64,000 bases of DNA from Thermoanaerobaculales bacterium (GTDB lineage Bacteria > Acidobacteriota > Thermoanaerobaculia > Thermoanaerobaculales > Sulfomarinibacteraceae), in the NCBI GenBank assembly GCA_025456145.1, contig JALOLD010000002.1:61549-125548 (forward strand), read 5' to 3'. The position numbers were made by a program, and so were the translations under genes. A model generated the notes under the pieces. That model made no database searches. It saw nothing but the letters and a program-made list of their open reading frames with translations, and was not told the origin of the DNA. Position 1 is the first letter of the stretch. Each line of letters begins with the position of its first letter. Shown one piece after another: positions 1 through 64,000 of the stretch.

Positions 1-197
1 TCGAGGCGCCGAAGGGCGAGCTCGGCTACTTCGTCGTGACCACCGAGAAGAGCACCAAGCCCTACCGCTGCCGGGTCCGTCCGCCCTCCTTCGTCAACCT
101 CCAGGCCCTGCCCGACATGGTCAGGGGCCACCTGGTCGCCGATCTCGTCGCGGTCATCGGCACCCTCGACATCGTGCTCGGGGAGATCGACCGGTGA
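1..197 (+). CDS. nuoD: NADH-quinone oxidoreductase subunit D, C-terminal fragment (5' end outside window)
   Basis: Frame 3 reads [64 protein letters not shown], a typical NuoD C-terminus. The TGA at 195-197 overlaps the GTG start of nuoH (GTGA). Confidence 0.85.
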
Positions 198-1240
198 GCG
201 GCCCCCTCCTCGACCTCGTCGTCCTGCCGGTGATCAAGCTGGTGGTCATCCTCACCGCCCTGCTGCTGGTCGTCGCCTACCTCACCCTGCTCGAGCGCAA
301 GGTGCTCGGCTACATGCAGGTCCGGCTGGGACCGAACCGGGTCGGACCGAAGGGGCTCCTGCAGCCCTTCGCCGACGTCTTCAAGCTCTTCGTCAAGGAG
401 GACCTGGTCCCGGCGCGGGCCGAGCGCTTCGTCTTCACCCTCGCGCCGATCCTGATCTTCGTGCCGTCGTTCCTGGTGTGGGCGGTGATCCCGTTCGGCG
501 AGAGCTTCACCGTCGCCGGGGTCACGGTCGAGCCGTTCATCGCCGACCTCAACATCGGCGTGCTCTTCGTCCTCGCGATCTCGTCGATCGGGGTGTACGG
601 CATCATCCTCGGCGGCTGGGCGTCGAACAACAAGTTCTCGTTGATGGGCGGGCTCCGGTCGGCGGCGCAGTTGGTCTCGTACGAGGTCCCGCTCGGCTTC
701 GCCGTGGTCTCGGTGCTGCTGCTGGCGGGCACGCTGTCGCTGGTCGGCATCGTCGAGTCGCAGCGGGCCGCCGGTCTGTGGTGGTTCGTGCCGGGCATCC
801 TGGGTTTCGGGATCTACTTCGTCTGCGGGGTCGCCGAGACCAACCGCAACCCCTTCGACCTGCCCGAGGCCGAGGCCGAGCTGGTCGCCGGCTTCCACAC
901 CGAGTACTCGGGGATGAAGTTCGCGCTCTTCTACCTCGCCGAGTACATGAACATGCTGCTCGTCTCGTCCCTCGCGGTGATCCTCTTCTTCGGCGGGTGG
1001 CTGCCGCCCTTCCCGAACCTGCTTTCGGGTCTGTGGCAGTCGCCGGCGCTCGGCTGGATCCCCCCGGTGGTCTGGTACTTCGCCAAGGTGATGGCCTTCA
1101 TCATCGTCTATATGTGGTTCCGCGGCACGTTTCCGCGCTACCGGTTCGACCAGCTCATGGCGATCGGTTGGAAGTGGCTTCTGCCGCTGTCGCTCGCCAA
1201 CGTGCTGCTGGTCGGCGTCGGCGTGCTGCTCTTCAGGTGA
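194..1240 (+). CDS. nuoH: NADH-quinone oxidoreductase subunit H
   Basis: 348-aa polytopic protein with NuoH/ND1 motifs ([47 protein letters not shown]). Lies in the nuo gene order. Confidence 0.95.
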
Positions 1241-1245
1241 CGGGG

Positions 1246-1794
1246 ATGGGTTTCATGGACTTTCTCAGTACGCTGGTGCCGGTCGAGCTGCTCCGCGGGA
1301 TGGGGGTCACCGGCGGCTACTTCTTCCGCGCCAAGGAGACGGTGCAGTACCCGGAGCAGCGGGTCGAGCCCAAGGACCGGTTCCGCGGGCTCTTCGGCTA
1401 CGACAGCGAGCGCTGCATCGACTGCGGTCTGTGCGCCAAGGCGTGCCCGATCGAGATCATCTTCATCGCCGACCACGTCGAGGTCAGCCCGGAGACCGGC
1501 AAGAAGAAGAAGGTCATCGACCGCTACGACATCGACGTCAAGCGCTGCATGTTCTGCGGTCTGTGCGAGCAGGCCTGCCCGACCGAGCCGGCGTCGATCT
1601 GGATGACCACCAAGACCTACGAGGCCGCGGTCTACGAGCGCGACGAGGGTCTGTACTTCGACAAGAAGCGGCTCCACGAGTGGCAGGGGGTGAAGGCCTT
1701 TCCCGGGGTCAAGACGCCGGCCGAGGGCCAGGACCCGACGGACCCGCTGGGCCGGAAGCCGAAGCCCAAGCCGGTCGACGGCGACGACGGGTAG
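1246..1794 (+). CDS. nuoI: NADH-quinone oxidoreductase subunit I (2x[4Fe-4S])
   Basis: ATG at 1246, in frame with ORF 478..1794. Two ferredoxin motifs (CIDCGLCAKACP, CMFCGLCEQACP). Pro/Lys-rich C-terminal tail. Confidence 0.92.
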   Translation: MGFMDFLSTLVPVELLRGMGVTGGYFFRAKETVQYPEQRVEPKDRFRGLFGYDSERCIDCGLCAKACPIEIIFIADHVEVSPETGKKKKVIDRYDIDVKRCMFCGLCEQACPTEPASIWMTTKTYEAAVYERDEGLYFDKKRLHEWQGVKAFPGVKTPAEGQDPTDPLGRKPKPKPVDGDDG

Positions 1795-1804
1795 GGGAGG
1801 AGGC

Positions 1805-2377
1805 ATGGACTTCCTGGTCGCCAACTTCGCCGAGATCCTCTTCTACTGCTTCGCCGCGCTGACCGTGGCCGGGGCGGTCGGCGTGCTGGTCCTCAGAAGC
1901 CCGGTCCACGCCGCGCTGTCGCTGCTCCTCACCTTCGTCATGGTCGGCGCGCTCTTCCTGCTGCGCCACGCCGAGCTGCTCGCCGCCGTCCAGGTGCTGG
2001 TCTACGGCGGCGGGATCATGGTGCTCTTCCTCTTCGTCATCATGCTGGTCAACGTCAAGGGCCTCGCCTCGAGCGAGGTCTTCCTGTCCGAGCTCGCGCC
2101 GCTCGCGGTGGTCGGCGGCGTGCTGCTCGGCATCCTCGTCGCCTTCGCGCTGGTGTTCGGCGTCTTCGCCTCGGGCCAGGGCGACGGAACCGCGCTGCGG
2201 TCGGCGGGCGGCGAGGTGCTCGGTAACACCGAGGCCGTCGGGATGGTGCTCTACACCACCTACCTGGTGCCCTTCGAGGTGGTGTCGGTGGTGCTGCTCG
2301 TCGCGATGATCGGCGCCATCGTCTTCGGCCGCCGGTCGGCCGCCTTCGAGCGCCGGGGCGGGGAGGAGGGGCCATGA
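1805..2377 (+). CDS. nuoJ: NADH-quinone oxidoreductase subunit J
   Basis: 190-aa hydrophobic protein between nuoI and nuoK. ATGA overlap with nuoK. Confidence 0.88.
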   Translation: MDFLVANFAEILFYCFAALTVAGAVGVLVLRSPVHAALSLLLTFVMVGALFLLRHAELLAAVQVLVYGGGIMVLFLFVIMLVNVKGLASSEVFLSELAPLAVVGGVLLGILVAFALVFGVFASGQGDGTALRSAGGEVLGNTEAVGMVLYTTYLVPFEVVSVVLLVAMIGAIVFGRRSAAFERRGGEEGP

Positions 2378-2676
2378 TCGAGGCGACCCACTACGTCGTG
2401 CTGTCGATCATCCTCCTCTGCCTCGGGATCATCGGCGTCATGGTGCGGCGCAACTTCATCACCGTGCTGATGTCGCTCGAGCTGATGTTCAACGCGGTCA
2501 ACCTCAACCTCATCGCCTTCTCCTTCAGGCTGTCCGATCTTGCCGGCCAGGTCCTGGCGATCTTCGTCATCACGGTGGCCGCCGCCGAGGCGGCGATCGG
2601 GCTCGGGCTGATCATCGCCCTGGTTCGGCTCAAGAACACGGTCTCCCTCGACGAGGCCGACCTGATGCGGGGCTGA
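2374..2676 (+). CDS. nuoK: NADH-quinone oxidoreductase subunit K
   Basis: 100-aa three-TM protein with the LMSLELMFNAVNLN motif typical of NuoK/ND4L. Confidence 0.92.
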   Translation: MIEATHYVVLSIILLCLGIIGVMVRRNFITVLMSLELMFNAVNLNLIAFSFRLSDLAGQVLAIFVITVAAAEAAIGLGLIIALVRLKNTVSLDEADLMRG

Positions 2677-2680
2677 GGCG

Positions 2681-4780
2681 ATGAAGCTGTACGACCTGAT
2701 CTGGCTGGTCCCGCTCTTCCCTCTCGCCGGGGCGGTGTTCAACGGCCTGGTCTCGAACCGGCGCGGTCTTTCCAAGGCGGTGACCCACTCGGCGGCCCTG
2801 CTCGGCGCCGGGTTGGCCTGGCTCTACGGCTGGGCGGCGATGATCCAGTGGTTCCTCACCGAGGACCGGACGGCGCCCTACGTCGTCAGGGCCTTCGAGT
2901 GGATCTCGGGCGGCGCGGTGACGATCGCCGGCGGGCGCACCGCCGAGGTCGCGATCGCGGCGTCGTTCCAGGTCGACCCCCTGTCGGCGGTGATGGTCGG
3001 CTTCGTCACCTTCGTCGGCTTCCTCATCCACCTCTACTCGGTGGGGTACATGCACGGCGAGTCGGATCGGGCCTACGCCCGCTACTTCTCCTTTCTCAAC
3101 CTCTTCATGTTCGCGATGCTGACCCTGGTGCTCGGCTCGAACCTGCCGGTGCTGTTCGTCGGCTGGGAGGGCGTCGGGCTGTGCTCCTACCTGCTCATCG
3201 GCTTCTACTTCGAGAAGGACTGGTGCGCGGCGGCCGGGATGAAGGCGTTCATCGTCAACCGCATCGGCGACTTCGGTTTCCTGCTGGCGATCTTCTTCGC
3301 CTTCTTCTACTTCGGCACGCTGGAGTTCGACGGGCTCTTCCGGGCCATGGCGAATGACCACCACGGCGACCTCGCCGGCGCGGCGACGATCATCGGCCTG
3401 CTGCTCTTCGTCGGCGCGATCGGCAAGTCGGCCCAGCTCCCGCTCTATGTCTGGCTTCCCGACGCCATGGCCGGCCCGACCCCGGTGTCGGCGCTGATCC
3501 ACGCCGCCACCATGGTCACGGCGGGCGTCTACATGGTCGCGCGGTGCAACTACTTCTACCAGATGAGCCCGGCGGCGATGCTCACCGTCGCGGTGATCGG
3601 CGGCGTCACCGCGGTCTTCTCGGCGACCATCGGGCTGGTCCAGAACGACATCAAGAAGGTGCTCGCCTACTCGACCGTGTCCCAGCTCGGCTACATGTTC
3701 CTCGCGGCCGGGGTCGGCGCCTATATCGCGGCGATCTTCCACGTCGTCACCCACGCCTTCTTCAAGGCCTGCCTCTTCCTCGGCTCGGGCTCGGTGATCC
3801 ACGCCTGCGGCGGTGAGCAGGACATGCGTAAGATGGGCGGGCTGAGGAAGCACATGCCGACCACCTACTGGACCTTCCTGGCGGCGACCATCGCCATCGC
3901 CGGGATCCCGCCCCTCGCCGGCTTCGTCTCCAAGGACGCGATCCTCGCCAAGGTCTTCGAGGCCGGCTATACCAATCTCAACGACCACAGTGGGATCTAC
4001 TACCTGCTCTGGGTGCTGGGTCTCGGCGGCGCGGCGCTGACCGCCTTCTACATGTTCCGGCTCGTCTACATGACCTTCTTCGGTGAGTTCCGCGGCGGCG
4101 TGGAGTCCGAGCACCACCTCCACGAGTCTCCCTGGACCATGACCCTGCCGCTGCAGGTGCTCGCGGTGCTCTCGATCGTCGGCGGCCTCCTCATCGGGTT
4201 CCCCGGCCAGCTCTTCCACCTCGAGGGGTGGAGCTTCATCGACCGGTTCCTCGGCCCGGTGGTGCTCCAGGCGCACGGCGACGGCCACCATGGGCACGCC
4301 GTCGGCCTCGGTCTCGAGTGGATCCTGGTCGGGCTGTCGGTGGCGGTTGCGGTGGGTGGCATCCTGATGGCACGCCGCTTTTACCGGCTCGACCCGGCCT
4401 GGACCTGGCCGCAGCACCTGGCCGCGCGCTTCCCTCTGGCCTACCGGATGCTGCTCAACAAGTACTGGGTCGACGAGCTCTACGACGCGACCGTCGTACG
4501 CGGTACGGTCAGGCTCGCCGATCTGCTGTGGGAGCTCGACGCCCGGGTGGTCGACGGCGCGGTCAACGGGACCCGCCACGCCACGGTCGGCTCGTCGTGG
4601 CTGTCGGGGATCTTCGACCTCCAGGTGGTCGACGGCCTGGTCAACCTGCTCGGCAACGGGGTTCGGGTGACCGGACGCGAGAGCCGACGGCTCCAGGTGG
4701 GCTTCGCCCAGGGCTACGTCATGGTGATGGTCTTCGGGGCGGCGCTGCTGCTCGGCATCTTCTTCGTCGCGACACTCTAG
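2681..4780 (+). CDS. nuoL: NADH-quinone oxidoreductase subunit L
   Basis: 699-aa antiporter-like subunit (GWEGVGLCSYLLIGF, SAQLPLYVWLPDAMAGPTPVSALIHAATMV). Confidence 0.95.
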   Translation: MKLYDLIWLVPLFPLAGAVFNGLVSNRRGLSKAVTHSAALLGAGLAWLYGWAAMIQWFLTEDRTAPYVVRAFEWISGGAVTIAGGRTAEVAIAASFQVDPLSAVMVGFVTFVGFLIHLYSVGYMHGESDRAYARYFSFLNLFMFAMLTLVLGSNLPVLFVGWEGVGLCSYLLIGFYFEKDWCAAAGMKAFIVNRIGDFGFLLAIFFAFFYFGTLEFDGLFRAMANDHHGDLAGAATIIGLLLFVGAIGKSAQLPLYVWLPDAMAGPTPVSALIHAATMVTAGVYMVARCNYFYQMSPAAMLTVAVIGGVTAVFSATIGLVQNDIKKVLAYSTVSQLGYMFLAAGVGAYIAAIFHVVTHAFFKACLFLGSGSVIHACGGEQDMRKMGGLRKHMPTTYWTFLAATIAIAGIPPLAGFVSKDAILAKVFEAGYTNLNDHSGIYYLLWVLGLGGAALTAFYMFRLVYMTFFGEFRGGVESEHHLHESPWTMTLPLQVLAVLSIVGGLLIGFPGQLFHLEGWSFIDRFLGPVVLQAHGDGHHGHAVGLGLEWILVGLSVAVAVGGILMARRFYRLDPAWTWPQHLAARFPLAYRMLLNKYWVDELYDATVVRGTVRLADLLWELDARVVDGAVNGTRHATVGSSWLSGIFDLQVVDGLVNLLGNGVRVTGRESRRLQVGFAQGYVMVMVFGAALLLGIFFVATL

Positions 4781-4801
4781 GATCGGGGGAGCGGGACGAC
4801 C

Positions 4802-6427
4802 ATGGACACACAGTACGGATGGCTCCTCAACCTGATCTGTTACCTCCCGCTCGCGGGCGCCCTCCTCATGATCTTCTTCGTCGACAAGGAGAGCTCGCGC
4901 GCGGTCAAGCTCACCGCCACCGTTGTCGCCGCGGCCGACTTCGTGCTCTCGCTGCCCCTGTGGTTTCTCTACCGCACCGACGGCGCCGAGTTCCAGTTCG
5001 CCACCGAGGCGCAGTGGATCCCCTCGGTCGGCGTCCAGTACCTGTTCGGCGTCGACGGGTTCTCGATCCTGCTGATCCTCCTGACGACCCTGCTCGGCTT
5101 CATCTCGGTCTACAGCTCGTTCACCGCGATCACCCACCGTGAGAAGGAGTACTACATCTTCCTGCTGCTCCTGCAGACCGGGATGATCGGGGTGTTCTGC
5201 GCCCTCGACTTCGTCCTGTTCTACGTCTTCTGGGAGGTCATGCTGGTGCCGATGTACTTCCTCATCGGCGTCTGGGGCGGCCCCCGCAAGCTCTACGCGG
5301 CGATCAAGTTCTTCCTCTACACCCTGGTCGGCTCGGTGCTCATGCTGGTCGGCATCCTCGCCCTGTACTTCTTCAACGCCGGCGGGGTCGCGGCGATCGG
5401 CCTGACCGGTCTGGGCAACGAGGCGACGTTTTCGATCCCCCACCTCTACACCATCGCGTCGCAGATCCCGCCCGAGCTCCAGCTCTGGGTCTTCCTCGCC
5501 TTCTTCGTCGGCTTCGCGATCAAGGTGCCGATGTTCCCCTTCCACACCTGGCTGCCGGACGCCCACGTCGAGGCGCCGACCGCGGGATCGGTGATCCTGG
5601 CCGGCGTCCTGCTCAAGATGGGAACCTACGGCTTCGTCCGCTTCTCGCTGCCGCTGCTGCCCGACGCGACGGTCAGGGCGGTTCCCTGGATCGGGGCGCT
5701 GTCGATCATCGCCATCGTCTACGGCGCGCTCGTCGCGATGGCGCAGAAGGACATGAAGAAGCTCGTCGCCTACTCGTCGGTCAGCCACATGGGTTTCGTG
5801 ATGCTCGGGATGTTCGCCCTCAACGACCCGGGGCTGCGCGGCGCGATCCTCCAGATGCTCAACCACGGGGTCTCGACCGGCGCGCTCTTCCTGCTCGTCG
5901 GGATCGTCTACGAGCGGCGCCACAACCGGCTCATCGCGGAGTACGGCGGGATCGCCAAGGTCATGCCGCTGTATGCCACCTTCTTCCTGATCATCACGAT
6001 GTCGTCGATCGGCCTGCCGACCCTCAACGGCTTCATCGGCGAGTTCACCATCCTGATCGGCGCCTTCCACCACAGCTGGGTGTGGGCGCTGTTCGCCGCA
6101 TCGGGAATCGTGCTCGGCGCCGGCTACATGCTCTGGCTGTACCAGCGGGTCTTCTTCGGCGAGCTCGCCAACGAGAAGAACAAGGACCTCGCGGACCTCA
6201 ACCGCCGCGAGCAGTGGACGCTGATCCCGCTGATCGTCCTCGCCTTCTGGGTCGGGCTGTATCCGAAGCCGTTCTTCGACCGCATGCGACCGACGGTGGA
6301 CAACGTCATGAAACGGGTGGCGGTCGCCCTGCCCGAGGCCGGGATCGCGGCTCCGGGCGAGGCCTCGAGTGACGCCCCGGACGTGGCCGACCACGGCGAC
6401 GAGGCCCACCCGGAGCCCGGGGAGTAG
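4802..6427 (+). CDS. nuoM: NADH-quinone oxidoreductase subunit M
   Basis: 541-aa antiporter-like subunit (FPFHTWLPDAHVEAPTAGSVILAGVLLKMG). Confidence 0.95.
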   Translation: MDTQYGWLLNLICYLPLAGALLMIFFVDKESSRAVKLTATVVAAADFVLSLPLWFLYRTDGAEFQFATEAQWIPSVGVQYLFGVDGFSILLILLTTLLGFISVYSSFTAITHREKEYYIFLLLLQTGMIGVFCALDFVLFYVFWEVMLVPMYFLIGVWGGPRKLYAAIKFFLYTLVGSVLMLVGILALYFFNAGGVAAIGLTGLGNEATFSIPHLYTIASQIPPELQLWVFLAFFVGFAIKVPMFPFHTWLPDAHVEAPTAGSVILAGVLLKMGTYGFVRFSLPLLPDATVRAVPWIGALSIIAIVYGALVAMAQKDMKKLVAYSSVSHMGFVMLGMFALNDPGLRGAILQMLNHGVSTGALFLLVGIVYERRHNRLIAEYGGIAKVMPLYATFFLIITMSSIGLPTLNGFIGEFTILIGAFHHSWVWALFAASGIVLGAGYMLWLYQRVFFGELANEKNKDLADLNRREQWTLIPLIVLAFWVGLYPKPFFDRMRPTVDNVMKRVAVALPEAGIAAPGEASSDAPDVADHGDEAHPEPGE

Positions 6428-6430
6428 GCG

Positions 6431-7894
6431 ATGTCGCTGGCCGACTTCGTTCCGTTCACCCCGGAGATCTTCCTCGCGCTGGCCGGTTTCGTCGTGCTGA
6501 TCGCGGGGATCCCGCTGGGTCGCCGGGGTGCGCGGCCGGCGATCGTCGGCGCGGTCGCAGCCCTCGCCCTCACCGCGGTCCTCGTCCTCGCGCTCGGCCG
6601 ACCCGCGGCCGGACCGCAGCAGATCCTCGGCGACATGCTGGTGATCGACGGGCTGGCCGTCTTCTTCAAGCTGCTGGTGCTGGCGGTCTCGGCGGCCGCG
6701 TTGCTGCTGTCGGCCGGCTTCATCGAGCGCTCGGGATACAGCAGCGGCGAGTTCTCGGCCCTGGTCTTGTTCGCCGATCTCGGGATGTTCGTCATGGCCT
6801 CGTCGGCCAACCTCGCGACGCTCTACGTCGGCGTCGAGCTGATGGCGCTGTCGGTCTACATCCTGGTCGGTTACTTCAAGCTCGAGCTCAAGTCCAACGA
6901 GGGCGCGGTCAAGTACTTCGTGATCGGCGCCGCGTCGTCGGCGGTGCTGCTGTACGGGATCTCGCTGGTCTACGGGACGACCGGCAGCCTCGATCTCGAG
7001 ACCATCCGTTCGAGCCTCGCCGAGGTGCCCCACGACAACATCCTACTGCTCGTCGGGATCGTCCTCATCGCCTTCGCGATCCTCTTCAAGGTCGCGGCGG
7101 TACCGTTCCACGTGTGGACGCCGGACGCCTACGAGGGCGCGCCGACCCCGGTGACCGCCTTCATCTCGGTGGCGCCGAAGGCGGCAGCCTTCGCGCTCTT
7201 CATCCGGCTCTTCGCCGGCACCTTCGCCGGTGAGGTCGACAGCTGGGGCCTGGTCCTCTGGCTCGCCTGCGCCGCGACCCTTGTCTACGGCACCCTGGCG
7301 GCGATGACCCAGGACAACGTCAAGCGGCTGCTCGCCTACTCGTCGATCTCGCACGCCGGCTACACGCTCATGGGGGTGGTCGCCGCCTCGGACGCCGGCA
7401 CCTGGGCGGTGATGGTCCACATGGCGGTGTACGCCCTGATGAACCTGGGTGGGTTCGGCGTCGTGATCCTGCTCGAGTCCAAGGGCTATGCCGACGTCCG
7501 GGTCGATGACTTCGCCGGGCTCGCCCGTCGCCATCCCGGGATCGCGGCCGCCATGCTGATCTTCCTGCTGAGCCTCGGCGGGATCCCGCCGACCGCTGGT
7601 TTCATGGGCAAGCTCTACCTGTGGTCGGCGCTTCTCGGCTCGGGCTTCGTCGGGCTGACCGTCATCTCGGTCGCGACATCGGCGGCGAGCCTCTACTACT
7701 ACCTGCGGATCGTCGTCCAGATGTACCTCAGGGAGGATGGCGCCGACGCCGGCGCCCCGGTCGAGCCGTTGCGCGACCGCTGGGCCGAGGCGGTGATCGC
7801 CGGGTGTGCCCTCCTGACGCTCGCCGTGGGCGTCTGGCCGGCGCCGCTGGTGAGCTGGGCGAAGACCGGGCTCGACGCGCTCGGGCTGGTCTGA
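6431..7894 (+). CDS. nuoN: NADH-quinone oxidoreductase subunit N
   Basis: 487-aa antiporter-like subunit (VPFHVWTPDAYEGAPTPVTAFISVAPK). Last gene of the nuo order. Confidence 0.93.
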   Translation: MSLADFVPFTPEIFLALAGFVVLIAGIPLGRRGARPAIVGAVAALALTAVLVLALGRPAAGPQQILGDMLVIDGLAVFFKLLVLAVSAAALLLSAGFIERSGYSSGEFSALVLFADLGMFVMASSANLATLYVGVELMALSVYILVGYFKLELKSNEGAVKYFVIGAASSAVLLYGISLVYGTTGSLDLETIRSSLAEVPHDNILLLVGIVLIAFAILFKVAAVPFHVWTPDAYEGAPTPVTAFISVAPKAAAFALFIRLFAGTFAGEVDSWGLVLWLACAATLVYGTLAAMTQDNVKRLLAYSSISHAGYTLMGVVAASDAGTWAVMVHMAVYALMNLGGFGVVILLESKGYADVRVDDFAGLARRHPGIAAAMLIFLLSLGGIPPTAGFMGKLYLWSALLGSGFVGLTVISVATSAASLYYYLRIVVQMYLREDGADAGAPVEPLRDRWAEAVIAGCALLTLAVGVWPAPLVSWAKTGLDALGLV

Positions 7895-7916
7895 GCGGCG
7901 GGGACGGGGGTCGTCG

Positions 7917-8195
7917 ATGACGGCTCGCAAACGGAGCATGCAGCAGGCGAGCAACTGGCTCAACGCCTCGATCGTCGGCATCCAGTTCCCGATCGCCATG
8001 GCGATCGGCTACTTCTGGGGCCGCTGGATGGACTCCTGGTTCGGCACCGAGCCCTGGCTGACCATCGTCTTCTTCGTCTTCGGTCTCATCGCCGGCTTTG
8101 TCAACCTGTTCCGCATCACTCTCTCGACCGGGCGCCAGGAAGAGCAGCTGTCCCGGGAGGATGACGATCCCGATGGCGGCGCCGACGCCCCCTGA
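7917..8195 (+). CDS. AtpZ/AtpR-like small F0F1-associated membrane protein
   Basis: 92 aa with two TM helices and the pattern GYFWGRWMDSWFGTEPWLTIVFFVFGLIAGFVNLFR, typical of the 'putative F0F1-ATPase subunit' family. Lies 22 nt after nuoN and directly upstream of atpI/atpB. Confidence 0.65.
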   Translation: MTARKRSMQQASNWLNASIVGIQFPIAMAIGYFWGRWMDSWFGTEPWLTIVFFVFGLIAGFVNLFRITLSTGRQEEQLSREDDDPDGGADAP

Positions 8196-8571
8196 GAACC
8201 CGCGGCGATTCTCCCTCGACAACGTCGTCCGACTGGCCTGGGTGTTTGTATTCTCAGGCGCAATCTCAGAACTTGTGATTTTTCACTCAATCGCCGGCGC
8301 TGTGAGCTTGACCGCGGCCGGCACGGTGGCTATTATCAATTTTCGGTGGTTGGAGGTCGTCGTCGAGGGGGTGGTCCAGCCCGTCCGACCGCGGTTCACC
8401 CTCGCCTCGATTCTCCGGATCATCGGCCGTTTCGGTCTGCTCGCAGGTGTGCTCGCGGCGCTCGTCTGGGTGCCGCAGGTTGACCCGGTGGCGGTGACCC
8501 TCGGGTTTTCGGCCCTGGTGGCCGCCCTCGTCGTCGAGGGGGTCCGCGGGGGTCGAGTTGGAGGAGGTTGA
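8161..8571 (+). CDS. atpI: ATP synthase protein I (AtpI-like)
   Basis: Hydrophobic ~136-aa product immediately upstream of atpB. Start is uncertain: ATG 8161 or 8173, both inside ORF 8098..8571. Confidence 0.55.
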   Translation: MTIPMAAPTPPENPRRFSLDNVVRLAWVFVFSGAISELVIFHSIAGAVSLTAAGTVAIINFRWLEVVVEGVVQPVRPRFTLASILRIIGRFGLLAGVLAALVWVPQVDPVAVTLGFSALVAALVVEGVRGGRVGGG

Positions 8572-9322
8572 GTTGGAACATCCGCTGTCGATCCTCTTTC
8601 ACCCGATCAACAAGCTGCTGATCGCCCTGCTCGGCGAGTCGAGCGACCGGTGGCAGGGAATGATGGGTCTCCACCACCACGGCTACTGGCTCCCCGACAA
8701 CGCGATCATGGCGATGCTCGTGGTGGTGCTCGTCGCCGCGGTCCTGATCCCGGTCCGTCGCAGCCTCTCGGTCGAGGCGCCGGGCAAGCTCCAGTCGGCG
8801 CTCGAGACGCTGCTCACCGGGCTCGAGGGTCTCATCGAGGACGTCGTCGGCCACGGCACCAGCAAGCGCTTCCTGCCGATCATCTGCGGTCTCGCCATCT
8901 TCATCTTCGTCGGCAACATCTTCGGGATCTTCTACTTCGTGCAGCCGCCGACGGCGGACCCGAGCACGACCTTCGCGCTCTCGATCACCGCCTTCCTGGT
9001 CTACAACGTGGTCGGCATCCGTCAGAACGGGTTGTGGAAGTACCTCAAGCACTTCGCCGGCCCGCTGCCGCTGCTCGCCCCGCTGATGGTGCCGATCGAG
9101 GTCATCTCGCACCTCGCCCGGATGCTCTCGCTGGCGCTGCGGCTGTTCGGCAACATCTTCGGCGAGCACACCGCGACGGGGATCTTCTTCGGGATGTTCC
9201 CGTTCATCCTGCCCTGGCCGATGATGTGCCTCGGGATCTTCGGCGCGCTGCTCCAGGCCTTCATCTTCATCATGCTCACGATGGCATATCTCAACGGCGC
9301 CGTGGGCGCCGAGGAACATTAA
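8558..9322 (+). CDS. atpB: F0F1 ATP synthase subunit a
   Basis: 254 aa. Carries the conserved stator Arg motif LSLALRLFGNIFGEH and a C-terminal helix pair. TTG start as given by the ORF track. Confidence 0.92.
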   Translation: MEEVELEHPLSILFHPINKLLIALLGESSDRWQGMMGLHHHGYWLPDNAIMAMLVVVLVAAVLIPVRRSLSVEAPGKLQSALETLLTGLEGLIEDVVGHGTSKRFLPIICGLAIFIFVGNIFGIFYFVQPPTADPSTTFALSITAFLVYNVVGIRQNGLWKYLKHFAGPLPLLAPLMVPIEVISHLARMLSLALRLFGNIFGEHTATGIFFGMFPFILPWPMMCLGIFGALLQAFIFIMLTMAYLNGAVGAEEH

Positions 9323-9360
9323 CCGGGACGTTCACAAAGATCCTTTGGAGGAGGAAGAGC

Positions 9361-9678
9361 ATGAGTCGTCGTTTTGCAACCTTGGCAGTGGTACTCGTGG
9401 CGCTCGCGTTGGCCGCTCCGGCCATGGCTCAGGAACACGGTGAGGCCGCCGGCGGCGCCGCCAGCCCGTGGGGCCTCTTCGCCCCCGCCTTGGCGATCGG
9501 TCTCGCGGCCGCCTTCGGCTCGCTCGGTCAGGGCAAGGGTCTGGCCGCCGCGTGCGAGGCGATCGGCCGCAACCCGGGCGCCGTCGGTCCGATCCGGATC
9601 ACCATGATCATCGGTCTCGCGCTCATCGAGTCCCTGGTGATCTACGCGCTGATCATCGCCTTCCTGCTGCTGCCGTAG
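9361..9678 (+). CDS. atpE: F0F1 ATP synthase subunit c with an N-terminal signal-peptide-like extension
   Basis: ATG 9361, the last 105 codons of ORF 8650..9678. Helix 1 is GSLGQGKGLAAACEAIGRNPG and helix 2 is IGLALIESLVIYALIIAFLLL, with the carboxylate Glu. An extra N-terminal stretch, MSRRFATLAVVLVALALAAPAMAQE, precedes them. Confidence 0.9.
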   Translation: MSRRFATLAVVLVALALAAPAMAQEHGEAAGGAASPWGLFAPALAIGLAAAFGSLGQGKGLAAACEAIGRNPGAVGPIRITMIIGLALIESLVIYALIIAFLLLP

Positions 9679-9701
9679 CCGAGTCCCGCACCCGAAAACC
9701 G

Positions 9702-9733
9702 ACGGGGCCCATCCGGGCCCCGTTATCGTTTTT
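9702..9733 (+). terminator. Rho-independent terminator after atpE
   Basis: Stem ACGGGGCCC (9702-9710), loop ATCC, stem GGGCCCCGT (9715-9723), followed by TATCGTTTTT. Confidence 0.7.
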
Positions 9734-9793
9734 GGGCGCTCGCTGTTTCGTGAGTGAAACATTCACCTTCATGGGGAATTTTCACGGGACCGC

Positions 9794-9822
9794 TTGACAG
9801 GCATGTTTCATCTCTGTATCAT
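9794..9822 (+). promoter_or_regulatory. Sigma70-type promoter of the ECF sigma gene
   Basis: TTGACA (9794-9799), 17-nt spacer, TATCAT (9817-9822). GGGAGG SD at 9834-9839 and ATG at 9844. Confidence 0.6.
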
Positions 9823-9843
9823 CGCTCAACCGTGGGAGGCCTC

Positions 9844-10488
9844 ATGATCGATGCAGCAGCCGAACCGAGAATGTGGGACTTCAGCTCTGGTGTCCTGCCC
9901 TATCGAGACCAGCTCTTCAAGAGCGCGCTGCGGATGACCCGGTCGGTCGACGATGCCGAGGACCTGCTCCAGGAGACCTACCTCAAGGCCTTCAAGTACT
10001 ACGAGCGGTTCTCCGAGGGCACCAACTTCAAGGCCTGGCTGTTCAAGATCATGAAGAACACCTTCATCAACTCGTACCGCAAGAAGAAGCTGCAGCCGCC
10101 GAAGGTCGACTTCGACGAGGTCCACGAGGGCCTCGAGGAGACCCTGCTCGACGCCGCGGCGCGGAGCCAGGTCGATCCGGAGGCGAGCGCGATGGCGATC
10201 GAGATGGACCACGAGGTTCGCAAGACGCTGCTCGAGCTGCCCCACGACTACAAGATGGTCGTCCTGCTCGCCGATTTAGAGGGCTTCGCCTACAAGGAGA
10301 TCGCCGAGATCCTCGAGGTCCCGGTGGGCACGGTGATGTCGCGGCTCTATCGCGGCCGGCGGATGCTCGAGCGCGCCCTGCTCAGCTACGGGACCCGCTA
10401 CAACTACCTGACGACGCCGCCGGAGAAGCTGCGCGACGAGAAGATCGACGTCAGCGACTACTTCAGGACACCAGCAGCCGCACATTAG
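9844..10488 (+). CDS. ECF-type RNA polymerase sigma factor (SigE/SigH-like)
   Basis: Region 2 reads DAEDLLQETYLKAFKYYERFSEGTNFKAWLFKIMKNTFINSYRKKK. Region 4 reads LPHDYKMVVLLADLEGFAYKEIAEILEVPVGTVMSRLYRGRRML. ATG 9844 chosen for its SD; the ORF track starts at 9754. Confidence 0.9.
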   Translation: MIDAAAEPRMWDFSSGVLPYRDQLFKSALRMTRSVDDAEDLLQETYLKAFKYYERFSEGTNFKAWLFKIMKNTFINSYRKKKLQPPKVDFDEVHEGLEETLLDAAARSQVDPEASAMAIEMDHEVRKTLLELPHDYKMVVLLADLEGFAYKEIAEILEVPVGTVMSRLYRGRRMLERALLSYGTRYNYLTTPPEKLRDEKIDVSDYFRTPAAAH

Positions 10489-10510
10489 ACGGCACACTCC
10501 TCCACGTTTT

Positions 10511-10551
10511 GCCGGAGCGGACCCCTCCTTCCCCGCTCCGGCCATTTTTTT
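10511..10551 (+). terminator. Rho-independent terminator after the sigma factor gene
   Basis: GCCGGAGCGG (10511-10520), 12-nt loop, CCGCTCCGGC (10533-10542), then CA + TTTTTTT (10545-10551). Confidence 0.7.
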
Positions 10552-10609
10552 GACAGTGGGAGAATGTCGCGGCGGGGGAATCCAAGCCGCAGGAGGGAAG
10601 GGTGGTGAG

Positions 10610-11626
10610 ATGCGCCAGGTCTGGATACCGAGGACAGGCGGGCCGGAGGTTCTCGAGGTGCGCGAGGCGCCCGATCCGACTCCGGGGGCGGATCAGGTGC
10701 GGATCCGGGTGGCGGCGAGCGGTGTCAACTTCGCGGACATCCTGGCGAGGCTGGGACTCTACCCGGACGCGCCGAAGCCCCCGCTGGTCGTCGGCTATGA
10801 GGTGGCCGGTGTCGTCGACCGGGTCGGAGACCGAGTTTCGGGCCTGGCCGAGGGCGACCGGGTGCTCGCCCTCACCAGATTCGGGGGCTACAGCGATGTG
10901 GTCTGCGCGCACCATCAGCTGGTCGCGCACATACCGGACGGCCTCGGCTTCGATGGCGCGGCGTCGATCCCGATCAACTGGCTGACCGCGTGGATCATGC
11001 TCGTCCGGCTCGGCGGTGTTCGGGCCGGTGATCGCGTCCTCGTCCACGCGGCCGCCGGTGGCGTCGGTCAGGCGGCGGTGCAGATCTGTCGACACCGGGG
11101 CGCCGAGGTCATCGGCACCGCCTCTCCGGTCAAGCATGAACGCCTCGCCGCGCTCGGCGTCGCCCATTGCATCGATTACCGCGCTGGGGACTTCGTGACC
11201 GAGGTCAGCCGGATCACCGGCGGGCGCGGCGTCGACATCGCCCTCGACGCGATCGGCGGCGACAGCTTCGCGAGGAGCTATCGCTGCCTCGCCTCGCTCG
11301 GTCGGCTCTTCGTCTACGGGGTGTCGAGCTTCGCACCTTCAACCCGGCGCAACCTGGTTGCGGCCCTGACCGGGCTGTGGCGGACCCCCACCTTCAAGCC
11401 GATCCCGTTGATGAACCACAACCGTGGCGTCCTCGGCGTCAACCTCGGCCACCTCTGGGACCGCGGCGACGAGCTGCGAGCGATGCTCCACGAGATCATC
11501 ACGCTCTTCGCCGACGGAGTCTTCCAGCCCGTGGTCGATCGGAGCTTCGCCTTCGACGAGGCCCCCGCTGCCCACCTTTACATCCAGCAGCGGAAGAACT
11601 TCGGAAAGGTCGTCCTCGCACCCTGA
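10610..11626 (+). CDS. MDR-family NADPH:quinone oxidoreductase / zinc-type alcohol dehydrogenase-like protein
   Basis: GVNFADILARLGLYPDAPKPPLVVGYEVAGVV together with the cofactor motif HAAAGGVGQAAVQI. ATG 10610 lies after a GGAGGGAAGG SD. Confidence 0.85.
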   Translation: MRQVWIPRTGGPEVLEVREAPDPTPGADQVRIRVAASGVNFADILARLGLYPDAPKPPLVVGYEVAGVVDRVGDRVSGLAEGDRVLALTRFGGYSDVVCAHHQLVAHIPDGLGFDGAASIPINWLTAWIMLVRLGGVRAGDRVLVHAAAGGVGQAAVQICRHRGAEVIGTASPVKHERLAALGVAHCIDYRAGDFVTEVSRITGGRGVDIALDAIGGDSFARSYRCLASLGRLFVYGVSSFAPSTRRNLVAALTGLWRTPTFKPIPLMNHNRGVLGVNLGHLWDRGDELRAMLHEIITLFADGVFQPVVDRSFAFDEAPAAHLYIQQRKNFGKVVLAP

Positions 11627-11638
11627 GCCGAGTCCGGC

Positions 11639-13045
11639 TCAGCGCGGTCGGCCGATCGTCATCGCCGGCTCGGCCTCGTGGTAGGACCGCTCGGTGTTGA
11701 CCGACCAGAGGTCGTGGCGGCCGCCGAGCAGATTGGCGGCGGCGAGGCTGCCGGTGAGCATCGAGTGGTCCATGTTGTTGTAGCGGTGCATCCCGTTACG
11801 ACCCATGGTCTGGAGATTGCCGAGGGTCGCGAGGTACGAGCGCAGGATGCCGAGGTTGGGCGGGAAGCGGTCGTCGTACATCGGGTAGGCGAGGGGCTGC
11901 CGGATCACCATCCCGTCGAGGAGATCGCCGGCGGCCGCCAGCCCGATCCGCTCGAGCTCGGAGGCGGCGAGCCGCACCAGGTCGCCGTCGGACATCGCCC
12001 ACAGCCGGTCGCCCTGATCGCAGAAGTACTCCATCCCGACGCTGCTCGTCGCGGGGTCGGGTACCAGGTCGGGGCTCCAGTTGGTGAAGTTCTGGATCCG
12101 ACCGACCAGCACCTGGGGATCGTGGATGTAGATCCACTGGTCCGGGAACAACCGGTCGCGACCGAGGATCAGCCCGACGCTGATCATCGACCGATGGCGG
12201 AGCGAGGCGGCGGCGGCGAGCACCTCATCCGGGGGCGGCGGGTCGAGCCGTGCGACGAGATGGGTGATCGGCATGCTCGACAGCACCTGGTCGACGGCGA
12301 TCCGCTCGCCCCCGGCCGTCACCGCGGCGACGACGCCGGCCGCATGGTGGAGCCGTTCGACCTCGGCGCCGAGCCGGATCTCGCCGCCGCTCGAGGTCAA
12401 CACGGCGGCGAAGCGCTCCCACATCATCCCCGGCCCGAGCCGGGGGTAGTGGAACCGCTCGATCAGCGACCGCGAGCCGTTGCTGCCGATGATCGCGCCG
12501 CTGACCGCCTTGAGCAGCGACAGGTCCTGGATCCGCTGCACCGCCCACTCGGCGCGGATCTGCGATCCCGGAACCCCCCAGACCTTCTCGGTGTAGCCGG
12601 CGAAGAAGCGGTCGTACAGCCTCCGGCCGAAGCGCTGGCTGACCCACTCCTCAAAGGTCTCGGCGGGTCGTCGGGGGGTCAGACCGGCCCTCAGATAGCT
12701 CGCCACCGCGGCGACGCTCTCGAGGGCGCCGAGGTTGCGCAGGGTGTTGCCGATCCGCAGCGGGTACCTGAAGAACCGGCCGCCGTAGTGGATCCTCGAC
12801 AGCCTCTCGGTCAAGCGGAAGTCGTCGCCGAGCATCTCGTGCCAGAGCCGCTCGATCTGGGGGACCTTGGTGTAGAACCGGTGGCCCCCGACGTCGAAGC
12901 GGTAGCCCTTGAAGACCTCGGTGCGGGCGATCCCGCCGACCGTGGGGGCGGCCTCGAGCACGAGTGGTCTCCGCCCATGGCGCGCGAGCTCGTGCGCGGC
13001 GCTCAGCCCGGCCGGTCCCGCGCCGATGACGACGGTTCTCGTCAC
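11639..13045 (-). CDS. NAD(P)/FAD-dependent oxidoreductase, UDP-galactopyranose-mutase-like
   Basis: GTG start at 13045, overlapping the GT2 stop (GTGA). N-terminal dinucleotide fold VVIGAGPAGLSAAHEL..GG, then VGGHRFYTK, and C-terminal GRNGMHRYNNMDHSM resembling the UGM RY-x-x-MD motif. Confidence 0.75.
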   Translation of the reverse strand: MTRTVVIGAGPAGLSAAHELARHGRRPLVLEAAPTVGGIARTEVFKGYRFDVGGHRFYTKVPQIERLWHEMLGDDFRLTERLSRIHYGGRFFRYPLRIGNTLRNLGALESVAAVASYLRAGLTPRRPAETFEEWVSQRFGRRLYDRFFAGYTEKVWGVPGSQIRAEWAVQRIQDLSLLKAVSGAIIGSNGSRSLIERFHYPRLGPGMMWERFAAVLTSSGGEIRLGAEVERLHHAAGVVAAVTAGGERIAVDQVLSSMPITHLVARLDPPPPDEVLAAAASLRHRSMISVGLILGRDRLFPDQWIYIHDPQVLVGRIQNFTNWSPDLVPDPATSSVGMEYFCDQGDRLWAMSDGDLVRLAASELERIGLAAAGDLLDGMVIRQPLAYPMYDDRFPPNLGILRSYLATLGNLQTMGRNGMHRYNNMDHSMLTGSLAAANLLGGRHDLWSVNTERSYHEAEPAMTIGRPR

Positions 13046-14085
13046 GCGGCCTTGGCTCTCTCGGCAACCGGCAGCAGCGGGCGGCGACGAGGGACCATGG
13101 CGCGGGCCGCGCCGATCACGAACCCGACGCCGCAGATCAGGTAGTACAGCCAGTGCAGCGGAACCGCCCGGATCGCGAACCAGATCCCGTGCCGGCGGGC
13201 GAGGAACCGGTAGAAGCTCAGGTTGACCGCAACCAGGCCGAGCGCAGCGGCGGCGGTGGCCAGGGCCGCGGCGGGCCACGCCGCGGCAGCGGCGAGCGCC
13301 ACCAGGGCGACGGCGACCAAAGCGACGCTCGTCCGGCCGATGAGGTCGGTGTTGAGGTCGTTGAGCAGCCGGCGATGGCGGATCATGAGCTCGCTCCACG
13401 GGATCGCCCGCTTGGTGAGATCGGTCCACACCATACCGGCGAAGCTCCAGCGTTTGAGGTGTCTGACCTGGAGCGAGGGCTCGAGCTCGATCTCATGCCC
13501 GGCGGCGCGAAGCCGGGCGCCGAAGGCGATGTCCTCGATGCACGGCTGGTCTGAGCGCTCCGGGAAGCCCCCGACGGTCTCGAAGACCCATCGTCGCACC
13601 GCGCCGCAGCCGCTCCAGAAGGTCGAGGCCCGGCGCCGTCCGTGCTGGTGAACCCAGTGGTGGAGGAGGTTGCGGTAGCGGGACACGAGGCCCGGGGCCG
13701 CCGGATCGTCGTCGTACGAGCCGAAGAGCGCGCTCGGGCCGGCCGGACCGGCAAAGGCCCGGGCGACGAGACCGACGACATCGGCCGGCGCCTCGACATC
13801 GGAGTCGACGAAGAGCAGGATCTCCGACCGCGACCTCGCCGCCCCATGGTTTCTCGCCGCCGCCGGGCCCTCGCAGTCGGGGAGGACTACGACCTCGAAC
13901 CCGGGCTGCCGGGCGAGCTCGGCGAGCTCGCTCCCGGCGCCGTCGATCACCACGATGACCTGCTCGGGCCGGGGCCGGCAGCGACCGAGGGCTCGCAGGC
14001 ACGGCGCGAGCCATTCGGCCCCCGGCCCGACCGGGACGATCACCGACACGGTCGGCGTGACGGACAGGTCCTCGTTGATTGGCAC
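13042..14085 (-). CDS. Family 2 glycosyltransferase with C-terminal TM helices
   Basis: VSVIVPVGPG.., VVIDGAGS.., FVDSDV (DxD), and a C-terminal hydrophobic segment. GTG start at 14085. Confidence 0.85.
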   Translation of the reverse strand: MPINEDLSVTPTVSVIVPVGPGAEWLAPCLRALGRCRPRPEQVIVVIDGAGSELAELARQPGFEVVVLPDCEGPAAARNHGAARSRSEILLFVDSDVEAPADVVGLVARAFAGPAGPSALFGSYDDDPAAPGLVSRYRNLLHHWVHQHGRRRASTFWSGCGAVRRWVFETVGGFPERSDQPCIEDIAFGARLRAAGHEIELEPSLQVRHLKRWSFAGMVWTDLTKRAIPWSELMIRHRRLLNDLNTDLIGRTSVALVAVALVALAAAAAWPAAALATAAAALGLVAVNLSFYRFLARRHGIWFAIRAVPLHWLYYLICGVGFVIGAARAMVPRRRPLLPVAERAKAA

Positions 14086-14220
14086 CGGCGCATCCTAGCA
14101 GACCGGCGTCGGGAGACCTGGCCCGGGACCTGCCGGGTACCCCTTTCGGCGTCCATGCAGATCGGCCGGAGGGGCAGCGCGGACGAGCCCGGCCAATCCG
14201 AATCCGGCGGAACCCGAGAG

Positions 14221-14361
14221 TCAGCGGTCGCGCATGACACGGCCGCGGGTGCGCTCGCCGGAGATGTCGAGAGCGGCGAACCACGGCCGGCTCTGCGGCA
14301 GCCGGAAGAGGGTGATGCCCCGGCGCGGTCCGACCTCGAGGGCGAGCGACGGCGCCCTCAC
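14221..14361 (-). CDS. Candidate 46-aa small ORF coupled to the upstream membrane-protein gene
   Basis: GTG (14361-14359) overlaps the TGA (14360-14358) of the upstream gene, the GTGA coupling seen elsewhere in the window. About 43 of 46 codons end in G/C. Product is VRAPSLALEVGPRRGITLFRLPQSRPWFAALDISGERTRGRVMRDR. No recognisable family. Confidence 0.3.
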   Translation of the reverse strand: MRAPSLALEVGPRRGITLFRLPQSRPWFAALDISGERTRGRVMRDR

Positions 14362-15956
14362 GGGCCGGGGTGGAGCGCCTCGACCGGCAGCATGTAGAGC
14401 TCGAATCGCTCGGAGGCGACCATGGAATCGGGGAAATCGCCGATCCTGACCGCGTTGCCGAGGACCTTCGGACGACGCTTCCCGGCGCGGCTGAAGAGGA
14501 TCAGGACATCGCCATCCCGGCGGAGCGCCAGCGCCGTGGCAGCGGCGAGCACGTCGCCGTCGTCGACCGGCCGGCGATCGGGCGCGCCCCACGGGACGTA
14601 GCTCGTCTCACGGCCGACCGACGGCTGGAAGATCGGGCGCCGCAGATAGCCACCGACCCCGGCCACGACTGACTCGCGATGGCCGACGATCGGCAGGTCG
14701 GAGTACCCGTGCTCGGCGATCGACCGGGCGACCTCGCGGGCCGCCGAGAACGGGTCCCGCCAGTCCCGGGCGCAGGCGTACAGACCGGCGGCGAGGTTGA
14801 CGAGGAGCAGGACCGCGACGAGGGGGTCGAGGCGAGGGCGGGGCGCCGCCCTCCCGGGCCCGTCGGTCTCCCGGTCCATGAGCAGCCAGGTACAGGCGAG
14901 CAGCAGCAGCATGTGGTGACCGTGGTGCCTGAGGTGGCCGACGTAGACCAGGAAGGCGAAGGCGACCAGGGCGGTCGAGCCGCCGAGATAGAGCAGGAGC
15001 AGCGGCGGCCGCCGGCGGAACGACCAGGCGAGAGCGACGACCAGGATCAGTCCGAGCACCGCCTGGATGACCATCCCGTCGGGCAGGAGGTCGAGCAGGT
15101 TCGAGCCCCAGAAGTTGAATCGCGGGCGGGGCAGCGGCGCCAGACCGCGCCACGGTCCGGCGAGCACGTCGAGGACCCTCGGGGGAGCGGTGATCACCTC
15201 GGGGACGAACGGCCGCTTGACCGCCAGCCCGCCGGTGAGCTGGAGGGCGCTGGCCGCCAGCCCGGACAGCCACAATGCGAGGGCGGCGATCGGTCGTCGG
15301 AGCGGCGTCGATGCCTCGCCGAGCCGTGTCCGATCGTCGACGATCCACATGAGACCCAGGGCGAGGCTCAGGATGAGGCCATAGACGCTGGTCTGGGCGA
15401 GCAGGAAGAGCAGGGTCGCCGCGTACCCCGGGCGGCGATGGCGAGCCGGGTAGAGCGCGCAGAAGCCAAACAGCAGCAGCACGCCGAGCCCGTAGTTGCG
15501 GCTGATCGCGCAGTACTCGTAGAGCGGGAAGTAGCCGAGCACCGCGATCGTCCGCCAGATGAGCGGAAACGGGGCGGCGACGAGGACCACCGCGGCGCCC
15601 GCGATGGCGATCGCGAGGTGAAGGAGCTGCATCGCGACCGGGTGGTCGGTGAGCCTGGAGAGCGGGTAGAGCAGCGCGTACCAGAGGCCCGGGTGGCCCT
15701 CCGAGCGGATGTTGGCGGCGAGCTCGGCCGGGGTCGCGGAGGCGGTCGCGGCCTGCCACGCCCGCAGCTCGTCGCGCCACATCTCGTGCCGGAGAGTGGT
15801 GGTTGTCGCGATTGCCGCGAACACCAGCAGCGCGACGAGCACGCCGACGCGGCCCCTTGTCGAGGCGGCGTTGCCCGGGCGGTCGACGGTGGTCAGCGGC
15901 GCCCCCATCATCCTCCGGTGAGCCGGAACGACGGCCACCGTCGAGAAAGGCCGCAT
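14358..15956 (-). CDS. Large polytopic membrane protein, putative GT-C-type glycosyltransferase
   Basis: About 532 aa with more than 10 predicted TM segments and a soluble C-terminal domain. Lies upstream of, and co-oriented with, the GT2 and flavoenzyme genes. Start is ATG 15956, with alternates at 15911 and 15908. The 5' part of ORF 14358..16748 is off-frame shadow over purA. Confidence 0.65.
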   Translation of the reverse strand: MRPFSTVAVVPAHRRMMGAPLTTVDRPGNAASTRGRVGVLVALLVFAAIATTTTLRHEMWRDELRAWQAATASATPAELAANIRSEGHPGLWYALLYPLSRLTDHPVAMQLLHLAIAIAGAAVVLVAAPFPLIWRTIAVLGYFPLYEYCAISRNYGLGVLLLFGFCALYPARHRRPGYAATLLFLLAQTSVYGLILSLALGLMWIVDDRTRLGEASTPLRRPIAALALWLSGLAASALQLTGGLAVKRPFVPEVITAPPRVLDVLAGPWRGLAPLPRPRFNFWGSNLLDLLPDGMVIQAVLGLILVVALAWSFRRRPPLLLLYLGGSTALVAFAFLVYVGHLRHHGHHMLLLLACTWLLMDRETDGPGRAAPRPRLDPLVAVLLLVNLAAGLYACARDWRDPFSAAREVARSIAEHGYSDLPIVGHRESVVAGVGGYLRRPIFQPSVGRETSYVPWGAPDRRPVDDGDVLAAATALALRRDGDVLILFSRAGKRRPKVLGNAVRIGDFPDSMVASERFELYMLPVEALHPGP

Positions 15957-16060
15957 GGCGCCGGCGCCGGTCTCAGGGGATTGACGGACATGGCGGGGGG
16001 ATTCTACACCGCCGACCTCGGGTCGGTCGCGCCCGCCGGGGTCTTCCGGGAGGCCTTCGC

Positions 16061-16089
16061 TTGGCCGTCGCCGCCGATCGCGATAAGAT
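16061..16089 (+). promoter_or_regulatory. Possible purA promoter
   Basis: TTGGCC (16061-16066), 17-nt spacer, TAAGAT (16084-16089), 18 nt upstream of ATG 16107. Only a moderate match to consensus. Confidence 0.35.
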
Positions 16090-16106
16090 CGCGCGCCGGA
16101 GGCCGC

Positions 16107-17441
16107 ATGAGCCAGGACTCTCTGATGATCATCGGTGGTCAGTGGGGCGACGAGGGCAAGGGCAAGGTCGTCGACCTGCTGTCCGGGGGCTTTGCCGCCG
16201 TCGTGCGCTACAACGGCGGCAACAACGCCGGCCACACGGTGCGCTTCGCCGACCGTCGCTTCGCCCTGCACCTCGTCCCGTCGGGGATCATCCACCCGGG
16301 CGTCACCTGCTACCTCGCCTCGGGGATGGTCGTCGACCCGAGCGGTCTGGTCGGCGAGATGGACAAGCTCGTCGGCGAGGGAGTCGAGATCGACGGGCGG
16401 ATCGTCCTGTCGCCCCGTGCGACCCTCATCCTGCCGACCCACCGCGCCCTCGACGCGGCGCGGGAGGGGATGCGTGGCGCCGACAGGATCGGCACCACCG
16501 GGCGCGGCATCGGACCCGCCTACCAGGACCGCGCTCAGCGTCGGGCGTTGCGCGGTCATGTCCTCGCCGACGATCCGTCGACGCGACGCCGCGACGCGAT
16601 GGCGCTGATGGAGCAGCACAACCACGAGCTCGAGGCGCTGTTCGGCGCCGAGCCGGTCGACCTCGAGGTCGCGATGGCCGAGCTCGAGCGGGTCGCCGGA
16701 CGGCTCGGCCCGCTGGTCGCCGAGGTCGGGCCGGCGCTGCGCCGGCACCGAGCCGACGGCGAGGCGGTGCTCTTCGAGGGGGCCCAGGGCGTGATGCTCG
16801 ACCTGGCCTGGGGAACCTACCCCTATGTCACCTCGTCGTCCTGCCTGCCGGGCTTCGCCGCCGCCTCGTGCGGCATCGGTCCGCGGCTGCTCGGCCCGGT
16901 CATCGGCGTCATGAAGGCCTATGCGACGCGGGTCGGCGGCGGGCCCTTCCCGACCGAGCTCGACGACGCCACCGGCGAGGGTCTGCGCGAGCGTGGTGCC
17001 GAGTACGGTACGACCACCGGCCGGCCGCGGCGGTGCGGCTGGTTCGACGCGGTCGCCGCCCGGTTCGCGGTCGAGGTCGCGGGGATCGACGCGGTGGCCG
17101 TGACCAAGCTCGACGTCCTCGACGGCTGTCCCGAGATCAGGGTCGCGACCGCCTACCGGCTGCCCGACGGCTCGGCCGTCGACACCTTCCCGGCCGACTC
17201 GACGGTCGCCGAGCGCCTCGAGCCGGTCTACGAGACCCTACCGGGCTGGCGCCGGCCGACCGAGGGCGTGACCCGGATCGCCGACCTGCCCGCCGAGGCC
17301 CGGGACTACCTCGGCTACCTCGAGGCGAAGGTCGGGGCGCCGATCGTGATCGTCTCGACCGGGCCGCGCCGCGAGGAGACCCTGGTGCGCGGTGACGGCG
17401 AGCTCGAGCGGCGACTGCGCGAGCTCGTCGCCGGCGGCTGA
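16107..17441 (+). CDS. purA: Adenylosuccinate synthase
   Basis: GGQWGDEGKGKVVD P-loop, NNAGHT, GTTGRGIGPAY, TTGRPRRCGWFD. ATG 16107 is in frame with ORF 14679..17441. Confidence 0.95.
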   Translation: MSQDSLMIIGGQWGDEGKGKVVDLLSGGFAAVVRYNGGNNAGHTVRFADRRFALHLVPSGIIHPGVTCYLASGMVVDPSGLVGEMDKLVGEGVEIDGRIVLSPRATLILPTHRALDAAREGMRGADRIGTTGRGIGPAYQDRAQRRALRGHVLADDPSTRRRDAMALMEQHNHELEALFGAEPVDLEVAMAELERVAGRLGPLVAEVGPALRRHRADGEAVLFEGAQGVMLDLAWGTYPYVTSSSCLPGFAAASCGIGPRLLGPVIGVMKAYATRVGGGPFPTELDDATGEGLRERGAEYGTTTGRPRRCGWFDAVAARFAVEVAGIDAVAVTKLDVLDGCPEIRVATAYRLPDGSAVDTFPADSTVAERLEPVYETLPGWRRPTEGVTRIADLPAEARDYLGYLEAKVGAPIVIVSTGPRREETLVRGDGELERRLRELVAGG

Positions 17442-17496
17442 GACCGCCGCCCTTGACCCCGGATTCGACGGGTATTACCTTGGTCCTTCTTCGGGT

Positions 17497-17572
17497 GGGC
17501 CGTTAGCTCAGGTGGTAGAGCATCTGACTTTTAATCAGGTGGTCGCTGGTTCGAGTCCAGCACGGCTCACCA
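17497..17572 (+). tRNA. tRNA-Lys (anticodon UUU)
   Basis: Manual cloverleaf: acceptor GGGCCGT/ACGGCTC, D-arm GCTC..GAGC, anticodon stem TCTGA/TCAGG with loop CTTTTAA, T-arm GCTGG-TTCGAGT-CCAGC. CCA is encoded. Confidence 0.9.
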
Positions 17573-17656
17573 GTTACCGTTTCGGCGTCGCCGAAACCGG
17601 GGGTGCCGCGGCACGGCCGTGAGTCAGCGGGCCGGCCAGGTCGGCATGGGGGGGTC

Positions 17657-19594
17657 ATGGTCCTGTCGAAGCACGCCTCCGGCCCGTCGTCGCGGCTCCG
17701 CAGGTGGATCCTCGTGGCGGTGGTCGCCGCGGTCGCCTTCGAGATCGTCTATGTCGTCGCGGCGAACCTGGCGATCCGGTCGGGAGCGCTCGCCGCGCTG
17801 ATCAACAAGAAGCCCGAGAAGACCGCGATCTCGTGGGATGCGGCCGCGACCTACTTCCCTGGCTGGGTCTCGGTCGAGGGCTTCACGCTGACCAGCCAGA
17901 CCCGGAGGAACCAGGTCTACCTGAGGGTCGGCGAGGCGACCGGCCGGATCAGCCTGGTGCGGCTGCTCGCCAAGACCATCCAGATCAGCGGCGTCGACGC
18001 CCGGGACGCCGACTTCCGCTACCGGCCGCGGCTCGACCGGCCGCCCAAGGAGGGCCAGGAGGCGGCCGACGCCGGTCCGGCAGAGAGCGCCGAGCACTGG
18101 CCCGAGATCCCCGGTCTCACCAACCCTCCCGACCCGAAGCCCGAGGACCTCTACCCGGCGAAGAGGAAAAAGCGGCCGTGGACGATCGCCATCTCCGGCG
18201 CCGAGGTCGAGGGGCCGATCAGGCTCGCCATCGAGGAGCTCGCGCTGACCGCCGACGGCCGGGTCAGCGGCAGTGTCCGGGTCGTCCCGCGCGACTCGGT
18301 GTCGATCCGCCGCGGCGGTCTCGATCTGAGCCGGGCGACCGTGACCCTCGGGCCGGAGACGCTGACCGACGACCTCGCGCTGCGGGCCGACCTGCGCTTC
18401 GAGAGCTTCCCGGCGCGCGGCGCCAAGCTGGCGGAGATCCTCGGCGGGATCTCGGGCCGGCTGGCCCTCGAGGGGACGATCGGCGAGAAGGCGGCGGTCC
18501 GATTGCACATCACCCCGGGGATCAGCGTCTCCGGCGCCGGCACCGTCGCCGCCGATGTCGTGCTCGATCACGGCGTGCTGCGCTCTCCCTCGAGCTACCG
18601 GCTCGAGTCCGGCAGCTACCGCCTCCACCTCATGGATCTCGAAGCCGTCGGCACCGCGGCGGTGGCGACTTCCACGGCGAAGCGGGACGGCGCGGACGTT
18701 ACCACCGCCCGCGTCGCCTTCTCCGGCTTCAAGTTCGACGACCCGGTCGACGGCTCGGTCGGCGTCGAGGGATCGGGGCTCGAGATCGAGGCCGAGTGGG
18801 ACGGGTTCACGATCGCCGGCACCGAGCCGGCATCGCGAGTCGTTCTGACGATCCCGCCGACCCGGATCGCCGACGTGCACGTCCTCAACCCGCTGCTGCC
18901 GTCGCGCTCGACGCTCGAGCTGCGGTCGGGCGCCGGCTCGATCGAGGGCCGGCTCGAGGTGAACGGCAAGCGGATCGCCACCGGTACGGTCGATCTCGCC
19001 CTTCACGATGTCCTGCTGGCGAGCCACGACGTGCCGGTGCGCGGCGACCTCACGGTCCACGCCAACCTCGCCGAGGGTGATCTGCCGGCGCGGCGCTTCG
19101 ACGTCTCGGGCACGACGATCCGGCTCGACAAGCTGGCGGCCGGCGACAAGGGGGGCGCGAAGGAGGGGGCCGAGCCCTGGTTCTGCGACGTCGAGCTCGC
19201 CTCCGGCCGCGCGACCCTCGGCGCGCCGATCGAGGCCGATGCGGCGGTCCGGTTGAAGATGCGCGACACCAAGGGTGTGATGGCGCTGCTCAAGGTGCTC
19301 GGGGTCGGTCCCGGCTGGCTGTCCAAGCTGCCCAACATCAAGCACGTCGACGGCACCCTGGACGTCGGCACCGGCAGTCATCGGGTCGCCTTCGAGAACG
19401 TCGACCTGGCCGCCGACGGCTTCGGGGCGCAGGGCTGGCTGGTGCTGCACAAGCCCGGGACGGACGGCCGGCTCTATCTCCGGTTCAAGGGCCTCGACGC
19501 CGGGATCGCCTTCGACGCCGGCAAGACGGATCTCGTCGTCTCGAAACCCAAGCAGTGGTTCGCTGGGCAGCCGACCGGCCCGGACGACCGCTGA
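17657..19594 (+). CDS. N-terminally anchored beta-rich envelope protein, AsmA/TamB-like (tentative)
   Basis: 645 aa. Single N-terminal TM (WILVAVVAAVAFEIVYVVAANL) followed by a long repetitive beta-strand-type sequence. The family call is by overall pattern only. Confidence 0.5.
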   Translation: MVLSKHASGPSSRLRRWILVAVVAAVAFEIVYVVAANLAIRSGALAALINKKPEKTAISWDAAATYFPGWVSVEGFTLTSQTRRNQVYLRVGEATGRISLVRLLAKTIQISGVDARDADFRYRPRLDRPPKEGQEAADAGPAESAEHWPEIPGLTNPPDPKPEDLYPAKRKKRPWTIAISGAEVEGPIRLAIEELALTADGRVSGSVRVVPRDSVSIRRGGLDLSRATVTLGPETLTDDLALRADLRFESFPARGAKLAEILGGISGRLALEGTIGEKAAVRLHITPGISVSGAGTVAADVVLDHGVLRSPSSYRLESGSYRLHLMDLEAVGTAAVATSTAKRDGADVTTARVAFSGFKFDDPVDGSVGVEGSGLEIEAEWDGFTIAGTEPASRVVLTIPPTRIADVHVLNPLLPSRSTLELRSGAGSIEGRLEVNGKRIATGTVDLALHDVLLASHDVPVRGDLTVHANLAEGDLPARRFDVSGTTIRLDKLAAGDKGGAKEGAEPWFCDVELASGRATLGAPIEADAAVRLKMRDTKGVMALLKVLGVGPGWLSKLPNIKHVDGTLDVGTGSHRVAFENVDLAADGFGAQGWLVLHKPGTDGRLYLRFKGLDAGIAFDAGKTDLVVSKPKQWFAGQPTGPDDR

Positions 19595-19617
19595 ACCAGA
19601 TACCTCGGAGGTGGCTC

Positions 19618-21120
19618 ATGCGCATCGGTCTCGGCGGATTGGTGATGGTGGCGCTCCTCTCGGTGACGGATGCGATCGGTGTCGAGGCTGGCGGCCCGGA
19701 TGGCGACCCTCGAAGCGCGGCCGCCGTCCTCAGGGAGCGCGCCGAGGCGCCTCCCGAGGAGGTGGGCGCCGACCGGCCGGCACACCTCGACACGGCCGGC
19801 GGCACGCTGCTCTTCTCGATGGTCGGGCTCGACAACGCCAACTGCGTGCGCGCCATCCCCGACGTCACCGGCGACGGCCTCGACGAGATCGTGGTCGGGA
19901 TCGAGGAGTCGGGCGTCGAGAACATCTTCTGCCTCGACGGCTCGAGTGTCGGCACCGCGATTGTGGTCTGGGGTTTCGAGCCCTACGGCGGTCTTTCGGG
20001 GGGCTGGGTGTACGGCGACCAGTCCCTCGTCCCGGCCTCGGACGCCGACGGCAACGGCCACCTCAACCTGCTGGTCGGGACGGCCGGCGGCGGCCGCACG
20101 GCGTACTCGCTCGACACCCTGAACGGAGCGGTTCACTGGCAGTTCGACACCTATGTCGCCAACAGCCCCGGCGACGGCGGGTGGGTCTACTCGCTGGCCG
20201 AGATGAGCGACGTCACCGGCGACGGGGTTCCCGAGGTGGCCCTCGGCGCCGGTTATGAGCCCGACTCGGCGTTCCTGGTCAGCGGCGCGTCGGTCGGCGC
20301 GGTCCAGGCGGCCCAGATCTGGCGCTATCAGGCCGGCGACAACCCGAACTCGGTCCGCAACCTCGGCGATGTCAACGGCGACGGTGACGACGACGTGCTG
20401 ATCGCGGTCTCCGACAGCGGCTACATGGTCCGCTGCCTCGACGGCGGCACCGCGTCGCCCGCCGGCGCGGTGCTCTGGAGCTACCCGACCGGCGGCCGCA
20501 CCGCCTACGCGGTCGAGGTGATCCCGGATCTCACCGGGGACGGCCAGGCCGAGGCGCTGGCGGTGATCTGGGCGACCGACGGCAGCTCGGTCCGCTGCCT
20601 CAACGGCGCGACCGGGGTCGAGCTCTGGCGGAGCACGACGGTCGCAGACTACGGGATGATGGTCGACGTCATCGACGACGTCAACGCCAGCGGCTATCCG
20701 GACATCGTCGTGGGCTCGTGGGAGAACGCGGTCAGCGTGCTCGAGGGGAGCGACGGGACCGAGATCTGGAAGACCTTCGTCGGCACGACCAACGGCGGCG
20801 ACGTGTGGACCGCGCGCGGGGTCCCGGATCTCGACGGCGACCGGGTCATGGACGTCGTCGCCGGCTCCTTCGACCTGCACGCCTACGCGATGAGCGGCGC
20901 CGACGGGTCCATCCTGTGGTCGTACAGCACCGGTAACCGCGTCTTTTCGATCGCCCCGGTCGGCGACCTCGACGGGGACGGCGGCCCGGAGGTCGTGGCG
21001 GGCACTCAGGACACGAGCTCGTTCGTCGTCGTCCACGTCATCGACGGCGGCGATGGCATTCTGTTCGGCGACGACTTCGAGTCGGGCGGGACCGGCGCCT
21101 GGTCGACGGTCGAGCCGTAA
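19618..21120 (+). CDS. Secreted FG-GAP / PQQ-like beta-propeller repeat protein
   Basis: Signal peptide MRIGLGGLVMVALLSVTDAIG. Repeated D-x-[TN]-G-D-G-x-x-[DE] motifs (DVTGDGLDE, DVNGDGDDD, DLTGDGQAE, DLDGDRVMD, DLDGDGGPE) alternate with x-x-W blades. GGAGG SD before ATG 19618. Confidence 0.8.
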   Translation: MRIGLGGLVMVALLSVTDAIGVEAGGPDGDPRSAAAVLRERAEAPPEEVGADRPAHLDTAGGTLLFSMVGLDNANCVRAIPDVTGDGLDEIVVGIEESGVENIFCLDGSSVGTAIVVWGFEPYGGLSGGWVYGDQSLVPASDADGNGHLNLLVGTAGGGRTAYSLDTLNGAVHWQFDTYVANSPGDGGWVYSLAEMSDVTGDGVPEVALGAGYEPDSAFLVSGASVGAVQAAQIWRYQAGDNPNSVRNLGDVNGDGDDDVLIAVSDSGYMVRCLDGGTASPAGAVLWSYPTGGRTAYAVEVIPDLTGDGQAEALAVIWATDGSSVRCLNGATGVELWRSTTVADYGMMVDVIDDVNASGYPDIVVGSWENAVSVLEGSDGTEIWKTFVGTTNGGDVWTARGVPDLDGDRVMDVVAGSFDLHAYAMSGADGSILWSYSTGNRVFSIAPVGDLDGDGGPEVVAGTQDTSSFVVVHVIDGGDGILFGDDFESGGTGAWSTVEP

Positions 21121-21200
21121 CCGTCAGCGGCACGGATTGCCCTCGGGCGACCGACTGGTGTACGATGCGCGGCCGGCGGTGTCCGCGCCGCGACCGGTGT

Positions 21201-21278
21201 GACCCCATCGTCTAGTCAGGTCTAGGACACCAGCCTTTCACGCTGGCGACGCGGGTTCAAATCCCGCTGGGGTCACCA
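21201..21278 (+). tRNA. tRNA-Glu (anticodon UUC)
   Basis: GACCCCATCGTCTAG...CCAGC-CTTTCAC-GCTGG...GCGGG-TTCAAAT-CCCGC-TGGGGTC-A-CCA. Close in pattern to canonical bacterial tRNA-Glu. Confidence 0.9.
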
Positions 21279-21300
21279 CTCCTTCCGCCTCTTCACTCCG

Positions 21301-21987
21301 TCACCCGACGAACTTGTAGCCCAGCCGGTGGACCGTGACGATCAGCCGCGGGTCGGCCGGGTTGTCCTCGATCTTCTTGCGCAGCTTGGCGATGTGGGTG
21401 TCGACGGTGCGGGTGAAGGGGATCGTGTCGTAACCCCAGACGTCGTCGAGCAGCTGCTCGCGGGTCACGACCTCGCCGCGGTGGTGGATGAAGTGGTCGA
21501 GCAGCCGGAACTCCCTCGGGGTGAGCTCGAGCCCGACACCGTCCTTCTCGGCGATGTGGTGGTCGAGGTCGACCATGAGCTGGCCGAAGAAGTGAGTGCC
21601 GCCGTTGCGGCTCTTCGGGGTCTGCGCCGACCGTCGGAGCACCGCCTCGACCCGCGCTCGGAGCTCCATGAAGCTGAAGGGCTTGGTGACATAGTCGTCG
21701 GCGCCGAGCTTGAGGCCGAGCACCTTGTCGATCTCCTGACCGCGGGCGGTCAGCATGATGATCGGCAGCCCGGAGCCGTCGCCGCGGAGGCTCCTGCAGA
21801 CCTCGAGACCGGTCATCTTGGGCAGCATGACGTCGAGGATCATGAGATCCGCATCGCTCTCGCGGGCGAGACGTAGGCCCTCCTCGCCGTCCCCCGCCAC
21901 GTCGACCTGGAAGCCCTCGTAGCTGAAGCCGTCGCGCAGGGCGATCGCCATCGCGTGGTCGTCCTCAACGATCAGGATCTTGGCCAT
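21301..21987 (-). CDS. OmpR-family response regulator
   Basis: Receiver domain [10 protein letters not shown]...[10 protein letters not shown]...DDYVTKPF and winged-helix output domain [12 protein letters not shown]...RLGYKF. ATG 21987 follows a GAGGAGG SD. Confidence 0.93.
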
Positions 21988-23677
21988 GACGCCTCCTCTC
22001 GCTGCGGTCCGGCCGGCGGTCGACCGGCAGCTCGATGGTGAAGGTGCTCCCCCTGCCGAGCTCGCTCTCGACCGAGACTCGGCCACCGTGCGCCGCGACG
22101 ATGTGGCGGACCAGCGCCAGCCCGAGACCCGCGCCCTTGACATCGTGCACGCCGCCGGTCGAAACCCGGTGGAACCGGTCGAAGATCCGTTCGAGCTCGT
22201 CGTCGGGGATGCCGATGCCCTGGTCGGCCACAGCCACCGAGACCGCCCGTCCGTCGCTCGTCAGTCGGACGACGATCCTCCCGCCCTTGGGGGAGTACTT
22301 GACGGCGTTGTCGAGCAGGTTGGCGATCGCGCGGTCGATGGCGTTGGCGTCGAGCTCGAGAAGCGGCAACGGGCGGTCGGGGCCGACCACCTCGAGCTCG
22401 AGACCGCGGTCTCGCAGGCGGATGCGCTGCGCCTCGACCGCGCCGCCGACCAGTCTCTCGAGATCGGTCGGCTCGAAGACGTAGAGCTTCTCGCCGGACT
22501 CGATCCGCGAGAAGTCGAGGATGTTGTTGATGAGCTGGCTGAGCCGTCGGCTCTCGGTCTCGATGTGCTCGCCGTACTCCGCCACCTTGGCCGGGTCGGC
22601 GACCTTGCCGTGTCGCATGAGCTCGCCGAACACCCTGATCGAGGCCAGGGGCGTCCGCAGCTCGTGCGAGACGTTGGAGACGAACTCGTTCTTCATGGTC
22701 GACAGCCTCATCTCCCGGAGCGCGGTCCGGACGGTGAAGGCGATCCCCCCCAGGAGAATTACGGCGAGAGTCGTCGAAAGGGTTAGGTTGACGGCGAAAT
22801 TCGCCCTCGCCCAGCGCTCGGGCACGGCCAGCCGGCCCTGGAGGCTCAAGGTCCAGTCGGTGAAAACGAAGTCGAAAGATCGCTGGACGCGGTCGGGCTC
22901 GACGTCCGAGCACGGCCGCGAGGGAAAGACCCGCCGCCCTCTCCCGTCGTGGACGCATACCCACAGGGCCCCCGGGTCGTCGAACTTCGGCAGCGCCTGG
23001 CTGACGGCCCGCGGCAGCACGCTGTCGACGAAGTAGTCCTGATCGATGATCAGACCCGTGATCGCGATCAGGAGGTCGCTCTCGTCGGTAATCGGGTTGA
23101 GAATGATCCGCCGCGACAAGTCGTGCTCGTTGACGAAAAAGCCGGTCCGCATGACCGGACCGAGAGTCTTGTGGAGCGTGCTCCACGGCGCGGCGGCGAC
23201 CCACACCGCCCTCGCGTCGGGCGTCGGGTCGAGATCCTCGACCATCGCACGGGTCCCCGGGTCGTAGTGGAAGAGACGGGGGATCGGCTGGTAGGTGACG
23301 ATGAAGGCCCGGCGGACCCCGGTGAGGTCCCGGGAGGCGAAGAAGTGCGCCGCCTGCTCGATGGTCTCCTCGGTGTAGGCGGCAGGCGGGAGGTTGAGCA
23401 CCTCGTCGGCGACCGCGTTGTAGTAGAAGAACGTCTCGTTAGAGATCGCCTTGAGAGCGCTTTCGAGGTTGGCGCGGCGGGCGATGGTCGAGCTGTGCTG
23501 GAGATCGGCGAGCCAACGATACTGGAGGACCACGAGCACGAGCAGCGGCAGCGACACCACGACGATCCCGGTCCACAGGAGCCGGCGGCGGCCGAAGATC
23601 ACGCGCTCGACCACCGACAGCCGGGCGCCCGACGGATCGTGCGTCCGATTTCGAGCGGGAGCGTCGGTGTGGTTCAT
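21965..23677 (-). CDS. Sensor histidine kinase with a large extracytoplasmic sensor domain
   Basis: H-box [17 protein letters not shown]-box [12 protein letters not shown]-boxes DQGIGIP and GAGLGLALV. Two TM segments flank a sensor region of roughly 250 aa. ATG 23677 is preferred because the 30 codons upstream (to 23767) have low third-position GC. Overlaps the response regulator start by 23 nt. Confidence 0.88.
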
Positions 23678-23973
23678 GGTGTCAGGATCCGCGCGTCGAT
23701 GATCCGATTCGTCTCGAATATAACCCGGTGGCGGCCGCGTCGCCGGAGCTTTTTCGTCGTGTGACAACTGTTTCCGACGTTTTTCATGTCGGCGAGGACT
23801 TTGACAGCGGTGAAGGCGACCGTCCTAGGCAGAGGGTTTCCCCCCCTCGGGTCCGGGTTCGCCGATCCGGCGAACCGCGGCCGGCGGATGGACCGGGCGT
23901 CCGGTCCGTCCGTTTTTGTCGGCGGGATCGGGGCGCCTGCCGGGCCGGAAGCCGGCCCCGGGTCGCGCGCCCC

Positions 23974-24675
23974 TCAGTTGAGCTCGGCCGGGTCGATCTG
24001 GTCCGCGGTCGGACGGTCGTCGAGTCGACGGTAGAGGTCCTCGGTGACGAGCAGGAATCGGTCGGCCATGTTGTCGGCCTCGAGCAGCTCGCGCTTGCGG
24101 CGGCTCGGCAGCTCGAGGATCTGGCTCGCCAGCGCGATGAGCTGCGAGTCGGTGATCGCGCCGATCTGCTCGGCGAGCGCGCTGCGGTCGTCGTCGTCGA
24201 GCTCGACCAGCTCGGGGAGCGTCCGGAGCAGCTCGACTCGCACCGAGCCGAGACCGGCGAGCGAGCTCCGGCCGTCGGGGATCGGGGTGTAGGTGACGCG
24301 GGCCTGGCGGTAGAGCGTGTCGACCACGAGCTCCTCGTCGATCGAGAATCGCTCGAGACCGAGCAGCCAGAGCAGGAACCGGCCGTCGGGCAGCCGCCGG
24401 TGCTCGGCGATGAAGCCGACGCAGCCCACCGGGTGGAGGGAGGGCGTCGCCGCGTCCGACGCCACCGGCTCGGTTTCGACCATCCCGATGACCCGGTGGC
24501 CGCGAAGCGCGTCGTTGACCATCGCCCGGTAGCGGGGCTCGAAGATATGCAGCGGGAGCACCTCTCCGGGGAGCAGGACCACCTCGGACAGGGGGAAGAT
24601 CGGGATCACGGTCGGGATGTGGATCATCCCGTTGTCGAATGCGCCGGAGCCGCCGGCGGGCGTGGAAGGGTGCAT
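23974..24675 (-). CDS. LON N-terminal (substrate-binding) domain protein
   Basis: IPIFPLSEVVLLPGEVLPLHIFEPRYRAMV is the classic Lon N-domain start. There is no AAA or protease part. AAAGGAGG SD lies 5 nt before ATG 24675. Confidence 0.85.
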   Translation of the reverse strand: MHPSTPAGGSGAFDNGMIHIPTVIPIFPLSEVVLLPGEVLPLHIFEPRYRAMVNDALRGHRVIGMVETEPVASDAATPSLHPVGCVGFIAEHRRLPDGRFLLWLLGLERFSIDEELVVDTLYRQARVTYTPIPDGRSSLAGLGSVRVELLRTLPELVELDDDDRSALAEQIGAITDSQLIALASQILELPSRRKRELLEADNMADRFLLVTEDLYRRLDDRPTADQIDPAELN

Positions 24676-24798
24676 GGCGGCCTCCTTTCAACCGGAGTAA
24701 CGATCGACCGGTCCGGCGTGTTCCAGCCCGGGCGCCGCGGTCGGGACCGGCGAGGGGCGAGGTAGGATGGCGGTCAGCGGAGGAGCGTGGAGGTCGGG

Positions 24799-26544
24799 AT
24801 GACTCTCAATCCATCGGCGGTTCGGATCGTGCCGGCGATCCTGACAGGGGTCGTCCTGGCGGTGATCGGCGGGGCCGCGTCCGCACAGGAGGGGACCGCG
24901 GTCGGAGGTCTGGCCTTCGTCGACGAGGTCCAGGTGACCGTGGTCAACGTCGACGTCTACGTCCGCGACGGCGGCCGTCCGGTCACCGGGCTCGGCGTCG
25001 AGGACTTCAGGATCCTCCAGAACGGTGTCGAGATGCCGATCAGCCACTTCGCCGAGCTCGACGCCGAGGTCATCCGAGAGAGGGCCGCGGCCGCCGTCTC
25101 GAACGCCCCGCCGCGTGCCGAGGTCGGCGAGGCGCCGGCCGGCGAGACCGCCGCGCCGGCGCAGGCGGTCGAGATCAAGCCGATCTGGACGGTGCTCTTC
25201 ATCGACAACGAGAACCTCCGGACGATCGACCGCAACCGGGTGCTCCGCCGGGTCCGCGACTTCGTCGCCGCCAACCTCGAGCCGCCGGTCCAGATGATGG
25301 TGGTGAGCTACCAGCGCAGCCTCGAGGTGCTGCAGCCCTTCACCTCGAGCCCGAGCGAGGTCAACGGGGCGCTGCGATCGGTGGTCGACCGGACCGGGGG
25401 GCGCGAGGAGCGCGACTCGGCTCAGCGCGACCTGCTCCGAGACATGGCCGATGCGCGGAACCAGGACTACGGGGGCAAGGTCAACACCCAGGCCGGGGCC
25501 GAGCTCGACATGCGGCAGCGGGTGACCGCCTTCGCCGCCGACGAGGCGGACAGCCTGCGCAACACCATGGGCGCGCTCCGTCAGGTGATCGCCATGCTCT
25601 CCGGGATCGACGGCCGCAAGTCGTTGATCTACGTGTCGAGCGGCCTGCCGATGGAGCCCGGCGTCGGCCTCATGCACGACTACGCGATGACCTTCAACGA
25701 TCAGTCGATCCTGTCGATGCGTGGGCGCTACGACGCGACGAGGTTGTTCCACGAGCTCGCCTCGCAGGCCAACGCCCAGGAGGTCAGCCTGTACGCCATC
25801 GACGCGAGCGGTCTCGACACCGCCGACGGCTTCGACGCCGACAGCGCGTACTCCCGAGACCCGACCGCCGCCTCGATCGGATCGCGGAACTACCAGGCCT
25901 CGCTGACCTACATGGCCGAGGCGACCGGCGGTCTGGCGGTGATCAACACCAACGACGTCAGCGGCGGCCTCCGGCAGATCGCCGACGACCTCTACAGCTA
26001 CTACTCGCTCGGTTACACGGTGGGTCCGTCCGGCGAGGACCGGGTGAACCGGATCGAGGTCGAGCTGACCGGCGGGCAGAGCTACGATCTGCGGTATCGC
26101 CGGCGGTACGTCGACCGCTCGTACGACAGCCTTATCCAGGACCGGGTGTTCACCTCGCTGGTGGTCGACATCGACGACAACCCGATGGCGGTCGAGCTGA
26201 CCACCGGTGAGGCGCTGCCCGGGACGGCGACCCAGAGGATCGTCCCGGTCCACCTGAGCTTCGACCTCGGCGCCGTGGCGCTCATGCCGGTCGGCGACGA
26301 GCTCGTCGCGAGGATCGTGGTGTTCGTCGGCGCCCGCGACGACGAGGGCCGCAACAGCGAGGTCCAGCGGCAGGAGCACGAAATCAGGCTGCCCGCGGCC
26401 GAGTACCTCACCGACGGTCGCACGCGGTTCGGCCTCGACTTCAGGCTCCTGCTCGAGCAGGGTCGCCAGCGCATCGCGGTCGGTGTCATGGACCCGATGA
26501 CCCGCCAGGCGTCCTACGCGCGAGCCGTCGTGACAGTCCCCTGA
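24799..26544 (+). CDS. VWA domain protein of the 'VWFA-related Acidobacterial domain' type
   Basis: Signal peptide, then an N-terminal beta domain (VDEVQVTVVNVDVYVRDGGRPVTGLGVEDFRILQNGVEMPISHF). A VWA-like core follows (TVLFIDNENL...SLIYVSSG). Confidence 0.8.
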   Translation: MTLNPSAVRIVPAILTGVVLAVIGGAASAQEGTAVGGLAFVDEVQVTVVNVDVYVRDGGRPVTGLGVEDFRILQNGVEMPISHFAELDAEVIRERAAAAVSNAPPRAEVGEAPAGETAAPAQAVEIKPIWTVLFIDNENLRTIDRNRVLRRVRDFVAANLEPPVQMMVVSYQRSLEVLQPFTSSPSEVNGALRSVVDRTGGREERDSAQRDLLRDMADARNQDYGGKVNTQAGAELDMRQRVTAFAADEADSLRNTMGALRQVIAMLSGIDGRKSLIYVSSGLPMEPGVGLMHDYAMTFNDQSILSMRGRYDATRLFHELASQANAQEVSLYAIDASGLDTADGFDADSAYSRDPTAASIGSRNYQASLTYMAEATGGLAVINTNDVSGGLRQIADDLYSYYSLGYTVGPSGEDRVNRIEVELTGGQSYDLRYRRRYVDRSYDSLIQDRVFTSLVVDIDDNPMAVELTTGEALPGTATQRIVPVHLSFDLGAVALMPVGDELVARIVVFVGARDDEGRNSEVQRQEHEIRLPAAEYLTDGRTRFGLDFRLLLEQGRQRIAVGVMDPMTRQASYARAVVTVP

Positions 26545-26798
26545 CCCGGAGCACACCTATCCGGCTCGCAGGGGGTTTGACCGATCCCGATGCGACGTCC
26601 GATTGATCGTCGCAACCACGAAGACACCAAGACACGAAGGCGAGCACGAGGGAATCGGTGGTACCCGGGTCCCGCCCGCAGCTCGGCCATCGACTGGATC
26701 GAGATGCCGACGGCTGGGGCGCGGGTGAGCCGAGAGCGGGATCGGGATCGGGAACGGAGGATCCCGAACCTGACTCAGGGGGACAGGTATGGCCGGGG

Positions 26799-28514
26799 CT
26801 ACTGGTGCATCGACATCACGCGCCAGGCGACGAGGCGGTCGTTCATCGCGCGCAGGCGCCGGCAGAGCAGCCGGCAGAGCAGGCCGAGGAACTGCATCGC
26901 GGCGTCCGGGTCCATCGACAGCACCTCCTCGAGCAGCGCACGGCTGATCGAGAAGACGGTGCAGCCACCGGTATGGGCCCTGGCGTCGGCGGATCTCGGC
27001 TGGTCGTCGATCAGCGCCATCTCGCCGAACACCTCGCCTCTGGTGAGGATGGTCAGGCACTCTTCACCGGCGCCGGGGACCATCCGGGAGATCCGTACCG
27101 CGCCGTCGACGACGATGAAGAGCCGGTCGCCCTCCTCGCCCTCGGCGACGATCAGGGAGCCCGACGAGAAGCTCTCCTCGCGCGAGTACTTGGCGAGAAG
27201 CCCCAGCTCCTGGGCCGACAGCCCCTGCTCGCGGAGGATGTCGAGCTTGGCCTTTTCGTCGAGCTCCACCGGCCGACCGGTCTCGCGACTACGGCCGCCG
27301 TTGAGCCGGTCGACCGGCATGTCGAAGAGCTCGGACATCTGGGCGTTGGACGCTCGGACCTTGTCCGCGAGGGTCTGCCAGAAGCTCCACAGAAGGCTGA
27401 CGCCGAGATCGCGATCGGCCCGGATCGCGGCCTCGAGCGCGCTCGCGTCGACCCGGTACAGGGCGCCGTCGCCGATCCCGACCGCGGTCGCCGATCGCTC
27501 GAGGCGGTCGACGTAGGAGAGCTCGCCGAACAACGACCCGGCGCCGAAGGTCGTGAGCACCTGGGTGCCGATCGGCGTCCGCTTGGTGATGTGGACCCGA
27601 CCCTTGCGGACCAGCAGGATGTCGCTCTCCTCCTGACCCTCGTGGAAGATGACCTCTCCGTTGCCGAAGGTGGTCGGCCGGAGGACGCGGGCCAGCGCGA
27701 TGAGCTGGTCGTCGGTGAAGTGCCGAAACAGCCCCATCGCGCGGAGCTCGGTGGCACGCTGCAGGAGGTTGTCCTGCTCGGTCGGCAGCTCGCCGACGAG
27801 GCTCGCCCGTCGCCGGTAGGCGGCGGCGTTGAACAGCCGCGCCTGGCTCAGGGCGACGTGGTCGCAGGCCTTCTGGAGCGCCGAGCTGCGCGTCCGGACG
27901 AGAGCGTCCATGCTCCTCGGCGAGCGGTGGCAGAGCCGCGCCAGGGTCTCGACCCGCCGCCGTTCCTGGTCCTGCTCGCGCTCGGACCGCCAGGCGGCGA
28001 GCAGCATCGCGTCGACGGCGCTCTCGAGGGCGATGTCGTAGCTCTCCCTCTCGATCGCGGCGCGTGAGGTTTCGACCGCGAGCCGGAAGTCGAGGGGGTT
28101 GAGACGCCGCGCCTGGAGGAACTCCGCGAGGGCGGCGCCGGGGTCGCCGTGGCGCAGGTGGAGGAAGCCCGCAGCGGTGTAGGCGAGGTAGTTGAACGGC
28201 GTGCGCAGCTTGGCGAGGTCGATCATCTCGACGGCGCGCTCGAACTCGCCCCGTCGCTCGAAGATGTGGGCCATTCCGAGGGCGTGCGAGGCCTCGAGGT
28301 TGCGGCGCTTGAACTCGCGGTCGAAGCTGTCGGGGTTGGTGTAGGTTCGGAGCCGCGCCGCCTCGCGACGGAGCCGGCTGCCCTGGGGTGACAGCGACGA
28401 CACCGTCTCGAGCAGCTCGGCGGCCTCGGTCGAGCGGCCGACCGAGTGGAGCCGGCGCGCCAGCTCGACGAGCCGCTCGATCATCGAGGGATGGGGAGTG
28501 ACAGAGTCATCCAT
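26799..28514 (-). CDS. TPR + tandem cyclic-nucleotide-binding domain protein
   Basis: 571 aa. N-terminal TPR-like helices, then two CAP_ED-type domains (GSLFGELSYVD..RSATAV and GEVFGEMALIDDQPRSADARA). No recognisable output domain. Confidence 0.85.
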   Translation of the reverse strand: MDDSVTPHPSMIERLVELARRLHSVGRSTEAAELLETVSSLSPQGSRLRREAARLRTYTNPDSFDREFKRRNLEASHALGMAHIFERRGEFERAVEMIDLAKLRTPFNYLAYTAAGFLHLRHGDPGAALAEFLQARRLNPLDFRLAVETSRAAIERESYDIALESAVDAMLLAAWRSEREQDQERRRVETLARLCHRSPRSMDALVRTRSSALQKACDHVALSQARLFNAAAYRRRASLVGELPTEQDNLLQRATELRAMGLFRHFTDDQLIALARVLRPTTFGNGEVIFHEGQEESDILLVRKGRVHITKRTPIGTQVLTTFGAGSLFGELSYVDRLERSATAVGIGDGALYRVDASALEAAIRADRDLGVSLLWSFWQTLADKVRASNAQMSELFDMPVDRLNGGRSRETGRPVELDEKAKLDILREQGLSAQELGLLAKYSREESFSSGSLIVAEGEEGDRLFIVVDGAVRISRMVPGAGEECLTILTRGEVFGEMALIDDQPRSADARAHTGGCTVFSISRALLEEVLSMDPDAAMQFLGLLCRLLCRRLRAMNDRLVAWRVMSMHQ

Positions 28515-28533
28515 CGTGTTTCCAGGATCTTCA

Positions 28534-28562
28534 ATTGTAGAAACTCCTGCGCCAAGCGTCAA
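28534..28562 (-). promoter_or_regulatory. Sigma70-type promoter of the cNMP-binding protein gene
   Basis: On the minus strand: TTGACG (28562-28557), 17-nt spacer, TACAAT (28539-28534). Lies about 20 nt upstream of ATG 28514, implying a very short leader. Confidence 0.55.
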
Positions 28563-28631
28563 CAGATGGCTCCCCGAACGAACAGTCCGGCGGGGTTCCC
28601 GTACCATGGGAGATCGGGTCGGCCCGGTCGA

Positions 28632-30467
28632 ATGGAATCGGGCCCCCGGCTGTTCCCCTGGAGGCTCCGGCGGCGCACGCCGGGACCGGAGAGGAATCGG
28701 AAGGTGCCGACTGCTCGCCTCGCCCTGGCCTTGATGATGGCGGCCGCGACCGTCCACGCGGCCGAGGTCGTCGACCCCGCCGATGTCCAGCCGGGCGCGG
28801 TCGGGATCTGCGTCACCGAGATGGACGGCGGCGAGGTGGTCGAGATCCCGGTCGAGGTGATCGGCACGATCGGCCCGTGGGCGCCGGAGGGCGAGATCGT
28901 CCTGGTCCGCCTCGAGGGCGAGCGCTACCGCCACACCGGGATCATCGCCGGCATGAGCGGCTCGCCGGTCTATGTCGACGGTCGCCTGCTCGGTGCGCTG
29001 GCCTTCGGCTGGCCCTTCGCCAAGGAGCCGATCGGCGGCGTGACGCCGTTCGCGAGGATGGTCGGTCTCTCGGCGGTTTCCGGGTCCGGCCCGGGTACGG
29101 GCGCGAGCCGGCCGGCCCTCGTCGAGCTCGTCGCGGCCGCCGGACGCCCGGGCCTCGGCGAGCGGCTCGCCGATTGGCTGCTGCCCGAGCGGGACGGCGG
29201 GACGGTGGGCCTGCCGGTGGCGGTCGCCGGGGGGCCGGCATGGCGCCCGGGCGACGGCGACTGGCTCGCCGAGAGCTGGCGGCGGCTCGGCTGGATGGCG
29301 GTGCCGGGCGGCGCAGGCGCTCCGACGGCCGGTGGAGCGGTCGAGCCCGGGGGCATGATCGCCGCGGTCCTGGTCGAGGGCGATGCGGTGCTCGCCGCCG
29401 GTGGAACCGTCACCGAGGTGCGAGGCGACGAGGTCTGGGCCTTCGGCCACCCCTTCCTGGGCGGTGGGGCGATCCGCCTCCCGATGGCGCGGGCGTCGGT
29501 GGTCGCGGTCATGCCGAGCCAGCTGAGCTCGTTCAAGTTCTTCTCGGTCGGGGAGACGATCGGCAGCTTCGAGGCGGACCGCTCGCGGGGCATCTGGGGC
29601 CGGATCGGCGAGACGACGCCGATGCTCCCGGTGACGGTCACCGTCGACGGTCGCCGCAACGCCTTCCGGATCGTCCGGCACGCGACCCTCAGCCCCTTCC
29701 TCGCCGCCTACGTGGTCCAGGCGAGCCAGGCGGCCCGGGGCCGGATGCTCGGCGACCAGACGATCGGCCTGCGGATCGAGCTCGACTACGCCGGTCAGGC
29801 GCCGGCGGTCTATCGCGAGACCCTGGCGGCCGGGGACGCGCCGGACCAGGCGGCGGCGCTCACCGCCGCGGTCGTCGCCTACCTCGAGAGCTCGAGCCAC
29901 GAGGTCCCCGACCTCGAGGGGATCGCCGTCAGCCTCGAGACCGTGGAGCGGCTCCGCTCCGCGGAGCTGCTCGAGGCGATCCCCGCGCGCCGGGTCGTCC
30001 ACCCGGGGGAGGAGCTCGTCGTACGGCTTCGGCTGCGGCCGTTCCGCGGCGGGGAGGTGATCCGCGATCAGGCCATCCGGATCCCGTCGGGGATGCCCGA
30101 GGGGCGGCTCGACCTGGTCGTCGCCGACGGCGCCTCGTGGTCGGTCTACGACCTCGGGATGCGGCCGCTCGAGCCCGGGTCGTTCGCCGACGAGGTGCGC
30201 CTGGTCAACTCGCTGACGCCGTCGACCTCGGTGGTGCTCGCCCTCGAGGCCCGGCAGCCCGGGGTGGCCCTCGCCGGGGGCAGCGTCGCGATGCCGTCCG
30301 GGCTGGTCGTCCAGCTCGAGAGCGGCCTCGGTCCGGCGATCGAGACCACCTCGTACACGGTCGTCGGGCGGGTCGACGTTCCATTCGACCTGCCGGTCGC
30401 GGGCGCCGAGAGGATCGAGCTGCGGGTCCGGGCGGAGCGTCGCGAGGGAAGGTCGGAGGTTCCATGA
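28632..30467 (+). CDS. Secreted peptidase S55 (SpoIVB-like) family protein
   Basis: HTGIIAGMSGSPVYVDGRLLGALAFGW matches the SpoIVB serine motif G-M-S-G-S-P. Signal peptide ARLALALMMAAATVHA. Alternative GTG start at 28704. Confidence 0.7.
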   Translation: MESGPRLFPWRLRRRTPGPERNRKVPTARLALALMMAAATVHAAEVVDPADVQPGAVGICVTEMDGGEVVEIPVEVIGTIGPWAPEGEIVLVRLEGERYRHTGIIAGMSGSPVYVDGRLLGALAFGWPFAKEPIGGVTPFARMVGLSAVSGSGPGTGASRPALVELVAAAGRPGLGERLADWLLPERDGGTVGLPVAVAGGPAWRPGDGDWLAESWRRLGWMAVPGGAGAPTAGGAVEPGGMIAAVLVEGDAVLAAGGTVTEVRGDEVWAFGHPFLGGGAIRLPMARASVVAVMPSQLSSFKFFSVGETIGSFEADRSRGIWGRIGETTPMLPVTVTVDGRRNAFRIVRHATLSPFLAAYVVQASQAARGRMLGDQTIGLRIELDYAGQAPAVYRETLAAGDAPDQAAALTAAVVAYLESSSHEVPDLEGIAVSLETVERLRSAELLEAIPARRVVHPGEELVVRLRLRPFRGGEVIRDQAIRIPSGMPEGRLDLVVADGASWSVYDLGMRPLEPGSFADEVRLVNSLTPSTSVVLALEARQPGVALAGGSVAMPSGLVVQLESGLGPAIETTSYTVVGRVDVPFDLPVAGAERIELRVRAERREGRSEVP

Positions 30468-32551
30468 GACGAACGCTGATCATCGGTCTGATGCTCGCGG
30501 CGGCGTGGGCCACCCAGACCCAGGCCGCGCAGACGCGGCGCTGGATCGTCGACACCGCGAAGGATCTGCTCAAGGGCCGCGGCGACGGTGTCGCCGTCAC
30601 CACCGACGGTCGCCTCGAGGGCGTCGACCGGTGGTCCGCGATCGCCACCCTCGACGAGCCGGTGGTGGTCGCCGGAGGGCTCGACGCCGACGGCTCGCTG
30701 GTGGTCGGCACCGGCCACCCCGCCAACCTCTACCGGATCGGTCGACGCGGCGCCGAGCTGCTGACCGCGGTGCCCGGTGAGCAGGTGACCGCGGTGCTGC
30801 CCACCCCCGACGGGATCCTGGTGGCGACCGTGGCCCCCGGCGTCCTGTGGCGCTGGCGCGACGGTCGTCTCGAGGAGATCGGCCGGCTCGGCGAGGGTGG
30901 CATCTGGGACCTCGCGGTGCACGACGGCGTGGTGATCGCGGCGGCCGGCTCGCCGGGGGGACTCTTCCGGCTCGGCCCGCGGGGCTTCAGCCGCTGGCTC
31001 GAGGTCCCCGATGTCCACGCCAGATGCCTGGCGACCGCCGACGGAACGCTGCTCGTCGGAACATCGGGCAAGGGCCTGATCCTCGGCATCGACCGGGACG
31101 GGCGGATGTCGCTGCTCGTCGACAGCCCGTTCACCGAGATCTCCGACATGGTGGCGACCGGGGACGGCTCGGTGTGGGCGGTCGCCCTGGTCGGCGAGCC
31201 GCCGGAGAGCCCGACCAACGGGAAGAGCGCGGCAAAGGCCAACGGTGAGGGCGACGACGGGTCGGCGACCACCGAGGCCGGAAGCCTCGACCTCGACCTG
31301 CCGAAGGTCAACGGCGGCACGGCCTCGTCCGAGCTCGTCCGGGTGACCCCTGAGGGCGCGCTGCTGAGCATCCACCGGTTCAGTCGCCAGGTCGCCTCGG
31401 CGGTCGCCCGCGACGGCGACGGGGTGCTGGTGGGCACCGGGTTCGAGGGCGAGGTCTGGCGGTTCGTCGACGACGGCGGCGCGCGCCTCGCGTCGGTCGA
31501 CGCGGTCCAGGTCGTCGGCATCGTCGGCGACGGCGAGATCCTGCTCGCCCAGGGGCCGGCGGCGGTGCTGAGACGGGCGCCCGGGGGCGAGCCCGGCCGC
31601 TTCCGCAGCGAGGCGATGAGATTCCCGCGGCCGATGCGCTTCGGGGAGTACCGGGTCGACCCGCCGGTCGACGGCCTCAGGATCCGCTTCAGGACCGGTG
31701 CGAGCGACAAGCCCGACGAGAGCTGGCTGCCCTGGACCGAGTGGACCGGGGCGGCAACCGGGCGGCTTCCTCTGCCGGCGGCGCGCTCGGTGCAGTGGGA
31801 GATCGAGCTGGCGCCGGGGGACCTCGTCGACCGGATCGAGGTGGCGATGGCGGAGATCAACCTGCCACCCAGGCTGACCGAGGTCTCGGTGGAAGACCCG
31901 GGAACCGTCTACCTCGCCGCGCCGCCGCCGAGCGGACCGGTCGTCGACGCGATGCACCCGGACATCAACGGTGTGTTCACGGTGATCGACGAGAGCACCG
32001 AGCGAGCGGCGCCGGCGGCCAAGGGCAAGAAGTTCTACCGCGTCGGCTACCGCACCGTGAGCTGGCAGGCCGAGGACCCCAACGAGGACCCGATGCGGTT
32101 CGATCTCGAGGTCGAGCGCCGGGACGGCCACCGGCTGCCGGTCGTCGAGCGCATCGAGGGGACCCAGCTCGCGGTCGACACCACCGCGATCCCGGACGGC
32201 CTCTACCGTTTCGTCGTCACCGCGTCGGATGGGCCGCAGAACCCGGGGGCGGCCCTGTCGGCCACTGCGAGCAGCCGCTGGTTCACCGTCGACAACACCC
32301 CGCCGCGGCTCGAGGTCCGTGCCGACGGGGACCTCTGGCAGGTTCGGGTCAGCGACGCGTCGAGCCCGATCGCCCAGGTCGAGTGGTCGCGCAACGGCGA
32401 TCGCTGGCACCCCCTGGCGCCCGCCGACGGCGTGCTCGACGGCACCGTCGAGAGCTTCGAGTTCCCGCGTCAGGGCGGCCGGGGACTGGTGGTCGTCCGA
32501 GCGATCGACCGGCACCACAACCGGGCCACCGAGGGTGTCGTCGAGGATTGA
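30464..32551 (+). CDS. Secreted beta-propeller-like protein with C-terminal Ig-like domains
   Basis: ATG 30464 overlaps the S55 stop (ATGA). Signal peptide MRRTLIIGLMLAAAWATQTQA. Repeated DG-x-L-x-VGT / GG-x-W blades. C-terminal beta-sandwich-like segments (PDGLYRFVVTASDG..., VEWSRNGDRWHPL). Confidence 0.7.
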   Translation: MRRTLIIGLMLAAAWATQTQAAQTRRWIVDTAKDLLKGRGDGVAVTTDGRLEGVDRWSAIATLDEPVVVAGGLDADGSLVVGTGHPANLYRIGRRGAELLTAVPGEQVTAVLPTPDGILVATVAPGVLWRWRDGRLEEIGRLGEGGIWDLAVHDGVVIAAAGSPGGLFRLGPRGFSRWLEVPDVHARCLATADGTLLVGTSGKGLILGIDRDGRMSLLVDSPFTEISDMVATGDGSVWAVALVGEPPESPTNGKSAAKANGEGDDGSATTEAGSLDLDLPKVNGGTASSELVRVTPEGALLSIHRFSRQVASAVARDGDGVLVGTGFEGEVWRFVDDGGARLASVDAVQVVGIVGDGEILLAQGPAAVLRRAPGGEPGRFRSEAMRFPRPMRFGEYRVDPPVDGLRIRFRTGASDKPDESWLPWTEWTGAATGRLPLPAARSVQWEIELAPGDLVDRIEVAMAEINLPPRLTEVSVEDPGTVYLAAPPPSGPVVDAMHPDINGVFTVIDESTERAAPAAKGKKFYRVGYRTVSWQAEDPNEDPMRFDLEVERRDGHRLPVVERIEGTQLAVDTTAIPDGLYRFVVTASDGPQNPGAALSATASSRWFTVDNTPPRLEVRADGDLWQVRVSDASSPIAQVEWSRNGDRWHPLAPADGVLDGTVESFEFPRQGGRGLVVVRAIDRHHNRATEGVVED

Positions 32552-32624
32552 CGAGGGGCACCGGCCCCGAGCGGTCGGTCGTGAGCTCGTTGTACGGAAC
32601 CCGTGCGACGTTCCGAGGTAAGAT

Positions 32625-33143
32625 ATGCCCGTGGTCCACACCCAACCCATCGCGGTCTACCCCGGGTCCTTCGACCCCTTCCATGTCGGTCACGTGGCGA
32701 TCGTCGAGCGCGCGAAGGAAATCTTCGCCCGGGTCGTCGTCGGCATCCTCGACAACACCGGCAAGGAGGCGCTGTTCTCCCCCGAGGAGCGGCTCGAGAT
32801 CATCAGCGAGCACTACCGCCGCGACGACCGGGTCGAGGTCCGCTCGTTCTCGGGGCTGCTGGTCAACTTCCTCGACGAGGTCGGCGCGTCGATCATCGTC
32901 CGCGGGATGCGCGCGGTCTCCGACTTCGAGTACGAGTTCCAGATGGCGCTGATGAACCGGCGGCTCGCCCCGCACGTCGAGACCGTCTTCCTCACCCCCA
33001 AGGAGGAGTTCACCTATCTCTCGTCGCGTTTGGTGCGTGAGGTCGCGGCGCTCGGCGGCGACGTGACCGGTCTCGTGCCCGACCCGGTCAAGCTCCGGCT
33101 CGAGCGACGGTACCGCAAGGCCACCCACCCGCCGACCCGCTGA
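32625..33143 (+). CDS. coaD: Phosphopantetheine adenylyltransferase
   Basis: AVYPGSFDPFHVGHVAIVERA (T/H-x-G-H nucleotidyltransferase motif), RGMRAVSDFEYEFQMALMNR, ISSRLVRE. Confidence 0.95.
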   Translation: MPVVHTQPIAVYPGSFDPFHVGHVAIVERAKEIFARVVVGILDNTGKEALFSPEERLEIISEHYRRDDRVEVRSFSGLLVNFLDEVGASIIVRGMRAVSDFEYEFQMALMNRRLAPHVETVFLTPKEEFTYLSSRLVREVAALGGDVTGLVPDPVKLRLERRYRKATHPPTR

Positions 33144-33156
33144 CCGGCCGGACGCC

Positions 33157-34281
33157 GTGCGGCTGACCGTCTTCGGCCCGGGCTACCCGTTTCGCGGCGG
33201 CATCGCGAGCACGACGACCCGTCTGGTCGGCGCGCTCACCGCACGCGGCCACGAGGTGCTCTTCCTGACGCCGAGCCGGCAGTACCCGCGCTGGCTCTAC
33301 CCGGGGATCTCGGACCGCGACCCCGAGGCCTGCCCTCCGGTCGCCGGCGCCCGTCCCCTCATCGACCCCTTCAACCCGGTCGGCTGGCGTCGGGTCCGGC
33401 GGACCGCCGAGGCCCACGAGGCGGACGCCTGGGTCATTCCCTACTGGACATCGGCGTGGTCCGGGCTGTGGTCGTATCTGCTCGGCGCCGACCGCCGGCC
33501 GGCGGTGGTCGCGGTGGTCCACAACCCTTTCGACCACGACGCCCGGCCCTGGCAGCGCCTCGCCGCGCGCCGGGTGCTCGGCCGCTGCGACGGGCTCTTT
33601 ACCCACGCGGCGTCGTTGGCGAGGGAGCTCGAGCACGTCCACCCGACCCTGCCGGTCGCCCATCACCGTCTGCCGGCGGCCGCCGCGCCGCGGCCCCTCG
33701 ACCGGGGGGGCGCGCGAGCCGAGCTCGGCCTGCCCGAGGGCCGCCGGGTCGCGCTCTTTCTCGGGCTCATCCGGCCGTACAAGGGGGTCGACCTGCTGCT
33801 CGAGGCCGCGGCCGCCCTCCCCGCCGCGTCCGACTGGTTCTTTCTCGTCGCCGGCGAGCCGTGGGGCGGTCTTGCCGACCGGTTGCGGCGACAGGCCGCG
33901 TCGCTCGGTCTCGAAGGCCGGGTGCGGCTCGATCTCGGATGGGTCCCCGAAGGACGGGTGGGGACGCTGCTCGCGGCGGCAGACCTGCTCGTCCTGCCCT
34001 ACCGGCGGGGGTCGCAGTCGGCGGTCGCACCCCTCGCCCTGACCGCCGGGCTGCCGGTGCTTTCGACCGCGGTGGGCGGCGTGCCCGAGCTGGTCGTCGA
34101 CGGCGACAACGGCATCATCGTGCCTCCCGGCGACGCGGCGGCGATCACGGCGGCGCTCGAGCGGCTCGACCCGGACCGCCTGGCCCGGCTCGCCGAGGGC
34201 GCGCGGCGCTCGGTCGCCGGGCTCGACTGGGACGACTACGCGTCGGTGCTCGAGGAGCTCATCGGCAGGGTCGTGAGATGA
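33157..34281 (+). CDS. GT4-type (GT-B fold) glycosyltransferase
   Basis: 374 aa. C-terminal motif LVLPYRRGSQSAVAPLALTAGLPVLSTAVGGVPELVVDGDNGIIVPPGD, typical of group-1 glycosyltransferases. Confidence 0.82.
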   Translation: MRLTVFGPGYPFRGGIASTTTRLVGALTARGHEVLFLTPSRQYPRWLYPGISDRDPEACPPVAGARPLIDPFNPVGWRRVRRTAEAHEADAWVIPYWTSAWSGLWSYLLGADRRPAVVAVVHNPFDHDARPWQRLAARRVLGRCDGLFTHAASLARELEHVHPTLPVAHHRLPAAAAPRPLDRGGARAELGLPEGRRVALFLGLIRPYKGVDLLLEAAAALPAASDWFFLVAGEPWGGLADRLRRQAASLGLEGRVRLDLGWVPEGRVGTLLAAADLLVLPYRRGSQSAVAPLALTAGLPVLSTAVGGVPELVVDGDNGIIVPPGDAAAITAALERLDPDRLARLAEGARRSVAGLDWDDYASVLEELIGRVVR

Positions 34282-34309
34282 CAACGCCCGCGCCGGAGCG
34301 CGGGCGTTG
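34282..34309. terminator. GC-rich hairpin between convergent genes (possible bidirectional terminator)
   Basis: CAACGCCCGCG (34282-34292), loop CCGGAG, CGCGGGCGTTG (34299-34309). No clear U-tract. Confidence 0.45.
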
Positions 34310-34330
34310 GTGGCTCGATTCGCCGGTCGA

Positions 34331-35326
34331 TCAGTGGACGAGGCTGCGGATCATCTCGTGCGCCTGCTCGCGGGTCAGCCCGTCGCCGACCGGCAGATTC
34401 TTGACCGGGGGCATGCCGTTCTCGTCGAGCTGGACATAGGCGACCGCCTCGTCGACGTCCCAGTACATCACGACGTCGAGGCCGTGACCGACCTCGACCT
34501 TGGCCGAGGCGAGCACCATGTCGGGGTTGATGGCGATCATCGACTCGGTTCGCCACACGGTGATCGCACGCCGGCGCTTGATGTCGCCGACCCACTCCTC
34601 GACGACCTCGTAGCCGATGCTGAGAATCTGGAAGGCGCAGTTCGAGAAGTCGCTCGCGAAGACGGTCGGGGCGCCGGACTGCGGATCGACGAAGATCTTG
34701 GGGTGGGCGAGCCCGGCGGCATTCTGGATGCCCTCGCAGCCGATACCGTAGGGCAGCAGGTCGCGCAGCGCGAACGGGTTGAACGCGGCGACATCGGGGA
34801 CGCCGCTCCCGTCGAGGGTGACCGATGCGAGGAAGGCGGATCCGTCATCCCGGTCCTCGGTGAACCCCCACCAGAGCAGGTGGAGGAAGGTGGCGCCGAA
34901 CTCGATCGGCTCGCCGTTGTCGTCGAGGACGATCGTGTCGAACCGGTCGATCATGAGCTGGGGGTTCTCGGCGGCGGTGCCGTCGCCGCCGGCGATGGTG
35001 AAGGGGCCGCTCCAGATCCCGTCGACGTACCAGGCGATCTCGACGCGCGAAACGAGCTCGTCGCCGGTCTGCCAGGCGACGAAGACGGCGCCGGTCAGCT
35101 CGTCAACTCCGACCTGCACGGAGGAGACGGCGGGGCCGGCAGTCTGCGGGATGGTGCTCTCGGTGACGGTTCCGTCGGCGAGGCGGTGGCTCACGACGAG
35201 CCCGTCGGCGGTCGGGACCGCACGGTGGAGCTCGCCATTCCTGGTCAGCACCATGTCCGCCGCCGTCGCGGCCGCCGCTGTGCCGACCAGGAGGACTGCG
35301 ATGAGTGTGGCTCGTGCCGCTCTCAT
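34331..35326 (-). CDS. Secreted hypothetical protein (331 aa)
   Basis: Signal peptide MRAARATLIAVLLVGTAAAATAA. GAGGGGG SD. Lies 2 nt downstream of the TPR gene. No motif recognised. Confidence 0.7.
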   Translation of the reverse strand: MRAARATLIAVLLVGTAAAATAADMVLTRNGELHRAVPTADGLVVSHRLADGTVTESTIPQTAGPAVSSVQVGVDELTGAVFVAWQTGDELVSRVEIAWYVDGIWSGPFTIAGGDGTAAENPQLMIDRFDTIVLDDNGEPIEFGATFLHLLWWGFTEDRDDGSAFLASVTLDGSGVPDVAAFNPFALRDLLPYGIGCEGIQNAAGLAHPKIFVDPQSGAPTVFASDFSNCAFQILSIGYEVVEEWVGDIKRRRAITVWRTESMIAINPDMVLASAKVEVGHGLDVVMYWDVDEAVAYVQLDENGMPPVKNLPVGDGLTREQAHEMIRSLVH

Positions 35327-35328
35327 GG

Positions 35329-36231
35329 TCACCCCCTCAGGTTGACCACGGAGGTCAGATCGGTCACGAGGAAGACATCGATGATTTCCTCGCTGATCCC
35401 GACCTCCGGGTAGTACGCGGTGAGCTCGCGCAGGTAGCGACGGGCCCGGAAGGTGTCGCCGCGTCTCACCGCGGTCTCGCTCAAAAGGAACAGACAGTTC
35501 TTCGCGACCTGGTCGTCCTCGTACTCGATGGCGAGATCGAGGGCTCGCTCGCCGCAGTCGTGGGCGCGCTCGAGGTCGCCCGCCAGAAGATGCCCGTAGC
35601 AGAGATCCTGCAGGGTCTCGTACAGCAAATGGTCGGCGCCGATCTCTTCGAAGCCGGCTCGCGCGCGTTCGCAGAGCTCGATGCCTTCGGCCAGGCTGCC
35701 GTTGCACATCCGGGCATAGCCGAGGTTGTCGAGGACCTGGTTGGAGTTCTCGGGCTGGAGCTGCCGCTCGCTCCCGAGCCCGGTCAGGATGTCGGCGAAG
35801 ATCATCTCGGCGTCGTCAAAGCGCGAGGTCTGGAGGGCGAGGCGACCCCAGGTGTTCGCCGAACGGATCCTGAGGTCGGGGTCGCCGGCCTCGGTGGCGA
35901 GGTGGGTCGCACGCTCGGCCCAGCCGCGCGCCTGGTCGACGTCGCCGATCGCGCAGTAGGCGTCGCTGAGGTTGTAGGCCGCCGACCAGCGGTTGCGCGG
36001 GCTCGGGCTGCGCAGGAAGAGCTTCTTGAGCTCGGGGATCTCCGGCTCGGCCCGGCCGGTCTGGATGAGCACGAACGCACGCTGACAGTAGGCGGTGTCG
36101 ATGAGGTCCTGGTCGCCGAGCGAGCGCGCGAGGGCCTCGGCCTCGGTGAAGAGCTCGAGCGACCGATCGAGGTTCGAGGCGGCGTAGGCGGCCTGGGCCT
36201 GACCCAGCAGCTCGTCGAAGCGGGCGCTCAC
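35329..36231 (-). CDS. TPR-like repeat protein (300 aa)
   Basis: All-helical repeats (e.g. AAYNLSDAYCAIGDVDQARGWAERA, LDNLGYARMCNGSLAEGIELCERA). The GTG start overlaps the stop of the XRE gene (GTGA). Confidence 0.72.
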   Translation of the reverse strand: MSARFDELLGQAQAAYAASNLDRSLELFTEAEALARSLGDQDLIDTAYCQRAFVLIQTGRAEPEIPELKKLFLRSPSPRNRWSAAYNLSDAYCAIGDVDQARGWAERATHLATEAGDPDLRIRSANTWGRLALQTSRFDDAEMIFADILTGLGSERQLQPENSNQVLDNLGYARMCNGSLAEGIELCERARAGFEEIGADHLLYETLQDLCYGHLLAGDLERAHDCGERALDLAIEYEDDQVAKNCLFLLSETAVRRGDTFRARRYLRELTAYYPEVGISEEIIDVFLVTDLTSVVNLRG

Positions 36232-36647
36232 GACCCGGTCTCCATTCCGCGGCGCCGGCTCGCTACGGCGCGCCGGTCCTGCTGCTCGCGGCGGACCTTG
36301 AACTCGAGAAACTCCATCGCCTCGCGGCGGCCCTCGTCGCTGAGCTGGCGCACGAGGTGGAGGATCTGCATGTCCTCGTGGCTGAGCGGCCGCGCGGTCG
36401 GCTCGTCGGCGGCCTGCCGGGGGTCGAAGAAGTCGTTGAGCGCGACGTCGAAGACCGCCAGGATCTTGAAAAGGTTGTCGAGGGAGACCCGGTACTCGCC
36501 CTTCTCCATCCGCGACAGGTCGGACTGCTGGATGCCAATTTGGCGCGCCAGCTCGGTCTGGGTGAGGTGGCGCTCGCGGCGCAGCGCGCGCAGACGGGCC
36601 CCCACATCGGCCGCGGGAGTCGTCAGCTCGTGGAGCTCGATCGCCAT
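36228..36647 (-). CDS. XRE-family helix-turn-helix transcriptional regulator
   Basis: GARLRALRRERHLTQTELARQIGIQQSDLSRMEKGEYRVSLDNLFKILAVFDV is a classic HTH_XRE domain. ATG 36647, with an alternate at 36674. Confidence 0.85.
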   Translation of the reverse strand: MAIELHELTTPAADVGARLRALRRERHLTQTELARQIGIQQSDLSRMEKGEYRVSLDNLFKILAVFDVALNDFFDPRQAADEPTARPLSHEDMQILHLVRQLSDEGRREAMEFLEFKVRREQQDRRAVASRRRGMETGS

Positions 36648-36716
36648 CTCGGTTGCCGTCCCTTTCCGAACCATAGTACCATCCCGCGCGCAGCAGACAC
36701 ACTGCGCCCGAGACGA

Positions 36717-36728
36717 TATACATGTATA
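36717..36728. promoter_or_regulatory. Perfect 12-bp palindrome TATACATGTATA (candidate operator)
   Basis: Self-complementary and pure AT/CATG, in a GC-rich intergenic region between the divergent XRE operon and wzm. Overlaps the -10 element of the XRE promoter. Confidence 0.5.
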
Positions 36729-36754
36729 GTATGCAGCCGTCGCGTCCGCGTCAA
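36726..36754 (-). promoter_or_regulatory. Sigma70-type promoter of the XRE-TPR-secreted protein operon
   Basis: On the minus strand: TTGACG (36754-36749), 17-nt spacer, TACTAT (36731-36726). Confidence 0.5.
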
Positions 36755-36820
36755 GCTGCTCCGGGGTCCGATTCCCCGAAACGCCCGACGCGCCGACTCG
36801 CAATCCGCACCGGGAGATCC

Positions 36821-37660
36821 ATGCTGCGTTACCTGCTCGCCCCCGCACGGCTGGTGCGGACCCTGGCGACCCACCGTTTCCTGCTCGCCCAGCTCGCCTG
36901 GCGGGCCTTTGCGTCGCGTCACGCCGGGGCGGTCCTCGGCTGGCTGTGGACGCCGCTCGGGACCGCGGTCCAGTTCGCCCTCTACACCGTGGTCTTCTCG
37001 GTGATCCTCGAGATCAAGATCCCGCTGATGACTGGCACCGATCTTGCTGATCGCGTGCCCGTGGCGTTCGGCGTCTTCCTGATCACCGGCCTCGTGCCCT
37101 ACCTCGCTCTGAACGACGTGGTCCTGCGGACCTCGCGGGTGATCCGGGCCAACGCCACCCTGGTCCAGCGGGTCCGCCTGCCGCTCGAGGTTCTGGTGGT
37201 CGGCGATCTCCTCGGCACGCTGTTGCACCACCTCGCCGCGGTGGTGCTGATGATCGCCTACTGCGCCTGGTCCGGGGTGCTGGTCCTCGGCGGCGCCGGC
37301 TGGCTGGCGCTCGGGCTCGTCGTGCTGCTGGTGCTGGCGATCGGCGCCGGGCTGCTGGTCAGCATCCTCGGGGTCGCGCTGCCGGACATCCCCGAGGTCC
37401 TCGCCCTGCTGCTCCAGCTCGCGCTGTACGGCGCTCCGATCATCTACTCCCTGAGCTTCGTCCAGCCGGGCTGGCTGAGGATGCTCATCCAGGCCAACCC
37501 CGTGACGCCCCTGGTCGGCGTCTTTCGCGCCGGGCTGCTCGGCGTCGCGCCGCCGGCCGCCCCGTCCCTCGTGTACCTCGCCGCCGTCGCCGCCGTGCTT
37601 CTCGTCGTCGGCTCGGCGGCCCTCGACCGATACCGTATGACGATCCCCGATCTGCTGTGA
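36821..37660 (+). CDS. wzm: ABC-2 type polysaccharide/O-antigen exporter permease
   Basis: 279 aa, 6 TM. N-terminal LLAQLAWRAFASRHAGAVLGWLWTPLGTAVQFALYTVVF pattern typical of Wzm/TagG/KpsM permeases. ATG 36821 after a GGGAG SD. Confidence 0.82.
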   Translation: MLRYLLAPARLVRTLATHRFLLAQLAWRAFASRHAGAVLGWLWTPLGTAVQFALYTVVFSVILEIKIPLMTGTDLADRVPVAFGVFLITGLVPYLALNDVVLRTSRVIRANATLVQRVRLPLEVLVVGDLLGTLLHHLAAVVLMIAYCAWSGVLVLGGAGWLALGLVVLLVLAIGAGLLVSILGVALPDIPEVLALLLQLALYGAPIIYSLSFVQPGWLRMLIQANPVTPLVGVFRAGLLGVAPPAAPSLVYLAAVAAVLLVVGSAALDRYRMTIPDLL

Positions 37661-37688
37661 CGGTCGGGCGATCGATGGAGGAATCCAC

Positions 37689-39374
37689 ATGAACCGAGTG
37701 ATCCATTTTGCCGCGGCCGTCGCCTGCACCATCGCCGTCCAGGCCGGGGCACAGGTTCCAGAGCTCCCGGAGGTCGTGGCTCCCGGTCCCACCCCGACCC
37801 CCGCGTCGCCCATCGGCAGCTCCGAGCGAGCCCTCGCCACCGCGATGGGCGAGACCGAGATGGTCTGGACGCCCGAGCAGGGCACGAGGACCTGGGAGGA
37901 GTTCATCACCGACTGGCTGACGCCGCGCCAGGTCGAGAAGTCGATCGCCGTGCGGGTCGACGACACCTACGCCTATCCCCACCCGGCGGTGTCGATCAAG
38001 ATGGAGATCGTCAAGGAGGACGCGACCCACCTCTGGCTGCGCGGCATCCCGCCCGAGGACCCGGCGTCCCCGTTGCACAACATCTGGGCCAGGCGCCAGG
38101 CCGAGGAACGGCTGGTCAAGGACCGGATGGACTGGGAGCGCGAGCACGGCGACTACCACACCTGGGTCGACTTCGGCGCGGTCATCGTGCCGCCGCCCTT
38201 CGCCGACGTTCTCAGCCTCGAGCCCCACAACACCGGCCTGCCGCAGAGCGGGCTGTGGCAGATGAACTTCGTCATCGACGACGTCGATGACGACGGGATC
38301 GACGACCTCGTCGCGCCACCGGCGCGCAAGGGCGTCAGCCAGCCGGCGGTTTACAAGGGGCTGCCGGACGCGGGCTTCCGGCTGATGCGCGAGGCCGGCT
38401 GGCTGCGCGGCATCCCCTACGACTACGGAGGTGTGGCGACCGGAGACTTCGACGGCGACGGCCACCTCGACATCGTGCTGGCGATCCACTTCAAACAGCA
38501 GTTCGTGCTGTACGGCGACGGCAAGGGCGGCTTCCCGCGCAGCGACCGGCTGAGCGGGCCCGATCCGCGTTTGACATCGCGCGCCTGCACCGTGGCCGAC
38601 TTCAACGGCGACGGCCGCGAAGACCTGGCCTTCATCGCCGAGCTCGACGTCGACCTCGGCAACCAGCAGAGGATCGAGGACAAGTCGACGGTATGGGTCC
38701 AGCTGCGCACCGACAACGGCTGGCAGCTGGTCACCGAGGGTCTGCCGATCGTGCTGATCAGCGACGACATCGAGAGCGTCGACGTCGACCGCGACGGCCG
38801 GGTCGACCTGGTTGTCGGGTCGAACACCGCCGACTGGCGCAAGCTCGTCTTTCTCAACCGCGAGGACGGCTGGCAGGAGCAGTTCTCGCACGGCGTGCTG
38901 AGCAACGCCTACCACTTCGACGTCGAGCCGTTGGCGGTCGAGGGCGGCGACCTCGAGGTCTATGCCGCCTTCATGCAGTACCGCATGATCGACGGCAAGA
39001 ACACCGCGCGGACCGGCCTGCTCCGCTACCGCTGGACCGAGGACGGGCTGGTCGCCCCGACCGGGCCGATCTACTTCGACGACGACCGCACCAACCCCTA
39101 CGTCCGGGTCGGGGTCGGCGACCTCAACGGCGACGGCGTCACCGATCTCGTGTCGGGGCGCAAGCTCGGCGGGCTCGAGGCCTGGATCGGCAACGCCGAC
39201 GGCGGCTTCACCCTCGAGACCAGCCCCGAGCTGGTCGGACCGGGACGGGCCTTCGAGATCCAGCTCGCCGATCTCGACGGCGACGGCCGCGACGACATCC
39301 TCGCCGCGTTTGCCGAGGTCGAGGAGAAGCCGGGCGGGATCCGGCTCTGGCTCAGCCGGCCCGCGACCGAGTGA
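37689..39374 (+). CDS. Secreted FG-GAP/VCBS repeat protein
   Basis: Signal peptide MNRVIHFAAAVACTIAVQAGA. Five Ca-binding-type repeats: GDFDGDGHLDIV, ADFNGDGREDLAF, VDVDRDGRVDLVV, GDLNGDGVTDLV, ADLDGDGRDDIL. Lies 28 nt after wzm. Confidence 0.85.
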   Translation: MNRVIHFAAAVACTIAVQAGAQVPELPEVVAPGPTPTPASPIGSSERALATAMGETEMVWTPEQGTRTWEEFITDWLTPRQVEKSIAVRVDDTYAYPHPAVSIKMEIVKEDATHLWLRGIPPEDPASPLHNIWARRQAEERLVKDRMDWEREHGDYHTWVDFGAVIVPPPFADVLSLEPHNTGLPQSGLWQMNFVIDDVDDDGIDDLVAPPARKGVSQPAVYKGLPDAGFRLMREAGWLRGIPYDYGGVATGDFDGDGHLDIVLAIHFKQQFVLYGDGKGGFPRSDRLSGPDPRLTSRACTVADFNGDGREDLAFIAELDVDLGNQQRIEDKSTVWVQLRTDNGWQLVTEGLPIVLISDDIESVDVDRDGRVDLVVGSNTADWRKLVFLNREDGWQEQFSHGVLSNAYHFDVEPLAVEGGDLEVYAAFMQYRMIDGKNTARTGLLRYRWTEDGLVAPTGPIYFDDDRTNPYVRVGVGDLNGDGVTDLVSGRKLGGLEAWIGNADGGFTLETSPELVGPGRAFEIQLADLDGDGRDDILAAFAEVEEKPGGIRLWLSRPATE

Positions 39375-39378
39375 CGGC

Positions 39379-39408
39379 TTGACATTCGCCCCGGATCGGC
39401 TCGATAAT
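39379..39408 (+). promoter_or_regulatory. Upstream tandem promoter candidate for the 502-aa gene
   Basis: TTGACA (39379-39384), 18-nt spacer, GATAAT (39403-39408). Confidence 0.4.
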
Positions 39409-39437
39409 GACCGACGGTGGGGAAACGCCTTCAGCTA

Positions 39438-39467
39438 TTGACAGACGAGCGGCATCGGTGCTATATT
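39438..39467 (+). promoter_or_regulatory. Near-consensus sigma70 promoter for the 502-aa gene
   Basis: TTGACA (39438-39443), 18-nt spacer, TATATT (39462-39467). Followed by an AT-rich leader of about 150 nt and a GGAAGGAG SD (39608-39615). Confidence 0.6.
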
Positions 39468-39622
39468 TTATGCTGTGATGACATAAAGATGAGCTAAAAG
39501 CTTGAAGGAAAAATACTTAAACAGGAGGTGATGCGAAAGAGACGGAGCAGGTGAGGGGCCCTGGAAGGGGCCGCGAAACCGGAAGTACTTTGGCAATGTA
39601 TTCGAATGGAAGGAGCTGAGTA

Positions 39623-41131
39623 ATGAAAAGATTCGTGACTCTCGCGCTGGTTGGCGCGCTGGTCCTGGGCGCAAGCAGCATCGTGTACGCGAATGTCTGC
39701 GCCTTCGACGTTGCGCCGGCCGCGACCATCCTGTTCCCCTTCGTGACCCTCGACTACAATAATCCGACGTCGGGTCTGAGCACCACCTTCTCGATCACCA
39801 ACGTGTCGGCCGAGGCCCAGGTGGTCCACGTGACCGTGTGGACCGACTTCTCGGCGGCGATCCTCGACTTCAACATCCTGCTCACCGGCTACGATGTGAT
39901 CTCGATGAACATCCGCGACATCCTCGTCAACGGCCAGCTCCCCGTCACCAAGAACGAGGCGCACAGCGGCAACGAGGGTGTGTCGGTCAACGGCCCGGTG
40001 TCGTTCGGCAACCAGCTCAACGGCTCCTGGCTCAACCCGGGCATCGACGATCCGCAGCCGACCTCCGACCTCGGCGCCCGCTGCAACAGCTCGAACTCCT
40101 CGTACCCCGGCCTGTACGCGTCCCCGATCCCGCCGGGCTTCCTCGGCCTGTTCCAGGGTTATCTGCAGGTCAGCCAGACCGTCGACCGGCTGCACAGCAA
40201 CGACTGCGTGAAGTCGTTCGGCGACGCGTACGAGCTCACCCCGACCCCCTACTGGGCCGAGCGTGACACCACCTACCCGACCTGGATGTACATCACCGCC
40301 GACGTGGTCGAGAACTGCAACAAGCTGTTCCCCGACTCCCCTGGCTACTTCAGCCAGGAGGCGCGGATGGACAACGTCCTGATCGGCGACGTGTTCTGGA
40401 CCTCGACCGTTGACCGGCTCTCCGAGGCCAACAACGCGGTCCACCTCGAGGCCTCGATGAACCTCGACGCCGTCGCCACCATCGCCCCGACCGGCTTCCC
40501 GGTCTCCTTCTACCACCGCTACGCGGTGCTCAACGACGGCGTCTCCGACTACCGCGAGCCGCTGCCGACCGCGTGGGCCTTCCGCTACCTCGGCGCCGGC
40601 GTTGCCGGTATCGATACCGACGTCCAGGTGTGGAAGGGCTCGAGCGCCTACGCCTTCACCTATGACCTCGACCGCAACGGCGCCAACCAGGTGTCGCCGG
40701 ACGAGCTCGTCGCCTCGAACTGCCACGCCTACACCTACTATGCGTGGGACGAGGACGAGATGGTCACCACCGTGACCTCGGTGCCGTGGTCGATGCCGGG
40801 CGGCGAGTCGGTCATCCCGAACCTCATCCCGCTCGAGACCCAGTCGATCCCGGTCGACCAGTTCGACACCCCGGGCGCCTACGGCTGGATGCTCTTCGTG
40901 TGGCCGGCCTCGAACTACCCGCCGAACGCCACCAACGAGCCCGATGACTTCTATCAGACCTGGATGGGCGTCCGCTACGAGGCGAACACCCAGTGGTCGG
41001 CCGAGCGTGACGCCGCCGTCATGGGCAACTGGAACTGCTTCAGCGACCAGTACCTGCCGCTCCTGGGCATCAACTACCAGTATGTTGATCCCACCGGCTA
41101 CGTGACCTCTCCGGGCGCTCCGGTCAACTAA
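39623..41131 (+). CDS. Orphan secreted acidic protein (502 aa), candidate abundant surface/structural protein
   Basis: Signal peptide MKRFVTLALVGALVLGASSIVYA. The mature part is rich in N/T/S/Y/W/P/D, with about 5 Lys and 6 Cys. Third-position GC is high. Bracketed by strong promoter(s) and a strong terminator. No family recognised. Confidence 0.85.
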   Translation: MKRFVTLALVGALVLGASSIVYANVCAFDVAPAATILFPFVTLDYNNPTSGLSTTFSITNVSAEAQVVHVTVWTDFSAAILDFNILLTGYDVISMNIRDILVNGQLPVTKNEAHSGNEGVSVNGPVSFGNQLNGSWLNPGIDDPQPTSDLGARCNSSNSSYPGLYASPIPPGFLGLFQGYLQVSQTVDRLHSNDCVKSFGDAYELTPTPYWAERDTTYPTWMYITADVVENCNKLFPDSPGYFSQEARMDNVLIGDVFWTSTVDRLSEANNAVHLEASMNLDAVATIAPTGFPVSFYHRYAVLNDGVSDYREPLPTAWAFRYLGAGVAGIDTDVQVWKGSSAYAFTYDLDRNGANQVSPDELVASNCHAYTYYAWDEDEMVTTVTSVPWSMPGGESVIPNLIPLETQSIPVDQFDTPGAYGWMLFVWPASNYPPNATNEPDDFYQTWMGVRYEANTQWSAERDAAVMGNWNCFSDQYLPLLGINYQYVDPTGYVTSPGAPVN

Positions 41132-41152
41132 GCGACCCAACCGTGCGATCCA

Positions 41153-41181
41153 GAGGCGGCCTTCGGGCCGCCTCTTTTTTT
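41153..41181 (+). terminator. Strong Rho-independent terminator
   Basis: GAGGCGGCC (41153-41161), loop TTCG, GGCCGCCTC (41166-41174), T7 (41175-41181). Confidence 0.88.
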
Positions 41182-41526
41182 GCCGGTCGCCCGCGTCGAC
41201 TGGACGAGAGACCGGCGCCTTCCTCCTCATCGGAATGACCCGATGCCGACCTCGGACGATCGCCCGGTGGGACCCCGGGTGAGGTGGCGACCGGAGACCC
41301 GGCCGGGGGCACAACCGCACATGTCAAGAACGTAAAAGGCCGGTCAACCACCCACACCGGGGTGGACAGTCGATCGCCGTTTGGTCATACTCTCAGCCGC
41401 GCTGCGGCAGGGGAGGGCGGGCGAAGCGTCGAGCTGCCGGTCCCGACCCCCTCGTGACCCGGGTCACAGCTCGGAGTGATCGGCTAAGTATCTGAAAAAG
41501 ATCGGGCTAATGTTAGAATTGTCGTG

Positions 41527-41556
41527 TTGACAGCGTCAAATTCCGTTGCCTATAGT
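41527..41556 (+). promoter_or_regulatory. Near-consensus sigma70 promoter for the giant gene
   Basis: TTGACA (41527-41532), 18-nt spacer, TATAGT (41551-41556). GGAGG SD at 41565-41569, ATG at 41577. Confidence 0.6.
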
Positions 41557-41576
41557 GGACCCGTGGAGGTGACCTC

Positions 41577-44500
41577 ATGATCCGACCTCTCGCGACCCGT
41601 ACCCCGGTGGTATCCGCCTTCGCGGTCGTCGCGTTTGCCGTCGCGCTGCTGCCGGCCGGCGACGCCGCTGCCCAGGGCTGCTTCGAGCACGTTCGAAACC
41701 TCAACTACTCGCCGACCAACTGCGAGGCCCTGCCGACCATCGACCGGGTGTTCCGGATCCAGGAGATCCGCTGGAAGGGGCACGACTACCTCTTCGTCGA
41801 CGAGGGCAACGAGATCGCGATCTTCAACATCGACGACCCCACCGACCCGGACAACCTGACGACCTCCAACTTCAACATCCCCAACGTCGGCGACTCAGAC
41901 TACGACCTCATCAACTTCTCGGTGTGCGACGACTGCCGGTACGGGATCGCCAACTACAAGGCGGCGACGGTGCTCTTCGACCTCGGGACCGGGGCGCTCC
42001 CCGGCTTTGCCGCCTCGAGCAAGAACTTCGACGCCAACCTCATCCAGGGCGGCTACACCTTCTCCTACGGCAGCCAGCAGTACCTGGTCGCGGCGAGCCT
42101 CGGGACGGCGCCCTGCCCGAACAACAAGTCGGGGCTCTACCTGTTCAACGGGATCGCCGAGGCCGGCAACCCGGTCATCCAGTGCCTCGACAACGGCGGC
42201 AGCGGGCCGGAGATCCAGAACGGGCTCCGGGTCGAGGGGACCGACCCGCCGGTGATCTACATGTCCGAGCGCTTCGGCCAGTTCCGGATCTACCGGGCTC
42301 ACACCAGCCCGACCTTCGGTCTCGACTACCTGGGCAACGGCGGTATCTCGACCGCCAACATGACCCGCGGCTACGGCGCCGCGGTCGATGCGAGCGCCGG
42401 GCTGCTCGCGGTCGCCAACGCCGGCGTGCTCAAGATCTACGACATCGGCTGGGGCAACGGGACCCCGGCGACCCCATCGCAGCTGTCGAGCAAGACCCTG
42501 ACCGGGCTGGCGAGCGCCAACGCGGTCGGGCTGCGCTACCCGATCGTCCACGTCGCCCAGCGCAACGCGACGGTCGAGCCGCAGACCTTCGACGTCTCGA
42601 CGCCGACCAACCCGGTGTCCCTCGACCAGGACTTCTGGGACCCGTCCAACCCGTGGAACGCCCTCGGAAGCTGCCTGTGGAACCAGCACGTGGTCTTCTC
42701 CGACGACGGCGCCGCGATGTACCTTTCGCGCTACAGCTCGCTCCAGGTCATCGACCCGACCGCCTGTTCGGGGCCGATCCAGCCGATCGCCAACCTCAGC
42801 ATGAGCCCGCAGCCGGCCTTCCCCGGCGACCAGCTGACCGTGACCAACACCTCGGTCGGCGGCGAGCGTTGGGCTCGCTGGATCACCGACGGCTCGAGCC
42901 CGCACGGCAGCACGGTTCTCGCCGGTTCGACGAGCCTGACCACCAGCAACCTGCCGCTGGTCTACACCCTGCCGATCGACATGACGACGACCGACGTCTT
43001 CTACGCCCACGCCGCGGTCGAGACCGACGAGTACCCCTACGTCCCCGGCTCGACCCCCGAGCAGATCAAGACCCAGCAGGTGTCGATCAACCGCACGCCG
43101 ACCGCGACGATCAGCGTCACCCCGCAGGCGGCGATCACCGGCGACACCGTCACCCTGACCGCGGGCGCCCAGGGCCATCCCGGGGGTGCCGTCCCTTTTG
43201 AGTGGATGGTCACCGGTCCGACGGGGTCGACCCCCTACACGGGCAACCCGGTGACCGGCGTCGTGCTCGGCGAGAGCGGGCAGTGGACCTTCGCGGTCGA
43301 CGTCAACTACCAGCACATCGTCGGCGGCAACCCCTACACCTACTCCACCCAGCTGGTCCGCGACATCTCGTCGGTGGCGGCGGACTTCACGATCTCGCCG
43401 GCGGCGCCCAAGCACAACGAGCTCATCACGCTCACCAGCACCTCGCGGGCCCAGACCGGGGCGGTGCTGACCTTCGACTGGGACGTGCTGACCCCGGCCG
43501 GCGCGCTAGTCCACGAGCTCGCCTTCTGCGACGGCGCGGGCCCGGTCAACGACCAGTGCCAGATCCCCGCCGAGACCCTGACCTGGGACACCTATGACAT
43601 CCGCCTGACGCTGACCAACAGCGTTCCCGACCCGGACGACGTCAGCGTCAAGCTCGCCGAGGACGTCGTGGTGGCCAACGGCAACATCCAGGTCGACTTC
43701 ACCTGGGCGCCGACCAGCCCCGAGATCGGCACCTGGATCGGCTTCCAGGTCACCGGGGTCTCGGCTCAGGACATCGAGCGGTCGGAGTGGACCTTCGGCG
43801 GCACCGGGTGCGACGGCACCACCACCTACACCTGCGTCGAGCCGCACTTCCCGAGCTGCAACGAGGCCGCCTTCGCCTACGCGAGCGGCGGGCAGAAGAC
43901 GGTACGGCTCACCGTCACGACGACCGGCGGGATCGCCCAACCTCAGGTGAGCCACGTCGTGTCGGTGAGCAACACCGGCTCGTGCAGCGGCACGCCGACC
44001 TGCACCTACTCGATCAGCCCGACCTCGCGGACCTTCACCTCGGCGGGAGGCACCGGCACGATCTCGGTGAGCACCCAGACGGGCTGCAGCTGGACGGCGA
44101 GCGAGGGCGTACCATGGATCTCGATCACGGCGGGATCGAGCGGCAGCGGCTCGGGGACCGTGACCTACCAGGTCGCCGAGAACACCGGCCAGCAGCGCAC
44201 GGCCCAGATCACCGCCGCCGGCAAGACCCACACCGTCACCCAGGAGGCAGGGATCGTCTGCCAGTACTGGCTGACCACCCAGGGCAAGGTCTTCGACCCC
44301 TCGGGAGGGGCCGGCAGCTTCACCATCAACGCCTCGGACGAGAGCTGCACCTGGCAGGCGACGAGCACGGTCGGCTGGATCTCGGTGAGCACGCCGAGCG
44401 GCAGCGGGCCGGGTACCATCAACTACAACGTCGCCGAGAACAACACCCCGCACCAGCGCGAGGGGATCATCCGGGTCACCGGCCAGAGCAGCTTCACCGA

Positions 44501-47183
44501 CGACTACACGGTGACCCAGAACCACCCCTGGATCCCGGTCGACATCGAGATCTCGAAGATCAACCCCGAGATCGGCGAGACCGTCACCCTGACGGTCGAC
44601 GAGCGGCTCGAGGTGACGGGCTGGGATCTGACCTCGGAGGACTGCCAGGAGAACTCGCCGATCATCACCTGTCCCGGCACCGCCGGGACCTGCAACGAGA
44701 TCGAGTGGGCCTGGGCCGACTCGGGTCTCAAGGAGATCACCGTCGAGACCACCTCGGGCAGCCAGTCGAAGGGGGTCACGGTCAAGACCACCGGCGAGTG
44801 CCCGCCCTTCTGCGGCAAGGACGGCCCGCCCGAGGCGTCGTTCGTCATCAGCCCGAGCCCGGCCAACGAGGACGAGGAGGTGAGCTTCACCGACACCTCG
44901 TCGGGCGGCGGTCTCAAGGTCCTCGCGACCGGCCTCGGCTGGACGCCGACGAGCCCCGAGATCGGCGAGCTCACGACCTTCACGATCACCGGCCACACGG
45001 GCGACATCCGCGCCGAGTGGGACTTCGGCGAGAACGGCTGCTCGGGTTTCCCGCAGATCCAGGTCTGCGAGCCCTTCTTCGGCAACTGCCACGACATGGG
45101 CTTCAAGTTCGCCTCGGCCGGCGACAAGACCGTCTCGGTGACGGTCAAGAACCCGGCGACCGGCGCCGTGCTCGGCTCGACGACCCGAACGGTGACGGTG
45201 CAGAGCACGGGCAGCTGCGGTGGTACGCCGACCTGCACCTACAGCCTCAACCCGGCGAGCTGGAGCTTCCCGGCCACCGGGGGCAGCCTGAGCTTCGCGG
45301 TCAACACCCAGGCCGGCTGCACCTGGAACGCGACCACCGCCAACCCGTGGATCACCCTGAACAGCCCCACCAGCGGCACCGGGTCGGGCACGGTGAGCTA
45401 TGACGTCGCCGCCAACGCGGGCGAGGCGCGCTCGGGCGCGATCTCGGTCAAGAGCCAGACCCACAGCGTCTTCCAGCTCGGTGGTGGCGGTGGAGGCGGC
45501 GGTGGCGGTGGCGGCGGTGGTGGAGGCGGCGGTGGTGGTGGCGGCGGTGGCGGCGACACATCGCCCACCGAGTGGCTGTGGACCGTCCGTCTCGGCTCGC
45601 AGGTCATCGTCACCTCGACCGAGCAGGACTTCACCCACGTCTTCCGCGACCCCGGCTTCTACCAGGTCGAGCTGATCGCCTCGAACTGCGCCGGGTCGGA
45701 CACCGCGACCCAGACGCTGGAGATCATCGATGTCGAGGAGCCCGCGCCCGACGTCTTCCTCGTGCCCTCGGCGGTGCACACGCCGGGTCTCAACCAGACC
45801 CTGTGGAAGACCGACCTGCGGATCTTCAACCCGGGGAGCGACCAGGTGATGGTCGACATCGAGTATCTACCCGAGAACACTAACAATAACCAGGGGGTCA
45901 TTCACGGCCTGAGCCGGATCGTCGCGCCGAGCGGGACCCTGGTGATCGACGACATCGTCGAGGCGATCCCCGGCATCCAGGGCGACGACAACAAGGGATC
46001 GCTGCGGTTCGTCTACGGCGAGGGGGTCGAGGTCACGCCCTTGATCATGTCGAGGACGTACAACGATACCCCCAACGGGACGTTCGGCCAGTTCGTCAAG
46101 GCGGTCCCGGTCCAGGAGAGCGAGCAGGACTTCCTGCTGCTCACCGGGCTCGCCGAGAACCTCTACTCGCGGACCAACCTGAGCCTCGCCAACCTCACCG
46201 ACCGCTATGCGAGCGGGATCACGATCCGGGTGCTCAGCGACGCCGGCGAGATCATCGGCGACCCGGTGGTGATCGGCGTCCTGCCGCACAGCACGACCCA
46301 GGTCGTCAAGATCGCCGAGGCGGCCGGGATCTTCACCGACCTCGACATCTTCTCGCTCTACATCTTCACCAACGGCCACGACGTCTCGGCGAGCGCATCG
46401 GTCGTCGACAACGCGACCGGCGACCCGGTCCACGTCGAGTCCGTCGGCCAGGACGGCGAGATGGCTTGGCTGCCCGGGGTCGCCCGGCTGGCCGGCGCCA
46501 ACGACTCGAACTGGCGCTCCGACGTCACGTTCTTCAACGACACCGTCGATCCGACGTCGACGAAGATCAGGTACTACTCATCCGAGAGCGGACAGATCGG
46601 AATCCCGTGGATGAACCTCGGGCTGCCGTCGGCCAACGCGGCCTTCTTCGCCGACCTGCTCGGCAGCTCGATGCTGCCCTCGGGGGTCGAGTCCAAGGGC
46701 TATCTCGTGATGACCAGCAACGACGGCTCGCCGCTGCCCCAGGTCGTCGCCAGGACCTACAACGTCGACGTCCACGGCGGGACCTTCGGTCAGAACCTCA
46801 AGCTCTTCTGCGAGACCGACCTCATCGCGGCCGGCCAGTCCGGCTTCATCGCGGGGGTGTCGAACTCCGCCGACAGCGGTCTCGGCTTCCGGACCAACGT
46901 CGGGGTGCTCAACGTCAGCGACGAGACCCCGGCAGTGGTCGAGATCTCGATCTACAACACCGAGGGTGAGCGGGTCGGCCGGATCCCGGGGTTCAACGTC
47001 GGGCCGGGGGTCTTCATCCAGGAGAACGTCTTCCAGTTCGCCTATCTCGCCAACGTCACGATGGACGGCTCGATCGAGGTCAAGGTCCTGTCGGGGGGCC
47101 CGGTGGCGGCCTACGCCTCGGTGGTCGACAACCGAACCCAGGACCCGATCCTCATCCCGGCGGTCGTGGTCGACGTCCAGTAG
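41577..47183 (+). CDS. Giant secreted multidomain protein (1868 aa): propeller + PKD-like + BACON-like modules + poly-Gly tether + tandem uncharacterised C-terminal domains
   Basis: Signal peptide. N-terminal ~400 aa carry LVIVD-like repeats (IAIFNIDDPTDP, LKIYDIG, LQVIDPTAC). PKD-like modules follow. Three Cys-bracketed BACON-like modules (C-T-Y-S..GG.G...V.T..C.W.A....WI......G.G.V.Y.V..N...R). Then 25 consecutive Gly, another PKD-like module, and two ~240-aa repeats. Confidence 0.9.
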   Translation: MIRPLATRTPVVSAFAVVAFAVALLPAGDAAAQGCFEHVRNLNYSPTNCEALPTIDRVFRIQEIRWKGHDYLFVDEGNEIAIFNIDDPTDPDNLTTSNFNIPNVGDSDYDLINFSVCDDCRYGIANYKAATVLFDLGTGALPGFAASSKNFDANLIQGGYTFSYGSQQYLVAASLGTAPCPNNKSGLYLFNGIAEAGNPVIQCLDNGGSGPEIQNGLRVEGTDPPVIYMSERFGQFRIYRAHTSPTFGLDYLGNGGISTANMTRGYGAAVDASAGLLAVANAGVLKIYDIGWGNGTPATPSQLSSKTLTGLASANAVGLRYPIVHVAQRNATVEPQTFDVSTPTNPVSLDQDFWDPSNPWNALGSCLWNQHVVFSDDGAAMYLSRYSSLQVIDPTACSGPIQPIANLSMSPQPAFPGDQLTVTNTSVGGERWARWITDGSSPHGSTVLAGSTSLTTSNLPLVYTLPIDMTTTDVFYAHAAVETDEYPYVPGSTPEQIKTQQVSINRTPTATISVTPQAAITGDTVTLTAGAQGHPGGAVPFEWMVTGPTGSTPYTGNPVTGVVLGESGQWTFAVDVNYQHIVGGNPYTYSTQLVRDISSVAADFTISPAAPKHNELITLTSTSRAQTGAVLTFDWDVLTPAGALVHELAFCDGAGPVNDQCQIPAETLTWDTYDIRLTLTNSVPDPDDVSVKLAEDVVVANGNIQVDFTWAPTSPEIGTWIGFQVTGVSAQDIERSEWTFGGTGCDGTTTYTCVEPHFPSCNEAAFAYASGGQKTVRLTVTTTGGIAQPQVSHVVSVSNTGSCSGTPTCTYSISPTSRTFTSAGGTGTISVSTQTGCSWTASEGVPWISITAGSSGSGSGTVTYQVAENTGQQRTAQITAAGKTHTVTQEAGIVCQYWLTTQGKVFDPSGGAGSFTINASDESCTWQATSTVGWISVSTPSGSGPGTINYNVAENNTPHQREGIIRVTGQSSFTDDYTVTQNHPWIPVDIEISKINPEIGETVTLTVDERLEVTGWDLTSEDCQENSPIITCPGTAGTCNEIEWAWADSGLKEITVETTSGSQSKGVTVKTTGECPPFCGKDGPPEASFVISPSPANEDEEVSFTDTSSGGGLKVLATGLGWTPTSPEIGELTTFTITGHTGDIRAEWDFGENGCSGFPQIQVCEPFFGNCHDMGFKFASAGDKTVSVTVKNPATGAVLGSTTRTVTVQSTGSCGGTPTCTYSLNPASWSFPATGGSLSFAVNTQAGCTWNATTANPWITLNSPTSGTGSGTVSYDVAANAGEARSGAISVKSQTHSVFQLGGGGGGGGGGGGGGGGGGGGGGGGGDTSPTEWLWTVRLGSQVIVTSTEQDFTHVFRDPGFYQVELIASNCAGSDTATQTLEIIDVEEPAPDVFLVPSAVHTPGLNQTLWKTDLRIFNPGSDQVMVDIEYLPENTNNNQGVIHGLSRIVAPSGTLVIDDIVEAIPGIQGDDNKGSLRFVYGEGVEVTPLIMSRTYNDTPNGTFGQFVKAVPVQESEQDFLLLTGLAENLYSRTNLSLANLTDRYASGITIRVLSDAGEIIGDPVVIGVLPHSTTQVVKIAEAAGIFTDLDIFSLYIFTNGHDVSASASVVDNATGDPVHVESVGQDGEMAWLPGVARLAGANDSNWRSDVTFFNDTVDPTSTKIRYYSSESGQIGIPWMNLGLPSANAAFFADLLGSSMLPSGVESKGYLVMTSNDGSPLPQVVARTYNVDVHGGTFGQNLKLFCETDLIAAGQSGFIAGVSNSADSGLGFRTNVGVLNVSDETPAVVEISIYNTEGERVGRIPGFNVGPGVFIQENVFQFAYLANVTMDGSIEVKVLSGGPVAAYASVVDNRTQDPILIPAVVVDVQ
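45480..45554 (+). repeat. (GGN)25 trinucleotide tract encoding 25 consecutive glycines
   Basis: Read directly: ggt ggt ggc ggt gga ggc ggc ggt ggc ggt ggc ggc ggt ggt gga ggc ggc ggt ggt ggt ggc ggc ggt ggc ggc. In frame with 41577 (residues 1302-1326). Confidence 0.97.
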
Positions 47184-47209
47184 GTCCGAGGACCGGGTTG
47201 AAGCAACGC

Positions 47210-47235
47210 GACGGGCGGCCCCAGGGCCGCCCGTC
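47210..47235. terminator. GC-rich hairpin between convergent genes
   Basis: GACGGGCGGCC (47210-47220), loop CCAG, GGCCGCCCGTC (47225-47235). Weak U-tract on both strands. Confidence 0.45.
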
Positions 47236-47264
47236 GATCTTCCTGCTCTCGACTATGGCGCTTC

Positions 47265-48089
47265 TTACTCGACCTCGCCGGCGTCGAGACGCTCGGCCTC
47301 GGCGGGGTTGAAGAACAGCGAGCGGTCGAGGGGTCCCGCCGAGAGGTAGCTCAGCTTGGTCACCCGGACGTGACCGGTGGGCAGGCCCTCGAGGTCGATG
47401 CCGTCGAGCAGCACCTGGGTGGGCAGGCTGACGCCGTCGACGTCCTGCCGCCCGAGGACGCGGTAGCGGATCCCCTCGGCGCGGACCTCACGAAGGTCGG
47501 GGGCCGGCAGGTACTCGGCCCCGAGCACCAGGTGGTCGGTGCGGCCGATGAAGACCTTCCAGGTGGTGACCATGCTCGGCGCGGCGAAGAAGTCGGCGTC
47601 GAAGCCGATCTCGAGGACCCAGGCCGGCGTCCCGTCGAAGCTGCCCTCGGTGACGGCGCCGAGCTCGACCCCCGGCATCCCGAGCGAGAACGGCATGAGC
47701 AGCGGGAACAGGGTCTGGCGGATCGTCCCGCCGGCCATCCGGGGCGTCTGGGGACGGCTGTCGAGCTCGCCGCGGATCATCGCCCAGCCGTCGCCGTTGT
47801 CGAGGGCCAGGCTGACCCCGCCGTCGAGCTCGAGCCGGATGCTGTCGAGCCGGCGGCCGTGGAAGATCGCGGTGAGGTCGCGGACCTGGGCGGTGCCGTC
47901 GGACGCGGTCTCCTCCTGGCGGATGGCGGCGCGGATCATGTCGTGCTGGTCCATCGTCGTCGCGGTCTCGGCGGCCGCGACGGCGCGGCTGACGAGCTCC
48001 TCCGCCGAGGGGGCGGCGGCCGCCGCCTGGCCGGCGACGACCACGAGCCCGACGGTGAGCGAGAGCGCGGTGGTGCGTGAGATCATCAT
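47265..48089 (-). CDS. Secreted hypothetical protein, LolA/outer-membrane-lipoprotein-sorting-like (tentative)
   Basis: 274 aa. Signal peptide MMISRTTALSLTVGLVVVAGQAAAA. All-beta-looking sequence. AAGGAG SD. The family assignment is by general resemblance only. Confidence 0.55.
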   Translation of the reverse strand: MMISRTTALSLTVGLVVVAGQAAAAAPSAEELVSRAVAAAETATTMDQHDMIRAAIRQEETASDGTAQVRDLTAIFHGRRLDSIRLELDGGVSLALDNGDGWAMIRGELDSRPQTPRMAGGTIRQTLFPLLMPFSLGMPGVELGAVTEGSFDGTPAWVLEIGFDADFFAAPSMVTTWKVFIGRTDHLVLGAEYLPAPDLREVRAEGIRYRVLGRQDVDGVSLPTQVLLDGIDLEGLPTGHVRVTKLSYLSAGPLDRSLFFNPAEAERLDAGEVE

Positions 48090-48140
48090 CGTCTCCTTGT
48101 GCGGACGGGATGCCCGGGGTCGCCCGGGCCGATGGCGGCC

Positions 48141-48146
48141 ATTATA
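48141..48146 (-). promoter_or_regulatory. Perfect TATAAT -10 box upstream of the LolA-like gene
   Basis: Plus-strand ATTATA, equal to minus-strand TATAAT, about 52 nt upstream of ATG 48089. No convincing -35 element. Confidence 0.35.
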
Positions 48147-48246
48147 GGGTCAAACCGGGGACCGCCCCGGGTCGCGTTACAGGGTGTTTACAGCCGCCGC
48201 GACGTCTCACCGGTCCGGCCTCCGATGTGGTATCTTTCGGCCCGTC

Positions 48247-49467
48247 ATGGCTTTGGACCCAAACCGGCCGGCGATCAGCGTGCACGACGTGCACAAGTGG
48301 TACCGGGTCTACGCCTCGCCGACCGAGCGGATCAAGCGGGTGGTCGGGCGGCGCAGCCGTCACCTCGACGTCCAGGCCCTCGACCGGGTGAGCTTCGCGG
48401 TCGCGCCGGGCACGGCGGTCGGGATCATCGGCGAGAACGGCGCCGGCAAGTCGACCCTGATGAAGATCATCGCCGGCACGACGACGCCGACCGCCGGGCA
48501 GATCGAGGTCCAGGGAACGGTGGCCGCGATCCTCGAGCTCGGCGCGGCCTTCCACCCCGAGTTCTCGGGTCGCGACAACGCGGTCCTCTACGGCGCCCTG
48601 ATGGGGCTCGAGCGGCACGACATGGAGGCCCGGCTCGCGCGGATCTTCGACTTCGCCGAGCTCGGCGAGTTCATCGACCACCCGGTCAAGAGCTACTCGA
48701 CCGGGATGGCGATGCGGCTCGCCTTCGCCGTGGCCACTCATGTCGAGCCGGACGTGCTGGTCGTCGACGAGGCGCTCGCGGTCGGCGACGGCTACTTCCA
48801 GAAGAAGTGCGTCGACACGATCCGCGAGATCAAGGACCGGGGGACGACGATCGTCTTCTGCTCGCACGCCATGTACTACGTGACGAGCTTCTGCGACCGC
48901 GCGATCTGGCTCGCCGGCGGCCGGGTCGAGCGCGACGGTCCCTCCAAGGAGGTGGTCGAGGCCTACGAGGCCCATCTCCAGCTCCGGGACATCCGCCGGA
49001 TCGGCGGCGGCGCCGCGACGGTCGTCCCCGACCGCGTGCCCTCCACCCAGGGCCGACGGGTCGGCCGGATCACGGCGGTCCGCCCGGGCGGTCGGTCGAC
49101 GGAGCTGCCCCTGACCCTCTCGGCCGGCGACGAGCTGGCCGTCGAGATCGAGCTCCAGAGCACCGATCCCGCCGAGCCCTACCACCTCGGCGTCGCCCTC
49201 GACACCCTCGACGGCCGCTGCGTTCTCGCCGCCTCGACCAAGCGCGACGGCGAGCCGCCGCTGTGCGGCGCCGAGCGCTACCGCGTCCGCTTCGTCGTGC
49301 CGTCGTTGCCGATCGCCGCCGGGCTCTTCCACGTCTACGTCTTCCTTCTCGACGAGAGCGGGCTCCACAACCACGACCAGGTGATCCTCACCGAGGCGGT
49401 GCGCTTCAACTCCCCGGAGTGGACGCCGTCGCTGATCGAGGTCGGCCGGCGCTGGGAGCACCGGTGA
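48247..49467 (+). CDS. wzt: Polysaccharide/O-antigen ABC exporter ATPase with C-terminal Wzt-type extension
   Basis: Walker A GENGAGKST, signature YSTGMAMRLAF, Walker B VLVVDEALAVGD. A ~160-aa beta-rich C-terminal domain follows (GRITAVRPGG...LAVEIELQS...FHVYVFLLDE), as in carbohydrate-binding Wzt proteins. Confidence 0.9.
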   Translation: MALDPNRPAISVHDVHKWYRVYASPTERIKRVVGRRSRHLDVQALDRVSFAVAPGTAVGIIGENGAGKSTLMKIIAGTTTPTAGQIEVQGTVAAILELGAAFHPEFSGRDNAVLYGALMGLERHDMEARLARIFDFAELGEFIDHPVKSYSTGMAMRLAFAVATHVEPDVLVVDEALAVGDGYFQKKCVDTIREIKDRGTTIVFCSHAMYYVTSFCDRAIWLAGGRVERDGPSKEVVEAYEAHLQLRDIRRIGGGAATVVPDRVPSTQGRRVGRITAVRPGGRSTELPLTLSAGDELAVEIELQSTDPAEPYHLGVALDTLDGRCVLAASTKRDGEPPLCGAERYRVRFVVPSLPIAAGLFHVYVFLLDESGLHNHDQVILTEAVRFNSPEWTPSLIEVGRRWEHR

Positions 49468-50495
49468 GCGACGCCGGGTCGTTGCGGATCAACTATCTGC
49501 TCGAGGACACCGCGTTGTTCGGCGGGGTCAAGGTGGTGCTCCACCACGCCGCGCTGCTTCGCCGGGCGGGCCACCGTGCGACCGTGGTCAGCCGCGGCCC
49601 GCGGCCGGACTGGTACGACGTCGGCGACGGCTTCCGTCAGGTTACGGACCTCACACCCGAGCAGGTCGGCGTGGCCGATCTCCAGGTCGCGACCTTCTGG
49701 ACGACGATCGCGCCGGCGCTGGCGCTGCCGGGCCGGGCGGTCCACTTCTGCCAGGGCTTCGAGGCCGCCCTCGACCACAACCGGGACGAGCACCCGGCGA
49801 TCCTCGAGGCCTACTCCCGGCCACTCCCGGCCTGGACGGTGTCACCCGTCCTCGCCGGGCTGGTGAGCGAGCGCTTCGGCCGGCCCGCCCGGGTGGTGAC
49901 CCCGGCCCTCGAGCCGTGGTGGCGGCCGCGGACCCGCCTCGGGCCCGGCCGCCGCCCGCGCCTGCTCGTCGCCCACCCCTTCGAGTTCACGATGAAGGGA
50001 ACGCCGACCGCCCTCGAGGCGGTGCGCCGGCTGCGTCGGCGTGGGCTCCCCGTTACGCTGGTCCGGCTGTCGCAGTGGCCACTCGGCGACGCCGAGCGGG
50101 GGCTCGTCGAGCCCGACGAGTTCCACCACCGGCTGCGGCCGGCCGACGTCCCGCGGCTGCTCTCGGGCTGCGACCTGCTGCTCGCGCCGTCGTGGCCGTC
50201 GGAGGGCTTCGGGCTGTCGGTGCTCGAGGCGATGGCCTGCGGTCTGCCGGTCGTCGCCTCGGACATCCCGTCGCACGCGTCGTTCGCCGCCGGCGCGGCC
50301 GAGCTCGTCGCCTTCGACGACCCCGACGCCATCGCCGACGCCGCCGAGGCGGTCCTCGGGAGCCCCCGCCGCTGGCGGGCGATGCGCCGGCGCGGGCTCG
50401 ACGCGGCGGCGGGCTTCCGCGAGGCGGCGGTGACGCCGGTTCTCGACGACGCCGTGCGCTGGGCGATCGGGGACGGCTGGCGGGGCGTCCGGTGA
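49464..50495 (+). CDS. GT4-type glycosyltransferase
   Basis: The GTG start overlaps the wzt stop (GTGA). Motif LLLAPSWPSEGFGLSVLEAMACGLPVVASDIPS (E-x7-E). Confidence 0.8.
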   Translation: MSDAGSLRINYLLEDTALFGGVKVVLHHAALLRRAGHRATVVSRGPRPDWYDVGDGFRQVTDLTPEQVGVADLQVATFWTTIAPALALPGRAVHFCQGFEAALDHNRDEHPAILEAYSRPLPAWTVSPVLAGLVSERFGRPARVVTPALEPWWRPRTRLGPGRRPRLLVAHPFEFTMKGTPTALEAVRRLRRRGLPVTLVRLSQWPLGDAERGLVEPDEFHHRLRPADVPRLLSGCDLLLAPSWPSEGFGLSVLEAMACGLPVVASDIPSHASFAAGAAELVAFDDPDAIADAAEAVLGSPRRWRAMRRRGLDAAAGFREAAVTPVLDDAVRWAIGDGWRGVR

Positions 50496-51535
50496 AGGCG
50501 TCGCTGGTCGCCGTGTGCCACCACTCGTCGGCGGTGCTGCCGCGCTGCGTGACGAGCTTCCGGAGCGGCGCGGCGGCGGCGGGTCTGACCGCGGAGGTCG
50601 TCCTCGTCGAGCAGTCCGAGGACGCCGGCCAGGCGGCGGCGGTATCGGCGTGCAACCCCGACCGGCTGGTCGTCCGGCCGAACCGGGGCTATGCGGCGGG
50701 GCTCAACGCCGGCGCGGCGGCGGCCTCCGGCGATCTCCTGCTGCTCGCCAACCCCGACATCGAGCTCCTCGAGGGCAGCGTCGCGGCCCTCGCCGAGGCG
50801 ACCGGCGGCGCCGACGTCGCGGGACCGCAGCTGCTGTGGGACCGGGCGGGCGAGGTCCTGCTCCCGATCCCCGACGACCCCGGGCCCCTCGCCGAGCTTC
50901 GCCGCACCCTGGGCCGGCGCTGGCCGAGCCGGCGCGCCGCCGCGCGGCGGATCGAGGCCGCGTGGCGGGTCTGGACCGCCGACCGGCCGGTCGCGACGCC
51001 GTCGCTGCGCGGCCCGCTGCTCGCCCTCCGGCGCGACGCCCTGGCCCGGCTCGGGCCCCTCGACGAGGGTTACTTCCTCTACTACGAGGAGACCGACTGG
51101 CTGCTCCGCGCCCGGCGGCGGGGCGCCCGGCTGGTGCTCGCCCCGCGGGCGAGGGTCGTCCACCGGTGGGGCCACGCCACCGCCCGGCGGGAGGATCGCG
51201 AGGCGATCGAGGCGCGCTCGCGGGCCCGGTTCTTCGAGCGCAACTACCCGGCGCCGGTGCGCGCGCTCCTCGCCGGGCTGGCCGGGCCGCCGGCGCGGCC
51301 CGGGTCGACCTGGATCCCGATCGGCGGCCCCGGCGACCTGCCCGCGGTCGAGGCCGAGGTCTGGCTGCTGTCGATCGTCCCCGAGATGGAGCCGTCGGTC
51401 GGCTGCCCGAACGCCGCCGCGCTGCCGCCGGCCGCCCACGAGCTGACCGCGAGCGGTCGCTGGTACGCTGTGGCGGCGCGCCGCGACCGACGCCGCTGGC
51501 GGATCGTCGGACGCTGGACCTGGGAGAGAGGATGA
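50492..51535 (+). CDS. GT2-type glycosyltransferase
   Basis: The GTG start overlaps the upstream stop (GTGA). SLVAVCHHS.., NRGYAAGLNAG, LLLLANPDIEL, EGYFLYYEETDW, typical of rhamnosyl/GT2-type transferases. Confidence 0.78.
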   Translation: MKASLVAVCHHSSAVLPRCVTSFRSGAAAAGLTAEVVLVEQSEDAGQAAAVSACNPDRLVVRPNRGYAAGLNAGAAAASGDLLLLANPDIELLEGSVAALAEATGGADVAGPQLLWDRAGEVLLPIPDDPGPLAELRRTLGRRWPSRRAAARRIEAAWRVWTADRPVATPSLRGPLLALRRDALARLGPLDEGYFLYYEETDWLLRARRRGARLVLAPRARVVHRWGHATARREDREAIEARSRARFFERNYPAPVRALLAGLAGPPARPGSTWIPIGGPGDLPAVEAEVWLLSIVPEMEPSVGCPNAAALPPAAHELTASGRWYAVAARRDRRRWRIVGRWTWERG

Positions 51536-52521
51536 GCGACGCCGAGCTGGTGATCCGACCGTTCGAACCGGGCGACGAGACGACCGTCAACCGCGGCTTC
51601 AACGAGGCCTTCGGGCTCGAGCGCAGCCTCGACGAGTGGGCCTGGAAGTTCCCGCCGTCGGCTCCGGGCCGGCTCGTCATGCTCGCCGAGATCGGCGGCG
51701 AGCTCGTCGCCCACTACGCCGGGATGCCGCTGCGCTTTTCGATCGACGGCCGCGAGTGGAGCGCCGCCCAGATCGTCGATGTCTTCTCGACCCGTGCGGC
51801 GCGTCGCGGCTTCACCCGTAAAGGGGTCTGGGTGCGCACCGTCGAGGCCTTTTTCGACGCCTTCGGCCGGTCCGGCCGGGCGTCGCTGCTCTACGGCTTC
51901 CCGAGCCCGCGACCGCTCCGCCTCGGTGTGCTCCAGCTCGGCTACGACGCGGTCGAGCCGCAGCCCATCGTCTATCTGTCGCGGACGCCCGCCGCGGCGT
52001 CGGCGAGCCGCCGCCGTCACCTCTACCGGGCCGAGCTCGCCGCCGACTGGGAGCCGCGGCTCGACGCCCTGTGGCGACGGGTCCGCGCCGACTACCCGGT
52101 GGCGGCGGTGCGCGACGCCGACCGCGCCCTCCACCGCCTCGCCGGTCACCCGACGGTCCGCTATCACCGGTTCCTCATCCTGCCGCGGCTCGGCCGCGAG
52201 GCGGTGGCCTTCGTCGCCTTCCGCTGCGACGCCGGCCGCTGCCGCTGGGTCGACCTGCTCTGGGACCACCGCCACCCGGGCGCGCTCGAGCTCGTCAACC
52301 ACTTGTCGGGCGGCCTCGCCGCCCAGTGCGGCGCCGAGCTCGAGGAGCTGTGGCTCAACGGCGATCCGGCCGGCCAGGCGCGGCTCGAGGCGCGGGGCTT
52401 CGTCCGCAGCGAGGTTCCGGGTCAGGTGGTGATGGTGGCGCGCGCCTTCGACCCGGCGCTCGATGTTGCCGCCCTCGCCGGACGGGTCTACCTGACGATG
52501 GCGGACGCCGACCTGGTGTGA
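51532..52521 (+). CDS. GNAT-like acyl/acetyltransferase (329 aa)
   Basis: ATG overlaps the upstream stop (ATGA). The N-terminal IRPFEPGDETTVNRGFNEAF..VAHYAG pattern resembles GNAT-fold enzymes. The family call is tentative. Confidence 0.6.
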   Translation: MSDAELVIRPFEPGDETTVNRGFNEAFGLERSLDEWAWKFPPSAPGRLVMLAEIGGELVAHYAGMPLRFSIDGREWSAAQIVDVFSTRAARRGFTRKGVWVRTVEAFFDAFGRSGRASLLYGFPSPRPLRLGVLQLGYDAVEPQPIVYLSRTPAAASASRRRHLYRAELAADWEPRLDALWRRVRADYPVAAVRDADRALHRLAGHPTVRYHRFLILPRLGREAVAFVAFRCDAGRCRWVDLLWDHRHPGALELVNHLSGGLAAQCGAELEELWLNGDPAGQARLEARGFVRSEVPGQVVMVARAFDPALDVAALAGRVYLTMADADLV

Positions 52522-52560
52522 GCTCGCCCTCGCCGAGCGACGTCTGCTATCCTCCTGCCG

Positions 52561-52740
52561 ATGAACGACATCCCGCGTCCGGACCTGTCGGTTGTAGTCC
52601 CGGTCGACGAGGAGATCGGCTGCCTCGGGCCGCTCGCCGGGATTCGCGTCGAGCGCCACGACAGCGTCTGGAAGCGATTGTCCTCAGGCGTCGCCAGCTC
52701 CTCGATCGACCGGTTGACCCGCGAGGCCCGGGCCGGATGA
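52561..52740 (+). CDS. Candidate 59-aa ORF resembling the first ~20 residues of a GT2 enzyme (small protein or gene remnant)
   Basis: MNDIPRPDLSVVVPVDEEIGCL.... About 88% of codons end in G/C. Its TGA overlaps the ATG of the next gene (ATGA). Below the ORF-track length cut-off. No SD. Confidence 0.3.
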   Translation: MNDIPRPDLSVVVPVDEEIGCLGPLAGIRVERHDSVWKRLSSGVASSSIDRLTREARAG

Positions 52741-53207
52741 GCCGCCGTCCGCCGGTCGCGATGGTCGCCGCGACCCTTCTCGCGTGCCTGGTCAACACCG
52801 TGATCGCGGTCGGGCTGACGCGCCGGCTCGACGGGCCGCAGCCGTCCGCCCTCGAAGACCGCTATGGCGACCTCCGCCCCCGCCTCGCCGGGGTCGCGCG
52901 CGTGGCCTATGTCTCCGACGCCCGCTGGCGCTTTCTCGAGGCCCGCTACGCCCTCGTCCCGACCGTCCTCGACCCGCGCTTCGTCGAGATCGACGAAACG
53001 GCGCGGACCATCGCCGGCTTCCGGGTCGAGGCGATGGCCGAGGCCGCCGTGGACGGTCCGGCGCTCGTTGTGCTCTTCGACTTCGACCGCCGGGCCAGGC
53101 TCGACGCCCTTCTCCTCGAGCTCGAGGACGCGGCCCGGCGACGCGGGCTCGTGCTCCGGGTGGCCTTCACCGACGGTCGGGTGACCCTGCTCGAGATCGG
53201 CGGTTGA
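52737..53207 (+). CDS. Membrane-anchored hypothetical protein (156 aa)
   Basis: Single N-terminal TM (VAMVAATLLACLVNTVIAVGL). High third-position GC. No family recognised. Confidence 0.6.
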   Translation: MSRRPPVAMVAATLLACLVNTVIAVGLTRRLDGPQPSALEDRYGDLRPRLAGVARVAYVSDARWRFLEARYALVPTVLDPRFVEIDETARTIAGFRVEAMAEAAVDGPALVVLFDFDRRARLDALLLELEDAARRRGLVLRVAFTDGRVTLLEIGG

Positions 53208-53211
53208 GGGG

Positions 53212-54645
53212 GTGGACGTCTCCGTCCTCGTCGTCGTCGCGGTGCTCGGGGCTGGGATGGGGCTCGCCGACACGGTCGTCGGGCGGCGCGAGGCGAGCCG
53301 CGGCGAGCGGCTGCTCGCGGCGGCCGCGTGGGGCCCGGGGATGATCGCCGGGCTGCTGTCGCTGACCGCCTTCGCCAGCCTCGTCGTCGGTCTCGGTGCG
53401 GCCGGGCGGCCGACCCTGCTCGCCTCGGTCGCCGCCGCCGCGATCGGCGCCGCCGTGCTGCACAGGGTGCGGCCGGCCCACGGCCCGCCGGCGCCGCGAC
53501 CGGGGACGGGCGGCCACTGGACCACCGCGGCCGGCTGGCTGGTCCTCGCCGCGGTGACCCTCGGCGTCGGCTGGAGCTTCCTGCGGTGGCTGGCGCTGCG
53601 GCCCCTCGGCTCGTGGGACGGGATGGGCATCTGGACCTATCGGGCCCTCCAGTGGTTTCGCGCCGGCGATGCCTTCCCCGGAGTCCTCCGCCTGCTCGTC
53701 GAGAGCAAGCCGGGCTACCCGCTGCTGCTGCCCGGCCTGGTCGCCGCCGAGCTCACCCTGTGGGGCCGCGAGACGACGGTGATCCCGGTGGCCACCGGGG
53801 GGCTGTTCGTCGTCGGCGCCGCCGCCGCGACCGCCCTCGCGGTGTCCCGACGGGCGCCGGCCGCCCTCGCCCCGGCGGCCGCCGCGCTGCTGCTGTCGAC
53901 GCCGATGGTCTGGCAGTCTGCCTTCGCCCAGGGTGCCGATCTCGCCCTCGCCTCGCTCGCGGTCGTCGCGGCTCTCGGCCTGGCCGATCTCGTCGACCGC
54001 GGTCGGTCGGGGGCGCCGGCGCCGGCCTGGCTGGTCGGTCTCGTGCTCGGTCTCATGGTCTGGACCAAGGACGAGGGGGCGATCCTCGCGACGCTCCTGG
54101 CCGGGACCGCGGTTGTGGTGTCGCGGGTCGCCCGGCGGCCCCTCGGGCCCTCGGGTTGGCTCGGTATCGGCGCCGGAGCCGCGCCCGGGATCGTCGCGAC
54201 CGCGGTGCTCAAGACGAGCTGGACGACCGGCGGCGAGGTCGGGCGCTACCTCGTCCCCGAGCTCTGGTCGCGGCTCGCCGACCCGTCGCGCTGGCAGACC
54301 GTCGCGTCGGCCTTCGCGGCGCGGCTCGTGCCGGGGAGCGGCGAGGCGCTGTGGGGCGCCACGGTGGTGCTCCTGGTCGGGCTCGCGGCGGTCGCGCTCG
54401 CCCGACGTCCCGCGCCCGCAGCCGCGGTCGCCGCGGCTCTGTTCGGCCTGCCGGTGGTCCTCGCCCTCGCGGCCGACGCCGCGATCTACCTGATCACCCC
54501 GGACCCCCTCGAGTGGCACCTCCGGACCTCGCTCGACCGGCTCGGGCTCCAGCTGCTGCCGCTCGCGATCGTGGCGGTGATGGTCGCCCTCGGCGACGAG
54601 GACCAGGACCGCGCTGCGGCGCCAGCGCCATCCGGGGTACGATGA
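53212..54645 (+). CDS. Large polytopic membrane protein, GT-C glycosyltransferase / O-antigen-ligase-like (unresolved)
   Basis: 477 aa with more than 10 TM helices. Lies within the glycan gene cluster. GTG start 4 nt after the previous stop. Confidence 0.6.
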   Translation: MDVSVLVVVAVLGAGMGLADTVVGRREASRGERLLAAAAWGPGMIAGLLSLTAFASLVVGLGAAGRPTLLASVAAAAIGAAVLHRVRPAHGPPAPRPGTGGHWTTAAGWLVLAAVTLGVGWSFLRWLALRPLGSWDGMGIWTYRALQWFRAGDAFPGVLRLLVESKPGYPLLLPGLVAAELTLWGRETTVIPVATGGLFVVGAAAATALAVSRRAPAALAPAAAALLLSTPMVWQSAFAQGADLALASLAVVAALGLADLVDRGRSGAPAPAWLVGLVLGLMVWTKDEGAILATLLAGTAVVVSRVARRPLGPSGWLGIGAGAAPGIVATAVLKTSWTTGGEVGRYLVPELWSRLADPSRWQTVASAFAARLVPGSGEALWGATVVLLVGLAAVALARRPAPAAAVAAALFGLPVVLALAADAAIYLITPDPLEWHLRTSLDRLGLQLLPLAIVAVMVALGDEDQDRAAAPAPSGVR

Positions 54646-54649
54646 TCGG

Positions 54650-55165
54650 GTGCCCGCACGAAGCGCGACGCCGTCGGTCGTCGTCGACCACCCGCTGACC
54701 CTGACCGCCTTCCACGAAGCCGGCCACGCGGTCATGGCCGAGCTCTGCGGTCAGAGGGTCACCGAGGTCGAGATCGTCGGCGACGACGAGCTCACCGGGA
54801 GCGTCCGTTCGCTGCGCTTCGTCGAGGAGGACCCGGCGGTCGTCGACCCGCACCTGCCGACCGCGCCGGCCGAGCGCCGGCTGCTGTGCACGGTGGCCGG
54901 GCTGGTCGCCGAGGCGATGGTCAGCGGCCGTGACGGCTGGGACTCGAGCAGCGAGGACCTCGACGCGGCGGTCGGGCTCGCGCTCCGGGTGGTCGGCGAC
55001 TGCGAGCGCGTGCTGCCCTTCCTCGAGCAGGTCCGCGACCACGCCGAGGATCTGCTGCGGCGCAGCTGGCCGGCGGTCGAGACCGTCGCGGCGGAGCTCG
55101 TCGCGCGGCGGCGGCTGACCGGCGACGAGGTCCGGCGGCTGCTCGGCCCGCATCTGCCGGGCTGA
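54650..55165 (+). CDS. Stand-alone HEXXH metallopeptidase-like protein (FtsH/M41-type motif)
   Basis: 171 aa. TAFHEAGHAVMAELCG matches the M41 zinc site A-x-H-E-x-G-H-A. No AAA domain and no TM segment. Confidence 0.6.
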   Translation: MPARSATPSVVVDHPLTLTAFHEAGHAVMAELCGQRVTEVEIVGDDELTGSVRSLRFVEEDPAVVDPHLPTAPAERRLLCTVAGLVAEAMVSGRDGWDSSSEDLDAAVGLALRVVGDCERVLPFLEQVRDHAEDLLRRSWPAVETVAAELVARRRLTGDEVRRLLGPHLPG

Positions 55166-55167
55166 GG

Positions 55168-56334
55168 TCAGAGCACCGCGCGAAGCGCCTCGAGGATCGC
55201 CGCGATCCCGCGCCGCCAGACCTCCTCGGGGGTGAGCAGGCTGAGCACCAGCGTGCCCTCGTGGGGCAGGTCGAAGAGATAGCCGGGCTGGACCGCGACG
55301 CCCCGTTGCTCGAGCAGGTCGAGGGCGAAGGTCTCGTCGTCGACCACCGCCGGGAGGCGGAGCAGCGCGCTCCAGCCCCCGCCCACCGGCGGCACCGTCA
55401 CCGCCGGGAGGCCGGCCGCGGCGAGGCGCAGCGTCGCCAGGTTGGCCCGGCAGCGCTCGCCGATCGCCCGGCGAACCGGCAGCGCCGCGGTCATCAGCCG
55501 CGGCGCGGCGAGGGCGACCGGCGTGCTCACCGAGAGGTAGGCGTCGGCGATGTGGTCGAGGCGGTCGAGGGCGACCGAAACGAAGGCCGCCGGGCCCCCC
55601 GCGACGATCCAGGCGAGCTTGAGCTGGGGCAGGCCGAGGCTCTTGGACAGCCCGCCGAGGGTGAAGCTGGGACAGTCGGTCTCACCGGCGAAGCTCATCG
55701 CCGACCCGGGGCCGCCGTCGAGCGGGTAGGGGAGGAAGACCTCGTCGGCGACCAGCGCCCAGCCGCGCTCGCGGCACAGGCTCCGGACCGCCGCGGCGTC
55801 GTCGGGGTGGATATGGCTGCCGGTCGGGTTGTTGGGGTGGACGAGCACGACCGCCCGGGTGCGCTCGGGGGCGGCCGCGAGCGCCTGGAGGTCGGGACGC
55901 CAGCCGTCGTCGGGGTCGAGGGCGAAGGGCAGGACCGCGATGCCGTCGAGCCGGCCGAGCTGGTCGAGGAGCGGGTACGACGGGGTCGGGACGAGGACCG
56001 CGTCGCCGGGGTCGCAGAGAAGCTTGATGAGCACCGAGTAGGCCTCGGAGGTCGAGGCCGTCAGCACCACCGCCTCGGGGTCGACGGCGACGCCCCACTC
56101 CCGGTAGAAGGCGGCGACCGCGCGGCGCGTCGCGGCCGGGCCGCGGGGGTCGGGCCGGTAGAGGAGACCGGCCGGATCGGCGAGGGGGGCGAGCAGGTCG
56201 TCGGGGTAGGGTAGGCCGCACGCGGTGGGGTTGGTGACGGTGAGGTCGAGCTCGGGACGGCCGAGCCGCGCGCGGGCCGCGGCGAGCCGGCTCGGCCCGA
56301 GATCGCGCGGGACGCGACGGGAGAAGCCGGTCAA
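55168..56334 (-). CDS. Class I/II PLP-dependent aminotransferase
   Basis: FSRRVPRDLGPSRLAAA...DLTVTNPT, HPNNPTGS, and GGLSKSLGLPQLKLAW (PLP lysine). The TTG start overlaps the upstream stop (TTGA). Confidence 0.85.
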   Translation of the reverse strand: MTGFSRRVPRDLGPSRLAAARARLGRPELDLTVTNPTACGLPYPDDLLAPLADPAGLLYRPDPRGPAATRRAVAAFYREWGVAVDPEAVVLTASTSEAYSVLIKLLCDPGDAVLVPTPSYPLLDQLGRLDGIAVLPFALDPDDGWRPDLQALAAAPERTRAVVLVHPNNPTGSHIHPDDAAAVRSLCRERGWALVADEVFLPYPLDGGPGSAMSFAGETDCPSFTLGGLSKSLGLPQLKLAWIVAGGPAAFVSVALDRLDHIADAYLSVSTPVALAAPRLMTAALPVRRAIGERCRANLATLRLAAAGLPAVTVPPVGGGWSALLRLPAVVDDETFALDLLEQRGVAVQPGYLFDLPHEGTLVLSLLTPEEVWRRGIAAILEALRAVL

Positions 56335-57038
56335 AGCCCGAGGAAGAGGATCGCCAACCCCGAGGCGGCGATGACCGATCCGGCGAGGGTGTGCGACCAG
56401 CGCTCGAGACGGCCGAGCCGCAGCTGCCGGGCGCCGGACAACGCCGCGGCGGTCAGACCGACCATGGTCGCCAGGGTGACGAGAGTGAAGACCACCGCCG
56501 TCGCCGCCGCCAGGGCCCAGTCGCCGCGACTCGCCGGCAGCACGAAGAGCGGGATGAGCGGCTCGCACGGGCCGAGGACGAAGACCAGGAAGAGCGCCCA
56601 GAAGGTCAGGTTCGACCCCATGCCGTGCTCGTGGTGGTGCTCGGCGCCGCCTTGGGTGTGGAGGTGGACGTCGCCGTGGTGGGTGTGGGTCTCGATGCCC
56701 TTGGCGTTGCGCAGCGCCTGCCGGATGCCCCACACCGCATAGGCCATGCCGAGGGCGACGAGCGCCCAGGCGGCGAGGTCGCCGCGCCCACCCTCGACGC
56801 CCTCGATCCTGGCGACCGCCACCCCGAAGATCACGCCGAGCCCCCCGAGCAGCACCGACGAGGCGACGTGGCCGAGACCGCAAATCGTTGTCACAACGAG
56901 AGTTCTCGTCAAGGACCAGGCGCGGGCCCGGGCCAGGACGATGAACGGCAGGTAGTGGTCCGGCCCGAGGACGGTGTGCAGGAACGCCACCCCGGCGGCG
57001 GCGGCCAGAACGCTCAGGCTGAATCCGGTCAGCTCCAC
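56331..57038 (-). CDS. NicO/RcnA/UreH-like nickel-cobalt transporter family membrane protein
   Basis: 235 aa. FLHTVLGPDH signature and a His-rich loop HTHHGDVHLHTQGGAEHHHEHG between TM bundles. Confidence 0.78.
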   Translation of the reverse strand: MELTGFSLSVLAAAAGVAFLHTVLGPDHYLPFIVLARARAWSLTRTLVVTTICGLGHVASSVLLGGLGVIFGVAVARIEGVEGGRGDLAAWALVALGMAYAVWGIRQALRNAKGIETHTHHGDVHLHTQGGAEHHHEHGMGSNLTFWALFLVFVLGPCEPLIPLFVLPASRGDWALAAATAVVFTLVTLATMVGLTAAALSGARQLRLGRLERWSHTLAGSVIAASGLAILFLGL

Positions 57039-57144
57039 GGTCTCCCCTCCAGTCGCAGCGATCCTCAGGATACCCCGCCGTCGCCCCGGCGTACAAGCTC
57101 GACGGGGAGGCGGTGCGCGGCCGTGAAACGGCTACAATCCCGTC

Positions 57145-60012
57145 ATGTCCGCCGAGCTGACGCCGCGGCAACGCCGAGCCCTCGAGGCGACGGGCTGCGA
57201 CCTCCGGTTCGACGTCCTGACCCGGGTCCTCTACTCGACCGACGCCTCGATCTACAAGGTCGAGCCACAGGTGGTGGCCTTCCCCTCGTCGGGGTCCGAG
57301 ACCGGCCGGCTGCTCGCGGCGGCGGCCGACGCCGACTGCGAGATCACGCCGCGCGGCGCCGGAACGGGGCTCGCCGGCGGGGCGCTCGGGGCCGGGCTGA
57401 TCGTCGATCTGGCCCGGCGAAACCGCGAGATCGGCGAGCTCGACCTCGAGCGGCGGGTGGTCCGGGTCGATCCGGGCGTGGTGCTCGACCGGCTCAACGC
57501 CTTTCTCCGAAAGCACCGTCTCTGGTTTGGCCCGGATGTTGCGACCGCCTCCCGCGCCACCCTCGGCGGGATGATCGCCAACAACTCGTCGGGGGCCCAC
57601 GCGCCGGTCTACGGCACCACCGCCGACCACGTCGTCGCCCTCGAGCTCGCCCTCGCCGACGGCCGGGTGGCCTGGGTCGGCCGCGACCGCGACGGCTTAG
57701 CCGGTCTGCGCGACGAGGTTGACACGCTGGTCGCCGGCCACGCCGATGAGATCGCCCGGCGGCTGCCCGGCGGGATGGCCAAGCGATGGCCCGGCTACGG
57801 CTTCGACCGGGCCCTTGCCGCGCCCGGCGACCTGGGCCGGATCGTGGCGGGCTCCGAGGGTACCCTGGCGGCGATCACCGGCGCGCTGCTCGCGGTCGTC
57901 CCGCGGCCCGAGCGGCGTGGCCTCGGCGTGCTCTTCTTCGGATCGGTGGCCGAGGCGATGGCGGCCGCGGTCGAGGTCGCCCGGCTCGAGCCGGCGGCGG
58001 TCGAGCACCTCGACCGCGTGCTGCTCGACCAGACCAGGGGCCAGCGCCCCTTCGCCGCGGCCCGCGAGCTCCTCGACCTCGACCGCCGACCGGCCGAGGC
58101 GGTGCTCCTCGTCGAGCTCTTCGACGAGATCGAGGAAGGGCTCGCGGCCCTCGACGGCGCCGGCCTGGGCGACCGTCGCCTGCTGCTTGACGACCCGGCG
58201 GAGCAGGAGCTGGTGTGGCAGCTCCGGCGGGCCGGGCTGTCGCTGCTCACCGGCCGCGCCGGGCCGGCCAAGCCGACCGCCTGTATCGAGGACGTCTGCG
58301 TCCGCCCGGATCGTCTGCCGGCCTATGTCGAGTCGCTGCGCGCCCTGCTCGAGCCGCTCGGGCTCGAGGCCTCGTTCTACGGGCACGCCGCGTCGGGCGA
58401 GCTCCACGTCCGTCCGGTGCTCGACCTCCACGAGCCGGGCGATCTCGTCAAGCTGCGGAGGATCGCCGACGAGGTCTCCGCGCTGTGCCGCTCGTTCGAC
58501 GGCTCGATCGCGGCCGAGCACGGCGTCGGGATCGCCCGCACCGAGGTCCTCGAGGCGCACATCGGTCCCGAGCTGAGCGAGGCGTCGCGTCGGCTCAAGC
58601 GGCTGTTCGACCCGCGAGGGCTGATGAACCCGGGCAAGATCGTCGACACCGGCCGCTACCGGATCGACGCCGACCTCCGTCTCGGCGCCGGGTCGACCCT
58701 GGCCCCCGAGCTGGCCGGCGAGCTCGGCTTCGTCGACCGCGACCGCAGCTTCGTCGCCAATCTCGAGCAGTGCAACGGCTGCGGCGGGTGCCTCAAGGCG
58801 ACGCCGACCATGTGCCCGACCTTCATCGCCACCGGCGACGAGGCGATGTCGACTCGCGGGCGGGCCAACGTCGTCCGGGCCGCCCTCGAGGGCCGCTTCG
58901 GCGCCGACTGGACCGTCTCGGTCGAGCTCGACGAGGTGCTCGGGAGCTGTCTGGCGTGCAAGGCCTGCCGTACCGAGTGCCCGTCCAACGTCGACCTGGC
59001 GGCGCTCAAGGCCGAGCTCGTCGCGACCCGGCAGGCCCGTCGCGGAGCGTCGCTGCTCGACCGCCTGATCGCCAACGCCGACCGGCTCGGCCGCCTCGGC
59101 ACGGCGGCGCCCTGGCTGGCCAACCGGATGCTGACCCTGCGGCCGCTCCGGCGGGCGATCGAGCGACGGCTCGGGCTCGCCGCCGACGCGCCGCTGCCGC
59201 CCTACGACCGACGCCGCTTCGACCGCTGGTTCACCGCCCGGGGGCCGGTGGGACCGGTCGGTCGGCGGGGCCGGGTGCTGCTCTGGGACGACACCTGGAC
59301 CCGCTACCACGAGACGCGGGTCGGCCGCGCCGCGGTCGCGGTGCTCGAGGCCCTCGGCTTCGAGGTCGGTCTCGTCGAGGGGCGGAGGTGCTGCGGGCGG
59401 CCGGCGGCGAGCCGTGGGCTGCTCGGCGAGGTCCGCCGTCTCGGCGAGCACAACCTCCGGCTGCTCTCGAGGACCTCCGGCCCGATCGTCTTCCTCGAGC
59501 CGTCGTGCCACTCGGTCTTCGTCGACGAGTACCGCCAGCTCGGGCTGGCCGGCGCCGCCGAGACGGCGGCGCGCTGTGCGCTGATCGAGGACCTGGTGAG
59601 CGAGGCGGTCGACCGCGACGGACCGGCGACGGTCTTCGACCGGCAAGCCGCGCCGGCCACGGTCGGCGTCCACGGCCACTGTCACGCCAAGGCGCTGACC
59701 GGTGGGGCCGGGGCCGCCGGGCTGCTGCGCCGGATCCCGGGGCTGGAGGTCCGCGAGCTCGATGCCGGCTGCTGCGGGATGGCCGGCGCCTTCGGGATGC
59801 TGGCCGCGAACCGCGAGCTGTCGCGGGCGGTCGCCCGGCCGCTCGTCGAGGCGGTCGCCGGCTTGCCGGCGGGCGCCGTCGTCGCGGCGGCCGGGACGAG
59901 CTGCCGCCACCAGATCCACCGGCTCACCGGGGTCGAGGCGCTCCACCCGATCGAGCTCGCCGCCCGGCGCCTCGGCGGCGGGCGAGAACCATTCCGGGGG
60001 GATGACGTTTGA
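57145..60012 (+). CDS. FAD-binding + Fe-S + CCG-domain oxidoreductase (YdiJ / GlcD-GlcF fusion-like)
   Basis: 955 aa. PCMH-type FAD domain (PRGAGTGLAGGA), Fe-S motifs CNGCGGCLKATPTMCP and CLACKACRTECP, and Cys-rich C-terminal CCG-type repeats. Confidence 0.88.
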   Translation: MSAELTPRQRRALEATGCDLRFDVLTRVLYSTDASIYKVEPQVVAFPSSGSETGRLLAAAADADCEITPRGAGTGLAGGALGAGLIVDLARRNREIGELDLERRVVRVDPGVVLDRLNAFLRKHRLWFGPDVATASRATLGGMIANNSSGAHAPVYGTTADHVVALELALADGRVAWVGRDRDGLAGLRDEVDTLVAGHADEIARRLPGGMAKRWPGYGFDRALAAPGDLGRIVAGSEGTLAAITGALLAVVPRPERRGLGVLFFGSVAEAMAAAVEVARLEPAAVEHLDRVLLDQTRGQRPFAAARELLDLDRRPAEAVLLVELFDEIEEGLAALDGAGLGDRRLLLDDPAEQELVWQLRRAGLSLLTGRAGPAKPTACIEDVCVRPDRLPAYVESLRALLEPLGLEASFYGHAASGELHVRPVLDLHEPGDLVKLRRIADEVSALCRSFDGSIAAEHGVGIARTEVLEAHIGPELSEASRRLKRLFDPRGLMNPGKIVDTGRYRIDADLRLGAGSTLAPELAGELGFVDRDRSFVANLEQCNGCGGCLKATPTMCPTFIATGDEAMSTRGRANVVRAALEGRFGADWTVSVELDEVLGSCLACKACRTECPSNVDLAALKAELVATRQARRGASLLDRLIANADRLGRLGTAAPWLANRMLTLRPLRRAIERRLGLAADAPLPPYDRRRFDRWFTARGPVGPVGRRGRVLLWDDTWTRYHETRVGRAAVAVLEALGFEVGLVEGRRCCGRPAASRGLLGEVRRLGEHNLRLLSRTSGPIVFLEPSCHSVFVDEYRQLGLAGAAETAARCALIEDLVSEAVDRDGPATVFDRQAAPATVGVHGHCHAKALTGGAGAAGLLRRIPGLEVRELDAGCCGMAGAFGMLAANRELSRAVARPLVEAVAGLPAGAVVAAAGTSCRHQIHRLTGVEALHPIELAARRLGGGREPFRGDDV

Positions 60013-60096
60013 CAGGGTAGCCGGCGGCAGGGCCGGCGCTCGAGACCGGGGCCCACCGATCGGTCTACAATCACCGAGGCGCCCCGAGGAGGACCG

Positions 60097-61017
60097 ATGA
60101 GAGTTGCCTACTTCGAACCGCTGTCGCGAGCCTGGGGGCGGACCCGGGTCATCCTGTGGCAGCCGTTCGACCTGGCGAGGTGGCTCCTGCTCGCCTTCGC
60201 CGCCTGGGTCGCCGGGCTGACCACCGACGCCGGGTCGTCATTCGCCTTTCGCGGCGATGGCGACAAGGTGCTCTCGGGCCGGTTGGCCGGCTTCGACGAG
60301 GTCTGGGAGACTCTCGCGGACAACGCGATCTGGCTGCCGATCGTGGTTCTCGGGCTCATGATGTTCATCGCCCTGGCGGTGCTGCTGCTCTGGATCACCT
60401 CGCGGTTCAAGTTCATCTTCCTCGACAACCTGATTCGTAATCGGGCCGAGATCGTCGAGCCCTGGGGACGGCACGAGGGGCTCGGCAACTCGCTCTTCTT
60501 GTGGCGGCTGTGCTTCGCGGCCGCCTGCATCGCCGGCCTCGCGCTGGTCGCCGTGGTCTTCTTCGGGCCGGCGGCCGGGCTGTCGCTGCACGACGCCCTG
60601 GCCGGTCTGTCGGTCGCCGCCGGCGTCCTCGGGGTGCTCGGGATGATCGTGTTCGGCATCGCCGCCGCCTATGTCGGGCTGTTCACCGAGAGCTTCGTCA
60701 TCCCGATCATGTACCGCTATGACCTCAAGGTCCTCGAGGCCTGGAAGGCGCTGCTGCCGTGGCTCCGCTTCCGGCCGGCCCACTTCGTGCTCTACGGACT
60801 CTTCGTGCTGCTGCTCACGGTGGTGTTCGCCGCCTTCTTCAGCGTCTTCTGCCTGATGACCTGCTGTATCGCCGCCGTGCCGTACGTCGGGACCGCGCTG
60901 CTGCTGCCGGTGTGGGTGACCTACCGCCTTCTGTCGGTCGAGTTCATCGCCCAGCTCCACCCCGATCTCGACCTCTTCCGGCCGCTCCCCGAGCCCGTGG
61001 GCTCGCCGGAGACCTAG
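60097..61017 (+). CDS. Polytopic membrane protein of unknown function (306 aa)
   Basis: Six or seven hydrophobic helices. GAGGAGG SD. No motif recognised. Confidence 0.65.
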   Translation: MRVAYFEPLSRAWGRTRVILWQPFDLARWLLLAFAAWVAGLTTDAGSSFAFRGDGDKVLSGRLAGFDEVWETLADNAIWLPIVVLGLMMFIALAVLLLWITSRFKFIFLDNLIRNRAEIVEPWGRHEGLGNSLFLWRLCFAAACIAGLALVAVVFFGPAAGLSLHDALAGLSVAAGVLGVLGMIVFGIAAAYVGLFTESFVIPIMYRYDLKVLEAWKALLPWLRFRPAHFVLYGLFVLLLTVVFAAFFSVFCLMTCCIAAVPYVGTALLLPVWVTYRLLSVEFIAQLHPDLDLFRPLPEPVGSPET

Positions 61018-61220
61018 GGGCGGGGACCGGCGGGTTCTCAGGAGCCCCGGCCTTCGCTGTCGCTGCCATCGGGCACGGGCCCGGGTACGGTCGGATACGG
61101 AAACGAAGACGGCCGAGGGAGAGAGAAGAGGGGATGACCGGGGAAGCTGGCGCGGCGGGGAGGGGTTGAGTACAATACGCCGTCCCGCCCGGCAGGGGGA
61201 CCCCGGAACGGAGTGACACC

Positions 61221-62352
61221 ATGCTCGATGATCTGATCCATCAGGCCGACAGCGAGGTCGAGCGCGTCCGGCGCCTCCGGGGGTACCTTTGACCTCGAGG
61301 CGCTGACCGCGCAGCTCGCCGAGGTCGACGAACAGGCACAGGATCCCGATATCTGGTCGGACCAGGACCGCGCCCGGACGGTCATGCGCCGGCGTGCCGA
61401 GCTCCAGGAGCGGATGAGCTCCGCCGACACGCTGCGCCAGGCCGCCGACGAGCTCGAGGTGCTCGCCGAGATGGCCCGCGATGGCGACGAAGGCATCGAC
61501 GCCGAGCTCGAGGCGGCGCTCAAGCGCTTCACCCCCGAGCTCGACCGGATCGAGCTCGAGGCGCGGATGACCGGCGACCACGACACCTCGAACGCTTTTG
61601 TCGAGATCCGCCCCGGCGCCGGCGGCACCGAGTCGGCCGACTGGGCCGAGATGCTGCTGCGGATGTACCTGCGGTGGTGCGAGCGGCGCGGCTTCTCGGT
61701 CGAGGTGATCGACGAGCAGCCGGCCGAGGAGGCGGGGATCAAGGGCGCGACGCTGCTCGTCAAGGGGCCCTACGCCTACGGTAACCTCAAGTCCGAGAAC
61801 GGCGTCCACCGGCTGGTCCGGATCTCCCCCTTCGACCAGCAGGCGCGCCGCCACACCTCCTTCGCCTCGGCCCACATCTACCCCGAGATCGACGAGGAGA
61901 TCGACCTCGAGATCCCCGAGAAGGACATCCGGGTCGACCGCTACTGCTCGTCCGGTCCGGGGGGTCAGGGCGTCAACACGACCTACTCGGCGGTGAGGCT
62001 GGTGCACGAGCCGACCGGGATCATCGTCACCTGCCAGAACGAGCGGTCGCAGATCAAGAACCTGGCGAGCGCGATGAAGGTGCTCAAGGCGCGGCTCTAT
62101 GAGCTCGAGGTCCAGCGCCGCGAGGAGGAGCTCGACAAGCTCAAGGGCCCGAAGAAGGACATCTCCTGGGGCAATCAGATCCGCTCGTACGTCCTCCAGC
62201 CCTACCGGATGGTCAAGGACCTGCGGACCGGGCACGAGGTCGGCGCCGCCGACCGGGTGCTCGACGGCGATCTCGACGGCTTCATCGAGGCCTTCCTCCA
62301 CTGGCAGGCCCAGGGCGGCAGGCCGGTGGTCGACGAGGGCGCCGACGGCTGA
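61221..62352 (+). CDS. prfB: Peptide chain release factor 2, expressed via programmed +1 frameshift (61221..61289 joined to 61291..62352)
   Basis: Frame 0 gives MLDDLIHQADSEVERVRRLRGYL then UGA at 61290-61292. The +1 frame continues DLEALTAQLAEVDEQAQDPDIW... and carries the RF2 motifs SPF (RISPFD) and GGQ (SGPGGQGVNTT). Confidence 0.93.
61278..61293 (+). other. prfB autoregulatory frameshift site
   Basis: CGG GGG TAC CTT TGA C: an internal SD-like GGGGG three nt upstream of the slippery CUU-UGA-C. Same layout as E. coli AGG GGG UAU CUU UGA C. Confidence 0.88.
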
Positions 62353-62361
62353 CGTCGGGGG

Positions 62362-64000
62362 TCAGTCGACGCTGCCCGCGCGGCGGGCCCGCAGCGTCTC
62401 GAGGTTCTTCCTGACCCGGGCGTTGTCCGGCTCGAGGGCGAGCGCCCGCTCGAGCGCGGCGATCGCGGTCTCGAGATCGCCCGCCAGGTAGGCGACGTTG
62501 GCGCGGTACTGGTGGACCATCGGCAGATCGGGCGCCAGCCCCTCGGCCTCGTCGAGGAGCCGCCCCGCGGCCTCGTAGTCGCCCCGACGCGCCTCCTGGG
62601 CGGCCGTGACGGCGAGCTCGGCGGCCCGCCGCTCGGCCTCGTTCCGCGGCTCGTACACCCTGGCCGAGCCGGTGACCCGCTCGAGGCCGGCGCGGGCCCC
62701 TTCATGGTCGCCGTCGGCGCGCAGCGTCGCCCGGTACATCTCGGCCGCCGCCTCGCCGTCGCCGCGGCGCTCGAGGATGAGCCCGCGGTTGAAGGCGACC
62801 TTCGGGTCGGCGGGCGCCAGCGCCCCGGCACGATCGAGGGCCTCGAGGGCCTCGTCGTCCCGGCCCAGGCTCGACAGCGCGACCGCCAGGTTGAGGTGGA
62901 GGGCCGGGTTCTCCGGGTCGGCGGCGAGAAGCGACGCGAAGGCCGCCGCCGCCTCCTCGAAGCGGCCGGCGCGGAGCAGCATGTCGGCCTCGGACCGGCT
63001 GGTCGCCGGCGGGCTCTCGTCGGCTTCGAGATAGCCGAGGGCCTCGAGGTGGGCGAGCACCTCGCGGTCGACGCCGGCGTCGGAGGCTCCCGCGGCGGGT
63101 CGGTCGGCGGTCTCGTAGGATGCGACCCTCGGGAGCGGCTCCGGGTCGGTCAGCGCCTCGACGAGCACCCGGCCGTTCATCTCGTCGGAGGCCGGGAGCC
63201 CGAGCAGCTCGAGGATGGTCGGGGTGATGTCCGCCTGGCGGGCGCCCTCGATCCTCACCCCCGCCCGGACCCCGGCGCCGGCCATGAAGAGGATGCCGTC
63301 GAGATCGTGGAACGCGTCGCTGACCCGACGCATCGAGGTCGTGATCGTCGGGTCGTCGTGCAGCTTGCCGAGCTTGAAGCCGTGGTCGGAGAGCACGATC
63401 AGCGCGGTCCGATCATCCATCAGGCCGGCGTACTCGCCGACCAGCTCGTCGGCCCGGCGGTAGATCTCCTCGACCGCCCGGCCGTACCGGCGCTGCTGCT
63501 CGGCGAGGTCCCCGGCGAGGTCGCCGGCCCGGAAGAGGTGACCGAAGAGGTGTGACACCGAGTCGGTGCCCTCGATATAGACCATCAGGAGCTCGGGCCC
63601 GTCCACCTCCCAGATTCGCCGGCCGATCCGGCTGTAGGAGTCGGCGGTGGCGAGCGCCCAGCGGAGGTGGCTGATGTCGTCGGCGAAGTCGAAGGGACGC
63701 TCGAGCTCGGCCGGGTCGACGGTGACATAGCGGCTCGCCTCGGCGAAGCCGACATCGTCGGGCCGGCGGATCAGCGCCTCGAGCTCGGCGGCGCGCTCCG
63801 GCGGGAAGATCGCCCCCTCGGTGCGGGCGGCGCCGCGCTGGCCCTCGCCGAACAGCAGATGGAAGCAGGCGTGGTCGCTGACGATGACGCCGTTGACCGC
63901 CTCGGGCGGCCAGCTCGCCCACCAGCCGACGACCCCGACCCGGCGGCCGGCCGCCGAGGCGATGTTCCACACCGCGTCGACCCTTCGCATGGTGCTCGTC
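62362..64000 (-). CDS. Alkaline-phosphatase-superfamily (type I phosphodiesterase-like) protein fused to C-terminal TPR repeats; N-terminus probably beyond the window
   Basis: TDSVSHLFGH and LIVLSDHGF metal-site-like motifs. The C-terminal ~200 aa are TPR (AEMYRATLRADGDHEGA.., LERALALEPDNARVRKNL). The frame is open to the window edge. Confidence 0.72.
   Translation of the reverse strand, partial: TSTMRRVDAVWNIASAAGRRVGVVGWWASWPPEAVNGVIVSDHACFHLLFGEGQRGAARTEGAIFPPERAAELEALIRRPDDVGFAEASRYVTVDPAELERPFDFADDISHLRWALATADSYSRIGRRIWEVDGPELLMVYIEGTDSVSHLFGHLFRAGDLAGDLAEQQRRYGRAVEEIYRRADELVGEYAGLMDDRTALIVLSDHGFKLGKLHDDPTITTSMRRVSDAFHDLDGILFMAGAGVRAGVRIEGARQADITPTILELLGLPASDEMNGRVLVEALTDPEPLPRVASYETADRPAAGASDAGVDREVLAHLEALGYLEADESPPATSRSEADMLLRAGRFEEAAAAFASLLAADPENPALHLNLAVALSSLGRDDEALEALDRAGALAPADPKVAFNRGLILERRGDGEAAAEMYRATLRADGDHEGARAGLERVTGSARVYEPRNEAERRAAELAVTAAQEARRGDYEAAGRLLDEAEGLAPDLPMVHQYRANVAYLAGDLETAIAALERALALEPDNARVRKNLETLRARRAGSVD

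Follow-up and report, generated by a model that had tools for sequence, protein, structure and literature searches.

Locus and domain architecture

The stretch of DNA analyzed here (the window, 64,000 nucleotides) comes from a marine-sediment acidobacterium of the Thermoanaerobaculia that is Ca. Sulfomarinibacter-like. It includes a gene for a multi-domain protein of 1868 amino acids that is predicted to be secreted. The gene is part of a polysaccharide export cluster, where it sits between wzm and wzt, and within it lies an uninterrupted tract of 25 glycine codons (Table 1). The reading frame was considered real because of its GC3 of 0.95 and its many homologues.

By inspection, the N-terminus of the protein (MIRPLATRTPVVSAFAVVAFAVALLPAGDAAAQ) resembles a signal peptide of the Sec type, and homologues conserve it, keeping the cleavage-type motif as A-x-A-Q. 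In an AlphaFold model of residues 1-449, this putative signal peptide formed one helix of low pLDDT, and the domain that follows was modelled as a beta-propeller with a pLDDT of 85. The propeller had no match in a Pfam search, and Foldseek aligned it with the RACK1, G-beta, and LGI1-EPTP propellers (probability 1.0, TM 0.63-0.71). The BACON profile (Pfam PF13004) matched three stretches of the protein, its score of 45.2 bits exceeding the cut-off of 25. The analysis identified no catalytic domain.

The two C-terminal modules had no match in Pfam or NCBIfam. AlphaFold modelled them as all beta with a pLDDT of 86.6, and a comparison with the PDB returned nothing beyond generic beta-sandwich matches. 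Among species-representative genomes, 148 stretches related to this module were found, and in other proteins it occurs as a fusion with a different N-terminal domain, such as a subtilase, an M4 protease, or a PAE esterase.

Table 1. Features of the tract-bearing gene, with positions in the window and residues of the encoded protein
Feature	Residues	Position	Strand	Basis
Gene of the 1868-aa multi-domain protein, predicted to be secreted		41577..47183	+	GC3 0.95; full-length homologues in Acidobacteriota; exact protein on other contigs
Predicted Sec signal peptide, 'AAAQ' cleavage-type motif	1-33	41577..41675	+	read from sequence
7-bladed beta-propeller	~35-400	41679..42776	+	AlphaFold, Foldseek
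Upstream PKD-like + BACON cassette	710-889	43704..44243	+	BLASTP, BACON Pfam matches
N-terminal third of split PKD (PPEASFVISPSPANEDEEVSFTDTSSGGG), strands A-B	1084-1112	44826..44912	+	profile match after joining; collinear with P0047 and P0050
Nested insertion, PKD-like 'WDFGENGC' domain + BACON	1113-1301	44913..45479	+	alignment gap; Pfam
BACON match within insertion	1249-1299	45321-45473	+	Pfam, 28.1 bits
(GGN)25 tract, Gly25	1302-1326	45480..45554	+	sequence, codon counts, TRF
C-terminal two-thirds of split PKD ('DTSPTEWLWTV...')	1327-1389	45555..45743	+	Pfam PKD from profile position 26/80
Two tandem all-beta modules, ~230 aa each, both ending 'VVDNxT.DP'		45744..47180	+	AlphaFold
Spurious antisense ORF, 78 aa, tract read as Pro25		45398..45634	-	homologues and coding codon bias favour + frame

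The polyglycine tract and its authenticity

The 25 consecutive glycine codons that a preliminary description of this DNA had reported at residues 1302-1326 were recovered in the frame of the gene, and comprised 12 GGC, 11 GGT, and two GGA codons, with no GGG. Given a glycine frequency of 0.10 in the remaining protein, about 2e-22 such runs would be expected by chance, and no homopolymer run of at least eight residues besides this tract was found in any frame of the window. The same description was correct that an antisense ORF reads the tract as 25 prolines; this ORF is no gene and simply mirrors the coding frame. Its remark that such runs are rare in bacterial proteins requires a qualification, as the protein family has polyglycine at three kinds of junction, with up to 32 residues.

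A low-complexity stretch of this type could in principle be an artefact that was collapsed or expanded during assembly or sequencing. For example, contigs of Nanopore-style MAGs carried frameshifts that split the gene call; in L004 the frameshift falls within the homologous tract, in a GGCGGGGGGC run, and in L008 and L048 it falls at the tract edge. A contig of a JGI assembly also breaks off some 200 nt past the tract. However, the frameshifted assemblies carry further frameshifts close by, and the reading frame is kept. The identical protein was also found on one NCBI MAG contig and on contigs of two JGI samples, which differ from the window by two to three synonymous SNPs, including one within the tract (45542 C>A). 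The length of 25 was invariant among these independent assemblies (at least 99.8% nucleotide identity) despite their different SNP haplotypes. Additionally, homologous tracts occupy the identical codon position in more than 20 genomes assembled with SPAdes, MEGAHIT, or long-read assemblers. An artefact is effectively refuted by the independent assemblies, the homologous tracts, and the kept frame. Of the assembly and sequencing risk raised in the preliminary description, collapse is not borne out, since the length was reproduced independently, while the risk of error holds for Nanopore-style MAGs in the form of frameshifts. In practice, gene callers working on long-read MAGs break the orthologue in two where the tract lies, and annotators may be misled by the antisense Pro25 ORF.

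Sequence evidence for a cassette nested in a split PKD domain

The BACON match upstream of the tract ends at residue 1299, so that the BACON domain of the inserted cassette stops two residues short of the tract, and a PKD match begins at residue 1327, directly after it. In the native sequence, the PKD match (Pfam PF00801 / PF18911) scored 34.8 bits (cut-off 23.5) and covered profile positions 26-78 only. When residues 1080-1112 were joined to residues 1327-1389, the PKD match rose to 42.7 bits and extended over positions 5-79 of 80, and the PKD_4 match reached 49.7 bits over positions 3-83 of 85, compared with 35.7 bits over positions 32-83 for the C-terminal part alone. As a control, a native segment of BACON, Gly25, and the C-terminal part did not extend the PKD profile match. 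The strands of residues 1327-1389 were confidently modelled by AlphaFold.

Homologues provided a second line of evidence. An uninterrupted PKD domain, FIDTSTGAGPNAPTDWLWTIRKG, was found in P0047, P0050, L030, L047, and L050, and the domain is contiguous in L045 as well. When the protein was aligned with P0047 and P0050, the insertion appeared as a gap of about 190 residues. The insertion itself shares 45% identity over 181 amino acids with residues 710-889 (BLASTP, E 1e-37), and as judged from this alignment the inserted 189-residue cassette, a PKD-like domain plus BACON, is a duplicate of that upstream region. The parts also occur in other combinations: P0067 has the same BACON cassette followed by a different domain, while P0047 and P0050 carry the same PKD and C-terminal module behind other domains. 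At the sequence level, the tract thus closes a nested insertion inside a split PKD domain, as its return arm. The two PKD parts probably fold together, a reassembly that rests on the sequence profiles and on collinearity with the contiguous homologues.

This arrangement differs from the one first proposed, in which the tract was a plain end-to-end tether of two protein halves whose length would vary by cell or strain and tune surface display. The flanking positions given there were right, as the tract does lie between the BACON and PKD matches. Its length differs among species, the protein has a predicted signal peptide as well as BACON domains that may bind glycans, and the position of the gene between wzm and wzt in a polysaccharide export cluster would also suit a tether. 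Nevertheless, the plain tether is unlikely. The first 25 positions of the profile are missing from the PKD domain that follows the tract; they sit 190 residues upstream and restore a full match when joined to it; near-identical assemblies are equal in tract length despite accumulated SNPs; and no anchoring signal was found in the 1868-residue protein. If the PKD domain refolds, it is this domain, rather than the tract, that would connect the two halves. What is retained of the tether idea is a glycine-only connector between domains of a putatively secreted, multi-domain protein, while variability in length at the strain level is not supported by the few assemblies available.

A nested position also bears on whether the tract is a processing site, at which a Gly-Gly endopeptidase (lysostaphin/M23-type or polyglycine-hydrolase-like) would open the protein or release a part of it. 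The polyglycine linker of the maize chitinase ChitA is a precedent (PMC9912923), but such processing is highly improbable here: a scan of approximately 20 neighbouring genes found no peptidase of the M23 or a related type, and the same architecture occurs in homologues without any glycine run. Moreover, with the PKD domain remaining folded, cutting the return loop of the nested insertion would release nothing.

Length of the tract among relatives

The junction in relatives consists of the BACON end '..H.V.Q', a run of glycines, and 'DT.PTEW.W'. Runs of six to 25 glycines were found at this junction among MAG relatives in the Thermoanaerobaculia and Holophagae. In orthologues of 67-79% amino acid identity, the lengths were 17, 22, 19, 18, 23, 17, 23, 21, 13, 22, and 21 residues; in the Holophagae they were nine to 13, and in other relatives 19, 13, and six. 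Differences were also observed between closer relatives, such as 13 versus 22 glycines and 11 versus 13 glycines, each at 92% nucleotide identity, and nine versus 11 at 87% amino acid identity. All 11 orthologues of at least 67% amino acid identity, as well as the frameshifted L004/P0037 copy, had at least 13 glycines.

Some homologues have stretches rich in proline and threonine (PT) in place of polyglycine at equivalent junctions (e.g., P0008, SCDGPTTPTPTPTPPPTSVTC), and distant homologues have an 11-residue linker of the non-glycine 'GADQGNTAPTA' type. A linker was present at the junction in all homologues, and the case considered in the preliminary description, of orthologues universally lacking one, did not occur. 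Its expectation of variable length was correct between species (six to 25 residues) and not supported among the near-identical assemblies available, all of which have 25 despite synonymous SNPs.

Codon usage and probable signatures of slippage

A total of 314 codons from 20 tracts included 177 GGC, 125 GGT, seven GGA, and five GGG. GGG accounted for 1.6% of the tract codons, compared with 21% (205/978) of the glycine codons outside the tracts in the same genes (Fisher P 4e-21). The bias was also detected in the window protein alone, where GGG was found in 0/25 codons in the tract and 51/186 outside (P 9e-4), and GGT in 11/25 and 15/186, respectively (P 2e-5). None of the 314 codons was changed to another amino acid, while the third positions were mixed. 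Two constraints appear to be active, namely the retention of glycine at every codon and the avoidance of codons ending in G or A. Because of this avoidance, the window tract contains no run of more than two G.

The window tract includes an imperfect 30-nt duplication, in which codons 3-12 correspond to codons 13-22. TRF described the tract as 2.1 copies of period 30 with a 96% match, or as 23.3 copies of period 3 with a 79% match, and the longest perfect period-3 stretch was 11 nt. The tract of L007 includes (GGC GGT)x9. The G-rich strand was predicted to form a CGG-type hairpin fold (-16.7 kcal/mol, z -4.5). The internal micro-duplications, including the 30-nt duplication of the window tract, agree with the earlier view that the tract is prone to in-frame slippage, and they point to replication slippage as the probable mechanism of length change.

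A tract that slips readily might be a functionless, tolerated microsatellite in a permissive loop, its length set by the balance of mutation and drift alone. The range of lengths from 0 to 25 without an obvious optimum, the distant homologues without a tract, and the signatures of slippage would all be expected of such a microsatellite. It is a possible, though doubtful, explanation. Across over 20 species, more than 314 tract codons show not a single replacement by Ser, Ala, Asp, Val, Cys, or Arg, even though divergence has reached their third positions; GGG and GGA are far scarcer in the tracts than in the rest of these genes; and a length of at least 13 was kept in the 11 closest orthologues and L004/P0037. 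The purity of glycine, the depletion of GGG and GGA, and the kept length suggest constraint, part of which fast turnover could mimic. In particular, the purity could stem from fast slippage turnover instead of selection for glycine.

A further reading is a selected, lineage-specific linker system, in which polyglycine of 13-32 residues would serve giant exported proteins of the Thermoanaerobaculia and Holophagae and would be kept pure Gly/GGY since a thread free of side chains can do what a mixed linker cannot. This is a long shot. If true, the thread may pass through or lodge in a narrow outer-membrane channel and display part of the protein, with the C-terminal beta-sandwich module staying with the polysaccharide export machinery encoded on either side; alternatively, it may act as an entropic spring that proteases cannot cut and whose reach is set by slippage.

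Proposed origin and role of the tract

The tract is probably a translated polyglycine connector of a Sec-secreted protein, serving as the return arm of a cassette nested in a PKD domain and grown by slippage. The chain would run from the beta-propeller through PKD-like and BACON repeats to a PKD domain and two beta-sandwich modules. In the last PKD domain, the loop between strands B and C would have taken in the 189-residue cassette copied from residues 710-889, so that the chain would leave the domain behind strand B by way of a short arm, 'SGGGLKVLATG', form the two inserted domains, and return to strand C through L-Gly25-DTSPTE. The return arm would be structurally neutral and, because glycine has no side chain, maximally flexible, which may let the host PKD domain close wherever the end of the BACON domain sits and let the inserted binding cassette swing. 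Polyglycine is also able to collapse or to adopt PGII helices; from its chemistry, the tract is presumed to be disordered and flexible.

At the DNA level, the tract would be a (GGY)n microsatellite in which slippage during replication, or small duplications, add and remove whole codons, and its length would drift between species as a consequence. The window tract may have grown from approximately 15 to 25 codons through the 30-nt duplication. A long glycine arm is not needed by the architecture, because the P0020 group has the same insertion with a return linker of just 11 residues. The length of the tract in this clade may reflect a mutational equilibrium instead of adaptation.

Comparison with known linkers

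The tract shares three properties with the class of polyserine linkers and PT linkers: it is homopolymeric (25/25 residues are glycine), it lies between modules (residues 1299/1327) and outside domain cores, and it varies in length and sequence among orthologues with conserved flanking domains. PT linkers of bacterial cellulases and related modular enzymes resemble it in role and in position between modules. They are extended, semi-rigid, and often glycosylated, whereas polyglycine has no side chains.

Polyserine linkers are found in modular carbohydrases of Saccharophagus degradans, Cellvibrio japonicus, and Teredinibacter (Howard et al. 2004, cited in PMC2386152). As far as that account describes them, they are likewise homopolymeric connectors of a small residue between folding modules, in secreted bacterial proteins with glycan-binding domains. 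They differ in residue and taxon (serine in Gammaproteobacteria, glycine in Acidobacteriota) and in distribution, as they are reported in a quarter of carbohydrases while polyglycine is confined to one protein family. In addition, the polyserine linkers described there join consecutive modules, whereas the Gly25 tract closes a nested insertion in a protein with no catalytic domain identified.

The class IV chitinase ChitA of maize has a natural, uninterrupted polyglycine linker between a binding domain and another domain of a secreted protein, which is cut at Gly-Gly by secreted fungal polyglycine hydrolases (PMC9912923). However, ChitA comes from a plant, its tract is much shorter, with cleavage products up to Gly6 reported (PMC9912923), and it is known chiefly as the target of these hydrolases; no link to a protease was seen for the Gly25 tract. 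Engineered domain-insertion fusions with (Gly)n or (G4S)n likewise use glycine-rich arms to connect a cassette to a loop on the host domain's surface. In contrast, the present insertion is natural, two domains long, and closed by a homopolymeric return arm of 25 residues, with a host domain that presumably reassembles.

Contingency loci were also considered, as they too place a tandem DNA repeat of short units, able to change in length by slippage, in the gene of a secreted or surface protein. This assignment was not supported. The DNA repeat is impure (only a 79% match at period 3, with perfect stretches of at most 11 nt); all assemblies of at least 99.8% nucleotide identity have 25 repeats, in a small sample; and natural length variants stay in frame, with frameshifts solely in error-prone long-read assemblies. 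Since the repeat unit of 3 nt equals a codon and keeps the frame, on/off switching would not result.

Implications

A literature search for natural homopolymeric glycine linkers returned nearly all engineered constructs, besides the short linker of maize ChitA, and natural linkers of this kind and length are hardly documented. The tract is an unusual kind of low-complexity linker and not a new biological system. Its relatives form a comparative series of a single junction in more than 20 species, with lengths from 0 to 25, which is useful for studying the evolution of linker length by slippage under a constraint on amino acid identity, and for asking why long glycine runs exclude GGG and GGA. 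The C-terminal module, which lacks annotation, merits the definition of a family from its related stretches. Finally, the series may help to show how a cassette of two domains comes to sit inside a small Ig-like fold.

The glycine tract and its host protein

The 25 consecutive glycine codons noted in the preliminary description were confirmed; in order, they read GGT GGT GGC GGT GGA GGC GGC GGT GGC GGT GGC GGC GGT GGT GGA GGC GGC GGT GGT GGT GGC GGC GGT GGC GGC. With a GC3 of 0.95, the host ORF shows the codon bias expected of a genuine gene in this window, whose G+C content is 70%. Glycine makes up 10% of the remainder of the protein, the expected number of 25-Gly runs by chance is approximately 2e-22, and no other homopolymer run of at least eight residues was found in any frame of the whole window. 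On the reverse strand, the tract is read as Pro25 within the 78-aa ORF 45398..45634(-), which merely mirrors the coding frame and was correctly described as spurious.

A Pfam search of the 1868-aa protein identified BACON and PKD only, and an NCBIfam search returned no match. Lipoprotein anchoring via a Cys after the predicted signal peptide was considered and rejected, as A-x-A-Q followed by 0-4 residues and then Cys does not appear to be a lipobox.

Coordinates of the tract, related glycine runs, frameshift sites, and flanking genes (Gn, run of n glycines; L, fetched genomic locus)
Feature	Sequence	Position	Strand	Remarks
(GGN)25 tract	window	45480-45554	+	residues 1302-1326 of the 1868-residue product of ORF 41577..47183(+)
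PKD strands A-B	window protein	residues 1084-1112		'PPEASFVISPSPANEDEEVSFTDTSSGGG'; upstream segment missing from the post-tract PKD
G32 tract	L078 (Thermoanaerobaculia MAG contig CAZXMW010000029.1)	7378-7473		'...NCASS-G32-ACVAVAFPAPGRQV'
G11	L068	3028-3060		same after-module junction as the L078 G32
Frameshift inside tract	L004	4820-4875		in GGCGGGGGGC
Long-read frameshift sites in or at edge of tract	L005/L008	about 7900-7915 and about 5930-5945		tract edge in L008
Frameshift at tract edge	L048	about 5920-5940
ABC-2 permease, Wzm-like	window	36677-37660		one side of the giant-protein gene
Wzt-like ATPase	window	48148-49467		other side of the giant-protein gene

Independent assemblies and sequencing risk

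An identical 1868-aa protein was found on four other contigs, among them contigs from the NCBI MAG GCA_025490995.1 and the JGI samples 3300037524 and 3300037458. Two to three positions differ from the window over 10-11.6 kb, all of them synonymous, third-position changes within the gene. One falls within the tract itself, where C>A at 45542 turns GGC into GGA, and another is at 45560, 6 nt past the tract. Exactly 25 Gly codons were thus recovered in each of at least three independently assembled haplotypes, and the tract is no artefact. The NCBI MAG contig differs from the window at three positions over 11.6 kb, and two of these, 45542 and 45560, lie within 19 nt, in and just after the tract; a JGI contig of another sample differs from the window by the same two changes alone. 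Such clustering might stem from a higher local mutation rate, or from a minor repair or slippage event. In addition, a contig from a third JGI sample (L084) ends approximately 200 nt downstream of the tract, not at the tract.

The proposal that the tract varies in length between cells or strains was left unsupported, as the few near-identical sequences (at least 99.8% identity) all carry G25. An exact-protein look-up for length variants in the 90% cluster found the sequence absent from the cluster collection. A metagenome scan with the C-terminal region identified two loci only, at 73% and 69% identity (G22 and G21, respectively), and no near-identical contigs.

A risk of assembly or sequencing collapse had also been raised. 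It does not apply to the G25 itself, which is the same in differing haplotypes, but frameshifts in or near the tract do break the orthologous gene in nanopore-style MAG contigs (contig_NNN style, long-read), so that gene callers break the orthologue up into two or three ORFs. For example, the homologous protein P0037, which starts 'MAG11DTTPTEW', is a split gene call from such a frameshift. The same long-read assemblies contain other frameshifts and in-frame stops nearby, so these breaks do not show the tract to be unusually prone to errors.

Tract length among relatives

Members of the family were gathered with two protein searches plus a scan across species-representative genomes. It was found in Acidobacteriota MAGs of the Thermoanaerobaculia/Thermoanaerobaculales, Ca. 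Sulfomarinibacteraceae, and Holophagae, with one match named Ca. Sulfomarinibacter. At the junction studied, between '..H.V.Q' of the last BACON domain and 'DT.PTEW.WT', orthologues with 67-79% amino acid identity carry G17, 22, 19, 18, 23, 17, 23, 21, 13, 22, and 21, and a frameshifted orthologue copy carries approximately G15. Runs of G9-G13 occur in Holophagae-type relatives (approximately 50% identity) and of G19, G13, and G6 in other relatives; the most distant relatives have no Gly run and an 11-residue 'GADQGNTAPTA'-like linker. A universal lack of any linker among orthologues, envisaged in the preliminary description, was thus contradicted by G6-G23 or an 11-residue linker at the same junction. 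The G25 of the window is the longest there. Over moderate evolutionary distances, length shifts were observed between G13 and G22 and between G11 and G13, each at 92% nucleotide identity, and between G9 and G11 at 87% protein identity. The tract is real and conserved.

Codon composition and repeat anatomy

Codons 3-12 and 13-22 of the window tract form an imperfect 30-nt duplication with a 96% match. The period-3 purity of the tract is 79%, with a longest perfect period-3 stretch of 11 nt, and cleaner microsatellites occur elsewhere, namely (GGC GGT)x9 in L007 and (GGC)x7 in L006. In the light of what is established about triplet repeats, these duplications and microsatellites would be consistent with a tract that lengthens and shortens through replication slippage or small duplications. 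In folding predictions, the G-rich coding strand can adopt an imperfect hairpin of CGG type (-16.7 kcal/mol, z -4.5), the C-rich DNA strand has no structure, and the mRNA of the tract and its flanks showed no special RNA structure (z = 0.07). A G-quadruplex in the window tract was ruled out, as it contains no GGG run and its longest G-run is 2. A contingency locus was likewise rejected, given the impure DNA repeat, the in-frame unit, and no polymorphism seen among the few near-identical genomes.

Across 20 tracts (314 codons), 177 GGC, 125 GGT, 7 GGA, and 5 GGG codons were counted. GGG represents 21% of the Gly codons outside tracts in the same genes and is depleted within them (P 4e-21). The window alone showed the same depletion (0 of 25 in the tract vs 51 of 186; P 9e-4), together with a fivefold enrichment of GGT. 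As a result of this GGG shortage, 15 of the 20 tracts, including that of the window, have no G-run longer than 2. None of the 314 codons was altered at positions 1-2, and third positions were mixed. These patterns suggest that glycine is kept at each codon by constraint and that G-homopolymers, with their attendant frameshift risk, are likewise constrained against; the purity and codon pattern could also stem in part from rapid turnover by slippage.

A probable nested insertion in the PKD domain

Pfam matched BACON in three stretches and PKD immediately downstream of the tract. In AlphaFold models, residues 1-449 were predicted as a 7-bladed beta-propeller (pLDDT 85) and the 542 residues after the tract, confidently, as a chain of beta-sandwiches (pLDDT 86.6). 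A fold search with the C-terminal model returned weak generic multi-beta-sandwich matches only (alpha-2-macroglobulin and similar, TM at most 0.17 over the query).

The last BACON domain ends at residue 1299, and the post-tract PKD match begins at position 26 of the 80-position profile. When residues 1084-1112 were joined to residues 1327-1389, the PKD_4 match was full-length (49.7 bits, profile 3-83 of 85), compared with 35.7 bits (profile 32-83) for the C-part (1327-1389) alone; with the PKD profile, the joined segments scored 42.7 bits (5-79 of 80). The native BACON+G25+C-part segment, used as a control, gave no PKD extension. An uninterrupted PKD, 'FIDTSTGAGPNAPTDWLWTIRKG', was present in the homologues P0047 and P0050 and the loci L030, L047, L050, and L045, and a MAFFT alignment placed a clean insertion of approximately 190 residues plus the Gly run in the PKD loop of the window protein. 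The inserted 189 residues comprise a PKD-like 'WDFGENGC' domain and a BACON domain, and they are 45% identical to residues 710-889 of the same protein (E 1e-37), hence an internal cassette duplication.

The split PKD profile, the contiguous homologues, and the insert together point to a tract best described as the putative return arm of a nested two-domain insertion in the PKD B-C loop. The two PKD parts would fold together, and the flexible Gly arm would close the PKD-like and BACON insertion in the host PKD. The earlier view of the tract as parting a propeller/PKD/BACON half from a C-terminal half holds in that BACON lies before it and PKD after it, but the tract is probably not the sole tether, since the PKD is split around the insert. 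Some homologues with the same insertion have an 11-residue arm, which shows that a long return arm is not obligatory. A specific mechanical or topological role for a side-chain-free thread, e.g., pore threading or a protease-proof spring, is considered very improbable.

C-terminal modules and other poly-Gly junctions

The C-terminal tandem module (window 45744-47180) consists of two units of approximately 230 aa, each ending 'VVDNxT.DP', and is without a Pfam or NCBIfam model. Related stretches numbered 148 in species-representative genomes, and fusions in other Acidobacteriota proteins included a subtilase (P0047), an M4 metalloprotease (P0113), and PAE esterases (P0107, P0114). The module appears to represent a widespread and previously undescribed family of C-terminal domains. 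The closest N-terminal homologues (P0002-P0006, P0009, P0013-P0019; 53-64% identity) have the propeller/PKD/BACON part in common and a wholly different C-terminal half, 'GPDDGTVENGYGWG...' followed by repeats, and the family therefore shuffles C-terminal modules. P0019 shares a contig with the true orthologue P0038/L005.

All (GGN) runs of at least eight codons in 862 kb of fetched loci fall in this protein family, at three junction types: the PKD-like 'TGSC-Gn-C.Y' before BACON, the junction studied, and after the C-terminal module. The first type carries G5-G17 with Cys on both sides, approximately 1.5 kb upstream of the junction studied (P0007, P0020, P0023, P0028, P0041; L013, L018, L023, L040, L044), and a disulfide between the flanking Cys would make the Gly run a closed loop. 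At this site, the window protein has 'SCSGTPTC' or 'SCGGTPTC' instead of a Gly run. The third type includes the G32 of L078, a run longer than the window tract, which in a paralogous protein comes immediately after the C-terminal beta-sandwich module. Some homologues have Pro/Thr-rich stretches where others have poly-Gly. Given its presence at three kinds of junction, poly-Gly is a house style of the family and not a one-off.

Genomic context

Within window 36677-49467, genes for three putatively exported proteins (an FG-GAP protein, a 502-aa protein without annotation, and the giant protein) and a small reverse-strand gene separate the wzm-like permease from the wzt-like ATPase of a polysaccharide export cluster of the ABC type. 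The neighbourhood of the giant-protein gene includes two unannotated proteins as well as GT4 glycosyltransferases and a cytidylyltransferase. At the orthologous locus L005, the order is likewise FG-GAP / unknown / giant protein / small reverse gene / ABC ATPase. A putative cell-surface role tied to an exported polysaccharide is plausible. No Gly-Gly endopeptidase was found among approximately 20 neighbouring ORFs. Farther along the window (57127-60012), a 961-aa ORF fuses FAD-linked oxidase domains to 4Fe-4S dicluster and cysteine-rich CCG domains; it is similar to a glycolate or D-lactate dehydrogenase and has no connection with the poly-Gly finding.

Relation to known linkers

Literature searches on natural bacterial polyglycine linkers and on Sulfomarinibacter found no description of this protein family, and nearly all other matches for 'polyglycine linker' concern engineered constructs. 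In chemistry, the closest case is the polyglycine linker of maize ChitA, which is known as a target of fungal polyglycine hydrolases (PMC9912923). In function, the closest are polyserine linkers from carbohydrases of Saccharophagus, Cellvibrio, and Teredinibacter, along with PT linkers (PMC2386152). The proposed explanation of the tract is a flexible connector, generated by slippage and constrained to glycine, that would close a nested cassette insertion. Homopolymeric linkers are already known; new here are a homopolymeric linker of glycine, its occurrence in Acidobacteriota, and its apparent nested topology.
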